NCBI GenBank assembly: GCA_011390065.1
Contig: JAABTD010000005.1
Span: 339 to 64,338, forward strand
Source: Desulfobacteraceae bacterium
GTDB taxonomy: Bacteria > Desulfobacterota > Desulfobacteria > Desulfobacterales > JAABSP01
DNA length: 64,000 bases
Direction of reading: 5' to 3'
Position numbers and translations under genes: made by a program. This document shows, piece after piece, positions 1 through 64,000 of this stretch. How positions within the stretch are numbered: the stretch's first letter is position 1; each line of letters begins with the position of its first letter. The notes under the pieces were generated by a model. The model was not told the origin of the DNA and searched no databases. It saw only the letters and a list, made by a program, of their open reading frames with translations.

Positions 1-796
1 CAACGCCTACCACGCCATGCGGGCATCCGGCGGCGCCCTTTCCGTGTCCATGGACGACGTGGATCTGACGGAGGAGCGGCGATTCCTTGCCGCGACCCTC
101 CGACCCGGCCGCTATGTGCGGATCAAGATCGCCGACACCGGCGCCGGCATTTCCCGGGAGATCAGGGAACGCATTTTCGAACCCTATTTCACCACCAAAA
201 AAATGGGCGAAGGCTCAGGGCTGGGCTTGTCCGTCAGCCTGGGCATCGTGGAAAACCATGGCGGCGCCATCGATGTGGAAAGCGCGCCCGGCAGAGGGAC
301 CGTCTTCACGGTGTTTCTGCCGCTGATTGAACCGGCCCCCCTGCCGCAAAAGAAAGCGCCGCGGCAACCACCCAGGGGCGGCGGGGAGCGGATTCTGCTG
401 GTAGACGACGATCCGTTCTTACTCGACGCCATCTGCAAACACCTCGCAACCTTCGGGTACAGGGTCCAGCCGCACCACAGCAGCGTTGAGGCCCTGGCCG
501 CCTTGCAGAGGAATGCGTCCGCGTTCGATCTTCTCATCACCGACCAGACCATGCCGGACATCACCGGGGTCCAGCTGGTCGGAAAAGTCCGGCGCCTGCG
601 GCCCGATCTACCGGTCCTCCTGTGCACCGGCTACAGCGACACGGTGACGGAAGAAAACGCGGCCCGGTTCGGCATCTCCAAATTCCTCAAAAAGCCCGTC
701 AGCGGGGAGATCCTCGCCTTCGCCGTCCACCACGCATTAAACCCGGTCGACGACCGCAACATTCAGGACGATGGCCCCACCCGCCGTCTCATGTAA
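1..796 (+). CDS. hybrid sensor histidine kinase, C-terminal part (HATPase_c + receiver); 5' end lies outside the window
   Basis: Frame is open from the window edge (..NAYHAM.., N-box like). ATP-lid motifs DTGAGI and GEGSGLGLS. Then a receiver domain: ILLVDDD ... [14 protein letters not shown] ... KKP. Confidence 0.85.
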
Positions 797-1176
797 TCGT
801 CGATGGCCGAGTGCAAGGTCGAAGCCGCCAGCGATGCGCAATGCCGGTGGTCTTTCGGAAGGTCGCCGATGGCGCTGCAAATGGCGTCCGCGTCGATATC
901 CAGGATCGCTTCCGGCGATTTGCCCTTTGCCAGATCCGTCGCCGCGAGAACGCAATTGACGCTGTAGATGCACCCGTCCGTCCAGTGGGACGTTTCGGTC
1001 ACCGCATCCTTTTCAAAGAGAAGACGGATCTCCATGGTGTCGCCGCAGGCGCCGGTGATGCGGGCTTCGGCGTCCGGCGCATCCAGGCGGGGATTGAGCC
1101 ACCAGTAAACGGCGAACCAAATCCCGACCACCGACGTCAGGATGGCCGTTCCGGCCAGCAGCGTTCCGACCGTCAT
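763..1176 (-). CDS. membrane-anchored NifU/IscU-like Fe-S scaffold domain protein
   Basis: N-terminal hydrophobic helix [27 protein letters not shown]. IscU-type pattern GACGDTMEI ... DGCIYS ... [17 protein letters not shown] Shine-Dalgarno 8 nt upstream. Lies 26 nt downstream of rnfB. Confidence 0.7.
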
Positions 1177-1201
1177 GCCGCTGTCTCCGTCTTCTTCGGG
1201 G

Positions 1202-2086
1202 TCAGAGGGCCAATGCCTCCCGCTCCGACATCTCCTCCTGGCTTTTCAGGAGCGGATGGCCCCCGAAAGGCTGAATCACATGGGCGGTGAAACAGGCCGC
1301 GACACAGGCCTCCCCGCAGGAAGGGCCGAAGGCGATGCACCGCTCGTGATCGATGCGAATGCGTTCGTCTTCGAGCAATACGGCCTCGGCGGGGCAGGCC
1401 CTGACGCAGGACATGCAGTGGAGGCATCCGGAAGAGCAGATTTCGTGGGTCTCTTTGGCGTCGGCCCGGCTGCTGCACCGGACCACGACCCGGGCGTTCC
1501 GGGGGACGAGACTGAACAGGTCTTTGGGGCAGGTCTCGACGCAGATGCCGCATCCCACGCAGAGATCGGCGTCCACGACCGGGAAATGGTGCACCATGGC
1601 GATGGCGTCGAAGGGGCAGGCGTGGGCGCACTCGCCGAACCCCACGCACCCGCACTGACAGTCCGTGGGGCCGGCAAAGGCGATGTTGGCGGCGGAGCAG
1701 TTGCCGTATCCGATGTAGTCGTATTTTTCATAGTCGGATCTCAGGCACCGGGCGCAATGCACCGCCGCCACGGCCCCTTCCGCCGACCCGACTTCCTTTC
1801 CGGTGATTCGGGCCACCGCCTCCGCCACCGGCGCCTTTCCCGGAAAACAGAGATCGGGCGGCACCTTCGGATTTTCGACCACGGCGGTCGCATAGGCTTC
1901 GCACCCGGCGAAGCCGCAGGCGCCTCACTGCCCGCCGGCCAGAACCTCCTGCACCGCCTCGATTCTGGGGTCGACTTCAACCGCGAAGCGATGCGCCGCC
2001 AATCCCAGGCCGATGCCGAAAAACACGCCGATGCAGCCCAATACGGTCAATCCGCCCAGGGCGAGTTTGATATACACGGGGTCCAT
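1202..2086 (-). CDS. rnfB: Rnf complex subunit B (ferredoxin-type) with an in-frame TGA at codon 54, putative selenocysteine
   Basis: ATG at 2086 follows GAGAGGTGAGAG and opens a TM helix (MDPVYIKLALGGLTVLGCIGVFFGIGLGLAA). Then ..EVLAGGQ-TGA-GACGFAGCEAYA..DLCFPG, matching the RnfB/RsxB N-terminal cluster motif QCGxCGxxGC. Downstream are 4Fe-4S motifs CVGCGICVETCP and CLHCMSCVRACP. The ORF track only calls 1202..1882. Confidence 0.75.
1895..1915 (-). promoter_or_regulatory. putative bacterial SECIS-like hairpin downstream of the rnfB TGA
   Basis: Minus strand reads GGCTTCGC-CGGGT-GCGAAGCC: a perfect 8-bp stem and a 5-nt loop containing GU. It starts 9 nt after the UGA at 1927-1925. Confidence 0.5.
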
Positions 2087-2109
2087 CTCTCACCTCTCGT
2101 TGTTAAACG

Positions 2110-3108
2110 CTAATAAATCGTCATGCCGGAAAACCCCATAAAGGCAAGGGCGAACAGCCCGGCCACCACAAAGGCGATGGGCAGTCCCCTGAAGGATTCG
2201 GGGATGTCGGCGAACTCGATGCGCTCGCGCACCGACGACATCAGGAACAGGGCGATGAGAAACCCGAGTCCCGCGCCCGCGGCCAGCATGAGGCTTTCCA
2301 GCAGGGTGTATTCGTTGTCCGCCAGCATCAGGGGAACGGCGATGACAATGCAGTTGGCGATGACCAGCACCAGATAGACGCCGAAGGCCTTGAACAAAGC
2401 CGGGTTCACTTTTCTCAGGATCGTGTCGACCCCCTGGACGGTCAAAGAGACCAGACCGATGAAGACGACGATCTGCAAATAATCCAGCCGGAAGGGCTTC
2501 AGGACGAACTGATGGAGAAACCACGACATCATGGACGCGGCAATGATGACGATGGTGAAGGTGACGCCCATGCCGACGGCGGTCGATTTTTTCCGGGACG
2601 TGCCGAAAAACACGCACAGCCCCAGGTACTTGGAAAACACGAAATTCTGGATGATCATGGCCCCGATCAGGATGGAAAACAGGTGGCCCACGTAGAGCTT
2701 TTTGACCGTCAGGTGGGCGGTCCCCTGGGAGACGCCGCCGGAGCGGATCTCTTCCAGCACCACCTTGTGAGGGATGTCGCGGGAGATGGGTTCCGACGTC
2801 CGGAGGGTCAAAACCCGCCCGTCGGGGCCGAGTTCCACGCGATCGATCTGCGCCGGGATGTCCGGGTCCGGTTTCTCGTACACGGAAAAATGATCCCTGT
2901 TTTCAGCCCATGCCGGGTCGACGGGGCCGGCGAAGGTGATCACGATCTCGCGACTGTCCCTGAACTCGGCCTTTTGCACGAACCGATGGTCGGCGCCGCA
3001 GCCGCAAAGCAGCAGCAGGCACAGGAGTAAAAGGGCGATCCGCGGTTGCCGCGGATGCCGGGTCGCCGGCGCCGGGCGGTCCGTTCGATGCGACAATGGG
3101 GGCGTCAT
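2110..3108 (-). CDS. rnfA: Rnf complex subunit A with a ~139-aa N-terminal lipoprotein-like/Ig-like extension
   Basis: C-terminal ~190 aa is canonical RnfA/NqrE (LFSILIGAMIIQNFVFSKYLGLCVFFG ... ANCIVIAVPL ...). The ATG at 3108 overlaps the rnfE stop (ATGA). An internal GTG at 2691 is an alternative start. Confidence 0.85.
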   Translation of the reverse strand: MTPPLSHRTDRPAPATRHPRQPRIALLLLCLLLLCGCGADHRFVQKAEFRDSREIVITFAGPVDPAWAENRDHFSVYEKPDPDIPAQIDRVELGPDGRVLTLRTSEPISRDIPHKVVLEEIRSGGVSQGTAHLTVKKLYVGHLFSILIGAMIIQNFVFSKYLGLCVFFGTSRKKSTAVGMGVTFTIVIIAASMMSWFLHQFVLKPFRLDYLQIVVFIGLVSLTVQGVDTILRKVNPALFKAFGVYLVLVIANCIVIAVPLMLADNEYTLLESLMLAAGAGLGFLIALFLMSSVRERIEFADIPESFRGLPIAFVVAGLFALAFMGFSGMTIY

Positions 3109-3734
3109 ATGGCCTTTCTCTCCTTTCTGCCGCGGTTGTAAAGGGTCTCCACATAATTGAAGATGGCCATCATGAACCCGATCATGAAAAATCCGGCGGC
3201 GGGCAGCACGAAAAAGAGCATCGGACGGAACCCGAGGATGTCATACCCCAGCAGCGCGCCCATTCCCAGGATCTCCCGAATGGCGCCCAACACCACCATG
3301 CCGAACATGAACCCGAACCCCATGCCCATCCCGTCCCAGAAGGAGGGAACCAGGTCGTTCTTGCAGGCGAACACCTCCAGGCGCATGGTGATGATGGCGA
3401 ACGCCACGATAAGCCGCACGAAGATCCCCATGGCCTCATAGGCCGCCGGCACGTAGGCCGCCAGCACGAGATCGATCACCGTGACCCAGGTGGCGATGGT
3501 CAGGGTGTAGGTCGGGATCCGGATGCGGGGATGGATGTGGTGTTTGATCAGGGAAATGGTGCAGCTGGAAAACACCTGGACGAAGAGCACCGCGACGCCC
3601 AGCAGGATGCCGTTCATGACGGTGGTGCTGATCCCCACGGCCGGGCACATGCTCAGGGCCAGGCGAAAAATGGGGTTTTCGTTCAGAAGACCATTGACAA
3701 ACAGCTGCTTATTGGTTTTCGTCGTTGCCGGCAT
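3105..3734 (-). CDS. rnfE: Rnf complex subunit E
   Basis: NPIFRLALSMCPAVGIST ..., a six-TM RnfE/NqrD-like sequence in the expected operon position. Confidence 0.9.
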   Translation of the reverse strand: MPATTKTNKQLFVNGLLNENPIFRLALSMCPAVGISTTVMNGILLGVAVLFVQVFSSCTISLIKHHIHPRIRIPTYTLTIATWVTVIDLVLAAYVPAAYEAMGIFVRLIVAFAIITMRLEVFACKNDLVPSFWDGMGMGFGFMFGMVVLGAIREILGMGALLGYDILGFRPMLFFVLPAAGFFMIGFMMAIFNYVETLYNRGRKERKAI

Positions 3735-3759
3735 AACGCAATTCTCCGGATGTCGCCCG

Positions 3760-4665
3760 TTACATTGCCGCTGGTATATGGTTTTTCGAGATCACGCGAT
3801 CCAGGATCTTGATCCGATAGACGGATTTCTTGACCATGCGCTTCAGGCCGTCGGTCACGCACCGGCTGGAAATCGTGGCCCCGGCAATGGCGTGGATGTC
3901 TTCGTCCTGATAAGCTTTTCCGATCCTGACCAGGTCTTCCCGGGCCGCCGTTTTTTCCAGGAAATGCCGGTAGTCGTCGGGGAGCGGTTCCTTGATCACG
4001 TCCAGGTCCCGGAGTTGTTCAAGGGACTTGCCCTTGAACTGGTTTTTAAAATAGGGTTTTTCGATCTCGCCGCCCAGGCCCGGGTCTTCCTCATGGTCCA
4101 TGATCTCCAGCCCGAGGAGGTTGAAATCCGCGTCCAGCGCCGCCATGACATGAATGAAGGTCTTAAAGCCGGAAAACTCGCCCGGAAGCAAATACGCGAT
4201 CCGTTCGCCGTTCGCCGCCGCGATGATCATCGTGTCCGCGTATCTGGCCTGTTGGCCGGGACCCAGCGCCGCTGTGACCGCCGCGTCCCGGTCCGGCTTT
4301 TCCATGGCCGTTTCGGGGGACAGGCCGAGCCGGCGCCGATCGATCAGGTTGCCTTCCAGGTCGAGGACCCACATCTCATAGACGACGCCGGCCTCCTGTT
4401 CCACCGGCGCCAGGTACCCCAGGTCGGTCCGATCGTTGTCCTGGATGATGTATCGGTAAATTGAATGCAGCGACAGGTTTTCGGCGGCCCGGTCCGATCG
4501 GCCGGGAAGTTCCGGTGCGATCAGTTCGAACATGGTTTCTTGCCGGTTTTGCTGCTGGTTCCGCTTTTTGGCTTCCGCCGTGACCATAAAAACCCCGCCC
4601 ATCACACTGCCGGCGACCAGACACGAAATGGTCAGGGCCATGGCGATCTTGACAATCTCTTTCAT
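3760..4665 (-). CDS. rnfG: Rnf complex subunit G (FMN-binding), longer than typical
   Basis: Start MKEIVKIAMALTISCLVAG (TM helix); its ATG overlaps the rnfD stop (ATGA). FMN attachment motif IAGATISS near the C-terminus. Only the 3' 906 nt of track ORF 3760..5604 is used. Confidence 0.85.
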   Translation of the reverse strand: MKEIVKIAMALTISCLVAGSVMGGVFMVTAEAKKRNQQQNRQETMFELIAPELPGRSDRAAENLSLHSIYRYIIQDNDRTDLGYLAPVEQEAGVVYEMWVLDLEGNLIDRRRLGLSPETAMEKPDRDAAVTAALGPGQQARYADTMIIAAANGERIAYLLPGEFSGFKTFIHVMAALDADFNLLGLEIMDHEEDPGLGGEIEKPYFKNQFKGKSLEQLRDLDVIKEPLPDDYRHFLEKTAAREDLVRIGKAYQDEDIHAIAGATISSRCVTDGLKRMVKKSVYRIKILDRVISKNHIPAAM

Positions 4666-5672
4666 ACCGTCGCGCCTTCGGAAAAGCGCCTGGGCCTCAA
4701 TCGCTGGTCCAGGGCCGGGGTTAATGCATTCATGAGCAGGATGGCGTAACAGATCCCTTCGGGGTATCCCCCTTTCATGCGGATCAGGACCGTCAATGCG
4801 CCGATCCCCGCGCCGAAAATGAGTTTGCCGGTCTTCTGGGTCGGCGAAGTGACATAATCCGTGGCCATGAAAAAAGCGCCGAGCATCACGCCGCCGGAAA
4901 GCACCGCCACGAGGGGGTTTCCCGTAAACAGGGCGTCTCCCCCGAAAATCCAGGTCAGCCCGCCGACGGACAGGATGAGGGATGCGGGGATGTGCCAGGT
5001 GATATACCGTTTCCAGATCAGAAACATCCCGCCCAGGAGCAATAGCAGGCCCGAGGTTTCCCCGATGCACCCGGGGCGCAGTCCGATAAAAAAATCCCTG
5101 TAAACGGTCGACATGGCCCCGAATCGTTCCGTGAACGCCGCCATGCCGTAATGTTTCAGAACATACAGGGGGGTGGCCCCGGACACGGCATCCACGCCGC
5201 CGCCCATGTACTTGAACACCGAGAGGTCCCGGATGGGTTCCAGCCAGGCCGTGGTCATGGCCACCGGATAGGTGGCCACCAGAAACGCCCGGCCGATCAG
5301 CGCGGGGTTGAAAATGTTGAAGCCCAGCCCGCCCATGAGCACCTTGGAGACAAAAATGGCCATGAACGCGGCGGGGATGGGCATCCAGACAGGCGCTCCC
5401 GGGGGAATCACATAGGCCAGGAGCAGGCCCGTGATCACCGCGCTGCCGTCTTTCACCGTCACGGGCCGCTTCAGGGCCTTTTCGGACAGGGCTTCCGCCG
5501 CGACGCAACCGCCCACGCTCACCAGGGTGATGTACAGGACCTGGAACCCGAAGACAAAGACCGACAAGACCAGGGGCGGCAACAGGCACGCCACGACCGT
5601 CCACATGATTTTTTCAACGGTAACGTCCTGCTTGACGTGCGGCGACACCGATACGTACAGATCTGTTGTCAT
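4662..5672 (-). CDS. rnfD: Rnf complex subunit D
   Basis: Start MTTDLYVSVSPHV lies 1 nt after the rnfC stop. Polytopic membrane protein with the SGATPL flavin-attachment motif. Confidence 0.9.
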   Translation of the reverse strand: MTTDLYVSVSPHVKQDVTVEKIMWTVVACLLPPLVLSVFVFGFQVLYITLVSVGGCVAAEALSEKALKRPVTVKDGSAVITGLLLAYVIPPGAPVWMPIPAAFMAIFVSKVLMGGLGFNIFNPALIGRAFLVATYPVAMTTAWLEPIRDLSVFKYMGGGVDAVSGATPLYVLKHYGMAAFTERFGAMSTVYRDFFIGLRPGCIGETSGLLLLLGGMFLIWKRYITWHIPASLILSVGGLTWIFGGDALFTGNPLVAVLSGGVMLGAFFMATDYVTSPTQKTGKLIFGAGIGALTVLIRMKGGYPEGICYAILLMNALTPALDQRLRPRRFSEGATV

Positions 5673-5673
5673 G

Positions 5674-7125
5674 TTAAACCGCCCCGATCCGTTCTTCCCG
5701 CTCTCTTTTTTTCCGCGCCTCGCCGATCTTGATCCGGGCCAGCCGGATAAACTGCACCAGGGGCCGTTTCGACGGACAGACATACGCGCAGCTCCCGCAC
5801 TCGAAGCAGTCCTCCATCACGCCGAATTGCCCGGTCTCCGCCCCCCGCCCCGCTTCGACCCAGATGCCGATATTGTTCGGTTCAAGCCCCATGGGACAGG
5901 CGTCCAGACAAAATCCGCACCGGATGCAGGGGCCGTAATCCTGCGTATCGATCTCGTCCTTTGTGAGAAACAGCGCCCCCGAGGTGGTTTTGGTGACGGG
6001 AATGTTCAATGTGGAAACGGCGAATCCCATCATGGGCCCGCCCATCACCACCTTGGCCAGATCAGGGGTCGTTCCGCCCAGGTGGGAGACGATGTCGGAG
6101 AGGTGCGTCCCGATGGGGACCCGCAGATTGGCCGGCCGGGCGATCCCCTTGCCGGAGACGGTGACGACCCGCTCGTAAAAGGGCTTTCCCAGCGCCACGG
6201 CGTCGTAAACGGTTTTCGCGGTATAGACGTTCTGGACGATGATGCCGATGGACGAGGATCGCCGGCCCGAGGGCCGCACCCGGCCCGTGACGCTCTGCAT
6301 GATCTGATCCGCCGCCCCCTGGGGGTATTTGACGTCGAGGGGGCGGACGCGGATCCTGAATCCGTTCCCGGCGTCCCCCTGATCGATGACTTCCCGCAAC
6401 CGCTCGATGGCGTCGGGCTTGTTGTTTTCGATGCCGATGGCGCAATCGGAAATCCCCAGAATCGTCAAAAGGATCTTCGCCCCTTCGACGACCTCCCGGG
6501 CGTGTTCCACCATGATCCGGTGATCGCAGGTGAGATAGGGTTCGCACTCCGCGCCGTTTAAAATCAGGGTGTCCAGCGCGACATCCGGCTTGACCGCCAG
6601 TTTGATGTCCGACGGAAATCCGGCGCCCCCCAGGCCCACGACGCCGGCGTTCCGGATGCTGTTGAGCAGCCCCTGCCGGGAAAATCCGCGCCAGTCGGTC
6701 GGTTCATACGATCGAGGGCGCCCTTCCGGATCTCCGGAAATAACGATGGCCGGGGCTTTCCCCATCATGGGGTGGCGCACATCCGCCACGCCGTCCACCG
6801 CCCCGCTGAGGCTTGCATGAAGATTGGCCCCGACCTTGTCTCCCACGGTTCCGATCAAGTCCCCCGTCCGGACCCGGTCCTTTCGCTCCACCAGGATCTG
6901 ATAAATGCGGCCCGGGTGACGGTGGTACAACAAATTCCGGGGCGGAGGGGCGTCTTGCCGTTTTTCCACGGCCACCTCGCACGGCGTTCCCACATGCTGC
7001 TTTAAAAACAACGAGACCCGGGGCGGCGGCGGCATGGATTCGATGGGAAGGCCGGCGGTGACCGCCTTCATTTCCGGCGGGTGGACGCCGCCTTTGGGAA
7101 ACGTCGGCATAGGTTTCGGCGACAT
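5674..7125 (-). CDS. rnfC: Rnf complex subunit C (NADH/FMN-binding, 2x[4Fe-4S])
   Basis: GLGGAGFPS, LILNGAECEPYLTCD, CIRCGFCLDACP and CFECGSCAYVCP. Confidence 0.9.
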   Translation of the reverse strand: MSPKPMPTFPKGGVHPPEMKAVTAGLPIESMPPPPRVSLFLKQHVGTPCEVAVEKRQDAPPPRNLLYHRHPGRIYQILVERKDRVRTGDLIGTVGDKVGANLHASLSGAVDGVADVRHPMMGKAPAIVISGDPEGRPRSYEPTDWRGFSRQGLLNSIRNAGVVGLGGAGFPSDIKLAVKPDVALDTLILNGAECEPYLTCDHRIMVEHAREVVEGAKILLTILGISDCAIGIENNKPDAIERLREVIDQGDAGNGFRIRVRPLDVKYPQGAADQIMQSVTGRVRPSGRRSSSIGIIVQNVYTAKTVYDAVALGKPFYERVVTVSGKGIARPANLRVPIGTHLSDIVSHLGGTTPDLAKVVMGGPMMGFAVSTLNIPVTKTTSGALFLTKDEIDTQDYGPCIRCGFCLDACPMGLEPNNIGIWVEAGRGAETGQFGVMEDCFECGSCAYVCPSKRPLVQFIRLARIKIGEARKKREREERIGAV

Positions 7126-7140
7126 CGCTTTGTGTCCCTT

Positions 7141-7653
7141 CTATTTCCTGGGATTCCGTTTCAGCAGTTTGAACGCGTAGTCTTCCCGCGATTGATGCGA
7201 CAACCGGGTCGGTTCCCCGAATTGGAGGGCGTTGGTGGGACAGGCTGCGACGCAGGCCGGTTCCTCGCCTTCCTCGATTCGGTCCATGCACATGTCGCAC
7301 TTCATGGCCTTGCCCGCATCGGGGTCCCACTGGGGAATGTGCCATGGACAGGCCAGAATGCAGGCTTTGCACCCCACGCACAAGTCCCTTATGATGTAGA
7401 CCAGGCCGTTTTCATCGCTTTTGCGGATGGCGTCCACCGGGCAGGCGTTCATGCACCATGCGTCTTCGCAATGAAAGCAGGGAACGAAAAGGGAGGACAT
7501 CGCGGGGCTGCCGTTGATCATTCCAGGTCCCATGACCACAATTTTTCCCAATGTCGCGCCGGCCGGAACGTGGTTCTTCGCTTTGCAGGCGACTTCGCAT
7601 GAATGGCAGGCGACGCATTTGGTCGGGTCCGTATAAATGAGATAATCTCCCAT
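7141..7653 (-). CDS. 4Fe-4S ferredoxin-type electron-transfer subunit (DmsB/HybA-like) of the molybdopterin oxidoreductase
   Basis: Cys clusters CVACHSCEVAC, CFHCEDAWCMNACP, CVGCKACILACP and CDMC..ACVAACP. Lies 17 nt downstream of the catalytic subunit and 15 nt upstream of rnfC. Confidence 0.85.
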   Translation of the reverse strand: MGDYLIYTDPTKCVACHSCEVACKAKNHVPAGATLGKIVVMGPGMINGSPAMSSLFVPCFHCEDAWCMNACPVDAIRKSDENGLVYIIRDLCVGCKACILACPWHIPQWDPDAGKAMKCDMCMDRIEEGEEPACVAACPTNALQFGEPTRLSHQSREDYAFKLLKRNPRK

Positions 7654-7670
7654 TCTCTAATCCTCCACAA

Positions 7671-9755
7671 TCAAAGTTTTGACACGCTTACGAGCGTGTG
7701 ATCGAGGGCCGGGCTCCCCCCGACATTGTCCATGATCGCCTCCTGAACCTCGGCATCGGCCATGCCCCGTCCGCAACTCCGCCGCGACTCGGGTTCCCGA
7801 TGGCCGAACCCGTGGAGCATGAACACCGCTTCCGGATGGATCATGTCCGTCACAAAGGCCCGGATGCGCCCTTCGCCCGCCGACGACGACACGGCCACCG
7901 TTTCCCCGTCGTTGACGCCCAGGGCCGCCGCCCGTTTGGCATTGATCCAGAGCCGGTTTTCCGGAACCAGTTCGTTCAGGTAGGGGTTGTTCTGGGTCAT
8001 GACGTTGGTGTGGGCGATGCACCGGCCCACCATGAGCCGGAACCGGTCGTCGGAGACCTCCAGGGGCTCGTAAGGCGGGAACGAAGGGAACCCGTTGTCC
8101 TCCAGCAGGCTGGACGTGAATTCGATTTTGCCCGACGGCGTTTTGAATTTGATGCCGTCGTTCCGGTCCCACCGGATCGGTTTGTCGCTGAGCGATACGA
8201 ATCCCTTTTCCTCGAACGCCTCGATGCCGATGCCCATGTCGGCCAACTGGTATTGCCAGATGTCCTCGATGGTCTCATAGGGAAAGTATTCGCCCACGCC
8301 CAGCCGCTCCGCCAGTTGCTTCAAAATCCACCACATCGGCTGGGTGTCGTACCGGGGTTTGATGCAGGCGATGCGCCGGTTCACGGCGGGTTTCAGGCCG
8401 GCGCCCATCTGCAAGGGGTCCGAGCGCTCCAGGAAAAGGGACTCCGGCAGAATCACGTCCGCCAGGGAGGTGGTTCCCCCGAAATTGATGTCGCAGGACA
8501 CGATCAGGTCGAGTTTTTGCAGGGCCTTGAGACTCTGCTGATAATCGAAATTGGAATACAGTGGATCGAACCGGAACGCGAAAAGGACTTTGATCGGATA
8601 CGGGTCTTCGTTCAACACCGCACTGGGGAACATGGCCCCCACGCCGTGGGCCGCATCCGCGATGGGGAATTTGTCCTGGCCGCACCCATCGAATCGGCGG
8701 GCATCCTCCATGGGCGGGAATTCCTGGTCGGAAAATTTCCGGATCCCGGCGTCCAGCCCCGCGTCTTTGGGCCCTTTTTTGATGACGATGCCGCCCGGCG
8801 ACTCGATGCTCCCCATGAGCGCGTTGAGCATCATGATGGAGCGCCGGAAATAGATTTCCGTGGGGTGGTGCGACCCCCGGTAGCCGTAGTGAAAGACCAC
8901 GGCCGGTTTCGCCCGGCTGGCTTCTTTGGCGAGCCGGATGATTTCCCCGGCCGGGATCCCGGTTTCCACCTCGGCCCATTCCGGCGTATAGGTGTCGACG
9001 AACGCGCTGAGCCGGTGGAGACCTTCCACCCAGCGATCCACATATTGGACATCGTAGAGGTGCTGTTTAATGATGACGTGCATCAGCGCGTAATTCAACG
9101 CAAGGTCCGTCCCGGGCCGGATCATCATGTAATTGTGGGCTTTCGCCGCCGTGATGCTGACCCGGGGATCGATATAGGTCAGTTTGGTCCCTTTGCCCAT
9201 GGCGTCCAGGAGCGCGTTCATGGCTTTGACTTCGACGCTTTCGAAAACATTCCGGCCATAGAGGATCACTTGTCGGGCATTGGACCAGTCCGCGGTGATC
9301 TGCCCGTCGGTGTAGCCGATCAGGGACCGGCAGGCCGTGTTGATGGACCCCTTGCAGATGGTGTCGTGGGAAAAATAGTTGGGGGAGCCGATGGCCTTGA
9401 GAAAGGTTTTGGAAAGGTCGGTCACCAGGTTTACCCGCTCGCAGTAGACCGCGCTTTTGGCGCCGTATTGCGCAAAAATTTCCTTGCACCGGTCGGCGGT
9501 GTAATCAAGGGCCTCGTTCCAACCGACCTTTTTCCATTGCCCGGACCCCCGGGGGCCGGTTCGGATCATGGGCGCCTGCACCCGCTGCGGGTCGTCGAGC
9601 CATCCCACCGCGGCCGCGCCCTTGGGGCAGACGCCTTTCATGGCCGGGACATGGGGATTTCCTTCGATGCTGACGATTTTATCATCTTCCACCACCACTG
9701 CGATGGGGCATCGCACCGAACACATGAAACACAACGTGTATATCTTTTTCTTCAT
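7671..9755 (-). CDS. molybdopterin (bis-MGD) oxidoreductase catalytic subunit, cytoplasmic, substrate unknown
   Basis: N-terminal CFMCSVRC (CxxCxxxC) ... GVCPKG Fe-S motif. Size and overall pattern fit the DMSO-reductase family. No twin-arginine leader. Start chosen at the second ATG (9755), which has a GGGAGAG Shine-Dalgarno; an alternative ATG is at 9797. Confidence 0.85.
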   Translation of the reverse strand: MKKKIYTLCFMCSVRCPIAVVVEDDKIVSIEGNPHVPAMKGVCPKGAAAVGWLDDPQRVQAPMIRTGPRGSGQWKKVGWNEALDYTADRCKEIFAQYGAKSAVYCERVNLVTDLSKTFLKAIGSPNYFSHDTICKGSINTACRSLIGYTDGQITADWSNARQVILYGRNVFESVEVKAMNALLDAMGKGTKLTYIDPRVSITAAKAHNYMMIRPGTDLALNYALMHVIIKQHLYDVQYVDRWVEGLHRLSAFVDTYTPEWAEVETGIPAGEIIRLAKEASRAKPAVVFHYGYRGSHHPTEIYFRRSIMMLNALMGSIESPGGIVIKKGPKDAGLDAGIRKFSDQEFPPMEDARRFDGCGQDKFPIADAAHGVGAMFPSAVLNEDPYPIKVLFAFRFDPLYSNFDYQQSLKALQKLDLIVSCDINFGGTTSLADVILPESLFLERSDPLQMGAGLKPAVNRRIACIKPRYDTQPMWWILKQLAERLGVGEYFPYETIEDIWQYQLADMGIGIEAFEEKGFVSLSDKPIRWDRNDGIKFKTPSGKIEFTSSLLEDNGFPSFPPYEPLEVSDDRFRLMVGRCIAHTNVMTQNNPYLNELVPENRLWINAKRAAALGVNDGETVAVSSSAGEGRIRAFVTDMIHPEAVFMLHGFGHREPESRRSCGRGMADAEVQEAIMDNVGGSPALDHTLVSVSKL

Positions 9756-9832
9756 AAAGGCTCTCCCTACCCCGTCATGGTATGAAATCTTTTTCATTTT
9801 AAATTCTGGGGTTCAACCCCTTTTAGTGAGAG

Positions 9833-9861
9833 AATATGACATAAAAGCATTGTCAATGCAA
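9833..9861 (-). promoter_or_regulatory. possible sigma70-type promoter of the Mo-oxidoreductase/rnf transcription unit
   Basis: Minus strand reads TTGCAT, 17 nt, CATATT, inside a strikingly AT-rich stretch of about 220 bp (9800-10020). Confidence 0.25.
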
Positions 9862-10136
9862 GAATATTTTCAAAATAAAGAGATTTTGTATTTAAACCAA
9901 AAAGTATCTGATATAACAAGGTAATATATCAAAATTCGGTATGAATATGGCGCAAATATAGGATATATAACAAATTATATGCCATATTTAAGGGAATTTA
10001 ATCAAAATAAGGAGAGAATAGGGGAAACAGCTAAGACGGTCAGGCATCCCCATGAGAATTAGAGGCCGGCGCCGAGGATGCCCACGACCGTGCTGATTTT
10101 GACGCGGAAGAGGTCGAGCGCCGGCAGCGATGTTTA

Positions 10137-10182
10137 AAAGAAACGGCCGGTACGCCATGACAGGCGTACCGGCCGTTTCTTT
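10137..10182 (-). terminator. intrinsic terminator hairpin downstream of the acyl-CoA dehydrogenase
   Basis: Perfect 20-bp inverted repeat AAAGAAACGGCCGGTACGCC / GGCGTACCGGCCGTTTCTTT with a 6-nt loop. U-rich on the minus strand. Confidence 0.7.
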
Positions 10183-10271
10183 AAGTCTGTGTTTTTAACC
10201 CTTTGCCCGTTTATCCGAATTGATTCAAATAAAGGGTAAGGACAAGGCAAGGTGAAGGAAGGTTTCGTCCC

Positions 10272-12080
10272 TTATTTCCCCCCGAACGCATCCTCCTCAA
10301 TCTCCACCGCCGCCGCATTCCCGTTCAAAATGGCGATCATCTTCCCGGTGGTCGCCGGCAGCATGGTGTTGATGTAGTATTCGGCGCTTTTGATGAGGCC
10401 GCTGTAAAACACGTCGTCTTTTTTCTTTTTGCCCATCTTGGCTTTTGCGATGGCGGCCCGCCACAGGAGCATCCAGGCGGTGACCACGTCGCCGGTCGCC
10501 TCCATGAAGGGATGGGCGTAGGAGAAGGCGGTCAACATCTGAGGCGACATGGCTGCGGCGCCCATGTGCATGCCCACCTCGCCGAGCTTGTTGACGGCTT
10601 TCTGGAATTTTTCCGCCAGTTCCTCCATGCCGTTTTCCTTGGCCGAAGCGATGGTCTTGTTCATCTCGCCCATCAGGTCCATGACCGGTTTGCCCTTGTT
10701 CATGCCCAGCTTCCGGCCCAGCAGGTCCATGGCCTGGATGCCGTTGGTGCCTTCGTAGATCATGGTGATGCGGCAATCCCGCAGGAGCTGTTCCTGGGGA
10801 TACTCCTTGATATAGCCGTAGCCGCCGTAGACCTGGACGCCCAGGCTGCACATTTCATAGGCCCGATCGGTGACGTACCCTTTGGCCACCGGCGTCAGCA
10901 ATTCGATGAGCCCCTGCCAGTACGACTGCTCGTCGGCGTCGTCGGTGGTCTCCTTGCGGTCCTCGCAATAGGCCATGTAGTAGAGGATGCTCCGCATCCC
11001 TTCCACATAGGCTTTCATGGTGAGGAGCATCCGCCGCACGTCGGGGTGTTGGATGATGGGGACAGCCGGGGCGTCGGGGTTTTTCATCTCCAGAAGGCTC
11101 CGGCCCTGAACCCGTTCCCGTGCGTAATTGACGGCATTCAGATACGACGCCGAGGCGCAGGCGAACCCCTGCATGCCCACCAGCAGACGAGCCTCGTTCA
11201 TCATCAGAAACATGGCCCGCATTCCCTTGTTCTCTTCGCCCAGCAGAAGGCCCTTGCACTGGCCTTTGCTGCCCAGGGAAAGGGAGCAGGTGGAATTGCC
11301 ATGGATGCCCATTTTCTCTTCGATGCCGGTGCAGACCACATCGTTGAAGTCGCCCATGGAGCCGTCTTCGTTCACCCAATATTTGGGAACCAGAAAAAGA
11401 GAAATGCCCTTGGTCCCTTCAGGTGCGCCTTCGATCCGGGCCAGGACCGGGTGGATGATGTTTTCGGCCAGGTCGTGCTCGCCGGAGGAGATGAAAATCT
11501 TGTTGCCGGTGATGGTGTAGGAGCCATCATCGTTCTTTTTGGCGGTGGTGGTCAGGGCGCCCACGTCGGACCCGGCCTCCGGCTCGGTCAGCAGCACGGT
11601 CCCGGTCCATTTGCCGGTGTACATGTTCTTCAGGAACATTTTTTTCTGAAGATCTGTGCCAAAGGCGTCCACCAGCTTGGCGGCGCCGTGGGTGAGGCCC
11701 GGGTACATCATGAAGGCGTAGTTGGCGCCGTTGAAATAGTCGCTGGCCGCCAGGGCCACGGTCTTGGGCATGCCCTGTCCGCCCCATTCGGGATCTTCGG
11801 GCATGGCCAGCCATTCCCCCTCAATGAACAGCTCGTAGGCCCGATGAAAGGACTCGGGCACGGTCACCTTGCCGTCCTCGAACCGGCAGCCTTCTTCGTC
11901 GCCTGTTTTCTGGGTGGGCAGGATCTCCTTGATCGCCAGATTCCGGGCTTCGCTGACGATCATGTCCACCACTTTCTGGTTGAATTCGGCGAATTTTTCG
12001 TGCTTGCTCAGCTCCGCGACCTGAAACTGCTCATTAAGAACGAAATCGACATCTCTTCGATCTGCGATAACTTGTGCCAT
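10272..12080 (-). CDS. long-form acyl-CoA dehydrogenase (~600 aa class)
   Basis: LTEPEAGSDVGAL, GNKIFISSGEHD, EEKMGIHGNSTC and QVYGGYGYIKEYP...IYEGTNGIQ, plus a C-terminal helical extension. Confidence 0.9.
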   Translation of the reverse strand: MAQVIADRRDVDFVLNEQFQVAELSKHEKFAEFNQKVVDMIVSEARNLAIKEILPTQKTGDEEGCRFEDGKVTVPESFHRAYELFIEGEWLAMPEDPEWGGQGMPKTVALAASDYFNGANYAFMMYPGLTHGAAKLVDAFGTDLQKKMFLKNMYTGKWTGTVLLTEPEAGSDVGALTTTAKKNDDGSYTITGNKIFISSGEHDLAENIIHPVLARIEGAPEGTKGISLFLVPKYWVNEDGSMGDFNDVVCTGIEEKMGIHGNSTCSLSLGSKGQCKGLLLGEENKGMRAMFLMMNEARLLVGMQGFACASASYLNAVNYARERVQGRSLLEMKNPDAPAVPIIQHPDVRRMLLTMKAYVEGMRSILYYMAYCEDRKETTDDADEQSYWQGLIELLTPVAKGYVTDRAYEMCSLGVQVYGGYGYIKEYPQEQLLRDCRITMIYEGTNGIQAMDLLGRKLGMNKGKPVMDLMGEMNKTIASAKENGMEELAEKFQKAVNKLGEVGMHMGAAAMSPQMLTAFSYAHPFMEATGDVVTAWMLLWRAAIAKAKMGKKKKDDVFYSGLIKSAEYYINTMLPATTGKMIAILNGNAAAVEIEEDAFGGK

Positions 12081-12092
12081 GAATGTTTCTCC

Positions 12093-12809
12093 TTATGATT
12101 TGTCGGTGTTGTCCGAAGGGGGCGGGGCCGCTTCGGAAATATTTTTTTCGATCTCATCGGTGTTGCCGATGCCTCGGATGAACAGGTCGATGAGCGGGTC
12201 CGCCATGGAAACCAGGTCGTACTTGCCGCCCGAATGGAGCCAGGTATTGATAATCTCGTCCACGGCGCCCAGAATGTAGCGCTTCACCAGGCTCATGTAG
12301 AGGTCTTTTCGCATGACGCCTTCGGCCTGCCCCTGCTCCACAATCTCGGCCACGATGTCGAGGTACATTTTAGAGATCTCCTTGATCTCTTTTTTCACCA
12401 GCCGGTCCTGCTGGCGGGTCACCGCATGGTAGACCAGGGCCATGTCGCGGTCCCGCTGAAATTCCTCCAGATGGCGCCGGATCAGGTTCCGCAGTTTTTC
12501 AACAGCGTTGACGCCCCGGTTCAACTCCTCCCGGAAACCGGAAAATACCTGCCGGGTTTTATAGGTGAAGAACTGGACGAGGATATCATCCTTGTTCTTG
12601 AAATACAGATAAATGGTGCCGTCGGCGACCCCGGCTTCCCGGGCGATCTGGGAGATGGTGGTCTGGTAAAAACCTCGCCTGGCGAAGACCTTGATGGCGG
12701 CCTCCAGGATGAGTTGGTACTTGCTGCCGTTTGTCTTTCCTCTGGTGCTGATGACTGACCTCCACAGGCGCCGGAAGGGCGCAATCAAAATGAATGAACA
12801 TTCATTCAT
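12093..12809 (-). CDS. TetR family transcriptional regulator (true start probably downstream of 12809)
   Basis: HTH ILEAAIKVFARRGFYQTTISQIAREAGVADGTIYLYFKNKDDIL. The ATG at 12809 lies inside the candidate operator. GGAGG sits just before codon ~21, but no canonical start codon follows it. Confidence 0.85.
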   Translation of the reverse strand: MNECSFILIAPFRRLWRSVISTRGKTNGSKYQLILEAAIKVFARRGFYQTTISQIAREAGVADGTIYLYFKNKDDILVQFFTYKTRQVFSGFREELNRGVNAVEKLRNLIRRHLEEFQRDRDMALVYHAVTRQQDRLVKKEIKEISKMYLDIVAEIVEQGQAEGVMRKDLYMSLVKRYILGAVDEIINTWLHSGGKYDLVSMADPLIDLFIRGIGNTDEIEKNISEAAPPPSDNTDKS

Positions 12810-12810
12810 T
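12789..12810. promoter_or_regulatory. candidate TetR operator palindrome
   Basis: AATGAATGAA-CA-TTCATTCATT: perfect 10-bp arms with a 2-bp spacer, at the 5' end of the TetR/acyl-CoA dehydrogenase unit. Confidence 0.45.
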
Positions 12811-12979
12811 TATCAAGGAAGGGTTTGCCATGTCAAGAAAAAAATGCGCCAAAAATATCGGCGCAATCCGTTTAGATTCGATGAATTATAAAATGATGCG
12901 GTATGGGATGGAAAATTTTGGGCAGAAAAGGCCGAATGAAGAACAATTCACCTTTTCCGCCCGCCTGTCGGTGACCGGG

Positions 12980-14431
12980 CTAACGGGAGAGCATTCCCAT
13001 GATATAGACGGCCTCTTCAATGCCGATGCGCTTGTCGCCGTCCACATCGGCTTCCAGATGCGCCGATACGGCGGCGCCCGAGACGATTTTCAGCGCCAGA
13101 ACGGCATCCCCCAGATCCAGCATGGCATTGCCGTTCAGGTCCCCTTTGAGGGGAAGGCCTTTCAGCAGCCGGGCATAAAACTCGTCCGCTTCCTGGGGAC
13201 CGGTCGTCCAGTCGAGATAATGGTCCGCATCGGCTGGATCGATGCGGCATATGAGCGGCAGAGTGAAGGGTTCCAGGCCGCTTGCGTAGGGCCCCCATTC
13301 GCTGCCGGCGTCCACGTCGCTGAACCAGGGCACATACGCCGTCCGGATTCTGTCTTTGATGGGGAGATCCGCCTTCTCGCAAACGGTGTCCCGCATATGG
13401 GTCGTGAAAGGACAACTGTCACTGCCGGCGATCATGAGAATCATTTTGCCCTGAGTCCTGGCGGCGGATACGGCATCTTCCGCGGAGGTGAGCCAGGTCA
13501 GTTTATCCCCGACGACCGAACAGACCCCTTCGACGTAGCTGTCCGGCGCATCCGGGTAGGCGGCCGCATCAAAACTGTGATCAACCAGGATTTCAGCATC
13601 CGAGAGGAGGTAGTAATCCCATGAGATAAAATCCGGGTTCGGCAGATAGGTGACTTGGTCATCCCATGTGGCGTCCAGATGGTACCAGTGGCCGCACAAA
13701 TGGACGAGGTTCCAGGAATGGTTCACCCCTTTTGCGGTTCCCCCGACGAATTTGGATTCAATGTTTACGTCCTGGAGCATCCGGATCATAAGAAGGGTGT
13801 ACCCTTGACAAACGGTTTCTTTTGCCTCGAACAGCGCGTCATAAGCGCTGTGGTGCTGATAGGTCTGGTCGTATTCGACGTTCAGCACGACCCAGTCGTG
13901 AATGACCTTGGCCTTCTCTTCATCGGTCATGGAGGGGGATATGATCTCGGCGATGATTTCGGCCACCCGCTGGGTGATCGCCTGCTCCTGCGAATAGGTC
14001 GTGACATAGGTCATGGCGAACTCGATGGTCACATCGTTGTCATGGCCGCTCCAACTCAGGCTTCGACTGTGAAGGTTGCCGCCGGTGTAGCCATCCTCGG
14101 ATTCGATCTCCTTAAAAGCTGCGTTGATGATGTCGCCCACGTCGCTGAAATCGAAATTGTAAATGAGGCGGATGGAAAAAGCGGTCGTCCGGGTTTCAAG
14201 TTGGGACCAGAGCGCCTCTTTGAATTCGGTGTAGGAAAACGCGGTCTGGAGGGATCGCGCGTCTCTTGAACCGTCATGGGGCGTTGCCGGCGCCGGGTAG
14301 ACGACGTTCTGCCATATGGGGTTGACCCAGGTTGATCGGCCCGTTATCGCATTGGCGGAATCGACGAAACCCAAAAAGAAAAGTGCGGCGATCAGAAGAG
14401 AAACCAGGGATGGTCTGATGTTGGAATTCAT
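12980..14431 (-). CDS. secreted transglutaminase-like cysteine protease with a thioredoxin-fold-like domain and a C-terminal dockerin
   Basis: Signal peptide ..FLGFVDSANA. Transglutaminase-core Cys/His/Asp pattern VCQGYTLLM ... NHSWNLVHL ... WYHLDATWD. C-terminal calcium-loop repeats GDLNGNAMLDLGDAV and DVDGDKRIGIEEAVYIM. Confidence 0.75.
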   Translation of the reverse strand: MNSNIRPSLVSLLIAALFFLGFVDSANAITGRSTWVNPIWQNVVYPAPATPHDGSRDARSLQTAFSYTEFKEALWSQLETRTTAFSIRLIYNFDFSDVGDIINAAFKEIESEDGYTGGNLHSRSLSWSGHDNDVTIEFAMTYVTTYSQEQAITQRVAEIIAEIISPSMTDEEKAKVIHDWVVLNVEYDQTYQHHSAYDALFEAKETVCQGYTLLMIRMLQDVNIESKFVGGTAKGVNHSWNLVHLCGHWYHLDATWDDQVTYLPNPDFISWDYYLLSDAEILVDHSFDAAAYPDAPDSYVEGVCSVVGDKLTWLTSAEDAVSAARTQGKMILMIAGSDSCPFTTHMRDTVCEKADLPIKDRIRTAYVPWFSDVDAGSEWGPYASGLEPFTLPLICRIDPADADHYLDWTTGPQEADEFYARLLKGLPLKGDLNGNAMLDLGDAVLALKIVSGAAVSAHLEADVDGDKRIGIEEAVYIMGMLSR

Positions 14432-14478
14432 ACTTTCCTCTCAATATGGAATTATGATATATCCCGGCACATTGCTTG

Positions 14479-14916
14479 TCATCTGGGAACCGAAGCGGCG
14501 TCCACCGGTTCGGAAACCGGCGTTCTTTCGACATACACCGTATCGCCGGCGATGGTGGCCCTGAGTTCGCAGGCGCCGCGTCGGCGCAGTCGATGTAAAA
14601 TGTCCCGGACGGCTTCGACGGGCAGGCCGCTGTCGGCGGCCGCTTCATCGGGCGTGATCCGCCCACTCCTGGCGGCCATGGCCTCCAGGACGATCGCTTC
14701 CTTGTCCTGAGGACTCAGACGGATTTCCCGATGCTTCCGGGCCAGCCAGTGGATGGCCCATCCGGCCGCGGCGGCGTAAAAAACGGCCAGGGTGACCAGA
14801 ATGGAGGGCTTTTCACGGGAATAGCCGGCAATGAGGTCATAAACGCACCAGATGACGATGCCGATGCTTAAAACGGCCGCCAGGGCGGCGAGAACTTGTT
14901 TGAATTTCAGGCTCAT
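14479..14916 (-). CDS. two-TM membrane protein with a C-terminal winged-helix-like domain (paralog B)
   Basis: Start MSLKFKQVLAALAAVLSIGIV; second helix ILVTLAVFYAAAAGWAI. The C-terminus aligns with the neighbouring gene (GRITPDEAAADSGLPVEAVRDILHRL). Confidence 0.55.
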   Translation of the reverse strand: MSLKFKQVLAALAAVLSIGIVIWCVYDLIAGYSREKPSILVTLAVFYAAAAGWAIHWLARKHREIRLSPQDKEAIVLEAMAARSGRITPDEAAADSGLPVEAVRDILHRLRRRGACELRATIAGDTVYVERTPVSEPVDAASVPR

Positions 14917-14968
14917 GGGATGGGATTTCGCATTGCGGTTTAGGGGGTTGACGGTTGGGAACGCCCGG

Positions 14969-15403
14969 TCAGAAGGCCGTTGAAACTCTCTCGGCTGACG
15001 CGGTCGCCCCTTTGAACACATAGATCAGATTGCCTTCCTCGGTGACCTGAAGAGTCCCCATGCCGTCGCTGCAGAGCTTGTCCAGGTAGGCCTGGGCTTC
15101 GCCGGCGCTCAGATCGGTTTCAGCGGCAATTTCAAATGGGGCGATGCGACCGCCTTTCGAGGCGATCAGCAACAGAATCTCCCGTTCCATCCGCTCTTCA
15201 GCCTGCTTCCGGCTTTTTTCCCGGCTGTTGGCGGCCATGTAAAAACCGCCGACCCCGGTCAGGGTAAAAAAGACCAGCAGCCCCACCAGCACGGATGTCT
15301 CGGTGTCCGCAACTCCGGAGATCAGGTCGACCAGAGCCGCGATCACGAAGAACGCGCTGAAAAGAACGACTGCCAAGCCCAGGACCGTCATTGCGCGATG
15401 CAT
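14969..15403 (-). CDS. two-TM membrane protein with a C-terminal winged-helix-like domain (paralog A)
   Basis: MHRAMTVLGLAVVLFSAFFVIAAL and VLVGLLVFFTLTGVGGF, then EREILLLIASKGGRIAPFEIAAETDLSAGEAQAYLDKL. Confidence 0.55.
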   Translation of the reverse strand: MHRAMTVLGLAVVLFSAFFVIAALVDLISGVADTETSVLVGLLVFFTLTGVGGFYMAANSREKSRKQAEERMEREILLLIASKGGRIAPFEIAAETDLSAGEAQAYLDKLCSDGMGTLQVTEEGNLIYVFKGATASAERVSTAF

Positions 15404-15480
15404 ATCAGACCTTTCAAAGTATGCGAAGTATGAAGTCGGCCGAAGACGACGTTACTCATACCACCCCCTGAAATCGACTG

Positions 15481-18210
15481 TCAAGATGGAACTGCCGGGG
15501 CGTTCGCCGCGCCGGCTGCAGGGAGGATTACCCGGAAAGTCGCGCCCTTGCCCGGCTCGCTGTATACGGTGATGGTTCCGCCATGATACTGGATGATGCG
15601 GCGGGTGATGGCCAGCCCCAGGCCGCTGCCCATGGGGCGTCCACGGCCGCCGTTTCTGATCTGCTGAAATTTGTTGAAAATAATGTCCTGATCCTCCGAT
15701 CGGATGCCGATGCCGCTGTCCTGAACCTCGAACCGGACCGTTCCCGGATCGGCTGTCAAGCGGATGGCGATAACGCCGCCGTCGCTGAATTTCACGGCAT
15801 TGGAAATGAGGTTGACCATCACCTGCATCAGCCGGTCCCGGTCTCCGGAGACGGTCGGCTTGCCTTCCGGGAGATCCAGGGAAAGGTCGATGCCCTTCTC
15901 CCGCATCAGGTGGCGGGTGGTATCGACCGCATCCTGGATCACCTCCTTGAGATTCACCGGGCCGAACTGCCAGTCGAACTGGCCGGATTCGATCTTCTGA
16001 ATATCCAGCACCTGGGTGATGAGCCGGGTCAGTCGGTCGCTTTCTTTGATGATGATGCCGGCGAACTCCTCCTGCTGAGCAGCGGGCAGGTCGGGGTTGT
16101 CCCGCAAAATTTCCGCCAGGGCCCGGACCGAGGTGAGGGGCGTGCGGAGTTCATGGGTGACGGTCGAAATGAACTCGTCCTTGAACCGGTCCAATTCCTG
16201 GAGCCGCTCGTTGGCCGCCGTCAGCTCCGAAGTGGTTTTTTCAAGTTCACGGCTGTAGGCGATGACCTGCCGGGTCTCATCCAGAATCCGCATCACGTCA
16301 GGGAGCGCCAGGGGCTCCTCCTTGACCACCGACGCCACCATCACTCGGGCCGATGCCGACCCGATGACCGACGCCAGCTGCTTTTCCGCATAATCCACCA
16401 GCTCCGCGTCCGCCTCCGGCGTCTGATCCCAGTCGATATGGCGCCGCCTGGCATATCGACGCATGGCCTTTTCAGTGCGATGGGGGCCCAGAAACCGTTC
16501 CAGCAGGGATTGGAGATCCGGCCCCGACGCCTTTCCCCGCCAGAAGGCGGACTCGCCTTCTTCGGAATACCGGAAAACATCCACAAAAAGGGTCGCCTGA
16601 GTCTGCTCGATGGCGGTGGCCCGGGTAAAGGCCGACACGCCGATATAGGCGCCCACGTTGAACAGCATGGACCAGAAGACGGCGTGGCCGATCCGGTCGA
16701 AATCGGTCAATCCGAAAAGAGCGAAGGGCTTGAGAAGTTCAATGCCCAGGGGGCCTTCGGTGATCAGGGACATGGGCAGGAATCCGGTCTGGGCCAGGCT
16801 GGGCGCCACCAGGGTATAGAACCAGACCCCGAACCCCAGAAGGAGCCCGGTCAGCGCCCCGACCCGGTTTCCTCCTTTCCAGAAAATGCCGCCGAGAATG
16901 GCCGGCGCAAACTGCGCGACGGCGGCAAAGGAGACCAGTCCGATGGAGACCAGTTCGTAAAATTCGCCGATAAATCGGAAATAGGTGTATGCCATGAGGA
17001 GCACCAACACGATGCTGGACCGGCGAATGGCCAGCAGCAGGTGGCTGAGGTCGGCGCGACGATACCATGACAGGAAGGTGGGGCGGAGCAGAACGGGCAT
17101 GACCAGATCGTTGCAGATCATGGTGGACAGCGCTATGGTCTCCACGATGACCATCCCGGTGGCGGCCGACATGCCGCCGATGTAGGCCAGAAGCGCCAGG
17201 AATGTTTTCCCCTCAGCCAGGGGGAGGGTCAGCACAAACGTATCCGGGTCCACCGCGCCGTTCGGGAACCGGAGATCCCCCCCTAAAGCGATGGGCAGCA
17301 CAAAAAGATTGATGGCAAAAAGATAGAGGGGAAAGAACCAGATGGCCTTTTCCAGATGGTTTTCATTGACGTTTTCCACTACCGCCACCTGGAACTGGCG
17401 CGGCAGCAGCAGCACCGCCATCATGGAGATAAAGATCGACAAGCCCCAGTCGACCCAGGCGCCGGTTTCGTTCGGGATGGTCAACCGCCGGCTCATCTCC
17501 GGATCTGCCATGGCCGCTTTCAGGATGTCGCCGAAACCGTTGTAAAGACCATAGGTGACGTACAGGCCCACACCGAGGCAGGCTGCCAGTTTGACGATGG
17601 ATTCGAAGGCGATGGCCGCCACCAGCCCTTCGTGGCGTTCGGTGGCCGCCAGATGCCGGGTGCCGAAGAGAACGGCGAAGACCGCCAGCAACAAGGCCAC
17701 GTAGAAGGCGGTATCTCGGAAAACCGGCGCCGCTGTAAACTGGATGGGCATGGCGATGTCCGGGTACTGATGGAGAATCAGAAAACTGACGGAGATGGCT
17801 TTGAGCTGGAGTGAAATATAGGGGATCACCCCCACCACCGCGATGAGGGTCGCTACGCCGCCCAGCACGGTCGATTTCCCGTACCGGGAAGCGATGAAAT
17901 CGGCGATGGAGGTGATCCGGTGAATCCGGCTGATCCGGATGATTTTCCGCAGCACCACCCATCCCAGGGCGGACATGAGGGTCGGCCCCAGATAGATGGG
18001 CAGAAAATGGGGCCCGTGGCGGGCGGCCAGGCCCACACTGCCGTAGTATGTCCAGGCGGTGCAATAGACGGCCAGGGAAAGGGAATAGATGTAGGGGTTG
18101 GAGATGATGCTGGCGCCGGCGTCGGCCAGCCGGTCGCCCATGTAGGCTATGGCAAAAAGCAGCCCCATGTAGGCGAAAGAGACAAAAAGGATGACCCCGG
18201 GGTTCAGCAT
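15481..18210 (-). CDS. sensor histidine kinase with an N-terminal sodium:solute-symporter-like domain (CbrA/CrbS-like architecture, no receiver)
   Basis: About 560 aa of polytopic SSS-like membrane domain, then FKDEFISTVTHELRTPLTSV (H-box), NLISNAVKF, QDSGIGI and GSGLGLAI. Confidence 0.85.
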   Translation of the reverse strand: MLNPGVILFVSFAYMGLLFAIAYMGDRLADAGASIISNPYIYSLSLAVYCTAWTYYGSVGLAARHGPHFLPIYLGPTLMSALGWVVLRKIIRISRIHRITSIADFIASRYGKSTVLGGVATLIAVVGVIPYISLQLKAISVSFLILHQYPDIAMPIQFTAAPVFRDTAFYVALLLAVFAVLFGTRHLAATERHEGLVAAIAFESIVKLAACLGVGLYVTYGLYNGFGDILKAAMADPEMSRRLTIPNETGAWVDWGLSIFISMMAVLLLPRQFQVAVVENVNENHLEKAIWFFPLYLFAINLFVLPIALGGDLRFPNGAVDPDTFVLTLPLAEGKTFLALLAYIGGMSAATGMVIVETIALSTMICNDLVMPVLLRPTFLSWYRRADLSHLLLAIRRSSIVLVLLMAYTYFRFIGEFYELVSIGLVSFAAVAQFAPAILGGIFWKGGNRVGALTGLLLGFGVWFYTLVAPSLAQTGFLPMSLITEGPLGIELLKPFALFGLTDFDRIGHAVFWSMLFNVGAYIGVSAFTRATAIEQTQATLFVDVFRYSEEGESAFWRGKASGPDLQSLLERFLGPHRTEKAMRRYARRRHIDWDQTPEADAELVDYAEKQLASVIGSASARVMVASVVKEEPLALPDVMRILDETRQVIAYSRELEKTTSELTAANERLQELDRFKDEFISTVTHELRTPLTSVRALAEILRDNPDLPAAQQEEFAGIIIKESDRLTRLITQVLDIQKIESGQFDWQFGPVNLKEVIQDAVDTTRHLMREKGIDLSLDLPEGKPTVSGDRDRLMQVMVNLISNAVKFSDGGVIAIRLTADPGTVRFEVQDSGIGIRSEDQDIIFNKFQQIRNGGRGRPMGSGLGLAITRRIIQYHGGTITVYSEPGKGATFRVILPAAGAANAPAVPS

Positions 18211-18443
18211 TGGTCGTTTTGTCTGGGAGCGTCGGGCAGGGGCAGGGTGGGGCGGCTCCGGGCGGTCAGGGCCAGCAGGAAAATCAGCAGCAGCCAGACG
18301 CCGAACAGATAGCCATAGAGCAGGGGGACGCCCAGGATAATGACCGGAACGTCGAACAGGGACAGCAGCGGATAGTTGAAAAGAAGCAGGCCCAGCCAGA
18401 ACAGGGCCGACAGCCGACGATTCCTCGGGCTTCCGCTGGGCAT
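18204..18443 (-). CDS. small two-TM membrane protein, DUF3311-like, overlapping the start of the SSS-kinase
   Basis: 79 aa with two hydrophobic helices. Overlaps the downstream kinase start by 7 nt. Position resembles the small proteins that precede SSS transporters. Confidence 0.5.
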   Translation of the reverse strand: MPSGSPRNRRLSALFWLGLLLFNYPLLSLFDVPVIILGVPLLYGYLFGVWLLLIFLLALTARSRPTLPLPDAPRQNDQC

Positions 18444-18461
18444 GGCGCCCTCCTTAATCCA

Positions 18462-19565
18462 TTACTCGCTTGTCAATCCGCAGCATCGGCGGGCCCTGTC
18501 GTCGAGCATACGGGGCAGGCCCCCCCGGGCCTCCGGGGCGAATCCCAGCGTCTTTTCCCACACCGCCTCGTCTTCCATGCAGAAATAGATGGTTACATCC
18601 GGCGCCCGCCTGCGGATGGCGGCGACCATCCGGCGGTAGAGGGCGATGCGGAGCGGCTTGAAATACCGCATTTTGCCGTCGAGGCCGGGGATGAATTCGC
18701 CGTACACGATGCGGGAGTCGGGAAACCGCTGCTGGACGAGAGGCTTGAGGCCCGGCATGAACCGGAAAGAGCCCAGGCTGATCCAGACGACGTTTTCCGG
18801 CGAGACATGATCGAACAACCGCTCCACCACGGCTTCGTAACCGGTCTCGCAGCCATCGTAGATCACCATGGGATCGAAGTGAAACGCCAGAGGATAGCCC
18901 CAGCGTTCGCACCGGGCCGCGGCCGCCAGCCGCGCGGCCAGCGTTGCCGTCCCCCGTTCCTCGGATCGGATCACCTGTTCCGTGTTGAGGGACCAAGCCA
19001 TGATGGTTTTCCGGTTGTGGTCTAAATTTTCCAGGGCGTCGACGGCCGTGGTCTTGGTTTTCAATTCGAGCACGGCCCGGGACTGGCGGCCGAACTTCGG
19101 GACCAGCAGATCGGATAGATCGGTCCAGGGTTCCCAGATCATGCTGTCGGTGAACTCTCCGGTCCCGATGCGCCGGACCGGTGGATCTCCTGCAAAAAGC
19201 CGGTCCAGGGCCGGGAACATCTCCTCGATATTGACGAAAAACTGGAGCACCGGCGGGTGGAAATAGGCCTGGAGAATGCAGTAGGCGCAATCCATGACGC
19301 AATAGGTTCCGATATGGAGGATGTGATAATCGCAGCAGGTATAGGTGCGGGTGCCGGGACATTTCCGGATGAAAGCGCCCTTGTTTCGGGTCAGATAAAG
19401 GACCGATTTTCCTTCTGCGGCAGGATCATCTGCCGCCGAAACGGCTTCATAGACCATTCGGGGGTCGGATACCGTTTCGGCCGGCAGATGGAGTCGGGAG
19501 CGGATGACCTCGGTCCGGGGATGACGGGCCGCCTCGCTGTCGACGAATAATCTTCGGATCGCCAA
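18462..19565 (-). CDS. spore photoproduct lyase-like radical SAM protein
   Basis: CVMDCAYC (CxxxCxxC) radical SAM motif. Overall resemblance to the SplB family (by eye). Confidence 0.7.
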   Translation of the reverse strand: MAIRRLFVDSEAARHPRTEVIRSRLHLPAETVSDPRMVYEAVSAADDPAAEGKSVLYLTRNKGAFIRKCPGTRTYTCCDYHILHIGTYCVMDCAYCILQAYFHPPVLQFFVNIEEMFPALDRLFAGDPPVRRIGTGEFTDSMIWEPWTDLSDLLVPKFGRQSRAVLELKTKTTAVDALENLDHNRKTIMAWSLNTEQVIRSEERGTATLAARLAAAARCERWGYPLAFHFDPMVIYDGCETGYEAVVERLFDHVSPENVVWISLGSFRFMPGLKPLVQQRFPDSRIVYGEFIPGLDGKMRYFKPLRIALYRRMVAAIRRRAPDVTIYFCMEDEAVWEKTLGFAPEARGGLPRMLDDRARRCCGLTSE

Positions 19566-19577
19566 AACAAAACAGCG

Positions 19578-20189
19578 TCAGGACCGGGCGAGCTTGACCA
19601 GCAACTGGCAGGCTTTGTCCAGGTCGAAAAGGCTCATGTTGAGGATAAGGTGGTACAGGCTGGGCTTTTCATAATCCTGGCGTCCGAATTTCTTGTAGAG
19701 GTTGGCCCGCCGGCGGTCGTCTGAGGTCACCGCCTGATAGGCCTGTTTGTGGGACATCTTGTAATGCTTTTCCATGAAATAGATCCGGTCGTCGAAGTCG
19801 CTGACAAGAAGGGCGTGACAGGTATTTTCCCTTCCCTGGAGAATATACTGTCCGCCCCGTCCGACGATCACGGCGTTGTCTTCTTCGGCGAGATTGGTGA
19901 TAATCTTGTGAAGCATATCCACGTAGATCTCCTCGTCCATATAGCCGCGCTCGCCGCTGAGGATTCGATCCACCAGACTTTTGGAAACAAGGCCGGTGAT
20001 AAACCGCTGGAAGGCGCCGCCGGCTTCTTTCTCCATCGATTCCACCCAACTTTTGGAGACCTTGGCCTTTTCCGCCACCATCTGAATCAGCTCGTTGTCG
20101 TAAAAGGCGTATCCAAGTTTATCCGCCACCATTTTTCCCAGGGTTCTGCCGCCGGCCCCGAACTGCCTGGAGATCGTAATCACCGCCAT
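19578..20189 (-). CDS. cytidylate kinase-like family protein
   Basis: MAVITISRQFGAGGRTLGKMVADKLGYAFYDNELI; AAGGAGG Shine-Dalgarno upstream. Confidence 0.75.
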   Translation of the reverse strand: MAVITISRQFGAGGRTLGKMVADKLGYAFYDNELIQMVAEKAKVSKSWVESMEKEAGGAFQRFITGLVSKSLVDRILSGERGYMDEEIYVDMLHKIITNLAEEDNAVIVGRGGQYILQGRENTCHALLVSDFDDRIYFMEKHYKMSHKQAYQAVTSDDRRRANLYKKFGRQDYEKPSLYHLILNMSLFDLDKACQLLVKLARS

Positions 20190-20297
20190 CCAACGCCTCC
20201 TTTCAACATGCGTTCATGCTGTTCGTCAGTAAGATATTGAATTTTATAAAACAGCGCGCTCCAAATCAGGAATATGCCACAAACATCTAATTTTTTA

Positions 20298-22628
20298 TCA
20301 GATGATCCCGATAAAATCAAAGTTTAATTTGGATTGAAACTTCTCCGTCCGCTTGAAGATTTCTTTGAGCATGGTTTGTTCGATGCCGGAAAGCTGTTTG
20401 GGATTCACGTAATTGTCCGGCGGCGCATTCTCCTCCAGGACGGCCGTCACCTGGCGGAGGAACCGGGTCTGCATCAGAAACCCGTAGGACTGTTCCAGTT
20501 CATTGTACTCGTCCCAGCTGAGAATTTTTTTAATATAGAGTTGATGAAGCCGCTCCAGGGTATTGGTCTCCGCGATCTGGTGCTTCAGCGCATAGATCCG
20601 GGCAAAGTCGACGATGGGCGTCATGGCTTTTTTGATGTCTAATTTATTCCGGTGCTCTCCTTTGGACTCCACCACAAAGCTTCTGAAAAACCCCAGGGGC
20701 GGCTTGAAATAGAGCGCGTTTTCCGTCAGGTGCCGGAAAAAACCGGACCATCCGCCCAGGGATTTAAAAAGAAATCGCCGCAGATCCTCCACTATGGACC
20801 GATCCCCGTAACCGGTCCGGAAATCGAAAAAGATGCTCGCCTGGAACAAATCCTCGGCCTCGGCGGCGTGGATCCAGGAGCTGAAATGCTGTGTCCACGT
20901 TCCCAGCGGCTGACACCATTTGGGATTTTTAGCCATCACGCCGCCATCGCAAAACTCATACCCCACCTGGTCGAGCCAGTTGCAAACCGTTTCGCCCAGC
21001 TTCAGGAAATAGTTCCGGGTCGCTACGGCCGCATCGTCTTCAACATCTTCGTAGACGATGGCGTTGTCCTGATCGGTTTTCAGGGTCTGTTCTTTGCGCC
21101 CTTCGCTGCCCATGATCATGAAAACGAAACGGCACGGCGGTTCTCCGATCTTTGCAACCGCATCGGTCACCAGTTTCTCGAGGATGGCGTCGGTGATGCT
21201 GGTCACGAAATGATTGATGTTGTCCGACTTGGCGCCGCTCTGAATGAGATGCTGGACGACTTCGGGCAATTGCCGGTATTTGGCCTGGAGCGCATGGACC
21301 CCTTCCGTATCCTTGATCTCCCGGATGAAGAAGAAAGGGGAGCGCCCCTGGGCGGTCAGAAGGTCCCGGTTGCTGACCACGCCCACCACCCGGTTGTCCG
21401 TGTCGGTGACGGCCAGATGCTTGATTTGCTCGCTCATCATGGTCATGAAGGTTTCAAAGATCTGGGCGCCGCTGGGGGTGGACTTTAAGGGGGAGGCCAT
21501 GACGTCGCCCACCGGCTTTTGGATATCGTATCCCGTGGCGATCACCTTGGTCCGGAGATCGTTGTCCGTCACTATGCCCACGTACTCCCCTTTTGCGTCT
21601 TGCACCAAAATGGAAGAGCATTTCCGTTCACTCATCATCCGGGCCGCTTCCTGGATGGAAAGATCCGTGCCGCACGACAGGACATGGGGGTTGTAGCAGC
21701 TGGAAACAGGGCGGTTGAAAAACTGGAGGGCCTCCTGGCGGGGCTCGATGGTTTTGGCGACGATTTCCGCGTAGGATCGGTCTATCATTCGCTTGCCGAA
21801 GGTGTCTGAAAAATAATCGGAAAACGCTTCATGCTTCTGGCACAGATCCAGAAAAACCTTCCGCGGAATCAGGTAGAAATAGGTGGTCTCATGGGTTTTG
21901 AGGGTGCGGACCGCGACGTTGTTGTTCATCAGCATGGAGATGCCGCCGTAAATATCGCCTTCGCTGATCACGCCGCGCAGGTGCTTTTTGTCCTTTTCCT
22001 CGAAATAGCGTTCGGCCGACCCCTTTTCGATCACGTAAAGATGATCGACCCGGGATCTTCCCTGGACGAAAAGAACGGTATCGGCCGGGTAATGGGCGCG
22101 GATCGTCTTTTCAGCGACCCGCTCCAGTTCCTCCCCGTCCAGGAACGAAAAGGGGGGGATATCCCTCAGAAACCGGAAGGCCTGATTGGCGACGACGATG
22201 TCGGCATAGGATTCATCATCCATCTGATCACCGAATTCTTTCAAAAAAAACTCGTAAAACCGCTTATATCGGTCGCACACATCCTGGAACAGATTCGCTG
22301 GGAGCGCGTAGACGACGGCGTCCTGTTCGACCTCCACCGTGCGCACTGAAAACCCGCCGTTCATGAGAATCGATATTCCGCCGAATATCTGGCCTCGCTT
22401 CTGTCGCCGAACCTGGATCTCTTCGCCGTCCCGGTCATAATACAGCTTCAGCGCGCCGCTGCGGATGACCAGCACATTCTCGATCCGGGTCCGTCCCTGA
22501 ACCGCCAGGGTGGTTCCGGCCGGATAGGCGACCTCGGTGGTCTTATCGATGATCTTTCCGAGTTCCCCTTTGGGCAATTCGGCAAACGGGGGCACACTGG
22601 CCAGATATGTGTATATCTCTTTACTCAT
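20298..22628 (-). CDS. signal-transduction protein: 2x cNMP-binding + 2x CBS + DUF294 nucleotidyltransferase + DUF294_C
   Basis: Two CAP_ED-like segments (..RSGALKLYY.., ..EGDIYGGISML..), a CBS pair, then FMIMGSEGRKEQTLKTDQDNAIVY (DUF294 nucleotidyltransferase motif) and a C-terminal substrate-binding-like domain. Confidence 0.85.
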   Translation of the reverse strand: MSKEIYTYLASVPPFAELPKGELGKIIDKTTEVAYPAGTTLAVQGRTRIENVLVIRSGALKLYYDRDGEEIQVRRQKRGQIFGGISILMNGGFSVRTVEVEQDAVVYALPANLFQDVCDRYKRFYEFFLKEFGDQMDDESYADIVVANQAFRFLRDIPPFSFLDGEELERVAEKTIRAHYPADTVLFVQGRSRVDHLYVIEKGSAERYFEEKDKKHLRGVISEGDIYGGISMLMNNNVAVRTLKTHETTYFYLIPRKVFLDLCQKHEAFSDYFSDTFGKRMIDRSYAEIVAKTIEPRQEALQFFNRPVSSCYNPHVLSCGTDLSIQEAARMMSERKCSSILVQDAKGEYVGIVTDNDLRTKVIATGYDIQKPVGDVMASPLKSTPSGAQIFETFMTMMSEQIKHLAVTDTDNRVVGVVSNRDLLTAQGRSPFFFIREIKDTEGVHALQAKYRQLPEVVQHLIQSGAKSDNINHFVTSITDAILEKLVTDAVAKIGEPPCRFVFMIMGSEGRKEQTLKTDQDNAIVYEDVEDDAAVATRNYFLKLGETVCNWLDQVGYEFCDGGVMAKNPKWCQPLGTWTQHFSSWIHAAEAEDLFQASIFFDFRTGYGDRSIVEDLRRFLFKSLGGWSGFFRHLTENALYFKPPLGFFRSFVVESKGEHRNKLDIKKAMTPIVDFARIYALKHQIAETNTLERLHQLYIKKILSWDEYNELEQSYGFLMQTRFLRQVTAVLEENAPPDNYVNPKQLSGIEQTMLKEIFKRTEKFQSKLNFDFIGII

Positions 22629-22654
22629 GAACCGAAGATCTCCGCATCGCCGTC

Positions 22655-23521
22655 CTAATATTTTAACCGCGCGTAATAGGTTTTCTGCGACGCCAGACGC
22701 GCTTCCTTAAGCGTTTTGATCCCCACATTTTCCAGCAGGGAGAGGAGCTTCAGGAAGGCCTCTCCTGTGGAGACGGCGTCTCCCAGTGCCGTATGGCGAC
22801 CCCTGATCCGGATGCCCAGCCGACCGGCGATGGCTTCCAGGTTATGATGGGTCTGGGCGGGATGAACGATCGCCGAGAGCAGCAGGGTGTCCAGGACCGG
22901 GTTGATGAACCGCACGCCGGTTTGGCTTTCCTTCATCTGAAGCATGCGCATATCGAACGCCGCGTTGTGGGCCACCAGCACCGTATCTTCAGCGAATCCG
23001 TGAAACATCGGCAACACCTGGTCGATGGTCGGTTGCCCCTCGAGCATATCGGGTTGAATGCCGTGAACCTTTATCGATTCATACGGCAAAGGACGCCGGG
23101 GGTCAATCAATTGGTCAAAAACTTCGCTTGTCAGCAGCCGGCCGTTGACGATGCGAACGGCGCCGATGGAGATGATCTCATCCCCGCCCCTGGGATTGAG
23201 CCCCGTGGTTTCCGTGTCAAAGACCGTGTAGGTCAGAGATTTGAGGGGCTGACCGTCCAGTTCGGGGGTCTGGCCGGGCTGATTGAAAAAGTCGAAATCA
23301 TAGAACTCCGGCCGGCTGTCCGGCACGACGCCCGATATTCCGGGCTCAACGGCGCCGGGTTCCCGGCTCAGGGGGAGGAACAACCGCAGAGCGGACCGGT
23401 TTTGATCTTCTCTGCGCCCAATGCAACAGATCTGGGCGTCATGGTGTTCCATAATCTCCTTCAGGGAGAGGCCCAGGCATTCGGTCTTCAGCACCAGCGG
23501 GGCATCCTCCCATCTCCGCAA
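22655..23521 (-). CDS. DEDD-family (DnaQ/Pol III epsilon-like) 3'-5' exonuclease; likely the C-terminal part of a frameshifted sensor-exonuclease fusion
   Basis: FDTETTGLNP, HNAAFDMRML and HTALGDAVSTGE. The same frame stays open upstream to 23581, encoding ARFVNVDIAWKGDPVSIETLRRWEDAPL. Confidence 0.8.
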   Translation of the reverse strand: MRRWEDAPLVLKTECLGLSLKEIMEHHDAQICCIGRREDQNRSALRLFLPLSREPGAVEPGISGVVPDSRPEFYDFDFFNQPGQTPELDGQPLKSLTYTVFDTETTGLNPRGGDEIISIGAVRIVNGRLLTSEVFDQLIDPRRPLPYESIKVHGIQPDMLEGQPTIDQVLPMFHGFAEDTVLVAHNAAFDMRMLQMKESQTGVRFINPVLDTLLLSAIVHPAQTHHNLEAIAGRLGIRIRGRHTALGDAVSTGEAFLKLLSLLENVGIKTLKEARLASQKTYYARLKY

Positions 23522-23525
23522 TGTT

Positions 23526-24824
23526 TCAATGGAGACGGGATCGCCTTTCCAGGCGATATCGACATTGACAAACCGCGCTTTTCAGATCGAACCGGCATTC
23601 GAACTTCCGCCGTCCGGTTTCCTCTTTCAGGCGCTTCAGCAGATAGAGAATCGAGAGCACCATGGCATAGGAGTCGACCTTCAGCCAGCAGGGCGCATCC
23701 GGGTCCTTCACCTTGAGGACGACATCCAGCTTTTCCCTGGCTTTCCGCTGAATGGTGGCGAAGAGATCGCCCACCCGCAGGTGGACGAGAGGCCAGTGCG
23801 TCTTGACATAGCTGTCATACTCGCTGGCTGTCGTGTCCAGCGCGTCGCCCAGCACCAGGGTCTCCTTGTGAATGATTTTCCGGAAATTGTCCAGCTGGCC
23901 TTCTTCCATCCGGGGATACGCCAGGATGGCCTCTATGGCGGAACGGATGCTGGCCAGGGAGGCGCGGAACCGGCGCACCAGGGACTGAAGCAGGAAATCG
24001 ACCTGCCTTTCGGTTTCGATCCGGTCGGTGATGTCGTACAGGATCAGGATAAAGCCGCCCACCTGACGGGCATCCGCTTTCTGCAGGATGGGCACGGCTT
24101 CGACCCGCAGCAACCGCCCCTCTTTGCCCACCAGGACGAAATAAGCGGCCACGTTGACCTCCTGCCGATCGAGCTTTTCGGCGATATCGTCCAGGGCGTA
24201 GAGGATCAGGTGCTCATCGATGACGCTGAAAACCGAACGGCCCAGCCCGACAAACCGCCCGTCAGGATCCTCGGTCGAGGATGCGCTCCCTTTCGTCTCC
24301 AGAAACTCCCGGGCCCGTTTATTGTAGAAGAGGATCTTGCCGTCGGCGTTGCAGATGAGAACGGCTTCCGGCAGTTCGGACATGAACGAGGCCAGGAGGT
24401 TCTTTTCCTCTTCGGCTTCGGATTTGGCCGCATGGATCTTCTGGGAGACGTTGCGCCGGAGGGATTCGAAACTGTCGGCCCACTCATTGATGATGCGGAT
24501 CAACCGGGCGATGTCCCGGCTGCCCGCCATCTGGATCCGGTGGGAGGAATTGACCGAGTGAATGACCGCCACTTCCTCAGCCAGTTTCGAGATCGGAATG
24601 ATGTAGTTGTGAAACATGGCGTCCAGGACGAATACGATTCCGGTCATGACCAGAAACAGGGCGATGAAGATATAGGCGAAATGGTTTTTGAACAGACCGA
24701 AGAGGAGCGCTTTTTCTTCAGGGAAGAGCTGTCGCCAGAAAAAAATCGCCAGAAGGGAGATAAAAACAACGGTGATGCCGATGGAAACGCCGGCGAACCA
24801 CCAGAATTTATTGCGCGGATTCAT
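23526..24824 (-). CDS. membrane sensor (2 TM, HAMP, PAS, degenerate HisKA/ATPase-like); likely the N-terminal part of a frameshifted sensor-exonuclease fusion
   Basis: TM helices at the N-terminus. PAS-like LPEAVLICNADGKILFYNKRAREFL. The H-box position reads VRRFRASLASI, with His replaced. The last ~20 codons (SAVCQCRYRLERRSRLH) look out of frame. Confidence 0.7.
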   Translation of the reverse strand: MNPRNKFWWFAGVSIGITVVFISLLAIFFWRQLFPEEKALLFGLFKNHFAYIFIALFLVMTGIVFVLDAMFHNYIIPISKLAEEVAVIHSVNSSHRIQMAGSRDIARLIRIINEWADSFESLRRNVSQKIHAAKSEAEEEKNLLASFMSELPEAVLICNADGKILFYNKRAREFLETKGSASSTEDPDGRFVGLGRSVFSVIDEHLILYALDDIAEKLDRQEVNVAAYFVLVGKEGRLLRVEAVPILQKADARQVGGFILILYDITDRIETERQVDFLLQSLVRRFRASLASIRSAIEAILAYPRMEEGQLDNFRKIIHKETLVLGDALDTTASEYDSYVKTHWPLVHLRVGDLFATIQRKAREKLDVVLKVKDPDAPCWLKVDSYAMVLSILYLLKRLKEETGRRKFECRFDLKSAVCQCRYRLERRSRLH

Positions 24825-24830
24825 CCGATC

Positions 24831-25199
24831 TTAATCCGAAACCAGCCGCCGGACTCTATCCATTACGTCCGCGTTGGAAAAAGGCTTGGTGATATAGTCG
24901 TCCGGTTCCAGAGACATCCCTTTGGCGATGTCCATCTCCCGGCCCATGGCCGTCAGGAAGATGATCCGGATCTGCCGACCCTCGGGGGTTTGCCTGATCC
25001 GCTGGCATGTCTCGAAGCCGTCCATGCCCGGCAGCATGATGTCGAGCAAGACCAGATCGGGGCGGTAGCTCGAAACGGCCTCGATGGCCTCTTCTCCCGT
25101 GGCCGCGGTTTTGACCTCGTATCCGTTTTGTTCCATCAGGAACTGAAGGGGGACGACGATGCTCGGTTCATCGTCCACGACTAATATCTTTGTGGCCAT
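24831..25199 (-). CDS. single-domain CheY-like response regulator
   Basis: ILVVDDE ... DLVLLDIMLPGMDG ... ITKPF. Confidence 0.9.
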   Translation of the reverse strand: MATKILVVDDEPSIVVPLQFLMEQNGYEVKTAATGEEAIEAVSSYRPDLVLLDIMLPGMDGFETCQRIRQTPEGRQIRIIFLTAMGREMDIAKGMSLEPDDYITKPFSNADVMDRVRRLVSD

Positions 25200-25235
25200 G
25201 GACAGATCTCCGCCGGTGAACGCTGTGGCGATGGA

Positions 25236-25268
25236 AAGAAAACCCGCCGGTCCTTGGGGACCGGCGGG
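25236..25268 (-). terminator. intrinsic terminator after the symporter and micro-ORF
   Basis: Minus strand CCCGCCGGTCC-CCAA-GGACCGGCGGG (11-bp perfect stem) followed by TTTTCTTT. Confidence 0.7.
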
Positions 25269-25289
25269 TCTATGGCGGTTCAGGTTATG

Positions 25290-25376
25290 TTATCCCCAAA
25301 CGCCCATTCCGAAAGACGCCCAGAACAGGCAGGCGAACACGACAAGTCCGACCATCCAAAAGTCTTCTTTTTTCAT
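25290..25376 (-). CDS. 28-aa hydrophobic micro-protein downstream of the symporter (not in the ORF track)
   Basis: AAGGAGG, 6 nt, then ATG. Encodes MKKEDFWMVGLVVFACLFWASFGMGVWG-stop. Lies 38 nt after the symporter stop and just before the terminator. Confidence 0.45.
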   Translation of the reverse strand: MKKEDFWMVGLVVFACLFWASFGMGVWG

Positions 25377-25414
25377 AATATGCCTCCTTAGGCTTTAAGC
25401 AGTGAACACTGCGA

Positions 25415-27247
25415 TTAGACTTCTTTAACAACGATATTCTGCTCGGTGTCGGCCCGCTGGATCTGGGTCTCGCTGGTGGTGGCCATTTCCGCTTTGAAGC
25501 ACAGGCCCCACATCATGATGATGCCCAAAATCCACCACATGATCTGCCAGGACCAGAGCGAGCTGAATCCGAAGATGCCCTCTCCGAAAATGTTGTTGCC
25601 CAGGATGCAGGCGGGACCGATGGCGAAGAAATACCAGATCGGCACGATGTATTTCATGGCTTTCCGCCATTTCTTGCCGTTTTCAGTGGGCGCATCCACA
25701 TCATCCAGCCATTTGCGCATTTCCGCCTGCCGTTCCATGGTCTCCTGGCTGTCCTTGACGCCTGCGGCCTTCACGATGTAGGCCACTGCCAGGCCGGTGA
25801 ACGTCCCCCAGAAAGCCGCGTGCATCGACAAGGGGTTCGGCCAGATTTTATAGGTCAGGAATACGGCCAACATGCCCGCCAGAACCCCAGCTACGGCGCC
25901 CTTGTTGGGATACTTGAAGCCCCAGATGACGCCCACCAGGAGCACGTACATGACGAAGCCGAAGGCGGTTGCCAGGGCTCCCAGGATAACGAGCGCCGCC
26001 GTGGAGGTCAGACCCACCACCAGGGCCGCGATGGTCAAAACGGTGGCCAGCAGACGGTTGACCCAGATCTGCTCGGCGTCGCTCACGTTCTGGTTCTTGA
26101 TTTTGCGCCAGTAAACATCCCGGAGCAGAATCGATCCGCCGGTGCCGATGTAAGGCGCGGCCGTGGAGTGAATGGCGGCGATGGCGCCCATGAACACGAG
26201 CCCCAGCATGGCCGACGGCAGGAATTGTTTCATCAGGATCGGCACGATGCGCCGGTCGGTGAGCCCGCCGAATTCCTCGGCGATTCTCAGGAAGGTCGGA
26301 TCGTTGGTCACTTCGAGAACCCGGGCGCCCATGCCCTGAAACGCGGTGAAGAAAAACAGGGCGAAGCCGACCACGAAGGTGGACATGAAAGCCTGCTGCC
26401 AGGCCAGGGGCTTGGGCGACTTGATGCCGAAGGTCCACATGGTGAACGCGGGCGAGGACTGAATCCCCATGAGGGCGAACATGTAGGTGAGGATCATCAT
26501 CGCCGTCCATGCGGATTCTCCCTCGGCGCCGCCCAGGCCGAAGTTAATGACCCGGGGGACATTCAGGTGTCTGTCGCCGAGGCCGGCCACCGCGTCGGAG
26601 AATTGGCCCCATCCGCCGAACTGTTGGGCTTTGATCACGAAGAAGCCGAGGATGATGATGCCGCCCACCAGGAGGATGAACTGAATCACCCCCACCCAGG
26701 TGGAGGCTTTCAAACCGCCGGTGCAGACGTAAAACCACACGATGAAGGCGAGGAAGATGGCGCCGAAGGTGAAGGGGACGCCCGCGATGACGTTGAACAG
26801 GGCGCCGGCCGCCATGAGCTGCACCGCCGAGTAGAAGATGGAGTACAGGACCGCGGTGATCACCACCAGCCAGCGGATCGCCTCACTGTTGAAATAATAG
26901 GCGTACATGTCGCCGGGGGTGATGAATCCGTAGCGTTTCCCCAAAAGCCAGGTCCGTTTGGAGAAAAACGTGCCCGTGATGGGGATGGTCAGGACGTAAA
27001 AAGAGGCGAAGGCGTAGGCCAGGCCGTCCCGCCAGATCAACCCCGGATGGCCGATAAAGGTCCACCCGGAAAAGGAAGCCGCGGTCGCCGCCATCAAAAA
27101 GGCCGCAAAAGGAATTGAGCGGCCGGCGATGGAGTATCCCGACGAGGTCTTTTCCGTGAAATACCCCTTCAACCCCCAGTAAAAACAATAGATGATATAA
27201 ATTCCAAGAAATATGTATACCCAAGTGGTGGTACTTTGTATTTCCAT
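25415..27247 (-). CDS. sodium:solute symporter family transporter (monocarboxylate/acetate-type by context)
   Basis: 610-aa polytopic SSS-like protein (..SIAGRSIPFAAFLMAATAASFSGWTFIG..). AGGAGG Shine-Dalgarno. Immediately downstream of acs. Confidence 0.85.
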   Translation of the reverse strand: MEIQSTTTWVYIFLGIYIIYCFYWGLKGYFTEKTSSGYSIAGRSIPFAAFLMAATAASFSGWTFIGHPGLIWRDGLAYAFASFYVLTIPITGTFFSKRTWLLGKRYGFITPGDMYAYYFNSEAIRWLVVITAVLYSIFYSAVQLMAAGALFNVIAGVPFTFGAIFLAFIVWFYVCTGGLKASTWVGVIQFILLVGGIIILGFFVIKAQQFGGWGQFSDAVAGLGDRHLNVPRVINFGLGGAEGESAWTAMMILTYMFALMGIQSSPAFTMWTFGIKSPKPLAWQQAFMSTFVVGFALFFFTAFQGMGARVLEVTNDPTFLRIAEEFGGLTDRRIVPILMKQFLPSAMLGLVFMGAIAAIHSTAAPYIGTGGSILLRDVYWRKIKNQNVSDAEQIWVNRLLATVLTIAALVVGLTSTAALVILGALATAFGFVMYVLLVGVIWGFKYPNKGAVAGVLAGMLAVFLTYKIWPNPLSMHAAFWGTFTGLAVAYIVKAAGVKDSQETMERQAEMRKWLDDVDAPTENGKKWRKAMKYIVPIWYFFAIGPACILGNNIFGEGIFGFSSLWSWQIMWWILGIIMMWGLCFKAEMATTSETQIQRADTEQNIVVKEV

Positions 27248-27412
27248 TTTCTAATCCTCCTGTGCCATCTGTCCAATTTAGTTGACCGGCAAACTCACCC
27301 GCTGCATCCGGCAATTCAAAGGGATGCAGCATTCTCATCGATGGTTTTTTTTCACCCCCTTTCTCAGCATATCCGGTAGTTTCGGGATATCCGTTAAGCC
27401 TCCTGAAGCCGT

Positions 27413-27457
27413 CCCCGGCAGCGGCGGTTCTCTTGCCGTTCGCCGCCGCTGCCGGGG
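27413..27457 (-). other. large GC-rich hairpin immediately 3' of acs (attenuator, processing site or weak terminator)
   Basis: CCCCGGCAGCGGCGG, 15-nt loop, CCGCCGCTGCCGGGG (perfect 15-bp stem). No U-tract follows. Confidence 0.4.
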
Positions 27458-27481
27458 GATCTTCGAGGCCTTGTCAATGGG

Positions 27482-29521
<2,040 letters not shown>

Positions 29522-29586
29522 TTTTACTCCTCCTTGTTGTTTTTAAGGGTTTACGGCTTTGTGTCGAACCTTTTGCTTCCCTGGAA

Positions 29587-30237
29587 TCACCCCTGGGCAG
29601 CCGGCTTTTTCCGGATGCCGCGTTCGAAAATCTCCAACGCGATTTCAAGGGTTTGCCTCAAATAATTCTTTTCGTCATTGATGATCCGTTTGCTCTCCTC
29701 CCAGAGAACGACCCCGGAGAAAATCGCCCAGACGATCCCCGCCAGGGCCACGGGGTGTTCGTCGATGAACTCCCCCTCGGCGATGCCGTCTTCAAACAGT
29801 TTCGCCGTGACCTGGATGGAGTTCTGGGACAATTCTTTTATATTCTCTAACAATTCGGGAGTCAGGTTTTTGAGGGTTTCGCTGGATTGGAGGTGGAACA
29901 TGTTGACGAGCATCACCGGATCGAACTCGTAGACATCGAACATGGCCTCTTTGAGGGCGCCGATGCGGTCCGGGAACTTTTTCTCGCTCTGGACATGGGT
30001 AATATGCTCGAGGCGGATATTGAGGTACTGAAGAATCCGGATCGAGAGCGAGGAAAAAAGTTCATCCTTGTTCTTGAAATACAGGTAAAGCGTGCCGGGG
30101 CTCAACTCCGCCTCTTTGGCGATGTCCTCCATGGTCGTTTTGTTGAGGCCTTTTTCAGAAAAAACCCGTTTCGCTGCAACCATGATTTGCTGGCGGCGTC
30201 TTTCCCTCTCTCGTTTTTTTCGTTCCTGTATACCCAT
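29587..30237 (-). CDS. TetR family transcriptional regulator
   Basis: QQIMVAAKRVFSEKGLNKTTMEDIAKEAELSPGTLYLYFKNKDELF. Confidence 0.85.
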   Translation of the reverse strand: MGIQERKKRERERRRQQIMVAAKRVFSEKGLNKTTMEDIAKEAELSPGTLYLYFKNKDELFSSLSIRILQYLNIRLEHITHVQSEKKFPDRIGALKEAMFDVYEFDPVMLVNMFHLQSSETLKNLTPELLENIKELSQNSIQVTAKLFEDGIAEGEFIDEHPVALAGIVWAIFSGVVLWEESKRIINDEKNYLRQTLEIALEIFERGIRKKPAAQG

Positions 30238-30439
30238 AATTTAATGAATCTAATTTATTTGTTTGGGCACACTATGGAATATAGTTTTTCTTTAGTCAAG
30301 AAAAAAAATTCAATTTTTTGATATCGCAAAAATGATTATCGATAAATTGTTTTTTGTTTAGATGTTAAAAAAAGAAAAATCAGGGGGATAAGCGAATCCG
30401 GGGGATGCAGCGGATGGTAATGATTTTTTGCGGGGGGGG

Positions 30440-31399
30440 TCAGCTCAGGATTTTTTCAAGGGCCGGATGAGACAGGATTTCGCCCACGCGGCGGCGCCGA
30501 TGGGTCAGTTCGGAGGGGGATTTGAAGGTGATCGAAAGGGTGTAGACAGGGGATTCGAAGTGCGGGGGGGGGATCAACTGAACACCCCCGCCCAGGGGCA
30601 GGTCCCGGAGGTTGTCGGTGAACGCCGCCTCGGCGCGGCTGATTGCCGGATACCGCCGTCGCCTCAGACAGCGGCGGAGGGCGGCGGCCCGCTGGTTCCG
30701 GTCCGCATCAGCGTCCTTCAAAATCGATTGCGGCGCATCCTCCCGGAGAATGTCCACGATGGTCCGGTCTTCCCTCGCCGCGATCTCCTCCAGCAGGGTG
30801 AGGATCTCCCGCTGCTTGTTCAGACTGAGTCTGAGTTCGGAAAAGAGGTCCGTCAGTCTGGCGGCCGGTTCAGCATCGAGGCTGGAAAGGGTCCGGGCCA
30901 TGGAAAGGGACAGGACCCCGGACAGGATGCCCGATTGCAGCGGTTCGGGCAAGGTGCAGAGGGGCAGGAGCTTCCGTATCAAATCGGGCGTGTCCGGGAG
31001 TTCCAGGTCTCCGGCCGCCGAGCAGAGAGCGGCCGGATCTTGACAATGGGTCGACAGCAGGGATAAAGCCCTTGAGATTTCAATCAGATTAAGGGGGCGC
31101 TGGAAGGCGTTGTCCGCCACTGCCAGGCGGGCGCATGTCCATTCCGGCGTGTCCGGCGGCATCACGCGGGCCGGGATCCGGTCCCACCCCAGGGCCCGGC
31201 AGGCCGCCACGCGGCGGAACCCGGCGATGATGCGGACACCGGAGCCGGCGGAAGAGAGATGGAGAAGGGGAGGGGCGATGAGCCCCACCCCCTGGATCGA
31301 CCGTTTCAGGCCGGAAATGTCCTCGGCCGTGGTAATGCGGAAGGCGTCATCGGCCGCGTTAACCGCCGACAACGCCGCAACACCGTCATCGAATCGCAT
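30440..31399 (-). CDS. ParB/Srx-like N-terminal domain protein (orphan)
   Basis: [16 protein letters not shown] ... [16 protein letters not shown] (ParB GxRRxxA-like box). Start MRFDDG overlaps the purC 3' end by 14 nt. The upstream part of track ORF 30440..31615 is rejected. Confidence 0.6.
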
Positions 31400-32285
31400 C
31401 GGCGCTTCCGGTAAGCAATTGGAGCGCTTCCAGATACTTTTTCCGAGTGTTCCGGATGACCGTTTCGGGAAGGGAAGGGGCCGGCGGCGTTTTGTCCCAG
31501 TCGACGGAGGCGAGGTAATCGCGCAGGTACTGCTTGTCGAAGCTTTGCTGCCCGCCGCCCGGCCGGTAGCCGTCCTGGGGCCAGAAGCGGGATGAATCCG
31601 GGGTGAGCACTTCATCGATCAGCAGGAGTTCGCCGTTCTTCAGGCCGAATTCGAACTTGGTGTCTGCGATGATGATCCCCTTTTCCCGCGCCAGGGCGGA
31701 CCCGTGCCGATAGATCTTCAGGCTCAGCTCCCTGACCTGTTCCGCCAGGGGGCGGCCGATCCGGCGGGCCGCCTCCTCGAAATCGATATTGATGTCGTGG
31801 GCGCCGGCTTCTTCCTTGGTGGAGGGCGTGAACAGCGGATCCGGCAGCCGATCGGACTCCACAAGGCCGGCGGGAAGCGGGATGCCGCAAACCGCGCCGT
31901 TTTGCCCGTAGGACTTCCAGCCGGAACCGGATATATAGCCCCTCACCACGCATTCGATAGGCAGCGGCTCCGTTTTTTCCACCAGCATGCTGCGGCCTTC
32001 CAGTATGTCGGCATAGGGGCGGCAGGCAGGGGGAAAATCGGCAACATTTCCTGAAATGAGGTGATTTTTCACCAGGTCCGCCATCTTTTCGAACCAGAAT
32101 AGAGAGATCCGGGTCAGCACCTTCCCCTTGTCGGGAATCGGTTCCGGCATCACCACGTCAAAGGCGGAAATCCGGTCGGTGGCCACCATCAACAGGGCAT
32201 CCCCCAAATCGTACAGATCGCGGACCTTTCCCCGCTTGATTAACTTTAATTCCTTGAAATCGGTCTGATAAACAGCATTGCTCAC
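31386..32285 (-). CDS. purC: phosphoribosylaminoimidazole-succinocarboxamide (SAICAR) synthase
   Basis: GKVRDLYD...[13 protein letters not shown] ... [13 protein letters not shown]. Confidence 0.95.
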
Positions 32286-32295
32286 GTTGTCGCTC

Positions 32296-32679
32296 CTATA
32301 AATTATCTAAATCATCTAAAGATTGATGTTGCCTGAAAAACACCACAAACTGCTTCAGGCCGCGCAAGGCGTCGGGTTCCAACGCTTTGAACTGGATGCC
32401 GGTGCGGGAAATGCCGTTTCCAGCGTTCCGGGAGTGGACGACCTCGCCCTTCAGCTCCACCAGTTCCTCGGCCAAAGCAAGGGTCAGATCGATGCCCTGT
32501 CCGGACGCCATGGGGAAATGGGTTTCCAGAAGGATGCCCGATTCCGATATGTTCAATGTTTTTCCAATCGCCTAGATGACGGGGGTCTCTCCGTCTTCCA
32601 CGATGACGTGGGACAGATTTTCCGAATCGATCCGGATGTGTCTTCGTTTGTCAATGCTCATATCGCCTGGCATCCTCAT
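32296..32679 (-). pseudogene. PilZ-domain protein interrupted by an in-frame TAG at codon 36
   Basis: MRMPGDMSIDKRRHIRIDSENLSHVIVEDGETPVI-TAG-AIGKTLNISESGILLET. The stop splits the RxxxR and NxSxxG c-di-GMP motifs. The ATG overlaps the upstream stop (ATGA). Confidence 0.6.
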
Positions 32680-33908
32680 TTCTTTTTGGTTTTCGACGCT
32701 GCCTCGCTCTTTTCGGCCGCTTTCCGGCGTTGGAAATCCTGGGCCAGCCGCGTCGCGACCATGACGCTGGTGGAAACGTTTTCGATCAATCCGCGGAACA
32801 TGTTGGAAACGCCTTCAAACTCGTCCTTCAGGCGGGCGACCTCCGGCTTATCGACTTTGAAGGCCACATTCGACGCGGCGAACACCGACGCGTTCAAGGG
32901 CTCGTGTCCGATGTCCAGAAAGGGGACGGCGCCGATAAAATCTCCCGGTCCGAGTTCGGCCAGAAAGAGGGAACCGTTGTCCGTTTTCTGAACGATAAAC
33001 GCCCTGCCTTCGGCGATCGTGAAAAAGTCGTCCGATTCGCTGCCGTTTTGCCGAATAATCGGTTTGGCGTGTTTCAGGAGCGCTTTGGTATTGTTTTTAC
33101 CCTGCTGGATGGCGATGGCGTGTTCGGTGACCTCCTGCAGCCGCTTTTCCAGGCTTCTCAAAAGGCGGCGGAAGGCCGGCGACAATGCGGCGTATTCGGA
33201 TGTGAGCCGCTGGGTGTCGAGCACGCCGAGCTGGACGTCGGAGGCGGCCACGGCGGTGATGTTCCGGGGGCTGCCTTTGAAGGAGAAGGAATCGAGGTTG
33301 CCCAGAAACGCCCCATCTCCCATTCGATAGAGCTTAATCGGTCCCTGGCTCGTCTCCTTGACAATATCCACGAGCCCCTCCAGGACAGTCCAGTTCCATG
33401 AACCATGGGTCTTTTCCTCAACGATGACCTGACCCTCGGAAAATTCGTCCTCGCTGACCACATACATGTAATCGGCCAGCGGCCCTTTGATCACAGGATA
33501 GGAAAGGGGCTTGTCGCAACCGTCGGCGCTTTCCGGGGGGGCGGTCGCCTGTTTTTCATGGCAGAGGCCCCCCAGTTTTTCGATCTGACCGTCGTCAAGC
33601 ATCCGATTGCCGTCGAGAATGATGGCCATCCGATTCTCGTTGATGACCCTGGAAACGGCCGCCTCTTCTTCGATGAACTCGAATTCGCCTTCCAGCCAGC
33701 CGAAAAGGGCATAGGCCGCTTCAAGACCGGTCTTGTCCCCGGCTTTGGCGTTGACGATGTTCCCCTTTGAGAAATAGAGCAGACCAGGTTCCGGCGCGTG
33801 TTCGGATAGTATCCGGAGGGCGCCGGAAGCCCCGCTCGGGCCGATGACCTGGATGAGGTCGCCGAGTGCGAGAAAGTCGAGACTGCCGCTCAGAACCGGT
33901 TTGCTCAT
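32676..33908 (-). CDS. DUF4388 (PATAN-like) + two cNMP-binding-like domains
   Basis: LSGSLDFLALGDLIQVIGPSGASGALRI...GNIVNA...EAAYALFGWLEGEFEF, then two CAP_ED-like segments (..LYRMGDGAFLGNL.., ..LAELGPGDFIGAVPFL..). Confidence 0.7.
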   Translation of the reverse strand: MSKPVLSGSLDFLALGDLIQVIGPSGASGALRILSEHAPEPGLLYFSKGNIVNAKAGDKTGLEAAYALFGWLEGEFEFIEEEAAVSRVINENRMAIILDGNRMLDDGQIEKLGGLCHEKQATAPPESADGCDKPLSYPVIKGPLADYMYVVSEDEFSEGQVIVEEKTHGSWNWTVLEGLVDIVKETSQGPIKLYRMGDGAFLGNLDSFSFKGSPRNITAVAASDVQLGVLDTQRLTSEYAALSPAFRRLLRSLEKRLQEVTEHAIAIQQGKNNTKALLKHAKPIIRQNGSESDDFFTIAEGRAFIVQKTDNGSLFLAELGPGDFIGAVPFLDIGHEPLNASVFAASNVAFKVDKPEVARLKDEFEGVSNMFRGLIENVSTSVMVATRLAQDFQRRKAAEKSEAASKTKKK

Positions 33909-33919
33909 AGAATATCGAC

Positions 33920-34528
33920 CTACCAACCCATCTGTTTTCTGAGGGATTTCAGTGTGAGTTTGATGCATGTCTTCAGCGTGTCCCCGACGCCGTCGCCCCT
34001 GAGGGCGCTGGCTGGAAAGGAGGGCGCCTTCAGCTGGCGATTGAGGTCCCTTTCCATGGTTGTGAGCGACATAATGGGAATTCCCTGTTCCACCAGATCC
34101 CGTTTATTGTACTGCATGACCAGCGGAACTTTAAAGATGCTGAGGCCGTACTCCTTGAGGTTGCCGTGGAGGTCTTTCAGCGACAGGACGTTTTTCTGTC
34201 GCCGGACCGCCAGAGAATCGGCCACAAAGACCAGGCCGTCCACTTCCCGCAGCACCATCTTACGGGTGGCGCTGTATTTGACCTGTCCGGGAACCGTATA
34301 AAGCTGAAGCCGGACATCGTATCCCCTGATCTTGCCCAGCCCCATGGGCAGGAAATCGAAAAAGAGCGTCCGGTCTCCATCTGTTTCGGTGGTGACCATC
34401 TCTCCGGTCACCTGCTTTTGAAAATGTCTGAAAATATAGTCAAGGTTCGTGGTTTTTCCACAACGACCCGGCCCATAATAGACGATCTTGCACTCGATTT
34501 CCCGCTTTTTCAGATTGATATTGGCCAT
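33920..34528 (-). CDS. mglA: MglA-like Ras-superfamily small GTPase
   Basis: INLKKREIECKIVYYGPGRCGKTTNLDYI, LYTVPGQVKYSATRKMVLREVDGLVFVADS and QYNKRD. Very close to the Myxococcus MglA pattern. Confidence 0.85.
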   Translation of the reverse strand: MANINLKKREIECKIVYYGPGRCGKTTNLDYIFRHFQKQVTGEMVTTETDGDRTLFFDFLPMGLGKIRGYDVRLQLYTVPGQVKYSATRKMVLREVDGLVFVADSLAVRRQKNVLSLKDLHGNLKEYGLSIFKVPLVMQYNKRDLVEQGIPIMSLTTMERDLNRQLKAPSFPASALRGDGVGDTLKTCIKLTLKSLRKQMGW

Positions 34529-34549
34529 GATCTGTCTTATGCCTGCGTA

Positions 34550-35542
34550 TTACCGGATGTGCTTTATCTGAATGTCCAGGCTGTAGTCTCCCTGCTTGGG
34601 CCCGGATTCAATCCGTGATTTGGAGAAAACCACCCCTTCGCCGTTGAACATGGCGATGGGGGAATAGAAATGAACTTTCTTGAGTTCCAGGCCCGTTCGC
34701 AGTATTTCGATCAAAGCCTTGTCCGACGAAGAGATGAGCAAATTGATGACGCGGCCCGACTGGAAGCTGACGTCGTACTCGACGGTCCGCCATTTCCCCG
34801 GACCTTCTTCCAGCGTGATCTCCACTGAACTGATGTCGATGATCTCCTCCTCGGCGTCCGCATCCCCCAGGATTTCGCCCTGCACCAGCTCCGGCAGAAT
34901 GATTTCTCCGTCCATGATGCCCGGGTCTTCCACAATGGCTTCCCGGACGATCGGTTCAGGTTCCTTGCCGGGCAATGTTTCCTTAATGCCTTTTTTGTCG
35001 AGAATGGACTGGAGAAAGACGCGGAGTTTATTGAGTTCCTCAGGCCGCAGCGCGCTTTGATCGAACCATTCCCGGTATTGCCCGACGGCATCCGACATGG
35101 CGTTCAGCGTTACGTGGCACCGGATGATGTTCTTGGCGGCATTGACCTTCAGATCCTCGCGGTCCATGAGGACGCGGAACTCCCGCAGGGCCCGGTCGTA
35201 CTGTCCAAATTTGGCCAGGGCGACAGCCCCCTCCAGATCCCGGGTTTCCTCCCTGTCGGTAAAGGCGAACTTATTCTTAATGATATCCTGCACATTTTCA
35301 GGCACTACCGACATGTCCGGGGATGCTTCGATGCGGTTGATCTCCGCTTTCAGGATCTTGATCCGCTTGGCCACCGCCGGCAACAGCTTCTTATTGCCGA
35401 TGACAGCGGCATGTTTTTTGATTATTCGGCCGGCGTGGACATATTTCTCCAACGCCTCGTTGAGGAGTCCCTGGGACTTGTAAAGCTCTGCATGCTGCAA
35501 CAGGGATTTGATCTTCTTTTTAAGGTCCATCCGCCTCCTCAT
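34550..35542 (-). CDS. TPR-like helical repeat protein with a C-terminal beta-rich domain
   Basis: N-terminal helical repeats (LYKSQGLLNEALEKYVHAG ..; LAKFGQYDRALREF ..). Acidic linker. The C-terminal ~100 aa may have a PilZ-like fold but lacks the canonical motifs. Confidence 0.55.
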   Translation of the reverse strand: MRRRMDLKKKIKSLLQHAELYKSQGLLNEALEKYVHAGRIIKKHAAVIGNKKLLPAVAKRIKILKAEINRIEASPDMSVVPENVQDIIKNKFAFTDREETRDLEGAVALAKFGQYDRALREFRVLMDREDLKVNAAKNIIRCHVTLNAMSDAVGQYREWFDQSALRPEELNKLRVFLQSILDKKGIKETLPGKEPEPIVREAIVEDPGIMDGEIILPELVQGEILGDADAEEEIIDISSVEITLEEGPGKWRTVEYDVSFQSGRVINLLISSSDKALIEILRTGLELKKVHFYSPIAMFNGEGVVFSKSRIESGPKQGDYSLDIQIKHIR

Positions 35543-35664
35543 GGGCGCTTCCAGCGGTCGGCCCGCCGGCGTCCGCCGGCGCGCATAACTCTATGCATTG
35601 ATATACCAATATTTTATATTATCTACTCTATTTGTGATCGACCTGTCAATATCAGATAAATGAA

Positions 35665-35692
35665 TTGACAACAGAGGAGAGTATGCTATTTA
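35665..35692 (+). promoter_or_regulatory. possible sigma70-type promoter for mdh
   Basis: TTGACA, 16 nt, TATTTA, about 90 nt upstream of the mdh ATG, in an AT-rich divergent intergenic region. Confidence 0.3.
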
Positions 35693-35760
35693 TTTCCTTT
35701 TGGTTCAATGAATTTTTTACAATTGGCCTGATCGACCGTTTTTATGGATAGTTAACTTAA

Positions 35761-36714
<954 letters not shown>

Positions 36715-36734
36715 GCATTTTCAGACGCATCTGT

Positions 36735-36756
36735 AGGGGCGAAAAATTTCTCGCCC
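36735..36756. terminator. hairpin between convergent mdh and uvrC
   Basis: GGGGCGA-AAAATTTC-TCGCCCC. A partial extra copy, TCGCCCCTG, follows at 36762. Confidence 0.35.
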
Positions 36757-36805
36757 CTGCTTTCGCCCCTGCGCGTGCAACATCTTTCCTGCCTGTTATT
36801 TTGAT

Positions 36806-38656
36806 TCACGGCCCGTCCATGGCGTCCAGGGCCGCCTTGAGGCGTTTGGCCGCTGCGGCATTCATACCGGGGACCGCCCCCAGTGCCTCCTCCGTCGCTT
36901 CCCGGATCTTCCGGATGCCGCCGAAATGGCGCAGCAGAGATGTTTTCCGTTTTTTCCCGATCCCCGACACCCCGTCCAGCACCGATGTCAGGGCGCTGTT
37001 GGACCGCCGCTTCCGGTGAAACGCAATGGCGAAACGGTGGGCTTCGTCCCGGATTCGCTGAAGCAGAAACAGGGGATCACGGTCCCTGCCGAAAAGGATC
37101 GGATTGGCCCGCCCCGGTCGGAAAATCTTGTCTTCGCTCTCTCCCTTTTTCTCATCCTTTTTGGCGATGGCGGCCGCCTCGAACCGGTCTGAAATCCCTA
37201 ATTCCGCCATCACGGCCAGGGCGATGTTGAGCTGGCCCTTTCCGCCGTCCACCATCAGAAGATCGGGATAGGGCTTTGACGCCTCACCCCTGCCGAACCG
37301 GCGCTTCAGCACTTCCGCCATGCAGGCGTAATCATCGTTTAAGTCCTTAACGCTTTTGATGCGGTATTTCCGGTATGCCGATTTGTCGGGCCGTCCCTTT
37401 TCAAAGACCACCAGTGCGCCCACGGGATTGGTCCCCGATATGTTGGAGTTGTCCACGCACTCGATGCGGAGGGGCAATTTGCCCAGATGAAGGCGTTTCT
37501 GCACCCGGGCGAGCAGGCCGATATCGGCGGAGCGTTCCGCAATCCATTCATCCAGGGCGTCCCGGGCGTTTTCCCCGGCCAAGCGCAAAAGGGACGCCCG
37601 CTCCCCCCGCTGGGGCCACAGCACATGAACCCGCCGGCTTTTGACGGAGGAGAGCCATTCCCCCAGCAAATCGGCGTCCTCCAGGCGGGATGGGGTCAGA
37701 ATCTCATTGGGGATAAACCGGCTCCCTTCGTAATACTGACGGATAAAAGCGTCGATGGTTTCATCGGCTGAGGCCAGCGCATTGTCAAAACGGAAATGAC
37801 GCATCCCCATGAGGTACCCCCCCCGGACCGACAGCAGGGTCACAAGGCACAGGTTTTCAGAGCGGACCGCGGCCAGTACGTCCCGATCCTGAAAATCGGC
37901 GGTCACCGCCACCTGCTTTTCCAGAGTCCGCTGAAGGGCGAACATCCGGTCGCGCAGAACGGCGGCTGTTTCGAAATCCTGATTCCGGGCTGCGGCGGCC
38001 ATGTCGGTTTTCAATGTGTTGACCAGTTCCGGGGTGCGGCCCCTCAGAAAAAGGGTCACCTCCCGGACGATGGCCCCATAGTCGTCCGGATCGATCTCTC
38101 GGCTGCACGGCGCCAGACACGCCCCCATCTGGTAATTGAGGCACGGCCGGGTCCGCTGTTTCAACCGGCGGTTCCGGCATTTCCGCAGCCCGAAGGTTTT
38201 TTCAATGAAGTGGTGGGTCTGCCGGGCGGCATGGGCCGATGAAAAGGGGCCGAAATAAAGGGCCCCGTCGTTGTCGGGCTTCCGGACGATGGAAAGGGTC
38301 GGAAAAGGATTCTGGACGTCCAGCCGAAGCGAGGGATACCGTTTGTCGTCCTTGAGGATGACGTTGTATCGGGGCCGGTGCCGTTTGATCAGGTTCGATT
38401 CCAGAATCAGCGCTTCGTTTTCGGTATGGGTAAGAAGGGTCTCGAAGGTCGCGATCTTTTTGACCAGGATGCCGGTCTTCAAGTCCATCCCGTTGTTCTT
38501 CTTAAAGTAAGAGGTGAGCCGTTTTTTCAGATTTCCGGCCTTGCCCACATAGATCACCGTCCCCTCGGCGTCTTTCATGAGGTATACGCCGGGGCCGGTG
38601 GAGACTCTGTCCAGTTTTTCAATCAATTCCGTCGTCATGGACCCAACATATGCCAT
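36806..38656 (-). CDS. uvrC: excinuclease ABC subunit C
   Basis: GIY-YIG (GVYLMKDAEGTVIYVGKAGNLKKR), a UvrBC-interaction region and a C-terminal HhH. Confidence 0.95.
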   Translation of the reverse strand: MAYVGSMTTELIEKLDRVSTGPGVYLMKDAEGTVIYVGKAGNLKKRLTSYFKKNNGMDLKTGILVKKIATFETLLTHTENEALILESNLIKRHRPRYNVILKDDKRYPSLRLDVQNPFPTLSIVRKPDNDGALYFGPFSSAHAARQTHHFIEKTFGLRKCRNRRLKQRTRPCLNYQMGACLAPCSREIDPDDYGAIVREVTLFLRGRTPELVNTLKTDMAAAARNQDFETAAVLRDRMFALQRTLEKQVAVTADFQDRDVLAAVRSENLCLVTLLSVRGGYLMGMRHFRFDNALASADETIDAFIRQYYEGSRFIPNEILTPSRLEDADLLGEWLSSVKSRRVHVLWPQRGERASLLRLAGENARDALDEWIAERSADIGLLARVQKRLHLGKLPLRIECVDNSNISGTNPVGALVVFEKGRPDKSAYRKYRIKSVKDLNDDYACMAEVLKRRFGRGEASKPYPDLLMVDGGKGQLNIALAVMAELGISDRFEAAAIAKKDEKKGESEDKIFRPGRANPILFGRDRDPLFLLQRIRDEAHRFAIAFHRKRRSNSALTSVLDGVSGIGKKRKTSLLRHFGGIRKIREATEEALGAVPGMNAAAAKRLKAALDAMDGP

Positions 38657-38878
38657 ATTTTACATCTGTAAAGCAACCGGCCCTGCAGGGTAAAAAATCA
38701 TATTCATTTTTTAACATTAAAAAATTTAATTTTATTTCTTGTATTTTATTATGTCGATGTGGTATTGAGACAATAATTCATGTACCAAGACCGCAAAGGA
38801 GGTGATAGAACCGACGGCATGCGGTATACGGACAGGGAAAGGAAAAAACGTTTGGACTCATCAAAAAAGGAGAAGAAC

Positions 38879-39265
38879 ATGAAAAGAATCGTCATCGTAC
38901 TGCTCGTTTTGATCTGTGGGCTGTGTCTGGCAGGCAATGCACTGGCCGGCAGCAAGGAAGCGGCCAAAAAGAACGTCGAAGATGTGGTGGCTGCCATCAA
39001 TGGCGGCAAGGACGCCAAGACGATCAACGCCAATGATTATGATCCCTACGTCTTTATCCTGGAAGAAGACGGCATGCTGGTGGTTCATCCTTCCCTTGCC
39101 GGGAAGAGCCTGAAGGAAGCTGCGCCGCCGGTATATGAAGCGATTGCCGCCGCTGTGAAGGAGGGCAAAGAAACCGCCGACTATATGTGGAAGGACGCTA
39201 TGAAGCATTCCTTCGTCCAGAAGACCGACAACAACCTGATCGTGGGAAGCGGCTACAACGAGTAA
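38879..39265 (+). CDS. small periplasmic Cache-like (single Cache_2-type) domain protein
   Basis: AAAGGAG Shine-Dalgarno. Signal peptide MKRIVIVLLVLICGLCLAGNALA. Then YVFILEEDGMLVVHPSLAGK ... YMWKDAMKHSFV ... IVGSGY. Confidence 0.55.
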   Translation: MKRIVIVLLVLICGLCLAGNALAGSKEAAKKNVEDVVAAINGGKDAKTINANDYDPYVFILEEDGMLVVHPSLAGKSLKEAAPPVYEAIAAAVKEGKETADYMWKDAMKHSFVQKTDNNLIVGSGYNE

Positions 39266-39288
39266 GCGTCAATAACAAGCGTTGGGAC

Positions 39289-39320
39289 AAAAAAAGGGCG
39301 GCGGTTCGCGCCCTTTTTTG
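39289..39320. terminator. bidirectional terminator between the Cache-like gene and uvrB
   Basis: A7-GGGCG..CGCCC-T6: a GC hairpin flanked by A- and T-tracts. Confidence 0.6.
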
Positions 39321-39324
39321 ATTG

Positions 39325-41328
39325 CTACGCCATTTCTCTGAGCGCCGCGATCCGGTCCCGCAGATCCGCAGCCCGCTCGAAGGCCAGTTCCCTGGCCGCT
39401 TTTTCCATCTCCGCCTCCATCTCCCGTATGATCTCCTGGACGTCTCTGTCCTGATCGCCGTATGCAGCCACCGATTCCGCCACCTTCGCCAGGCGATCCG
39501 GAATCCCTTCCTCAGAACCGTCGACCGGCTTCACGAAATCAAAAACATGTGAAATGGTCTTGTGGATGGTGGCGGGGGTGATCCCGTGGCGCTCGTTGTA
39601 GGCCTGTTGAATCTCCCGCCGCCGGCCGGTCTCGTCCATGGTCTGTTGCATGGAGCGGGTCACCACATCGCCATAGAGGATCACTTTGCCCCCGGCGTTC
39701 CGGGCCGCCCGTCCGCAGATCTGGATCAGGGATCGGGTGGACCGGAGAAAGCCTTCCTTGTCGGCGTCCAACACCGCCACCAGGGAAACTTCCGGAATAT
39801 CGAGGCCCTCCCGCAACAGATTGATGCCGATGAGGACGTCGAAGACGCCGGCCCTCAGGTCCCTGATGATGTCCATCCGCTCCAGAGTGGTGATGTCGGC
39901 GTGGAGGTAGCGGACCGGAATGCCGATATCCGCATAGTATTCCGTCAGATCCTCGGCCATGCGCTTGGTGAGAGTGGTGACCAGGACCCGCTCGTTTCTC
40001 GCGATCCGAAGGCGGATCTCCTCCAGCAGGTCGTCCACCTGGCGACGCGCGCTTCTGACGTCGATATGGGGGTCCAGCAGGCCGGTGGGCCGGGCAATCA
40101 GCTCGACCATGCTGTCCCGGCCTTTTTCCCGCTCGTAATCGCCCGGGGTGGCGGAGACATAGACCACCTGTTTGACCCGTTCCTCGAACTCCGTGAAGGT
40201 CAGGGGGCGGTTGTCAAGGGCGGAGGGAAGCCGGAACCCGAATTCCACCAGGGTCTCTTTCCGGGATCGGTCGCCTTTGTACATGCCCCGGAGTTGGGGC
40301 GCCCCGATGTGACTTTCATCAATGAAGACCAGAAAATCGTCGGGGAAATAATCGAGCAGGGTAGGGGGGGGCTGGCCGGGCTTCCGGCCCGTCAGGTGGC
40401 GGGAGTAGTTTTCGATGCCGTTGCAATACCCGATCTCCAGCATCATCTCCAGGTCGAACTGGGTCCGTTCCTCGATGCGCTGGGCCTCGATGAGCTTGTT
40501 TTCCGCCCGGAAATAGTCGATGCGCTGCTTGAGTTCGGCATTGATGGTCTCTACGGCGCGCTGGAGCGTTCCCTTTTCGGTGACGTAATGGCTGGCCGGA
40601 AACAGGGTCAGCTCGTCCAGCCGCCTCAGCGTCTCGCCGCGCAGGGGGTCGATTTCGGCGATGGATTCGATTTCATCTCCGAAAAAATCGATGCGGATGG
40701 CCCGGTCCTCCTCGTAAGCCGGAAAGATTTCCACCCGATCCCCCCGGACCCGGAAGACCCCCCGGTGGAAATCCACGTCGTTGCGCTCGTAGTGAATCTC
40801 CACCAGCCGGGAAAGGAGCCGGTCCCGGTTGAGTTCCTCGTCGGTTTCCAGGTTGATCCGCATGCCCAGGTAATCCTCGGGCGCGCCCAGGCCGAAAATG
40901 CACGACACGCTGGCCACCACCAGAACGTCCCGCCGGGACAAGACCGACCGGGTGGCTGAATGGCGGAGCTTGTCGATCATCTCGTTGATGGAGGAATCTT
41001 TCTGGATGTAAGTGTCGCTGGCGGGAATATACGCTTCGGGCTGGTAGTAGTCGTAATAGGAGACGAAGTATTCCACCGCGTTTTCGGGAAACAGCCCCCT
41101 GAATTCGTGGTAAAGCTGGGCCGCAAGGGTCTTGTTGGGGGCGATGACCAGGGTGGGGCGGTCCAGGGCCGCCACCACGTTGGCCATGGTGAACGTCTTG
41201 CCGGACCCCGTGACGCCCAGCATGACGTTGTGACGGTGTCCCGCCCGAATCCCCCGGCTCAGGCCGGCGATGGCTTTGGGTTGATCCCCGGTGGGCGAAT
41301 ATTCCGTTTCCAGTTGAAACAAGGGCAT
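39325..41328 (-). CDS. uvrB: excinuclease ABC subunit B
   Basis: [13 protein letters not shown], a DEAH-like FIDESH, and a C-terminal UVR motif [14 protein letters not shown]. Confidence 0.95.
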
Positions 41329-41330
41329 GG

Positions 41331-42758
41331 TTATCCGTCGACCTTCCAGATGGTGCCGTCAGGTCGATCCTCCAGCACGATGTTCTTCCGGGCCAACTCG
41401 TCCCGGATGGCGTCGGCCCGGGCAAAGTCCCTGGCTTTTCGGGCTTCGGTCCGCTCCGAGATCAGCGCTTCGATCTCCGAAGCGTCGATGGACTCGGCGG
41501 CGAGCGCGCTGGAACGTCGCCCGCTGAAATAGGCGGCAGGGGTTTGGTTGAGGATGCCGAGGATCCCGCCCATGCGAAGGATGTCGTCCCGGACCGCCCC
41601 GACCCGGGGCAGGGCGTCGTCGGTTCGGGCGTCCATCAGGCCGTTGGCGGTCCGGACCCCTTCGAACAGGACGCCGATGCCCAGGGCCGTGTTGAAATCG
41701 TCGTCCATGGCTTCGGTGAACCGCCGCCAGTGCTCGCCGGCGGTTTCAGCTGATTCTGCCGGAGGGCCGACCGCCGCCTCGGCTCTTTCCAGAAAGGTAT
41801 AGATCCGGTCCAGTCCGGCCCTGGCTTCATCCATGGCTTTATCCGTGAAATCGACGGGACTCCGGTAATGGTTGGAGAGCAGAAACAGGCGGATCGTCTC
41901 GGAATGATACGATTTGCGCACATCCTTGATCATCAGGAAATTGCCGAGGGATTTGGACATCTTCTCCTGATCGATGTTGACGAAGCCGTTGTGGACCCAG
42001 TATCGGGCAAAGGGTTCATTGAAGGCGCCCTCGGACTGGGCCACCTCGTTTTCATGATGGGGAAAGATCAGGTCCTTGCCGCCGCCGTGAATGTCGAAAG
42101 TCTTTCCCAGGTGCTGCCATGCCATGGCGGAACATTCGATGTGCCATCCCGGTCGTCCCGGCCCCCAGGGGCTGTCCCAGGCGGGTTCCCCCGGTTTGGC
42201 GGATTTCCAGAGGGCGAAATCAAAAGGATTCCGCTTTTTTTCATTGATCCCCACCCGGGCCCCGGCCTCCATATCCTCGAGCTTCCGGCCCGACAGTTTT
42301 CCGTACCCGCCGAATGCTTCCACGGCATAAAACACATCGCCGTCGATCTGGTAGGCCATGCCGTTGTCCAGGAGTTTTTTTATAAAAGCCTTGATGGGAT
42401 CCATGAACTGAGTGACCCGGGGCTCGTGGTCGGCCCGCAGCACATGGAGGGCGTCCATGTCCTCGTAAAATTCCCGGATATATTTTTCAGCAATGGCCAT
42501 GGGGTCGAGCCCGAGCTGGTTGGCGCGAGCGATGATTTTGTCGTCCACATCCGTGAAATTGCGGATATAGGTCACCTCGAACCCGCCGGCCCTCAGATAT
42601 CGAACGATGACGTCGAACACCACGACCGATCGGGCATGGCCGATATGGCAGGAATCATAAACCGTGGGGCCGCAGACATAAACGCTGGCCTTTCCCGGCG
42701 ACAGAGGTTCAAAAATCTCCTTTGTTCTGCTCATGGTGTTGTAGATCCGAATGGTCAT
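41331..42758 (-). CDS. cysS: cysteine--tRNA ligase
   Basis: [16 protein letters not shown] (HIGH) and KMSKSLGN (KMSKS). Confidence 0.95.
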
Positions 42759-43264
42759 GGCTCTTTCATCCTCTTATCGTCTTCATTCTCCGAAAATTTT
42801 TCGATCAGGGCCGTACACATGGCGCCGATGCCCTCACCGCGGCCGATAGGTCCCAGGCCTTCGGTGGTGGTGGCCTTAACATTGATCCGATCCGCTTCCA
42901 GTTCAAGCGCCAGTGCGATGTTGTCCCGCATAGAGTCCCGGTAGGAAGATATTCTGGGCGCCTGGGCAAGAATAGTGGCGTCCGCATTGAGGATGCGCCA
43001 GCCGTTTTTTCGCAGCAACCCGGCGGTCCGGGACAGCAACTTCATGCTGTCGATGTTTTTGTATTGCGGGTCGGCGTCGGGAAAATGGAGGCCGATGTCG
43101 CCCAGCCCGGCAGCGCCCATGAGGGCGTCGCATACCGCGTGGAGCAGCACGTCCGCATCCGAATGCCCCAGAAGCCCTTTTTCAAACGGAATCTCCACGC
43201 CGCCGAGGATCAGTTTCCGTCCGGCGACCAGACGGTGCATATCATATCCTGAACCGATCCGCAT
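42755..43264 (-). CDS. ispF: 2-C-methyl-D-erythritol 2,4-cyclodiphosphate synthase
   Basis: [12 protein letters not shown] ... [19 protein letters not shown]. The stop overlaps the cysS start. Confidence 0.9.
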
Positions 43265-43408
43265 CCATTCCTTTCCATTCCCTTGCATTTCCGGCCATCT
43301 CTAATCAAAAAAATTTAAATAATTATAGGATATTGGGTGGATTATGTCAATCCGCTTGAAAAAAAAGTCCATTCATGGCATTTAGATCAGGTTGCCGATG
43401 GAACCGAA

Positions 43409-44005
43409 ATGAAAAAACCCACAACGGACACAGGGCGAAAGATGAAGCGAAAGACAATTTCTACAACAGGCTTGGCGATGGCGCTATGCGTTCTGGCGAT
43501 GGTTTCGGCAGCAACGGCGGCGGAAATCTCCATCCCCCCGGTCAAAGCCAGGCCGGGCGACGTCATCACCTTTCCGGTGATGCTGGACCGCGTGGACAAC
43601 CTGGCCGGCGTCAAGCTGGTGATGACCTACGACCCTGACATTCTCACGTTTTCCAAAGCGGAAAAAACCCGATTCACCCATTCCATGATGCACATTGTCA
43701 ACGATAAAAAGCCGGGGACGCTGATCGCGGTCATGGCCGCCGCCAGGGGCGTCAAAGGGGAAGAATTTCCGCTTCTCATTATGGAGTTCCGGGTCAACGC
43801 GTCCGTCAAGTCCCCGATGGACGCGGGCATCGAGATCCGGGAAGCGCAATTGATGAGCGACGACCTCAAGGACATTCCGTACACGGTTAAAACCCCGCCG
43901 ATCAAAATCCTCGGCGGCGCGCCCCCGGAAATTCCGGAAAAGAAGGCGGAAAAAGCGCAACCGCCGGGAAAAGGGGAGGGCGATGACGCCTGCGGGGACG
44001 AATAG
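43409..44005 (+). CDS. secreted cohesin-domain protein (start uncertain: 43409 or 43442)
   Basis: Signal-like TISTTGLAMALCVLAMVSAATA. Cohesin signature VKARPGDVITFPVMLDRVDNLAGVKLVMTYDPDILTF. Pro/Lys/Glu-rich acidic tail. Confidence 0.7.
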   Translation: MKKPTTDTGRKMKRKTISTTGLAMALCVLAMVSAATAAEISIPPVKARPGDVITFPVMLDRVDNLAGVKLVMTYDPDILTFSKAEKTRFTHSMMHIVNDKKPGTLIAVMAAARGVKGEEFPLLIMEFRVNASVKSPMDAGIEIREAQLMSDDLKDIPYTVKTPPIKILGGAPPEIPEKKAEKAQPPGKGEGDDACGDE

Positions 44006-44064
44006 TCGATACGACGGTCGATACGACGGTCGATACGACGGTCGATGCGACGGTCGATGCGACG
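44006..44064. repeat. 12-bp direct tandem repeat, about 5 copies
   Basis: TCGATACGACGG x3, then TCGATGCGACGG, then TCGATGCGACG. Starts immediately after the cohesin stop codon. Confidence 0.9.
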
Positions 44065-44095
44065 CCGCCCGTCAGTTGCTGCGAAACACGACGCG

Positions 44096-45016
44096 TTACT
44101 CGGGCCCGGTATCCAGCCGGGGGCTCCTGTCCACCATCTCCCGCAATTCCTGCCAGTCGAAATGGAGATAGCGGCGGGTGGTGTTAAGATTTTCATGCCC
44201 CAATAAATACTGGATAATAATCAGGTTTTCACCTGCGCTCGCTTTGAGGCTCGCACCGGAATGACGCAACAGGTGGGGGCCTCGCTTGCGTTTGAAGATG
44301 CCGGCTCTTTTTAATGCGTCACTGACGATGTTATGGACCTGTTGCGGGGTGAGCGGTTTTCCGTGGCTCGACAGGAACACCCACGGAGACTCCTTTCCCT
44401 TGAACCGCGATCGGGTTCCATACCAATTTTGAAATTTTTCAACGATATGCTCGTTCAGCGGCAACTTGCTCAATTTATCCCGTTTTCTCGACACCCAGAT
44501 CTCCCGCGCGTCCAACCGCACATCTTTTATTTTCAAGTTGACGACCTCCGACACCCGAAGGCAAAGATCTGAAAACAAGGTCAATAAAAGAATGTTCCGA
44601 TGCGTCATCTTGTTCGGTCGTTTATTGTGCTGAAATGCAAAAAGGCGTTCGAGTTCAGAGAGGGTCAGATAATCGGTGTTGGGCTGATAAATTTTTGGCT
44701 TATCGATGGTTTCCGCGATATTTTCCGAAATCAGGGATTCATCGACCAGATAATCCATAAAGCTGATCAAAATATAGATCACGGTCAATTTGGTCGATCG
44801 AAGGACATCCTGGGTCTGAAGATACGCGATAACCGTTTTGCGGGTCAGATCTTCCGGGAAAACAATATCGTGCGCCTTACAGTATTCGGCGAACTTGACC
44901 AGGGCATATCTACGCTTGCTGGTCGTTGCCTTGCTGAAGACGCCGGTGGCTTCTTTAAAAGACACATAATCGTCTACGGCTTGCTTGATGGAAATATTGT
45001 CCATGGATTCGTTCAT
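44096..45016 (-). CDS. tyrosine site-specific recombinase (phage-integrase/Xer family) in a low-GC islet
   Basis: LRVSEV.. (Arg I), HLLRHSGAS (H-x-x-R) and LGHENLNTTRRYLH (catalytic Tyr). By-eye GC is about 45%, against about 60% in the flanks. Confidence 0.85.
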   Translation of the reverse strand: MNESMDNISIKQAVDDYVSFKEATGVFSKATTSKRRYALVKFAEYCKAHDIVFPEDLTRKTVIAYLQTQDVLRSTKLTVIYILISFMDYLVDESLISENIAETIDKPKIYQPNTDYLTLSELERLFAFQHNKRPNKMTHRNILLLTLFSDLCLRVSEVVNLKIKDVRLDAREIWVSRKRDKLSKLPLNEHIVEKFQNWYGTRSRFKGKESPWVFLSSHGKPLTPQQVHNIVSDALKRAGIFKRKRGPHLLRHSGASLKASAGENLIIIQYLLGHENLNTTRRYLHFDWQELREMVDRSPRLDTGPE

Positions 45017-45073
45017 TTGTTCGTTTTTCGCGGAAATGACCGTCTATTGGGATCGGATATAAAAAACTTGAGC

Positions 45074-45107
45074 AATATTTGATAATATGATTATATTATC
45101 AAATATT
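45074..45107. repeat. 34-bp AT-rich perfect palindrome upstream of the recombinase
   Basis: AATATTTGATAATAT-GATT-ATATTATCAAATATT (15-bp arms). Confidence 0.85.
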
Positions 45108-45179
45108 TTGCAGGCCTCTCCCGAGACCCGATTCCGGGCCTGAGTAAATTTCTCTGCAACCCAAGACCTGCCGCACCAG

Positions 45180-46097
45180 CTACAGTTGAATGCTTTTAAC
45201 CCGATTTCTGCCGGCTCTCTTGGCTTCGAAGAGAACCCGGTCACTGCCCTGGATCAAAAAACTCGCCGTCCCTTCCTTGAACGGCGTCACGCTTGCCACG
45301 CCGAGGCTGATGGTCACCCAGTCCGAAACCGGTGAGGGTTCGTGAATGATCCGGAGATCCTCGACGGCTTTTCTCATCTTTTCAGCCATATGAACGGCGC
45401 CCACGAGATCCGTTCTCGGCAGTACAACTGAAAACTCCTCTCCCCCGTATCGGGCCGCGAAGTCGGTCGGCCGATGGAGGCCCTTTGCCAATGTTTTTGC
45501 GACGCGTTTCAGACAATCATCCCCGGCAAGGTGATTGTATGAGTTGTTGTAAGCGCCGAAATAATCGATATCGATCATGATCATAGATAGTTGGCTTGCC
45601 TCCCGGATGCCGGTCCGCCATCCGGTTTCGATGAATTCATCGAAGCGCCGGCGATTGGGGATGCCCGTCAACCCGTCCAGGGACGAGAGGTTTTCCAGTA
45701 CGTCCCGATGCCGTTTCAGCTCCAGGTGAGTTCGGACTCTGGCCTTGACGATGGCCTTGCTGAACGGTTTTGTGATGTAATCCACGGCGCCGAGTTCCAG
45801 CCCCCGGGTTTCGTCTTCTTCCTCGGCCATGGCGGTGATAAAGATAATGGGTATGTTCTTTGTCTTTTCAGAAGTTTTCAGCCGGCGACAGACCTCGTAC
45901 CCATCCAACTCCGGCATCATGATGTCCAGCAGAACGAGATCAATGGGAGGTCCGGACGCGACGAGATCCAGCGCTTCTTTGCCGTTGGTCGCAAAACTGA
46001 TTTTGCACATGGATTTGAGCACCTGGGCCAGCACCCGGATGTTTTCGGAGGCATCGTCCACGATCAATACGCGCTGTTTCCGGGCATCATCGGTCAT
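45180..46097 (-). CDS. response regulator-diguanylate cyclase (REC-GGDEF)
   Basis: VLIVDDA ... DLVLLDIMMPELDG ... ITKPF, then LTGIPNRR, RPTD (I-site) and GGEEF. The ATG overlaps the kinase stop (ATGA). Confidence 0.9.
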   Translation of the reverse strand: MTDDARKQRVLIVDDASENIRVLAQVLKSMCKISFATNGKEALDLVASGPPIDLVLLDIMMPELDGYEVCRRLKTSEKTKNIPIIFITAMAEEEDETRGLELGAVDYITKPFSKAIVKARVRTHLELKRHRDVLENLSSLDGLTGIPNRRRFDEFIETGWRTGIREASQLSMIMIDIDYFGAYNNSYNHLAGDDCLKRVAKTLAKGLHRPTDFAARYGGEEFSVVLPRTDLVGAVHMAEKMRKAVEDLRIIHEPSPVSDWVTISLGVASVTPFKEGTASFLIQGSDRVLFEAKRAGRNRVKSIQL

Positions 46098-49000
46098 GCA
46101 GGCTGCGCCTCCGACTTCACCGCCAGCAATCGGGCGATCTCCGTTGCTTCTTTTCTGGCCCTGGCGAAATCCAGCCTCTGGATATGATGCGAGAGTCGGG
46201 TCAACGGCGCTTCTCCTTCGGGCCATGGCCCCAGAGACCCCTTGAGGGCTTTAAAGGCCTCTTCCGCCTCCAGGTCATTGGCCAAAAGCAGCCTGTCCAG
46301 CGCAGTCAGCCGTTCATAAATGGCCGCATCTTCTGCTGTTCCCGCTTGAAATTTCCCGTCCGACAAATCTGTTTCCGGATCATCAAGGCCCCTGAGCGCA
46401 TCGTTCATCTCCATCAATCGACGGATCGCATCCAAAACCTTGCCAACCGCCTTTTCAAAACAGTCCACGACTCCGGGGTCGGCCTTCCCGGTTTTTCTGA
46501 GATCGTTTTCCAACTGCGCGGCGATGCCGGCCAGGGCGTCCGCGGAAATGTTGCCCGCTACGCCCTTGATGGCGTGAACCTGCTCGATCGCTGCATCGAC
46601 GTTTCCCCGTCCGAGCGCATCCCGGATCGATGAAGAGACGGTTTCATAATCCTCGGCAAAGGATGACAGAAGCCTCATATAAAGCGAGCGATTGCCGCTG
46701 AGACGATTAATCCCTGCCGAAACGTCGATCGCTTCCATTTGCGGCCACGCGTCCGGGGACGGGTTGTCGGGCCCAGCCTCGGTCGGCGCCACTGCAATCC
46801 AGTGGGATAATACGGTCAGCAGTTCCTCGACATTGACGGGTTTGGTCACATAATCATCCATGCCGGCGGCCAGACATTTTTCCCGATCCCCTTTAAGGGC
46901 ATGGGCGGTCATGGCGATGATGGGCAGATTGCGATGTTTCAGGTCCCGGCGAATCTTTCGCGTCGCCTGGTATCCGTCCATCTCCGGCATCTGGATGTCC
47001 ATCAGCACGGCGTCGAAATCGGTTCGCTGAATGGCGGACACAGCCGCCTGGCCATTTTCAGCCGTCTCCACGATCATCCCGGCATGGGTCAAAATTTCCG
47101 CAGCCACCTGCTGATTGATAGGATTGTCCTCCACGATCAGGACCCGCGCGCCGCCGACATCGCCATGAATCGGGATTTCGTCCGCTGCTGAAACGCTTTC
47201 GTCCGGTGAAGCCGTCTCGACGCCGAACACGCCCATGAGGGTATCGAACAGGACCGACGTCTTAATGGGCTTGATCAGAAAACCGTCTACCCCGAGGCTT
47301 TCAGCCTGCTGCATCACCTCTTCCCGTCCAAAGGCGGTCATCATCAACACCGGCAGATCCGGCAGGCTCGGATCATCGTGGACCTGCTTCAGGAGGGCGA
47401 TGCCGTCCATTTCGGGCATCATCCAATCGACGATCAGCAGATCGAAAGCGCCCTCCCCTCCCCTCGCCTTCATGGCCTCCAGCGCCGCGGACCCGGACTC
47501 GGCGCCGAAAGGCCGGAATCCGAAGGACCGAAGGGCTTGCTGAACGATCTCTCTGGCGGCGGCGTTATCGTCCACCACCAGGATGCATTTTCCGCTCAGC
47601 GATCGGGGCGCTTCAGGTTTCGCATCCACGCGGCTCTCCGGCAGATCGAACCGGGCTGTAAAATTGAAGGCGGCGCCTTTGCCCGGTTCGCTCAGGACGC
47701 TGATCTCGCCGTTCATCATCTCCACCAGCCGTTTGGAGATGGCCAGACCCAAACCGGTGCCGCCGTATTTCCGCGTGGTGGAACCATCGGCCTGGCTGAA
47801 GGGCGAAAAAATGCCCCGGATCGCTTCCCGGCCGATGCCGATCCCGCTGTCTTTCACCGTAAACCTGAGCCGCACCCGATCTGCATCTTTATGCAGCAGA
47901 GACGCCCGAACCGCCACGTCCCCTTTGTCTGTAAACTTGACGGCGTTGTTGGCAAGATTGGTCAACACCTGGGTCAACCGCAGCGGGTCGCCGATCAGCG
48001 CTCTCGGCACGTCCTCGTCCGCCGACACCACCAGTTCAATCCCTTTTTCACCGACTTTGCCGGACAGCATGTCCGCGAGGTTTTCCAGTTTTTCCTGCAA
48101 ATCGAACTCAGTCCTCTCCAACTCCATTCGTCCGGCTTCGATTTTGGAAAAGTCGAGAATATTGTTGATGATCTCCAGCAGGGTGCGGCCGGACAATTTG
48201 ACCTTCCGGAGATAATCCCGCTGTTTGGCGGACAGATCGGTTCGCAGGCTCAGGTCGGTCAAGCCGATGATGGCGTTGAGCGGCGTGCGAATCTCATGGC
48301 TCATGTTGGCCAGAAAATCGCTCTTGGCCCGGGTGGCCGCTTCTGCGGCTTCCTTGTCGATTTTCAGTTCTTCGGCTCGTTTTCGCTGTGTGATGTCCTC
48401 CAGGATGCCCTCATAATAGATGCGGTTGTCTTCCTTGTTTCGCACGATATGCGCATTGAGGGAAACGTGTATGACGACGCCGTCCTTCCGGTAGAACCGG
48501 GTTTCAAAATTCTGGACCCGTCCCCGGCGTTCCATGATGCGTTTGAATTCATCGCGCTTTTCGGGATCGACATAAAGCTGTTCCCGCAGATCCGTGACCT
48601 GTTGAAGCAGTTCTTCTTCGGAATCGTATCCCACGATGCGGGCGAACGCGGGATTCACAGCAAGAAATCCGCCTTCCGGCGTCGTCTGGAAGATGCCCTC
48701 GGTGGCGTTCTCGAAGATGGATCGGTAGTTTTCCTCCGATGCCCGCAATGCTTGTTCAACTTTTTTCCGGGCCGTGATGTCCCGGGAGTTCTCCACCACC
48801 ATTTTGGGACGACCATCGGGATGCCATGCCGTGACGCTGGTGGTGCACCAGAAAATCAGATGGTCGCCGTTCACAGAGACGGCGTCGGTCTCGTGTTCGT
48901 GAATTTTCCCGTCCGCAAAAGATTTGAGGGCGATGCAGTGCTCACAGGGTTCGGACCGCCGGCGAAAAACCTCGAAGCACTTCTTGCCGATCATCTCGCG

Positions 49001-49843
49001 CCCAAACAACCGTTTGGCGATGTCGTTGGCCCAGACGATGGTCAGAGTCTCGTCGATCATGCTCATCCGGTCAGTGATGGAATCCATGATCCCGGTCAGT
49101 TCGGCCTGGTTTTCCCGCAGATGTTTTTCGATCTGCCTCCGTTCCCGGATCTCGCTCTGAAGGTCCTCGTTGGCTTCCGCCAGTTCCCGGGTCCTCTCCG
49201 TCACCCGTTGTTCGAGTTCATCGTGGGCCTGGCCCAGCGCCTCTTCGGCCTGTTTTCGTTCCGTGATATCCATGGCGATGCACAGATACCCGCTGATCCA
49301 CCCTTCCGGATCCCACAGGGCATTGATGGTCATATTGACCGGAAAGGCCGTTCCGTCCCGCCGCACATAGGTCCATTCCGACTGATCGGACCAGTTTCGC
49401 AGCGCGTATTCATACAGAAGATGATGGCTCGGGATGCCGAGGATTTTGCCCCGGCGGGTCAGTTCCGATTCCGCATGGAAAATTTCCGGGGTCTGTCGCC
49501 CGAGGACCTCATCTGCCCGGTAGCCCAGCAGATTCTCGGCGCCGGCGTTGAATACGGTGATGACGCCTTCCTGATCGGCGGCGATGATGGAGATCTGAGA
49601 CGCGGAATTGAGCACCGCCTCCCGCTGGGCATTGGCCGACTGGAAACGGCGGAGGATTTTTTCGGTCTCTTCGAACTGCCGGACGACCAGGTCGGCGGTT
49701 ATCTCGGCCGCCTCCCTGGAGACGCGGATCTCCTCCCGCAGCAGCCGGTTTTCCTCAATCAGCGCGGCCGCCTGGTCGGGGTGCACGCCCATGGCTTGCC
49801 GAGAGGGCGCCTGGGGGGTGATGATCTCTAGTGAACGGTGCAT
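46094..49843 (-). CDS. PAS-rich hybrid sensor histidine kinase (multiple PAS, HisKA, HATPase, 2x REC, HPt)
   Basis: Several PAS/PAC segments. [31 protein letters not shown] and GTGLGLAI. Two receivers ([14 protein letters not shown]; [15 protein letters not shown]). HPt [13 protein letters not shown]. No TM helix at the N-terminus. Confidence 0.9.
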
Positions 49844-51330
49844 ACCAGACAGGGATCGAAGGATCTCACGATGAGTTCGGCCTCCAGGGGATCGTCCGGG
49901 TTTCGGACCGGCGCGCCGACGAGCGCCTCTTCGATGGGGCCCCGCAGACCGTTGCCGTCCCGGGGAGAACCGTTCCAGGTCGTCGGCGTAATCACCTGAT
50001 AGGACTGAATGCGGCCGTTGTCGACGGCGACCCAGTGGCCCAGAGACCCCCGGGGCGCTTCCACCAGTCCAAAGCCCTTCCCGCGTTCAATGTCAGGCGC
50101 GTCGTTGTAAAAGAGCCCCTTATTCCGGCTCAGTTCCCGGAGCCACGTCTCCATCGCCGGAAGCGTCCGGCAGGATCGGACCATTCGCGCCAGTTGTCGG
50201 ACAAAAACGGAGGGGCCTTCCTCCCGGACAAGTTGCGTCAAAAGGGGGTCTCCTGCCAGAAGCATCTGGGCCAGGGGACCGGTTTCTGCCGGCAGCCCGT
50301 CATACCGTGGGGCTTTTGCCCACGAATATTGTCGTTTTTCATTGCCGGCGGCATAGGGTTGGGTGACGCCGTCGAACGGATGGCGCGGCGGCCCGTATTC
50401 GGTAAACCAGGAACAATCGATGGACTCGGTGATCCGCTTCTGATCCAGGGGGGCGATCTTTCCCCTGCTGTAAAATCCCGGCGGAAAAAGTTCCCCATCT
50501 CTGCCGAGAGAAGCGACGGCGCTGTCCCGGGGTATGACCAGGCCGCCGAATCCCATAAAATGGGGGTGTCCGGCCCCCATTTTATGAAGGCCTGCCGTCC
50601 GGGCGAACCGAATGAAAAACCCCAGCTCACTCTTCCGGTGGGCGTCGGATGCCGTCAGCCACGCCTTGAGATCGGCCCGGCAGGTCACCTCCGACCACCG
50701 CTCCAGGGAACATCCCAGCACCCGTTCCTCGTACCAGCGCCGGTAATGACGGGCCAGATGCCGGCACTGACTGATGTCGTTGGGACTGGGCAGGCAGACC
50801 ACGCCGCCGGGAACCATAAAGGACGAATGGGGCCATTGCCCCCCCAGGACGGCGATGATTTCCAGAAGGGAGCGGCTTTCGGCAACCGCCTGCAGGACGC
50901 TTGCCCCTTTCATGGGTTCATAACGACGCCTGGCTTCCTTATGCAAAGGATGGTCCGCGAAGCCCGGGCGGGTGAAATCGGCCATGAAAAGCTGAACCGC
51001 CTGGCGGATATCGTTCTGGATCATCTCCGCCATGAGCGCAATGTTCCGGATTCGCAAGGCGTTTCCAGGTATGCGGACCCCGCAGACCATGTCCAGGGCG
51101 CGGGCCGCGGCCGCCAGGTGGGCCGTGGTGCAGATCCCGCAGATCCGGGGGGTGATCACCAGACCGTCCAGAGGGCCCCTGCCCTTCAGGATGTTTTCGA
51201 AGCCCCGGTACATGCTGCCCGTACACCAGGCATCCCGGATGGCCCCGTCTTCGATCTGGAGATGGACTTTCAGATCGCCTTCGACCCGGTTGAAGGGAAA
51301 TATGCGGATATGTTTTTTCTCTGTCGGCAT
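49828..51330 (-). CDS. [NiFe]-hydrogenase large subunit, sensory type (no C-terminal extension)
   Basis: RICGICTTAH near the N-terminus. The protein ends exactly at DPCLVCTVH-stop. The stop region overlaps the kinase start by 16 nt. Confidence 0.9.
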   Translation of the reverse strand: MPTEKKHIRIFPFNRVEGDLKVHLQIEDGAIRDAWCTGSMYRGFENILKGRGPLDGLVITPRICGICTTAHLAAAARALDMVCGVRIPGNALRIRNIALMAEMIQNDIRQAVQLFMADFTRPGFADHPLHKEARRRYEPMKGASVLQAVAESRSLLEIIAVLGGQWPHSSFMVPGGVVCLPSPNDISQCRHLARHYRRWYEERVLGCSLERWSEVTCRADLKAWLTASDAHRKSELGFFIRFARTAGLHKMGAGHPHFMGFGGLVIPRDSAVASLGRDGELFPPGFYSRGKIAPLDQKRITESIDCSWFTEYGPPRHPFDGVTQPYAAGNEKRQYSWAKAPRYDGLPAETGPLAQMLLAGDPLLTQLVREEGPSVFVRQLARMVRSCRTLPAMETWLRELSRNKGLFYNDAPDIERGKGFGLVEAPRGSLGHWVAVDNGRIQSYQVITPTTWNGSPRDGNGLRGPIEEALVGAPVRNPDDPLEAELIVRSFDPCLVCTVH

Positions 51331-51345
51331 ACGCCGAAACCTTTT

Positions 51346-52284
51346 TTAAATGCCGGTTTTTCGTTTTTTGAGCCGCTGGGGAGCTGCGGCCGCCGCCATT
51401 CCCTTGTAGGCCAGATAATGCGCCCGCCCCACCCCGTCGGGCAAATCGATGGGGATGCCCTCGATGTTCCGCGTCTTGAAAAACGGGTACTGCTGAGGAA
51501 AGTCGGGGCGGGTGCAGCCGAAACAGGGGACGCCCACCCGGGTCTTGGACGACCGACCGTTCCACAGGATCTTGTTGCAGGGACCCTGAACCAGCGGTCC
51601 ATGGCATCCGAGGTAAAAAAACATGCACCCTTTCTCGCCGAACCGTTTTTCCTCGACCCGGAACTCGTGATATTCGTTGCGGGTGCAGCCCTGATGGACC
51701 ATCATGCCGTACCATTCCAGGGGCGTCCCATAGTCCCCCAGCTCGATGTTCGCGCCTTCCGCCAGTTGAGAAAGGATCCCCGTCACCACATCGCAATGGC
51801 AGGGGCACCCCGGCAGGTTGATGACGGGCGTTCCCTGGAGGGTTTGGAAGTCCGGCCCCAGGAAGCCGCCTTTGTCCCACTTGTGATACTGGACCCCGGT
51901 GGCCTCGATCTCCCCGTCGGACCCGATGCCGCCGAAGCTGGCGCAGGTGCCGACGGCGACGATGCAGCGGGCTTTCCGGGCCAGGGTCGCCACCAGGTCC
52001 TTTTTGGGCCGACCATATGCTTCGTCGTACATTCCGGTCCCCCCCGGCCCCCGGATGACCGATCCCTCGATGCAGAGCACATCGAGGGGCCGCTGATCCG
52101 AAGTCAGCTCCGCCAGGAGGTGTTCCTGCTCCGCCAGGGACATCGCGGAAATGGACGGGTGCCACAGCAATTCAATATCGAGCATCCCGAACAGCTCGGG
52201 AAGATGAGGCGATCGCGCGTTGAACAGCGACCAGGTGTCGCCCCCGCACCCGCCGCACTGGAGCCAGTAAAGGGATAATGTCAT
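51346..52284 (-). CDS. [NiFe]-hydrogenase small subunit, no Tat signal
   Basis: MTLSLYWLQCGGCGGD, GTCASFGG, GCPCH and further Cys clusters (GCHGP..GPC, CFGC). Start chosen 4 nt after the polA stop; the track's upstream ATG would overlap polA. Confidence 0.85.
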   Translation of the reverse strand: MTLSLYWLQCGGCGGDTWSLFNARSPHLPELFGMLDIELLWHPSISAMSLAEQEHLLAELTSDQRPLDVLCIEGSVIRGPGGTGMYDEAYGRPKKDLVATLARKARCIVAVGTCASFGGIGSDGEIEATGVQYHKWDKGGFLGPDFQTLQGTPVINLPGCPCHCDVVTGILSQLAEGANIELGDYGTPLEWYGMMVHQGCTRNEYHEFRVEEKRFGEKGCMFFYLGCHGPLVQGPCNKILWNGRSSKTRVGVPCFGCTRPDFPQQYPFFKTRNIEGIPIDLPDGVGRAHYLAYKGMAAAAAPQRLKKRKTGI

Positions 52285-52288
52285 GGTC

Positions 52289-54982
52289 TCAATGCGCCTC
52301 CGTCCAGTTTTCCCCGACGCCCACATTGACCTTCAACGGCGCCCGCAGGTCCCACACCCCTTCCATGATCTCCTTCACCAGATCTTCCAGGACCTTCAGT
52401 TCCTCCGGCGGCGCTTCGAAGATCAGTTCGTCGTGGACGGTCAGGAGCATGGCGGATTGGAACGCCTTTTCCGCGATGGCGTTCTCCACCCGGATCATGG
52501 CCAGCTTAAGGAGGTCGGCGGCGGTGCCTTGGATGGGGGTGTTGAGGGCGATCCGCTCGGCGAACTGGCGGACGTTCCGGTTGGCGCTGTCGATCTCGGC
52601 CAGCAACCGGATGCGGCCCAGGAGGGTGCTGGTCCGGCGGGTCTTCCGGGCGTCTTCGACGGCCCTTTCCATGAACTTTTTGACCCCCTTGTACCGGTCG
52701 AAATAGTGGTCGATATAGGTTCCGGCCATCTGCCGGCTGATGCCCAGTTGTTGGGACAGCCCATGGGCGCTCATGCCATAGATGATGCCGAAGTTGATGG
52801 CCTTGGCCTGCCGCCGCAGTTCCGGCGTCACCGCCTCCTGGGCGACTTCGAAGACCTCGGCGGCGGTTCGGGTATGGATGTCCTCTTCTTTTTCGAATGA
52901 TTCGATGAGGATCGGATCTTCGGAATAATGGGCCAGAATGCGCAGTTCGATCTGGGAATAATCGGCCGCCATCAGCCGCCACCCCTTCCGCGGGATAAAG
53001 GCGCTGCGGATCTGCCGCCCTTCTTCGTCCCGGACGGGAATGTTCTGGAGGTTGGGGTCCGACGAACTCAACCGGCCGGTGGCGGTAACGGTCTGGTTGA
53101 AGGAGGTGTGGACCCGTCCGGTCTTTGGATCGCACATCTCCAGCAACGCGTCGGCATAGGTCGATTTGAGCTTTGAGATCGTTCGGTGGCGAAGCACCAT
53201 GGCCGGCAGTTCGTGCTGGGTCGCCAGCAGGGTGAGCACCTCCACATCGGTGGAATATCCGGTTTTTTTCTTGGTTTTTTTCTGCACCGGCAGGCCCAGC
53301 CGCTCGAACAGGATCACCCCCAGTTGCTGGGAAGATTTGATGTTGAACCGTTCACCGGCCACTTCGCAGATGGTTTCTTCGAGCCGTTCCAGCTCATCGG
53401 CAAAGCTCCGGGAAAGGGTCTTCAGCCGTTCCCGATCGACGCAGATGCCCCGCCGTTCCATTTTCATGAGCACCGGAACCAGGGGCATTTCCACTGTTTC
53501 CATGAGCCGGGCCACGCCGATCTTTTCCAGCTGCTCACGCAGGATCTGGTACGCCCTGAAGGTCACATCGGCGTCCTCGCAGGCATAAGTCGCGGCTTTG
53601 TCCACAGCCACCTCGCTGAAGAGGATCCCCTTTTTGCCGCCGCCGCCCGTCACCTCCGCATAGGTGATGGTCTTGTGGTTCAGGAAATCGAGGGCGATCT
53701 GATCCAGGTTGTGGTTCCGCTTGGAGGGATTGACCAGGTAAGACGCCACCATGGTATCGAAGTCAACTCCGGCCAGATCGACGCCGCAGCGGGACAGGAC
53801 GACCCAGTCGTATTTGATGTTCTGCCCGACCTTTTTCAGCCCGTTGTCCTGGAGGATGGGCTTGAGGGCTTCCAGGACCGCCTCGCAGGGGAGCTGCTCC
53901 GGGGCCCCCATGTAATGGTGGCCGCAGGGAATATACCAGGCTTTGTGGGGTTCGCAGGAGAAAGACAGCCCCACCAGCCGGGCTTCCATGGGGTTTTCAG
54001 ACGTTGTTTCAGTATCCAGGGCGAAACGTCCGGCGGACCGCAGCGCCGATACCAGCGCCTCCAGGTCTTCCATGGTGAAAATCGTCCGGTAAGTGGTGTC
54101 GACGGGGTCCGGATCCTCGCCCGGGAATTCCCGCTGAAGCTGGTTGAATTCCAGGGTCTTGAACAGGGTGAAGAGCTTGGCTTTATCCGGCTCGGTGAAT
54201 CGGAAGTTCCTGGGGTCGCTTTCTTCAGGGAGCAGATCCACCCTGGTCTCGATGGTGGCCAGTCGGCGGCTCAGAAACGCCTGATCCCGGAAGTTGATCA
54301 GGTTTTCCTTCTGCTTTTTCCGGGTGATGCTCTGGACGTTTTCATAGAGCCCCTCCATGGAACCGAATTGTTGCATCAGGGCCACGGCCGTCTTCTGGCC
54401 GATGCCGGGCACGCCGGGGATGTTGTCGGACGCGTCGCCGGCAAGGCCCAGCACATCGGCCATCCGCTCCGGTTCGATGCCGAAGGATTCCCGCACGGCG
54501 TCGAGGTCCGTGACCTTGTCTTTCATGGGATCCCACAAGCTGGCCTCTTCCCGCACCAGTTGGACGAAATCCTTGTCCCCTGTCACCATGATCACGTCAA
54601 ACCCTTCGGACACCGCCTTTTCCGAAAGGGTTCCGATGAGATCATCCGCCTCGAATCCGGTTTTCTGGATCATCGGCAGGTTAAAGCCCTTGACGACCTG
54701 ATGGATGTAAGGGATCTGTTCCGCCATGTCTTTGGGCATGGGAGGACGGTTGGCTTTGTAATCCTTGTAGATTTCGTGCCGGAACGTGGGTCCCTTGGCG
54801 TCGAAGAACACGGCGGCGTATTCCGGCTTTTTCTCCTGCATGAGCTTCAGGAGCATCCGGGTGAAGCCGAAAACCGCATTGGTGGGCAGTCCTTTGGAGT
54901 TGGTCAGGCCGCGAATGGCGTGGTAGGCCCGGTGGATGTAGGCCGTCCCGTCGATCAAATAAAGCGTTTTGCGTGGCGTCAT
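52289..54982 (-). CDS. polA: DNA polymerase I
   Basis: 5'-nuclease N-terminus (LIDGTAYIHRAYHA), a 3'-5' exonuclease region (LDTETTS) and polymerase motifs (DYSQIELR, KAINFGIIYG, VHDE). Confidence 0.95.
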   Translation of the reverse strand: MTPRKTLYLIDGTAYIHRAYHAIRGLTNSKGLPTNAVFGFTRMLLKLMQEKKPEYAAVFFDAKGPTFRHEIYKDYKANRPPMPKDMAEQIPYIHQVVKGFNLPMIQKTGFEADDLIGTLSEKAVSEGFDVIMVTGDKDFVQLVREEASLWDPMKDKVTDLDAVRESFGIEPERMADVLGLAGDASDNIPGVPGIGQKTAVALMQQFGSMEGLYENVQSITRKKQKENLINFRDQAFLSRRLATIETRVDLLPEESDPRNFRFTEPDKAKLFTLFKTLEFNQLQREFPGEDPDPVDTTYRTIFTMEDLEALVSALRSAGRFALDTETTSENPMEARLVGLSFSCEPHKAWYIPCGHHYMGAPEQLPCEAVLEALKPILQDNGLKKVGQNIKYDWVVLSRCGVDLAGVDFDTMVASYLVNPSKRNHNLDQIALDFLNHKTITYAEVTGGGGKKGILFSEVAVDKAATYACEDADVTFRAYQILREQLEKIGVARLMETVEMPLVPVLMKMERRGICVDRERLKTLSRSFADELERLEETICEVAGERFNIKSSQQLGVILFERLGLPVQKKTKKKTGYSTDVEVLTLLATQHELPAMVLRHRTISKLKSTYADALLEMCDPKTGRVHTSFNQTVTATGRLSSSDPNLQNIPVRDEEGRQIRSAFIPRKGWRLMAADYSQIELRILAHYSEDPILIESFEKEEDIHTRTAAEVFEVAQEAVTPELRRQAKAINFGIIYGMSAHGLSQQLGISRQMAGTYIDHYFDRYKGVKKFMERAVEDARKTRRTSTLLGRIRLLAEIDSANRNVRQFAERIALNTPIQGTAADLLKLAMIRVENAIAEKAFQSAMLLTVHDELIFEAPPEELKVLEDLVKEIMEGVWDLRAPLKVNVGVGENWTEAH

Positions 54983-55017
54983 GTTGTCTTATCCGCTCCG
55001 GCAGAAGTTGGATGGCA

Positions 55018-55046
55018 TTGACAAATTCGGATGAAACCGGTATCAC
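55018..55046 (+). promoter_or_regulatory. possible sigma70-type promoter for the Cys-rich small ORF
   Basis: TTGACA, 17 nt, TATCAC, about 40 nt upstream of the ATG at 55086. Confidence 0.3.
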
Positions 55047-55085
55047 CCGAACCCGGATCTACAATCGCAAGAAAGAGTATCATTG

Positions 55086-55331
55086 ATGACCCCAAATAAC
55101 AATACGGCGTCGGAACGACCCGTTGCCGCCATGAGCCGCGCTCGACGCCGACGGCAAAAAGAGACGGTCTGTCACTGTTGCGGAGACATTTTCCCCTTCT
55201 GCTGGCGGTGCCGTTGCGGGTTCGCCATCTGTCAGGCGTGCATGCTGGAAAACTTCTGGGGGATGTCGTGCAACGGCATCACCTGGAAATGCCCGGATTG
55301 CGGCCAATGGAACGGATACGGCAACCAGTAG
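55086..55331 (+). CDS. small Cys-rich zinc-ribbon-like protein
   Basis: 81 aa. Basic N-terminus, then CHCCGDIFPFCWRCRCGFAICQACMLENFWGMSCNGITWKCPDCGQWNG. Twelve Cys, including paired CxxC motifs. Confidence 0.45.
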   Translation: MTPNNNTASERPVAAMSRARRRRQKETVCHCCGDIFPFCWRCRCGFAICQACMLENFWGMSCNGITWKCPDCGQWNGYGNQ

Positions 55332-55359
55332 CGGCGAAACAGATTTCGCCCATAGATAG

Positions 55360-55941
55360 CTACCCCTGGACCCGCCAGTCGCCGCCCGGCCCCTGGATTT
55401 TTTCTCCGGGCAGGGCGTTTTCGACATTGAGCCGGCCGAAAATGCGGCGCACCTCCGGCAGTTGTTCTTCCGACAGATGCTCGCTGGTCTCAATCACCCG
55501 ACGCATCACCACCTCCCGGGCCTCGTTGCACCGGGACACCACCGCCTCGAATTCCTCACCGGTATATCGCGCGGCAAATTCCGCCAGATCCGGGGGCGGC
55601 AATGCGGCCTTCATATCGAAAGAGGTCAGCAACCCCTCGTTGTTCTCCCCGACCCAGCCCAGCCGTTTGAATGCCTGGAGGTCGTCGGCGTGAAAGGCCA
55701 GCACCTGCAGGGCGGTGATGGCGTCCCGGTGCTCCTGGCTGTGGCGGGGCGGTTTCCGGATTTCTCCACGGGCATCCACCCCCCGGACCGAGGCCGCTAA
55801 AAGCATCTCACGGTCCAGGGCGTTATAGGCGCCCAGCACCTGATTTTCCAGGGTCGTGCGCTCGCTGACCACTTCCACCTTGACATCCGCCAGGGTGCAG
55901 CCGCACAAGGCCGCCAACAGCAGCGCAATCCAATTTCTCAT
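55360..55941 (-). CDS. DUF1318/YdbL-like periplasmic lipoprotein
   Basis: AAGGAG Shine-Dalgarno. Lipobox LLLAALCGC. GWVGENNEGLL and EAVVSRCNEAREVVMRRV resemble the DUF1318 pattern. Lies 10 nt downstream of the YdbH-like gene. Confidence 0.6.
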   Translation of the reverse strand: MRNWIALLLAALCGCTLADVKVEVVSERTTLENQVLGAYNALDREMLLAASVRGVDARGEIRKPPRHSQEHRDAITALQVLAFHADDLQAFKRLGWVGENNEGLLTSFDMKAALPPPDLAEFAARYTGEEFEAVVSRCNEAREVVMRRVIETSEHLSEEQLPEVRRIFGRLNVENALPGEKIQGPGGDWRVQG

Positions 55942-55951
55942 GGTCTTCTCC

Positions 55952-58900
55952 TTACTTGAAATAAACCGACCCCTCCTGGTCGATGGCCAGGGTTTCCGCG
56001 GCCAGCGTCTCCAGCAGATCGACGACCGGCCCCAAATGCGCAAGAACCCCTTCATAACGCGCTATGCCGCCGATGTTTGCGATATTGAGCCGGTCGATGG
56101 GGGGAATCGCTATACGGGTTCCGCCCACCGCTACCTGGCCGGTCAGCGACAGGGCGCCGTTTTGAATCCTCACCCTGACCCAGCGCGGGGTCCCCCGCCG
56201 CAATAATCGCCTCTGCGCAACGATGGATTCGTTGCTCTCGTAGGGGTCCAGGGCGTAAAGAAACCGTTCCAGAGCACGGGCGCCGATGGGGCTGAGGGTC
56301 GCCGTCAATTGCAGCCCCGATAAGAAGGACGGCATCCGCGTCGCCAGCGGCATCCGCAGGGTCAGTTCTCCCCCGATCTCCGCGGAGCTTCCGGTGGCGG
56401 ATGCATTGCCGGGCAGCAGTTTCCGGCTGTCGATGCCGGTGAAGGCGATGCGGGTCCGGAGGTAAAATCCTTCCAGGTCTTTTGCCAGACCCAGGGCGCC
56501 CATCAGGGTCCCACCCAGCAGATCGGCCTGGAAAAATTCGCTGCCCGGCAGACCGCTCTTCAGCCCGATATCCACCATGGCGTTTTCGATGGCCAGGGAC
56601 GACCGGCCGAGCGTCAGTCCCACCAGGGCGCGGTCGAAGGAGAGGGGGTGCTCATCGGTATAGCGCCGCCGCAACCGATCCATGAACCGGCCGGCGCCGC
56701 CGCCCTCCGGCGACTGAATCGAGTCCGGATCAGACCCCATCACCGAAACGGAAAGCGGCAGTTTGTCCGGGGTTTCCGAGACCTGCTCGCTCTCAAATCT
56801 CAGTCGATACCCTTTTTCGATATCCAGATGGATTTGGGCCCCCTCCACTTCAAGCCCGCCCTCCTGCCTGAGGGACATCCCCCGGCTTTCAAGGGACAGA
56901 CCGGCGGACACCCGCTTCCCGGATGCCAGCGCAGCCCGGAAGCCGGCGGTCAATCCGCCCTCTGCAACCAGGCCCGGCAACAGATTGTCCGCCTTCATGT
57001 CCGGGCCGAGTTTCACCTGTCCTTTAACGGTTCCGGCGAGTCTTTTGAGCCAGAGGGCCGTCGGCTCACTCCCTCCGTCCTTGAGCACGCGGTCCAACCC
57101 GCCGAGATCGATGGTCAGGTCCTGGTCCAGGGGAAGCGACCGGATCCGGAGGCGCTGGTTGATTTTAAGCGTCTCGACGGCGCCGGCGCCGCCGTGTTCG
57201 ACGGACAGGGACAGCCGGGCGGGCAGTTTCCGGGCAATGCCTTGCAGGCCGGCGGCAACGCCCTGAACCTTTTGAACCGTCATTTCCGCTGCCAGCGCGC
57301 CCTGACCGGAGCCTGTTGAAAACCGGTACGAAAGGGGTTTCGTCGTCCGGATGGGGCCGATGGCCAGCCGTTTTTCTCCGGACGGGGCCATGGACGCCGT
57401 CACCCCGTCCAGATCCGCGGACAATTCAAACTCCCGGAGAAAGGCCAGTCGTTTCCGGACGTCGAAACCGGACAGGTCCGAGAGGGCGGCGATCTCGGCC
57501 GCTTCAGGCGCCCTCCCGTCCAGGAAAGCCCTGATCCGACTCCGTCCTCCGACGGTTTTTTCCCCGAGAAGGCCGGGAAACGCTTTTTGAAATGCCGTCA
57601 GATTCAGGGACAGGTCCCCGACCGCCTTTATCCGCTCATGGGGTTTGCCGTCGGCGTTGAGGCGAAAAGCGAGAATGTCGCCGAGGTCGAACCGGCAGTC
57701 GACGCCTTCAAGAGAGATGGACGATATATCGTCTCCCCTGATATGCATCCCCCCCGTTGCCCCGAAAGCCAGCCCCGCCATGGCAACGTCATGGGGGGGG
57801 GTGAACCGGGGGGCGCGCAACCGCACGCCGCCAATCTCCAGCTTCGAGGACGCCACCCTCAAATCGGTGCTCCCATCGGGGTTGGGCGCGGCGGACGCCG
57901 CCAGAGAGAAGGCGGTTTTTTCCAGCGTTCCCGCTCCGGGAAGTTCGCATCGGCCCACCGACAGATCGGCCGTCCCTCTGATCCGGCCGGAAATCCCGGA
58001 TAAATGATGTTGCGCAGGCCGCACTTCTTCGGCATGGATGGCGATGTTTGTCGCTTCCAGGGACGACGCCGCGACGCCGTCTTTTCCCTGCCGGCAGGTC
58101 TCGGCCCGGAGCCGCGCAGACAGCGAAAGGGTTTCGGGGAAGCCGTTCAACAAACGGGCCTGAAGGGATGGGACGAAGATCTCGACGCCCGCCAGGGCCA
58201 TCCCGGCGGCCTCCGGTTCCACGGTGAGTCGGGGAACGGTCAGTTCCAGGCGCCGGGCGATCATTTCCAATGCCTCTTCCCCTGATTTCCTGAACAGATC
58301 CAGAGACGCCAGAGCGAGCCGGGGCGGGTCCGTCCCTTCATCGCCGATATCCATTTCCAGTTCAGTCGGCATAAAGGGCTCGGCCAGAGACAGCATCTCC
58401 CGAATATCAACCGTGACCGGCCCGATGCGCAGGTCCAGTTCCGGGGATGGATCGAAAGCACCGGCAATGGCGCCGCGCCAGATCATTCGCGTTTCGTCCA
58501 TCAGCTGAAGCGATCCCCTTTCAATGCGGATTTCGCCGCCTTCGAAATCGACCGCGCCCTGATGCTGAAAAGAGAAATCGAGGGGGCCGATCGTTTCTCC
58601 GGGAGCGGGCAACCCTGAAACGGCGAGATTTTCGCCGTCAAGGGTCGCGTTGAGGGCCAATTCCGTCCTGTTCGGATCCGGCGCCGTTGCCGGCCCGGGG
58701 GTGCGCGCGGCGTCCAGCGTCAGCGTCAGTTTTCCCTGGGGCCGCAAGCCGGACACGCCCGCGGGAAGCAGCGGCCGTGCGACATTGAACAGGACCGGCA
58801 GGTCCAGATCGAGGCGCCCGTTCAGCCTCTCCTTCTGTTGGGCCGGAGCGCCGGTCATTTTCAGGCGGACCCCCGGCAGATCGGCCTCGGCCTCCGCCTT

Positions 58901-59653
58901 CATGCGGTTTAAGGTCAATTTCCGGTTGGGGCCGAAAAGGCCTGTCGCCGAGAGGGTCATGCCCAGGGGCGGCAGGTCCCTGCCGTCCAGCGTCAGATTG
59001 GACCCGGCGATCAGCGTGACGGGTTTTTCGGCGAGGGAGGGGATGTCCAGCAGCACTTCCCCGTCGGTCAAGACCAAGCGGCTGGGCAGGGTTCGGTCCT
59101 CAGCGATCACCGACATCTGTCTCAGGTGAACCCGGGCATTAACGTCAAAGGGGAGGGAGCGTTCCGTTTCCCCGGCTGAAACCACGTCCGTTTCTTCTCC
59201 CCTGTCAGGACCGCCCGGCGCCAGATCCGCCAGCCATTTACCGAAATTGGCGTCGCCGTCTTTTTTCCGGACAAAATGGACGGACAAGCCGTCCACCACG
59301 ACATCGACGTCGAACCGGTCTTTAAACAACGACCGGATGCCGGTGCGAATCCGGACTTTCCGAATGGCGGCAATGGGGATGTCTGAAAAATCCGGGTCGT
59401 CGGCTACCGTTGCTTCTTCGATGAGAATGCCGCCGGCCCAGGTCCAGAGCACGGTTTCAATCCGGACCTCCCGTTTAACGGCCTGACTCAGTTCCACCTC
59501 CACCAGACCCTTGAGCCACGGCGTCGACAGGAAAGTGGGCAGCAACGCCACGGTGCAGGCCACCACCAGGAGAAAAAGCGCCAGAACCCCGATCGTGGCC
59601 GCCAGAACGCGAAGGGTCCACCGCAGGTATTTCCGACGGGCCGGTTCCGTCAA
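55952..59653 (-). CDS. AsmA-like/YdbH-family giant envelope protein (start uncertain)
   Basis: N-terminal TM anchor (LRVLAATIGVLALFLLVVACTVALL), then about 1200 aa of repetitive beta-rich sequence. C-terminus YALDPYESNESIVAQRRLL.. . The only plausible start after the miaA stop is TTG at 59653 (a TTGA overlap). The track's ATG at 59812 lies inside miaA. Confidence 0.65.
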   Translation of the reverse strand: MTEPARRKYLRWTLRVLAATIGVLALFLLVVACTVALLPTFLSTPWLKGLVEVELSQAVKREVRIETVLWTWAGGILIEEATVADDPDFSDIPIAAIRKVRIRTGIRSLFKDRFDVDVVVDGLSVHFVRKKDGDANFGKWLADLAPGGPDRGEETDVVSAGETERSLPFDVNARVHLRQMSVIAEDRTLPSRLVLTDGEVLLDIPSLAEKPVTLIAGSNLTLDGRDLPPLGMTLSATGLFGPNRKLTLNRMKAEAEADLPGVRLKMTGAPAQQKERLNGRLDLDLPVLFNVARPLLPAGVSGLRPQGKLTLTLDAARTPGPATAPDPNRTELALNATLDGENLAVSGLPAPGETIGPLDFSFQHQGAVDFEGGEIRIERGSLQLMDETRMIWRGAIAGAFDPSPELDLRIGPVTVDIREMLSLAEPFMPTELEMDIGDEGTDPPRLALASLDLFRKSGEEALEMIARRLELTVPRLTVEPEAAGMALAGVEIFVPSLQARLLNGFPETLSLSARLRAETCRQGKDGVAASSLEATNIAIHAEEVRPAQHHLSGISGRIRGTADLSVGRCELPGAGTLEKTAFSLAASAAPNPDGSTDLRVASSKLEIGGVRLRAPRFTPPHDVAMAGLAFGATGGMHIRGDDISSISLEGVDCRFDLGDILAFRLNADGKPHERIKAVGDLSLNLTAFQKAFPGLLGEKTVGGRSRIRAFLDGRAPEAAEIAALSDLSGFDVRKRLAFLREFELSADLDGVTASMAPSGEKRLAIGPIRTTKPLSYRFSTGSGQGALAAEMTVQKVQGVAAGLQGIARKLPARLSLSVEHGGAGAVETLKINQRLRIRSLPLDQDLTIDLGGLDRVLKDGGSEPTALWLKRLAGTVKGQVKLGPDMKADNLLPGLVAEGGLTAGFRAALASGKRVSAGLSLESRGMSLRQEGGLEVEGAQIHLDIEKGYRLRFESEQVSETPDKLPLSVSVMGSDPDSIQSPEGGGAGRFMDRLRRRYTDEHPLSFDRALVGLTLGRSSLAIENAMVDIGLKSGLPGSEFFQADLLGGTLMGALGLAKDLEGFYLRTRIAFTGIDSRKLLPGNASATGSSAEIGGELTLRMPLATRMPSFLSGLQLTATLSPIGARALERFLYALDPYESNESIVAQRRLLRRGTPRWVRVRIQNGALSLTGQVAVGGTRIAIPPIDRLNIANIGGIARYEGVLAHLGPVVDLLETLAAETLAIDQEGSVYFK

Positions 59654-60591
59654 ACCGGGAACCTTTCCAGAAACGCGGCTGTCCGATCCGTTAAGGCAGG
59701 AATTTCCGAAGGCGAATGCCACGTCATTTCCGGATCGGCCCGGAACCAGGTGAGCTGGCGCTTGGCGTACCGTCGGGTGTCGCGCTTGAGGGTGCGGACG
59801 GCTTCCTCCCAAGTCAGGTCGCCGGCGAGCCAGGCGGCCATATGCCGGTAGCCGATGGACCGCATTGGTTTCAGGTCGGGTCCGTAGCCCATCTCGATCA
59901 GCGCTTTCACCTCCTCCAGGAGCCCTTCCGCGATCATGAGATCCACCCGCCGGTCGATGCGCTCGTAGAGCGTTTCACGGGGCAGCGTCAACCCGATTTT
60001 GAGGGCGTCGAAACGGGCCTCCGCGAACCGGTGATCCCCGTGGTGGTCGGAAAGGGGCTTTCCGGTGGCTTCGCATATTTCCAGGGCCCGGACTATCCGG
60101 AAGGCGTCGTTGGGATGGAGCCGCCGGGCCGCCTCCGGATCTTTCAGGCGAAGCCGTTCATACAGTTGGGCCGATCCCCGTTTCTCCGCCTCTCTTTTAA
60201 GCCGCTCCCGAACTTCGGGATCGACCGGACGGGCCTGAAAGATGCCGTGGACCAGGGCCTTGATATAGAGCCCCGTGCCGCCAACCACCAGGGGAAGGAG
60301 CCTTTCCTCATGGAGCCGTTCGATCCCATCCCCCGCCGTCTCCGCATACCGGGCCGCGTCAAAAGGTTCGTCCGGGTTCAGGATGTCGATCATGTGATGC
60401 CGGACCCGGGCCTGTTCCTCCGGCGTCGGTTTGGCCGTGCCGATGTCCATGGACCGATAGATTTGCATGGAATCGGCCCCCACGATCTCGCCGCCGAAAG
60501 CTTCGGCCACGGCGATGGCCGCGGCCGTTTTCCCGACCCCCGTGGGGCCGCAGATCACCACAATGGGCTGTTTGCCGTTGCTGAAGGTCAT
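59650..60591 (-). CDS. miaA: tRNA dimethylallyltransferase
   Basis: IVVICGPTGVGKTAAAI ... ADSMQIYRSMDIGTAKP. Confidence 0.95.
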   Translation of the reverse strand: MTFSNGKQPIVVICGPTGVGKTAAAIAVAEAFGGEIVGADSMQIYRSMDIGTAKPTPEEQARVRHHMIDILNPDEPFDAARYAETAGDGIERLHEERLLPLVVGGTGLYIKALVHGIFQARPVDPEVRERLKREAEKRGSAQLYERLRLKDPEAARRLHPNDAFRIVRALEICEATGKPLSDHHGDHRFAEARFDALKIGLTLPRETLYERIDRRVDLMIAEGLLEEVKALIEMGYGPDLKPMRSIGYRHMAAWLAGDLTWEEAVRTLKRDTRRYAKRQLTWFRADPEMTWHSPSEIPALTDRTAAFLERFPV

Positions 60592-62510
60592 TCGGCGATC
60601 ACATGGCGCAGAAGGCCGACAACGTCTTCCAGCCCGATCCGATGGTTGCCGTCGAGGTCCAGGATCGGGGAAGCCGGATCATCGGAAAACCCCGCTGTGA
60701 TTCTGAGGGCGGACAAAACATCGCCCAGGTGGAATATAACGCCCCCGGGATCGATGGACACGATCACCGGATCATGATCAGAAGATCGGAACGGCCCCGG
60801 ATCGTACAGGATCGCGCCGCCCTCCGTCCACTTCAGCGTGGTGTAATCGAGAATGGACGGTTCATCCGCATTGATGCGCCACACAGCCGCATGATGGATC
60901 TGAGAGGCCATGGACGGGCTGGCCAGCGCATGATCCAGGGCGCCGGCGGCGCCGTCGTAAACATAAGTGGAGACGTCCGGCCCGATATGGGCTTGGAGAA
61001 GATCGACGTACGCCGCCTCCCGGAGAACGGTCAGGGGATCTTCAAAGGCATAGGCGTTCAGATCTCCGATGATCAGGATATCCGGGTCGTCGGCGCCGTA
61101 AGGGGCGGTTTCCAGCCATGCGACGAGTTCCATGGCGGCCCGGGTCCGTTCGCCGTTGCAGTGGCCCTGATCGGTCTCTTCCTCGGGGTCGCCCTCGCAG
61201 GGGGTGGACCGGGATCGGAAATGATTGACCACCACGGTGAAGGTTTCGCCGGTGGCGATTTCCCGGAAGGATTGGGCCAGGGGCGGCCGGCTGGTCCCGG
61301 CGAAGGCGCCGCTGGTCAGAGCCGAGGCCGGCCCTGCCGGCGCGACGGTTTCCCGGCGGAAGATGAGGCCGTTGGCGATGGCGTCGTTGCCCAGCCTATC
61401 GGTCTCCGGCCTGATATAATCGTAGGACGCGTCCTTTGGGGCAGCGGCGTTCAACCCATCCGTCAATTGGGCAATGGCGCTCTCCGGCCCGTAGCCGTCG
61501 TTTTCCATCTCCATGAGACCGACCACGTCGGCGGCCATGCCGGTCAGGGCGGCCGTGATTTTGGCGTGTTGCCGGGCAAAGGCTTCAGGAGTGGCCGCAC
61601 CGCGAGAAGTGGGAAATTCGGGTCCGTTGAAATAATTCTGAAGATTAAAGCCGGCTGCCCGGAGTCGTCCGGCCGAGACCGGACCGTCGCTTCGGGGATT
61701 GGCATCCGTTTCGAACGCGACCGGTTCGGTGGGGTGAAACCGGTATTCGCCGAAGCTGAAATCCAGGACGCCGATCAGGCCCGTAACCGCATAACCCGTC
61801 CGCAGGGGGCGGTCGGCGGTCATCCCGGGATTCGGATAGGGAATGGGAACAGGCTCGAAACGGGTGCTCCCGTCGTCGAGGATGAGGCGATTGAGACGGT
61901 TGGCATCGGCCACCGCCTGGGATTGGGGTCCGGGCGGGGCCGCGGCTGTCGGCTGCATGGGCCGGCCGCGGGACAGAACCACCGATCCGTACGCCGGCAG
62001 GGCGCTGATATCCGATACCGTCAACCGCTGGGGCAACACGACCCGCATGCCTTCATACCGCTCCAGATCGGCAATGGACGGCAGCGGCAGGGTCAGTTCC
62101 ACCGGCGGCGGCAGGGCGACCCCGGATTGAAGGATCGACAGGTCCCGGACCGCTGTGATCTCGGTCAAGCCATTGTATTCCATCACTTCGCCGGTCAGCT
62201 TGACCCGGTCGCCGATCCGGACGTCGGTTTGGTCATGATAGACGAAGATCCCTTCCGAAGTGGCAGGATCATCATCGGGAAATTCTTCCTGTAAAAAGAA
62301 CCCTTTGAGTTCGTCATCGTCCTGAAAATCGCCCACTGCCGCACCTTGAACCGTGCGGATTTGACCGACCATTGAACTCTCGTCCCCGCGCCCCTGAATC
62401 TCATGGACGGGGGTGGCCTCCGCCAGGGCGGCGGTGGGTGGAAGAAAAAAGACCACAGCAAAAACTACTGATATTGTAGGTAATAAAAAATTATATCGAT
62501 TTTTTTTCAT
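60588..62510 (-). CDS. ExeM/NucH-type extracellular endonuclease (EEP fold) with a C-terminal dockerin-like repeat
   Basis: Signal peptide. OB/LTD-like N-terminal region (VHEIQG...VTGEVMEYNGLTEI). EEP motifs (GFNLQNYF, GLMEMEN, VNHFRS, IGDLNAY, SDHDPV). C-terminal DLDGNHRIGLEDVVGLLRHV. Start taken at ATG 62510. Confidence 0.8.
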   Translation of the reverse strand: MKKNRYNFLLPTISVVFAVVFFLPPTAALAEATPVHEIQGRGDESSMVGQIRTVQGAAVGDFQDDDELKGFFLQEEFPDDDPATSEGIFVYHDQTDVRIGDRVKLTGEVMEYNGLTEITAVRDLSILQSGVALPPPVELTLPLPSIADLERYEGMRVVLPQRLTVSDISALPAYGSVVLSRGRPMQPTAAAPPGPQSQAVADANRLNRLILDDGSTRFEPVPIPYPNPGMTADRPLRTGYAVTGLIGVLDFSFGEYRFHPTEPVAFETDANPRSDGPVSAGRLRAAGFNLQNYFNGPEFPTSRGAATPEAFARQHAKITAALTGMAADVVGLMEMENDGYGPESAIAQLTDGLNAAAPKDASYDYIRPETDRLGNDAIANGLIFRRETVAPAGPASALTSGAFAGTSRPPLAQSFREIATGETFTVVVNHFRSRSTPCEGDPEEETDQGHCNGERTRAAMELVAWLETAPYGADDPDILIIGDLNAYAFEDPLTVLREAAYVDLLQAHIGPDVSTYVYDGAAGALDHALASPSMASQIHHAAVWRINADEPSILDYTTLKWTEGGAILYDPGPFRSSDHDPVIVSIDPGGVIFHLGDVLSALRITAGFSDDPASPILDLDGNHRIGLEDVVGLLRHVIAE

Positions 62511-62668
62511 TTTTTTTCGTCGCCCTAACAATTCCCTAACAATTGACCCCTATATTCCCTTTCAACAAGACGCCGGCAGGGGCCGGCCGCAGCCCGGCGC
62601 GGGCGGTTCCGCGCCGCGCTATTGAAAGTGATTTTGCACTTTAACAAAAACGGGAGGAAAAAAGAAGC

Positions 62669-63484
62669 ATGAAACATTTCAAGAAGGCACTCGTTATTCT
62701 GCTGGCATTGACGTTCGCGGCGTCCGCCGCCTGGGCCGAGCAACTGGTCATCAAGGGATCCACCACCGTACTGCCCATCGCCCAGAAAGTGGCTGAGGCG
62801 TATATGAAGGAGAATCCGGAGATGAGAATCTCCATCTCCGGCGGCGGGTCCGGCAACGGCATCAAGGCCATTATCGACGGTACCACCGACATCGGCAATT
62901 CATCCCGGTTCATCAAGGACAAAGAGGTGAAGCTGGCCCTGGAAAGAGGCGCCTATCCGGTCCCCTTCCGGGTCGCCTACGACTGCATCGTGCCGGTGGT
63001 GCATCCGTCCAACAATGTCGCAAACCTGACCATGGACGCCCTCAAAATGATCTACGAGGGAAAACACACGAACTGGAAGGAAGTGGGCGGCCCCGACAAG
63101 CCAATCGTGGTCATCTCCCGGGACACATCCTCGGGCACCTATGAAGTCTGGGAAAAGAAGGTCATGGTCAAAAGCCGGGTCTATCCGGGCGCCCTGCTCC
63201 AGGCGTCCAACGGCGCCGTGGCCCAGGCCGTGGCCAAAAACCCCAACGCCATCGGCTACCTCGGCGTGGGCTATCTAAACGACGATGTCAAGGCCGTGAC
63301 GGTCGACGGCATCGTCGGCTCTAAAGAGACCACCCTCAACGGCACCTTCCCCATCAGCCGGCCCCTGTTCATGTTCACCCGCGGCTGGCCCGAAGGGAAA
63401 GTCGTGGACTTCCTCAACTACATGCTCCATCCTGAAACGGGTCAGAAGTTGGTGGAAGCCACGGGGTATGTGCCGCTGTACTAA
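62669..63484 (+). CDS. pstS: phosphate ABC transporter substrate-binding protein
   Basis: Signal peptide, IKGSTTVLPIAQKVAEAY, SGGGSGNGI and SRDTSSGTY. Confidence 0.9.
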   Translation: MKHFKKALVILLALTFAASAAWAEQLVIKGSTTVLPIAQKVAEAYMKENPEMRISISGGGSGNGIKAIIDGTTDIGNSSRFIKDKEVKLALERGAYPVPFRVAYDCIVPVVHPSNNVANLTMDALKMIYEGKHTNWKEVGGPDKPIVVISRDTSSGTYEVWEKKVMVKSRVYPGALLQASNGAVAQAVAKNPNAIGYLGVGYLNDDVKAVTVDGIVGSKETTLNGTFPISRPLFMFTRGWPEGKVVDFLNYMLHPETGQKLVEATGYVPLY

Positions 63485-63486
63485 AA

Positions 63487-63556
63487 GTGGATAGTGGATA
63501 GTGAATAGTGTATGGTGGATAGTGGATAGTGTATGGTGGATAGTGGATAGTGGATA
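63487..63556. repeat. heptad tandem array (GTGGATA-type), 10 units
   Basis: GTGGATA GTGGATA GTGAATA GTGTATG GTGGATA GTGGATA GTGTATG GTGGATA GTGGATA GTGGATA. There is also a 21-bp higher-order period. Confidence 0.9.
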
Positions 63557-63590
63557 GCGAGTTGCAGCTTCCGACCGATGATCCGCCAAT

Positions 63591-63639
63591 CACCAACCAC
63601 CAACCACTGCCCACCAACCACTGCCCACTAACCACTGCC
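63591..63639. repeat. second heptad array (CACCAAC / CACTGCC), 7 units, inverted relative to the first
   Basis: CACCAAC CACCAAC CACTGCC CACCAAC CACTGCC CACTAAC CACTGCC. The reverse complement reads GTGG-nnn heptads, matching about 4-5 of 7 positions of the first array. Confidence 0.85.
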
Positions 63640-63705
63640 CCTTAACCCGGATGACAGGGGATCTCCAGGACGAGGTCCCCTGTCCGTTTCCAGACAGGAA
63701 TCGAA

Positions 63706-64000
63706 ATGGCAGGAAAACGACAGTCAACTGAAAAGGTCATGCGCACGTTTTTTTTCTGCGTGGCCACCGCCTCCATTGCGGTGCTCTTCATGATCATGGT
63801 CTTTCTTTTCATGGAAGGCCTGCCGGTCTTCAACATGGTGTCCGTGAAGGATTTTCTTTTCGGCGTTTACTGGTATCCGACCTCCGATCCGCCGGATTTC
63901 GGCATCTATCCCCTGATCGTCGCATCGCTGTCCGTCACCGCCGTATCCGCGGTGATCGCCATTCCGTTGGGGGTGATGACGGCCATTTACCTGGCGGAAC
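63706..64000 (+). CDS. pstC: phosphate ABC transporter permease, 5' part (continues beyond the window)
   Basis: MAGKRQSTEKVMRTFFFCVATASIAVLFMIMVFLFMEGLPVF...FGIYPLIVASLSVTAVSAVIAIPLGVMTAIYLAE. Open to the window end, so absent from the ORF track. Confidence 0.85.
   Translation, partial: MAGKRQSTEKVMRTFFFCVATASIAVLFMIMVFLFMEGLPVFNMVSVKDFLFGVYWYPTSDPPDFGIYPLIVASLSVTAVSAVIAIPLGVMTAIYLAE

Follow-up and report, generated by a model that had tools for sequence, protein, structure and literature searches.

In many sulfate reducers and syntrophs, ferredoxin and NAD+ are coupled chiefly through the Rnf complex. Its subunit RnfB was described by Vitt et al. in 2022 as consisting of a transmembrane (TM) helix, a small mobile FdI domain and a polyferredoxin domain, with residues 1-29 forming the TM anchor (PMC9588780). 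The FdI motif, CxxCx(n)Cx17C, carries the [4Fe-4S] cluster RnfB-1, a mobile shuttle cluster, and FdI has been proposed to move back and forth between cluster RnfB-2 and the metal centre of RnfA/RnfE (PMC9588780), a shuttle description with which a 2025 review on RNF and NQR concurs (PMC12174285). As RnfB-1 is seen only poorly in the solved structures (PMC9588780, PMC12174285), its ligation by Cys rests on the motif and on models. The Cys-type RnfB proteins of C. tetanomorphum (7ZC6), A. woodii (9ERI) and A. vinelandii (8AHX) share with the RnfB considered here the N-terminal TM helix, the FdI motif and the C-terminal polyferredoxin domain, as well as the operon partners RnfC, D, G, E and A. 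The difference lies in the first FdI ligand, which is encoded by a Cys codon in these proteins and stands opposite a UGA in our gene.

The gene is found in a window of 64,000 nucleotides from a Desulfobacteraceae bacterium, and it can be related to a selenoprotein family that is already on record. Indeed, a 2026 review includes NF005503, with the motif UxxC, among predicted selenoprotein families (PMC13188914). The window gene belongs to the same HMM family and has the same single-Sec motif, with U54-G-A-C57 corresponding to UxxC; the catalogue gives WP_258165141.1 as its example. The Sec family is thus already catalogued, as a computational prediction, and the window rnfB is a further member of it and not a new class. 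The catalogue differs from the present account in that it devotes one table row to the family, without its identity as the RnfB of an rnf operon, a SECIS element, a distribution or a link to the FdI cluster. The GOS study of 2008, which is cited as the source for the NF005503 entry, does not name the family in its text or in part of its supplements. Similarly, a literature search on Sec-containing RnfB found no paper discussing one, only the table row in PMC13188914, and the 2025 RNF/NQR review has zero occurrences of 'selen' (PMC12174285).

Other selenoproteins have been connected to Rnf. In particular, an RnfC-like (PrdC-type) selenoprotein family has been on record since 2016 (PMC5029168); it is likewise related to an Rnf subunit, but the subunit is a different one, the context is that of proline reductase, and the rnfC of the window is uninterrupted. 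The pfam02508 family represents another Rnf-related Sec protein in those parts of the GOS study named above.

A broader likeness exists with FdhA, the [NiFeSe] hydrogenase subunits FrhA/VhuA, FrhD/VhuD and HdrA. These are low-potential proteins of anaerobic electron transfer in which Sec takes the place of a conserved Cys that binds metal; their Sec and Cys forms alternate among related genomes, and they are present in the same Desulfobacterota lineages. HdrA has its Sec as a cluster ligand. The Sec of FdhA and of the hydrogenases binds Mo/W or Ni at a catalytic site, whereas that of RnfB would ligate a [4Fe-4S] cluster that serves electron transfer only and takes no part in substrate chemistry.

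The rnf operon and the interrupted rnfB frame

The gene with the internal UGA is rnfB, which closes an rnfCDGEAB operon. With Cys assumed at the UGA, the window protein scores highest on NF005503 (NCBIfam, RnfABCDGE type electron transport complex subunit B), with 339.6 bits against a cut-off of 252, while TIGR01944 reaches 88.6 (cut-off 68.7) and PF04060 reaches 32 (cut-off 23) over residues 50-81. In a profile search, all five of rnfC, D, G, E and A were found directly upstream of rnfB on the same strand:

5674-7125, minus strand: rnfC, an uninterrupted ORF of 483 aa (TIGR01945, 467.7 bits; cut-off 246)
4662-5783, minus strand: rnfD (TIGR01946, 326 bits; cut-off 207)
3760-4665, minus strand: rnfG, 301 aa, longer than the profile (TIGR01947 and NF041840 matches, both under their cut-offs)
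3105-3734, minus strand: rnfE (NF009070, 214 bits; cut-off 184)
2110-3108, minus strand: rnfA (TIGR01943, E = 3.1e-59; the profile covers residues 143-329)

The real start of rnfD is probably an ATG near 5672, and RnfA carries, ahead of its profile match, an N-terminal extension of around 135 aa that is conserved among relatives. The elements of rnfB itself are as follows:

2087-2098, minus strand: Shine-Dalgarno-like GAGAGGTGAGAG, abutting the ATG, as read from the sequence
2086-2084, minus strand: start codon ATG that opens the rnfB frame
1202-2086, minus strand: putatively recoded rnfB reading frame of 294 codons, of which codon 54 is UGA, with the stop at 1204-1202 (single-frame translation)
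1994-2065, minus strand: N-terminal membrane-anchor helix, around residues 8-31, LALGGLTVLGCIGVFFGIGLGLAA (translation), aligning with the TM helix of 7zc6_B and 9eri_B
1925-1927, minus strand: in-frame UGA, codon 54, predicted selenocysteine codon, standing where the FdI [4Fe-4S] motif has its first Cys
1847-1927, minus strand: FdI cluster-binding motif U54-x2-C57-x4-C62-x17-C80 (Pfam PF04060, matching residues 50-81 with the UGA read as Cys)
1895-1915, minus strand: SECIS-like hairpin, with 5' arm GGCUUCGC at 1915-1908, loop CGGGU at 1907-1903 and 3' arm GCGAAGCC at 1902-1895
1202-1882, minus strand: truncated ORF of 226 aa from a GTG at 1882 (mechanical ORF list)

The translated frame contains a single internal TGA. 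The 53 codons upstream of it encode MDPVYIKLALGGLTVLGCIGVFFGIGLGLAAHRFAVEVDPRIEAVQEVLAGGQ, which includes a hydrophobic helix and has ...EVLAGGQ at its C-terminal end; beyond the TGA, the uninterrupted continuation begins with GACGFAGCEAYATAVVENPKVPPDLCFPG and the frame reads GACGFAGCEAYA...DLCFPG up to the stop. From the spacing of the FdI motif, it follows that the UGA replaces the first ligand of the RnfB-1 cluster. Around half of the remaining long ORFs of the window terminate in TGA, which indicates a standard code. The mechanical ORF list splits the gene into a 53-aa ORF (1925-2086) and the 226-aa ORF from GTG 1882, the latter being devoid of the anchor and of U54, C57 and C62, with C80 as the sole remaining FdI ligand.

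An earlier sequence-only reading of this DNA had placed the ATG, the Shine-Dalgarno sequence, the TM helix, the TGA and the continuing frame accurately to the base, and its assignment of the gene to rnfB agrees with the NF005503 score and with the position at the end of the operon. It had also proposed that the TGA stands for the first Cys ligand of the N-terminal cluster motif, and that standard gene callers would truncate the protein. The former is borne out by the Cys found at this column in full-length homologues and in the chains 7zc6_B, 9eri_B and 8ahx_B and by the FdI motif of Vitt et al. (PMC9588780), the latter by public protein entries that start past the motif, both described below.

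Codon 54 among relatives

Over 100% of its length, the window RnfB shares 68-74% identity with full-length homologues carrying Cys (P0001-P0005), and its first 53 aa are highly similar to theirs. In the protein alignment, the UGA column is occupied by Cys in all full-length homologues (47-74% identity, around 290 aa), and the solved RnfB chains 7zc6_B (E = 5.7e-54), 9eri_B and 8ahx_B also have Cys opposite residue 54. In addition, protein search returned around 19 clusters of 220-228 aa (including P0007, P0016 and P0019) that begin at the first Met/Val past the motif and are without PF04060; among them is an entry from Desulfonema magnum named 'NADH dehydrogenase protein'.

The alignment of orthologues for Cys/Sec pairs that the sequence-only reading had proposed was carried out on the DNA of 80 species-level genomes, the best 80 matches listed, to which Desulfonema magnum and the window were added. 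Codon 54 is TGA in 22 and TGC or TGT in 58 of these best 80 matches listed, and no other codon was present. With Desulfonema magnum and the window, TGA amounts to 24 of 82 genomes, against 58 with TGC/TGT. The genomes with TGA comprise Desulfobacteraceae and Desulfobacterales MAGs, one Desulfatiglandales MAG, and Syntrophus buswellii DM-2 (L030), for which the genome is complete. The Desulfonema magnum locus has the same layout as that of the window, with 53 codons, TGA and 241 codons, and carries GAGGAG at the Shine-Dalgarno position corresponding to GAGAGGTGAGAG. A codon-wise profile from codon -30 to codon +40 around the UGA indicated that amino acids are kept while third positions are free to vary. 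No other in-frame TGA of the RnfB family was seen among the 80 loci.

In a neighbour-joining tree, the UGA forms make up a broad grade in which a few Cys forms are nested (L001, L002, L004, L011/L012/L047 and L033), while a Desulfobulbales-type clade and all outgroups have Cys. Sec and Cys orthologues, such as the window gene on one side and L001 and L002 on the other, are found at around 70% identity. As far as codon 54 can be equated with Sec, this pattern is the usual picture of a dynamic Sec/Cys exchange. These comparative codon data argue for the predicted recoding more strongly than chance hairpin statistics do, and they support the earlier suggestion of a probable selenocysteine RnfB; that suggestion does not stand as a discovery, given the listing of the family in the 2026 catalogue (PMC13188914).

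The hairpin downstream of the UGA

The hairpin begins 9 nt past the UGA and is made of an 8-bp stem and a 5-nt loop, with 17 nt from the UGA to the loop. In the local fold, it stands as the centroid structure at -14.4 kcal/mol, and its energy overall lies between -13.0 and -14.4 kcal/mol. The published bSECIS model calls for a loop of 3-9 nt, a stem of 4-16 bp, a G in the first two loop positions, a UGA-to-loop distance of 16-37 nt and an MFE of -7.5 kcal/mol or lower (PMC13188914). The hairpin at 1895-1915 lies within all these limits, with the G at loop position 2, in line with the SECIS-type geometry that had been read from the window alone. As for how often such structures occur, 7.2% of the 2006 TGA trinucleotides of the window precede a hairpin passing a generic bacterial SECIS model, and only 0.85% of these 2006 sites have one as stable as that of rnfB. 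Taken whole, the 61-nt region around the hairpin folded no better than shuffled sequences (z = -0.53), a non-significant score that is due to the GC-rich background folding equally well. Rfam gave no match at gathering thresholds over the whole window, and at E values up to 10 only a chance miRNA match in 1800-2000; the scans contained no bacterial SECIS match, and this null result carries no information on the hairpin.

The perfect 8-bp stem had been put forward as evidence for a SECIS. The stem is indeed present 9 nt after the UGA, but it is mostly a by-product of the codons for G-F-A-G-C-E-A, and is therefore weak evidence when taken alone. Indeed, this peptide largely dictates the pairing, as Phe UUY pairs with Glu GAR, Ala GC- with Cys -GY, and Gly GGN with Ala GCN, so that 5 of the 8 stem pairs are fixed by codon structure. 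With the stem largely forced in this way, the codons leave compensatory covariation almost no room, and none was seen: a covariation test on the 24 UGA forms gave 85.9% of cells paired and 0 double changes, equal to shuffles. Given the codon-fixed pairs, the entropy of synonymous sites was used in place of covariation as a gauge of RNA-level selection.

By this measure, the UGA forms stand apart from the Cys forms. The glycine codon at +4 has its third base paired with G31, the invariant G in the codon of Ala/Gly+10. It is GGC in 24/24 UGA forms (0 bits) versus 24/57 Cys forms (Fisher 1.7e-7). When the Cys forms are restricted to those matched in amino acids (same F and E residues), GGC is present in 6/12, with p = 5e-4 versus the UGA forms. 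Other Gly codons in the same UGA-form alignment have 1.3-1.9 bits, and GGC represents 35% of the Gly codons elsewhere in the UGA-form rnfB genes. Likewise, the glutamate at +9 is GAA in 23/24 UGA forms versus 25/51 Cys forms (p = 6e-5), against a GAA background of 53%, while at the loop glycine, +7, GGC occurs in 0/24 UGA forms versus 25/58 Cys forms. Among the UGA forms, four-fold sites have almost reached saturation (median pairwise identity 0.35), so the frozen wobble positions are not due to shared ancestry. That the two free wobble positions of the stem, Gly+4 and Glu+9, are frozen only in UGA forms points to RNA-level selection tied to the UGA state, and this synonymous-site constraint, exclusive to the UGA forms, is the main support for the hairpin as a putative SECIS.

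The hairpin is retained in all 24 UGA forms. An equally good one is found in a few Cys forms (L057, L011, L012 and L047), and the GGC is lost in the nested Cys forms L001, L002 and L033. Both situations, the kept hairpin and the lost GGC, would fit recent conversions from Sec to Cys.

Selenocysteine and other readings of the UGA

Collectively, these data make it very probable that this rnfCDGEAB operon encodes its RnfB as a selenoprotein, with UGA 54 specifying selenocysteine at an Fe-S cluster ligand. Translation would begin at ATG 2086, and the hairpin at 1915-1895, whose NGGNU loop starts 17 nt past the UGA, would recruit SelB with Sec-tRNA(Sec) at the UGA at 1927-1925. Selenocysteine would then be placed as residue 54 and translation would run on to the stop at 1204-1202. 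In the resulting protein, Sec54, Cys57, Cys62 and Cys80 would ligate the [4Fe-4S] cluster RnfB-1 of the small, flexibly tethered FdI domain, which would ferry electrons between the polyferredoxin part at the C-terminus of RnfB and the Fe-S centre that RnfA/RnfE hold within the membrane. The SelB-dependent insertion is suggested by the hairpin, and the ligation of RnfB-1 by selenium by homology with the Cys forms; any effect of Sec on redox potential or robustness would be a further step along the same line.

Genes for the insertion machinery were looked for within the 64-kb window, where neither selA, selB or selD nor a tRNA-Sec was found (no tRNAs in the tRNA scan, and no SelA, SelB or SelD by Pfam among 20 further ORFs). 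A scan for split ORFs joined by a TGA, aimed at a second selenoprotein in the window, left only rnfB as plausible. In related organisms, Desulfococcus multivorans has selA, selB and selD along with 5 selenoproteins (PMC5109826), and Syntrophus aciditrophicus has 19 selenoproteins (PMC1794560).

The UGA could also be a true stop that splits the gene into a 53-aa membrane peptide and a separate soluble protein, which would start from GTG 1882 without the anchor and most of the FdI motif. This would agree with the mechanical ORF calls and with public annotation, and would be the default outcome if there were no Sec machinery. It is nonetheless very unlikely, as the 14 codons from the TGA to GTG 1882 (GACGFAGCEAYATA) are conserved as amino acids with varying third positions in all 24 UGA forms, and two of the remaining cluster ligands fall within them. 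Moreover, no start codon follows the TGA, none having been found between it and the conserved GxCGFAGCEAYA stretch, and in the soluble product the cluster that passes electrons to RnfA/E would have lost three of its four ligands. The pattern nevertheless persists in 24 genomes saturated at synonymous sites. The same recurrence speaks against an error of sequencing or assembly, or a recent pseudogene, in which case codon 54 would really read TGC or TGT. TGA is one base away from either, and the source genome offers one read-out only, but the identical TGA is present in 23 other independently assembled genomes, including the complete isolate genome of Syntrophus buswellii and Desulfonema magnum, there are no frameshifts and no further stops in the frame, and the wobble positions of the hairpin co-vary with the UGA state, all of which makes such an origin extremely improbable.

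There is, finally, a slim chance that the UGA is read through without selenocysteine, by a near-cognate tRNA (Cys, Trp or Arg) or by other suppression, with the hairpin acting only as a stimulator of read-through. The inserted amino acid cannot be told from sequence data, and no sel genes were seen in the window, both of which are compatible with this possibility. On the other hand, the codon alternates with Cys codons only, which is the classic Sec/Cys signature, and the geometry of the hairpin and its G-rich loop match the SelB-type bSECIS model. Furthermore, the clades concerned are known heavy users of Sec, and a low-efficiency read-through would probably be ill-suited to a stoichiometric subunit of a core respiratory complex. 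Selenocysteine at codon 54 thus stays the preferred reading.

The value of the present analysis lies in the link to the Rnf structure and in the comparative evidence, and its interest in a predicted Sec on the mobile Rnf cluster that would be widespread in sulfate-reducing and syntrophic Desulfobacterota and is routinely truncated in public annotation. Indeed, the public record is often wrong on this gene, giving a 53-aa orphan ORF and a product of around 226 aa named 'NADH dehydrogenase', 'hypothetical' or RnfB, and metabolic reconstructions that use truncated rnfB calls may score Rnf as incomplete. If the reading is true, the Rnf complex would depend on selenium through a Sec ligand of the mobile cluster supplying the membrane core, and the Sec and Cys forms would provide a natural Se/S pair for the effects of ligand identity on the potential of a low-potential [4Fe-4S] cluster. 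It appears reasonably likely that the gate-keeping cluster RnfB-1 has selenium among its ligands across much of the Desulfobacterota (Desulfobacterales, Syntrophales-like and Desulfatiglandales lineages), so that the energy-conserving Rnf pump would need selenium in many sulfate reducers and syntrophs, with the selenolate tuning the potential or the stability of the shuttle cluster.

Genes within and around the rnf operon

Five features of the window, all on the minus strand, bear on the setting of the operon or lie further away on the same stretch:

763-1176, minus strand: NifU/IscU-like protein of 137 aa (TIGR03419, E = 3e-15, below cut-off), directly 3' of rnfB
2110-3108, minus strand: rnfA, with the RnfA profile spanning residues 143-329 only
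3760-4665, minus strand: rnfG, 301 aa, with RnfG profile matches below cut-offs
7141-9797, minus strand: PhsA-like molybdopterin oxidoreductase and DmsB-like Fe-S subunit, directly 5' of rnfC
44096-45016, minus strand: tyrosine recombinase of the phage integrase family (PF00589, E = 7e-33)

The NifU/IscU-like gene has the same orientation as rnfB, and its product combines an N-terminal TM helix with a NifU/IscU-like scaffold domain; speculatively, it might be an Fe-S maturation factor that serves Rnf specifically. On the other side of the operon, again on the same strand, are encoded the PhsA-like protein (708 aa; 550 bits against NF012032, below cut-off) and the DmsB-like subunit, a four-cluster Fe-S protein of 170 aa, and neither of these two genes contains an in-frame TGA. 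The recombinase is flanked by housekeeping genes on one side and by a group of genes for two-component and GGDEF signalling on the other, with no tRNA found near it in a tRNA scan of the window.

Two Rnf subunits are longer than their profiles. The ATG of rnfA overlaps the stop of rnfE, and the part of RnfA matched by the profile is preceded by about 135 extra N-terminal residues, in which a signal/lipobox-like LLLCGC is followed by a conserved segment, HRFV.K..F.D. The same extension is present in most related Desulfobacterota loci, as ORFs of 312-325 aa, in Sec and Cys forms of rnfB alike. RnfG, for which the profiles are 187-190 aa long, is matched at residues ~144-279 only; its N-terminal helix seems to be followed by a lengthy insertion or extension.

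Codon 54 of rnfB and the SECIS-like hairpin

The NF005503/UxxC selenoprotein family, whose NCBIfam RnfB model is the best match of the window protein, is credited in a table of a 2026 review (PMC13188914) to the GOS 2008 paper (PMC2398784); the text of the latter and the portion of its supplements consulted hold no entry for RnfB, PRK07118 or "Fe-S cluster".

Counting codons from the UGA, seven UGA forms (loci L007, L008, L013, L014, L020, L038 and L075) have Pro (CCN) instead of Ala at +6. In all seven, Cys+8 is encoded by UGU, and the resulting mismatch with Pro+6 close to the top of the stem is C·U instead of C·C. Within this 23-sequence set, the forms with Ala+6 mostly use UGC at the Cys+8 codon (13 versus 3). 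Common descent or a bias linked to SelB may account for the use of UGU.

Among the Sec forms are nested some Cys forms, which retain the hairpin after their Cys codon to different extents. The full hairpin (codons +4 to +10) is kept at L011, L012, L047 and L057, where it is possibly a fossil SECIS, while the Gly+4 GGC is lost at L001, L002 and L033. This unequal retention suggests several independent Sec-to-Cys conversions, differing in age.

Follow-up and report, generated by a model that had tools for sequence, protein, structure and literature searches.

In the RH system of Cupriavidus, H2 turns off the phosphorylation of HoxA by the kinase. A group 2c-type class of hydrogenases was predicted in 2016, and HydDB lists group 2c as 'diguanylate cyclase-linked (putative)'; Methylobacter tundripaludum and Ideonella dechloratans are examples. 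Relays of the PleD/WspR type combine a HisKA-HATPase-REC-HPt architecture with a REC-GGDEF protein carrying GGEEF and, five residues upstream, an RxxD I-site. The locus described here lies in the window, the whole 64 kb stretch of DNA that was analysed, and is likened to the group 2b principle, in which the hydrogenase is the receptor and the kinase the transmitter (PMC10073562). In a first-pass annotation it had been proposed that H2 sensing at this locus leads to c-di-GMP instead of an NtrC-type regulator, and our sequence analysis supports a relay ending in a diguanylate cyclase. We assign a probability of roughly 0.6 to the reading that the locus encodes a cytoplasmic [NiFe] H2 receptor, which signals by a kinase relay to c-di-GMP, and not an energy-conserving enzyme.

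The operon of this Desulfobacteraceae-like bacterium consists of four genes located on the minus strand, as are all features described below. They encode the small subunit (51346-52284, ATG at 52284, 312 aa; Pfam Oxidored_q6 and NiFe_hyd_SSU_C), the large subunit (49828-51330, 500 aa; Pfam NiFeSe_Hases), a soluble hybrid histidine kinase (46094-49843, 1249 aa; Pfam, motifs and hydrophobicity) and a REC-GGDEF response regulator (45180-46097, ATG at 46097, 305 aa; Pfam and motifs). The polA gene (52289-54982) directly precedes the small-subunit gene, and this adjacency is kept in close relatives. The gene junctions were as annotated in the first pass: 4 nt separate the polA stop from the small-subunit ATG, the kinase ATG lies inside the large-subunit gene (16 nt overlap), and the kinase TGA and the REC-GGDEF ATG share an ATGA overlap. 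The kinase start is ambiguous, with a second ATG 17 codons downstream and a clear Shine-Dalgarno sequence at neither; in the relatives L003 and L006 the gene is called from the overlapping ATG, with an identical 16-nt overlap. The open reading frames are intact, with 79-84% identity in relatives of the same synteny. A Pfam search bore out all domains named earlier for the four proteins, and none of their 19-aa stretches reached transmembrane-grade hydrophobicity. The operon contains hydrogenase and signalling genes only, without an electron-transfer partner. Single-sequence phmmer searches of the 64 kb window with C. necator seeds detected no hyp genes, as had been claimed, and no maturation protease, cytochrome b or second hydrogenase.

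The small subunit starts with MTLSLYWLQCGGCGGD, its first cluster cysteines standing at the very start. Alignment with HoxB, HupU, Huc-type proteins and HoxK showed that, as noted before, it has no Tat leader (RRxFLK), unlike the membrane-bound HoxK; the small subunit is predicted to be cytoplasmic. It retains a complete three-cluster wire: Cys 10, 13, 114 and 160 for the proximal cluster, only Cys 236, 254 and 257 for the medial one, and His197, Cys200, Cys220 and Cys227 for the distal one. Two extra cysteines (162 and 164, motif GCPCHC) beside the proximal cluster are specific to the clade of the window.

In the large subunit, the Ni-Fe ligands are C64, C67, C494 and C497, and the further residues E17 and D19 (RVEGD, aa 15-19), I66, H71, L114 and R427 were identified. 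The four cysteines and the proton-transfer/catalytic residues are invariant in 37 diverse family members. The earlier reading of both ends was correct: RICGIC occupies aa 62-67, and the protein ends with DPCLVCTVH (aa 492-500), with no C-terminal extension after H500. Sensory hydrogenase large subunits lack the cleaved extension (PMC6769069), and HoxC and HupV likewise end without it. The missing peptide had been regarded as a hallmark of H2 sensors; it is indeed absent here, but its absence is not typical of the family, in which the extension is present in 114 of the 120 nearest homologues and throughout the classical 2c clade (23/23 sequences), often with a HycI-type protease gene adjoining the extended large subunit. 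By this comparison, the small clade of the window is one of a few lineages that have lost the extension. The NRVEGD sequence, which had also been pointed out, does not mark sensors, being found in the energy-converting Huc (group 2a, PDB 7UTD/7UUS) and in all group 2 sequences.

The published 2c L2 consensus is SFDxCLVCTVH (PMC4853749), and the large subunit of the window fits it. In a bootstrapped neighbour-joining tree of 92 sequences, on which, and not on the HydDB classifier, the class assignment rests, the large subunit fell into a clade of 52 sequences from 52 genomes (clade B, bootstrap 98). Its sister is clade A (23 sequences, bootstrap 100), which includes Methylobacter tundripaludum, used in the literature as the reference for HydDB group 2c; the two clades join with a bootstrap of 99. 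Groups 2a, 1 and 2b (HoxC/HupV) lie outside, and the putative 2c assignment made in the first pass is supported by both the consensus and the tree. The M. tundripaludum hupL was the top BLAST match behind the group 2c assignment in Thiomargarita (PMC4853749), and group 2c has been reported in Methylobacter genomes (PMC12810054). The class had been called uncharacterised, and we found no experimental study of it in the searchable literature.

The suggested survey of hydrogenases with signalling genes covered loci whose downstream sequence reached 1.5 kb or more (44 in clade B and 21 in clade A). A signalling gene directly followed the hydrogenase in 65/65 loci, the partners spanning five output types and several phyla. 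Clade B partners were plain histidine kinases (22), HPt-type hybrid kinases followed by REC-GGDEF (15 genomes, the wiring of the window), other hybrids (4), direct GGDEF proteins (2) and one REC-PP2C; clade A had 14 PAS-GGDEF-EAL proteins and 7 histidine kinases. No signalling partner was found at 12 Huc-type/archaeal loci, which have a maturation protease gene and in many cases also hyp genes.

The partner protein begins, in 52/52 clade B cases and whatever the output, with a module of about 50 aa that matched no Pfam family. In the kinase of the window it comprises aa 27-79 (49607-49765). AlphaFold predicts a single long helix for aa 22-81 (pLDDT 85-96 across aa 21-70). When 6966 ORFs of the loci were searched with the module, only partner proteins matched, including one displaced by 6 kb. 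In a reverse search with the module alone against 1.84 billion representative proteins it was N-terminal in 120/121 matches, and four of the five proteins looked up were encoded directly behind a [NiFe] hydrogenase, with REC-HD-GYP, GAF-HK, PAS-HK and GGDEF outputs. A module-bearing kinase with a REC-GGDEF neighbour (L098) counts against this association, as no hydrogenase was found within 3.4 kb upstream and 5 kb downstream of it. In the PAS-less partners the distances between the module and the phospho-accepting His were 47 (twice), 54 (twice), 61 (three times), 82 (five times) and 110, each congruent to 5 modulo 7. The same held for 10/11 members of an independent global set of PAS-less proteins (26, 47, 54, 61, 82 and 110; the exception was 60), whereas PAS-containing proteins displayed no such preference. 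These distances fit a continuous coiled coil joining the module to the DHp domain, and because of this periodicity the helix is probably the coupling element, through which, to judge from the co-occurrence, the hydrogenase may dock. A PAS domain had been favoured in this role; many partner kinases of the clade are PAS-less, yet all have the conserved helix. Since the module is present in kinases without PAS or any other sensor domain, the hydrogenase would be their only visible input.

The kinase is soluble and has the previously described 3xPAS-HisKA-HATPase-REC-REC-HPt architecture (Pfam, hydrophobicity), which was also found behind the hydrogenase in relatives. PAS1 (aa 82-198, 49250-49600; Pfam PAS_4) comes right after the helix and matches about 20 non-redundant partners outside the subclade of the window (phmmer E ~1e-24 to 1e-54), while two more, those of L034 and L037, match in its first half only; PAS1 is conserved in many partner kinases. 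A coiled-coil linker leads to PAS2 (aa 245-365, 48749-49111), aligned with the five PAS2-bearing relatives, in all of which C289, C300, C303 and C333 are conserved. PAS2 is limited to the subclade of the window and to L016 and L056. It is followed by PAS3 (aa 372-484, 48392-48730; Pfam PAS, PAS_9 and PAS_3), the HisKA and HATPase catalytic core (aa 506-731, 47651-48328; Pfam) and a phosphorelay tail of REC1 (aa 754-870), REC2 (aa 901-1012) and HPt (aa 1058-1133; together 46445-47584; Pfam Response_reg twice, Hpt). H516 in the H-box, the N-box, G1, G2, D806, D949 and H1090 of the HPt domain are all present. The kinase is no orthologue of HoxJ. The REC-GGDEF protein has D58 as phospho-acceptor, an intact GGEEF (218-222) and, five residues ahead, the RPTD I-site (209-212), in accord with the first-pass annotation. 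All phosphorelay and cyclase residues are intact.

Taken together, the hydrogenase most likely works as an H2 sensor. Matured by Hyp proteins encoded elsewhere and without a proteolytic step, it would be attached to the dimeric hybrid kinase by the N-terminal helix (aa 27-79). Binding or oxidation of H2 would shift its redox or conformational state, and the shift would pass through the helix and coiled coils and then the PAS domains until it reached the DHp domain, altering autophosphorylation of His516. The predicted route of the phosphoryl group is from His516 to Asp806 or Asp949, then to His1090 and finally to Asp58 of the REC-GGDEF protein, whose GGEEF site would produce c-di-GMP subject to feedback by the RPTD I-site. 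Through this chain the c-di-GMP level of the cell, and the behaviour controlled by it, would be set by ambient H2.

Several features of the hydrogenase resemble a working enzyme and speak against a sensor role. Glu17, His71 and Arg427 are kept, the catalytic residues and active-site surroundings being those of a functional enzyme; the gas-channel pair Ile66/Leu114 is that of Huc, as opposed to the Ile/Phe pair of RH. Neither the RH-type Gln (Q67) nor the HoxB-specific C-terminal tail is present, the medial cluster has three cysteines, as in standard enzymes, without the fourth, and among solved structures the energy-converting Huc is the nearest (E 4e-119). The protein could thus be a cytoplasmic uptake or H2-recycling enzyme, group 2a-like and with its acceptor elsewhere, while the kinase, whose three PAS domains could have their own ligands, and the cyclase respond to other cues and simply share the operon or regulate the enzyme. 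We consider this improbable, as a redox partner, cytochrome, hyp gene and protease are all missing from the operon and the window, the signalling partner is invariably present (see above) but absent at Huc-type loci, and the hydrogenase-specific module occurs even in kinases without a sensor domain.

If the hydrogenase is a sensor, its signal could also be carried by electrons, leaving through the distal cluster and reducing a cofactor of the kinase, such as a four-Cys metal centre in PAS2, so that the kinase would read redox state. The complete three-cluster wire and the conserved PAS2 cysteines agree with this, as does the Rieske-like CPHxGC...CPxH domain, a plausible electron acceptor, at the start of some partners in the classical 2c group, that of Methylobacter among them. 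We regard it as unlikely: the PAS2 cofactor is itself putative, PAS2 is confined to a small subclade, and many partners have no PAS, Cys-rich or Rieske domain, only the helix in heptad register with DHp, which argues for the mechanical route as the common mechanism. Very improbable, in our view, is that the system reports a cue other than H2, such as O2, CO or the overall redox poise of the cytoplasm, through a redox-sensitive scaffold of hydrogenase fold, or that the hydrogenase is an inactive relic. The clade-specific cysteines of GCPCHC could tune the proximal cluster to another signal, and hyp genes are not nearby; however, the invariant active-site residues and the intact, well-conserved reading frames point to a functional hydrogenase, and hypD and hypE lie a few kb downstream in two related loci (L030 and L047).

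Among known systems, putative sensory [FeFe] hydrogenases (groups C and D, HydS type) resemble the window in joining a presumed H2 receptor of hydrogenase fold to PAS signalling (PMC8163306, PMC13104023), but they belong to an unrelated superfamily with the PAS domain fused in one chain, whereas here separate proteins and a helix module are used. The relay architecture and the GGEEF/RxxD arrangement are shared with the PleD/WspR type, which has membrane or chemosensory instead of hydrogenase input; the kinase of the window has two receiver domains. Huc (Mycobacterium smegmatis, group 2a high-affinity uptake, PDB 7UTD, 7UUS) aligns over nearly the full length and shares RVEGD, RICGIC and the Ile/Leu channel residues. 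Huc-type sequences, however, form a clade apart; their genes encode a 19-aa extension and are accompanied by a protease gene and in several cases by hyp genes, and their small subunits are without two residues that the window protein retains, the first proximal Cys and the distal His. With group 2b (Cupriavidus necator HoxBC-HoxJ-HoxA, Rhodobacter HupUV-HupT-HupR) the locus has in common a cytoplasmic hydrogenase adjoining a soluble histidine kinase, a large subunit ending at CTVH, RVEGD and the Ile in CGIC. It differs in lying outside the 2b clade (37-39% identity), in having Leu for Phe110 and His for Gln67 of RH, in lacking the fourth medial-cluster Cys and the HoxB tail, and in its output, a REC-GGDEF protein reached by a four-step relay instead of a sigma-54 activator.

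Classical 2c is the sister clade at 99% bootstrap, and the window shares with it the Tat-less cytoplasmic small subunit, the L2 motif SFDxCLVCTVH, a signalling gene directly downstream and c-di-GMP as predicted output. Classical loci have the order SSU-LSU-HycI protease-PAS-GGDEF-EAL, which makes the cyclase/phosphodiesterase the direct partner, and their large subunit carries a 12-13 aa extension; in the window there is neither protease nor extension, and a hybrid kinase with an HPt relay stands between hydrogenase and cyclase. The small subunit has GCPC(H)C in place of GCPAHP, and the N-terminal helix of the partner differs from the classical one (hhalign probability only 57%). The window hydrogenase therefore belongs to a class that is known but uncharacterised, and what is new here is the conserved, Pfam-less helix of its clade with its heptad register, which hints at how the sensor joins the kinase.

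The hydrogenase genes form a tightly packed string on the minus strand behind polA (52289-54982, minus strand). The small-subunit gene (52284-51346, 312 aa) starts after a gap of 4 nt and is followed after 15 nt by the large-subunit gene (51330-49828, 500 aa). The gene of a 1249-aa hybrid kinase (ATG at 49843) begins 16 nt inside the large-subunit gene, and the kinase stop codon shares an ATGA with the start of the gene encoding a 305-aa REC-GGDEF protein (ATG at 46097). The spacing from polA and both overlaps had been described in the first-pass annotation, and all were found. A second in-frame ATG 17 codons downstream leaves slight doubt about where the kinase begins; in two relatives with the same 16-nt overlap it is the overlapping ATG that was called as start. 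Pfam searches assigned Oxidored_q6 and NiFe_hyd_SSU_C to the small subunit, NiFeSe_Hases to the large subunit, three PAS regions, HisKA, HATPase_c, two Response_reg domains and Hpt to the kinase, and Response_reg and GGDEF (GGDEF E 2e-41) to the product of the last gene; no sigma-54 activator was found in the operon by these domains. None of the four proteins contains a hydrophobic stretch of transmembrane grade. When HypA-F, HoxM, HoxN, cytochrome b and MBH of C. necator were used as queries, the only matches in the window were the two hydrogenase genes of the operon, and the earlier statement that the window carries no hyp genes was upheld by the HypA-F search. A scan of positions 44000-55600 for promoters and terminators gave counts no higher than those obtained with shuffled sequence.

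Otherwise the window contains ordinary chromosomal genes (rnf genes, molybdopterin oxidoreductase, acetyl-CoA synthetase, uvrC, uvrB, cysS, ispF). Downstream of the operon there are genes for a tyrosine recombinase (Phage_integrase, 44096-45016, minus strand) and a small cohesin-domain protein (43337-44005, plus strand), and the G+C content falls to 0.51 across 44001-46000. In relatives with 79-84% identical large subunits the order polA, small subunit, large subunit, kinase, REC-GGDEF, tyrosine recombinase, cohesin-domain protein, ispF, cysS, uvrB is kept; since the recombinase and cohesin-domain genes occupy the same place there, they do not mark a recent insertion. In the closest relative (84%) an AAA_15 ATPase gene lies between polA and the small-subunit gene, whose start it overlaps by about 10 nt (loci L003, 7617-8933, and L004, 3124-4440). 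Genes without evident link to the hydrogenase operon encode a large HisKA-HATPase kinase (15481-18210) and the cNMP_binding-CBS-DUF294 nucleotidyltransferase and DUF4388-cNMP_binding proteins (20298-22628, 32676-33968).

The motifs of the kinase are intact: H516, the N629 box, DSGIG, GGTGLGL, D806, D949 and H1090 in the HPt HxxKG. The REC-GGDEF protein has D58 and, at residues 209-222, RPTDFAARYGGEEF, an I-site and GG(D/E)EF motif with the RxxD five residues upstream. The predicted kinase, receiver and HPt make-up, the intact GGEEF and the RPTD I-site were thus borne out by motifs and Pfam.

Two groups of cysteines were observed besides. The second PAS region of the kinase (PAS2, 48749-49111) has Cys 289, 300, 303 and 333 in the pattern C-x10-C-x2-C-x29-C, kept in all five relatives that have PAS2; they may form a metal or Fe-S site. 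PAS2 is limited to the subclade of the window and two further loci (L016 and L056). In the small subunit, residues 159-164 (GCPCHC, 51793-51810) include two extra cysteines right after the fourth proximal-cluster ligand. In O2-tolerant group 1d enzymes the extra cysteines are at other positions. GCPC is found in about 37 of 43 small subunits of the clade containing the window enzyme (clade B, see below) and in none of those of its sister clade A or of groups 2b, 2a and 1, which have GCPAHP, GCPTHP or GCPPIA.

To place the enzyme, a neighbour-joining (distance-based) tree with 100 bootstraps was built from 92 large subunits, taken from 80 fetched genome loci and, for HoxC, HupV, HoxG and other references, from plasmid records. 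The window sequence fell inside a clade of 52 sequences (clade B, bootstrap 98) that is sister to clade A (23 sequences, bootstrap 100), which holds the group 2c reference Methylobacter tundripaludum and Ideonella dechloratans. Clades A and B together had 99% support, and 2b, Huc-type 2a, an archaeal clade and group 1 were outside. This phylogeny had been proposed as a check in the first-pass annotation; group 1 and Huc-type 2a fall outside A and B, and the assignment to group 2c made there identified the class correctly, as judged by tree, L2 motif and linkage. Residues 489-500 of the large subunit match the 2c L2 consensus SFDxCLVCTVH, published together with a 2c assignment in Thiomargarita for which hupL of M. 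tundripaludum was the top BLAST hit (PMC4853749), and group 2c has been reported from Methylobacter genomes (PMC12810054). Because of the tree placement, the consensus and these reports, the enzyme can be filed, as far as sequence goes, under group 2c in a broad sense: its place is in the clade sister to the reference clade, not within the latter. In database searches the top relatives of the large subunit were five proteins of 79-84% identity, followed by a very large family (54-60%) from Desulfobacterales, Planctomycetota, Chloroflexota and others. The closest solved relative is Huc, the group 2a uptake enzyme of Mycobacterium smegmatis (end-to-end alignment, E 4e-119); identity to the group 2b proteins HoxC and HupV is 37-39%. 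Membership in 2b was rejected, as 2b forms a separate clade and its defining residues differ. Membership in 2a was rejected as well, again on tree and defining residues: the Huc-type loci are a separate clade, and the window has a signalling partner and no C-terminal extension, protease or hyp genes.

The genes following the hydrogenase were compared after calling ORFs in all loci and marking domains with profiles seeded from the window and reference loci; several loci are short metagenome contigs, and counts refer to loci with at least 1.5 kb downstream. A signalling protein (partner) is encoded directly after the hydrogenase in 44/44 clade B loci. In 22 it is a plain HK, mostly a 3xPAS-HK of about 700 aa; 15 loci have an HPt-type hybrid HK and then REC-GGDEF, the arrangement of the window; the others have another hybrid HK (4), GGDEF directly (2) or a hybrid HK with REC-PP2C (1). 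All 21 clade A loci also have a partner (14 PAS-GGDEF-EAL, 7 HK). Among the Huc-type and archaeal loci a partner was found in 0/12; protease and, in many, hyp genes are there instead. A few kb downstream of its hydrogenase-kinase pair, at about 13460-17760, the clade B locus L015 has what looks like a disrupted second hydrogenase: another small-subunit gene, three fragments of large-subunit genes and a short protease ORF. HydDB lists 2c as 'diguanylate cyclase-linked (putative)', role undetermined (PMC5037454). In the window REC-GGDEF is encoded two genes after the large subunit in the same overlapping string, the link being indirect, via the hybrid kinase. The name signal-transducer-linked fits the class better: a GGDEF protein is the endpoint in only 31 of the 65 loci surveyed.

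All clade B partners (52/52) have an N-terminus that matches the first 80 aa of the window kinase, whether PAS-HK, HisKA directly or GGDEF comes next. This N-terminal module (kinase aa 27-79) has the consensus EN.lLR.EIRVAR.AAEITA.LVV.QFEETE.IL.RFQ.AN. Its profile matched 55 of the 6966 ORFs of all loci, and all 55 are partner proteins, one of them displaced to 6 kb downstream by an insertion. No Pfam family was found for the module; the kinase N-terminus gave only DUF7900 below threshold (E 0.049, 14.7 bits, cut-off 27). AlphaFold, run on kinase aa 1-210 without alignment, predicted one long helix at aa 22-81 with pLDDT 85-96 over aa 21-70; in the PAS part pLDDT was below 50. The module alignment retrieved 12 short fragments from an index of 5.8 billion proteins, and an exhaustive search with aa 20-82 against 1.84 billion representative proteins gave 121 matches, 120 of them within the first 100 or so residues. 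The fifty long matches are kinases or cyclases (HATPase 45, HisKA 41, REC 36, HPt 21, GGDEF 4, SpoIIE 1). In the reverse direction, four of five module proteins looked up directly follow a [NiFe] hydrogenase, their partners or outputs being a REC-HD-GYP regulator, a GAF hybrid kinase, a PAS-HK-REC and a HycI-module-GGDEF fusion. The fifth, a hybrid kinase with a REC-GGDEF neighbour beside an RNase PH gene (L098, 3434-7204), is the only exception found: no hydrogenase lies within 3.4 kb upstream or 5 kb downstream, and it may be elsewhere in the genome or lost. At L099 (2-1485) the module is encoded together with a HycI protease domain and a GGDEF domain in a single called gene.

In PAS-less partners from the genome loci the distance between module and phospho-His was 47, 47, 54, 54, 61, 61, 61, 82 (five times) and 110, in all cases equal to 5 modulo 7. 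The same held for 10 of 11 proteins of an independent global set (26, 47, 54, 61, 82, 110; exception 60), and in PAS-containing proteins the distances modulo 7 were flat. That six length classes share one register indicates that the coiled coil runs unbroken from the module into the DHp, with the module as the input end of the PAS-less kinases. We tentatively suggest, at somewhat less than even odds, that the helix of about 50 aa is a dedicated, so far undescribed hydrogenase-coupling module defining a family of transducers with interchangeable outputs. The outputs of such a family would include plain kinases, hybrid kinases feeding REC-GGDEF, REC-HD-GYP or REC-PP2C, and fused GGDEF, and the H2 signal might, with similar reservation, be passed mechanically into the kinase core through a coiled coil of fixed heptad register. 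If so, the clade of the window would form an H2-sensor lineage of its own alongside classical 2c and 2b.

Clade A partners have a conserved N-terminal module of their own (74 aa, 21/21), which matches the N-termini of HoxJ and HupT with E values of 5e-9 to 5e-7 (HoxJ, L001 7612-8955; L092 5464-6822; L093 1660-2997). The clade A and B modules are only weakly alike (hhalign probability 57%). The clade B module gave no match to HoxJ or HupT (E above 0.1). One input element thus seems common to the 2b kinases and the classical 2c partners, and the clade of the window has another. Homology of the window kinase to HoxJ was rejected, the match being confined to the ATPase domain. Several classical 2c partners (L059, L058, L067, L075, L077, L090) open with a Rieske-like domain (CPHxGC ... 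CPxH), in M. tundripaludum (L059) within the first ~110 aa, which precedes the conserved coiled-coil module and the PAS-GGDEF-EAL or HK part and is a possible electron-accepting input.

Sensory and Ech hydrogenases are known to lack a C-terminal extension (PMC6769069). The large subunit of the window ends with CLVCTVH (H500), and HoxC and three HupV/HoxC sequences likewise have no extension. The absence, regarded in the first-pass annotation as the hallmark of sensors, is real, but it is unusual in this family: 114 of the 120 nearest homologues retain 2-32 extra residues. Within clade B the length of the extension tracks an adjacent gene for a HycI-type protease, which was present in 18 and absent in 9 loci with extensions of at least 11 aa, present in 3 and absent in 8 with 1-10 aa, and present in 0 and absent in 6 with none. 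From these counts, proteolytic maturation appears to have been dropped by the subclade of the window and independently by a Desulfamplus-type lineage (L032, L034, L037); group 2b likewise dropped this step. The extension was lost at least twice within the clade, in these same two lineages, and is also missing in the homologue P0103. Many family members have extensions of just 4-7 aa, and the large subunit of L099 ends in ...CLVCSVY plus 16 aa, with Tyr in place of the terminal His of the family.

In the mechanism that we consider most likely, with a probability of roughly 0.6, the hydrogenase would bind the kinase dimer via the N-terminal helix, and H2 would alter its state. The change would reach His516 by way of this helix, the PAS domains and the coiled coils, and from His516 the phosphoryl group would pass to Asp806 or Asp949, to His1090 and to Asp58 of the REC-GGDEF protein, which would then make c-di-GMP with feedback through the I-site. 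Docking, H2 dependence and phosphotransfer are steps that we infer. In the system of the regulatory hydrogenase (RH; HoxBC, group 2b) the kinase phosphorylates its regulator without H2 (PMC10073562).

A working uptake enzyme next to an unrelated kinase would agree with the relationship to Huc, and would have to account for a partner in every clade B locus counted and for a helix shared by all clade B partners; we regard it as unlikely. We give about the same small weight to a sensor whose signal consists of electrons passed to a cofactor of the kinase. Candidate acceptors for it are the four-Cys PAS2 or, in Methylobacter-type partners, the Rieske-like domain; the fixed register of the PAS-less kinases points to a coiled-coil route. 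Least probable of all would be that the hydrogenase senses a signal other than H2 or is an inactive relic. In the literature searched, no experimental study of any 2c member was found. Signalling from an H2 sensor to c-di-GMP remains the preferred reading.

For sulfate reducers and syntrophs, H2 is of central importance as an electron donor and as a currency between species. To our knowledge the only H2-sensing pathway so far understood is that of HoxBC/HupUV, which controls hydrogenase genes in aerobic H2 oxidisers. The class studied here was predicted in 2016, and the locus is a further, experimentally uncharacterised member. Seemingly new, as far as could be searched, are the modular outputs, about half ending in a GGDEF protein, the hybrid-kinase wiring recurring in 15 genomes, and the hydrogenase-specific helix with its fixed heptad register in clade B. 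If the mechanism is true, many anaerobes (Desulfobacterota, Planctomycetota, Chloroflexota, Nitrospinota and others) would tune c-di-GMP to ambient H2, and attachment, aggregation or motility would follow H2 through c-di-GMP, with direct bearing on the assembly of syntrophic consortia and biofilms. The survey provides handles for experiments: a defined 50-aa helix, a defined phosphorelay and natural variants of simpler architecture.

The argument for a sensor is carried mainly by linkage, by operon content and by the coupling module, and not by residues of the active site. NRVEGDL, pointed out in the first-pass annotation, had to be discarded as a sensor signature: RVEGD is present in every group 2 sequence, Huc included, and so marks group 2, not sensors. 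Like RH, the window enzyme has no Tat leader, no C-terminal extension, RVEGD, and Ile in CGIC; its small subunit, unlike HoxK, opens directly at the first cluster cysteines, MTLSLYWLQCGGCGGD. The narrowed gas channel of RH is formed by Ile62 and Phe110 (PMC11023054), and the window large subunit has Ile66 as in RH but Leu114 at the position of Phe110. His71 replaces Gln67 of RH, the medial cluster has three cysteines in the window small subunit and four in RH, and the HoxB-type C-terminal tail is absent, the window small subunit ending 14 aa before the end of HoxB.
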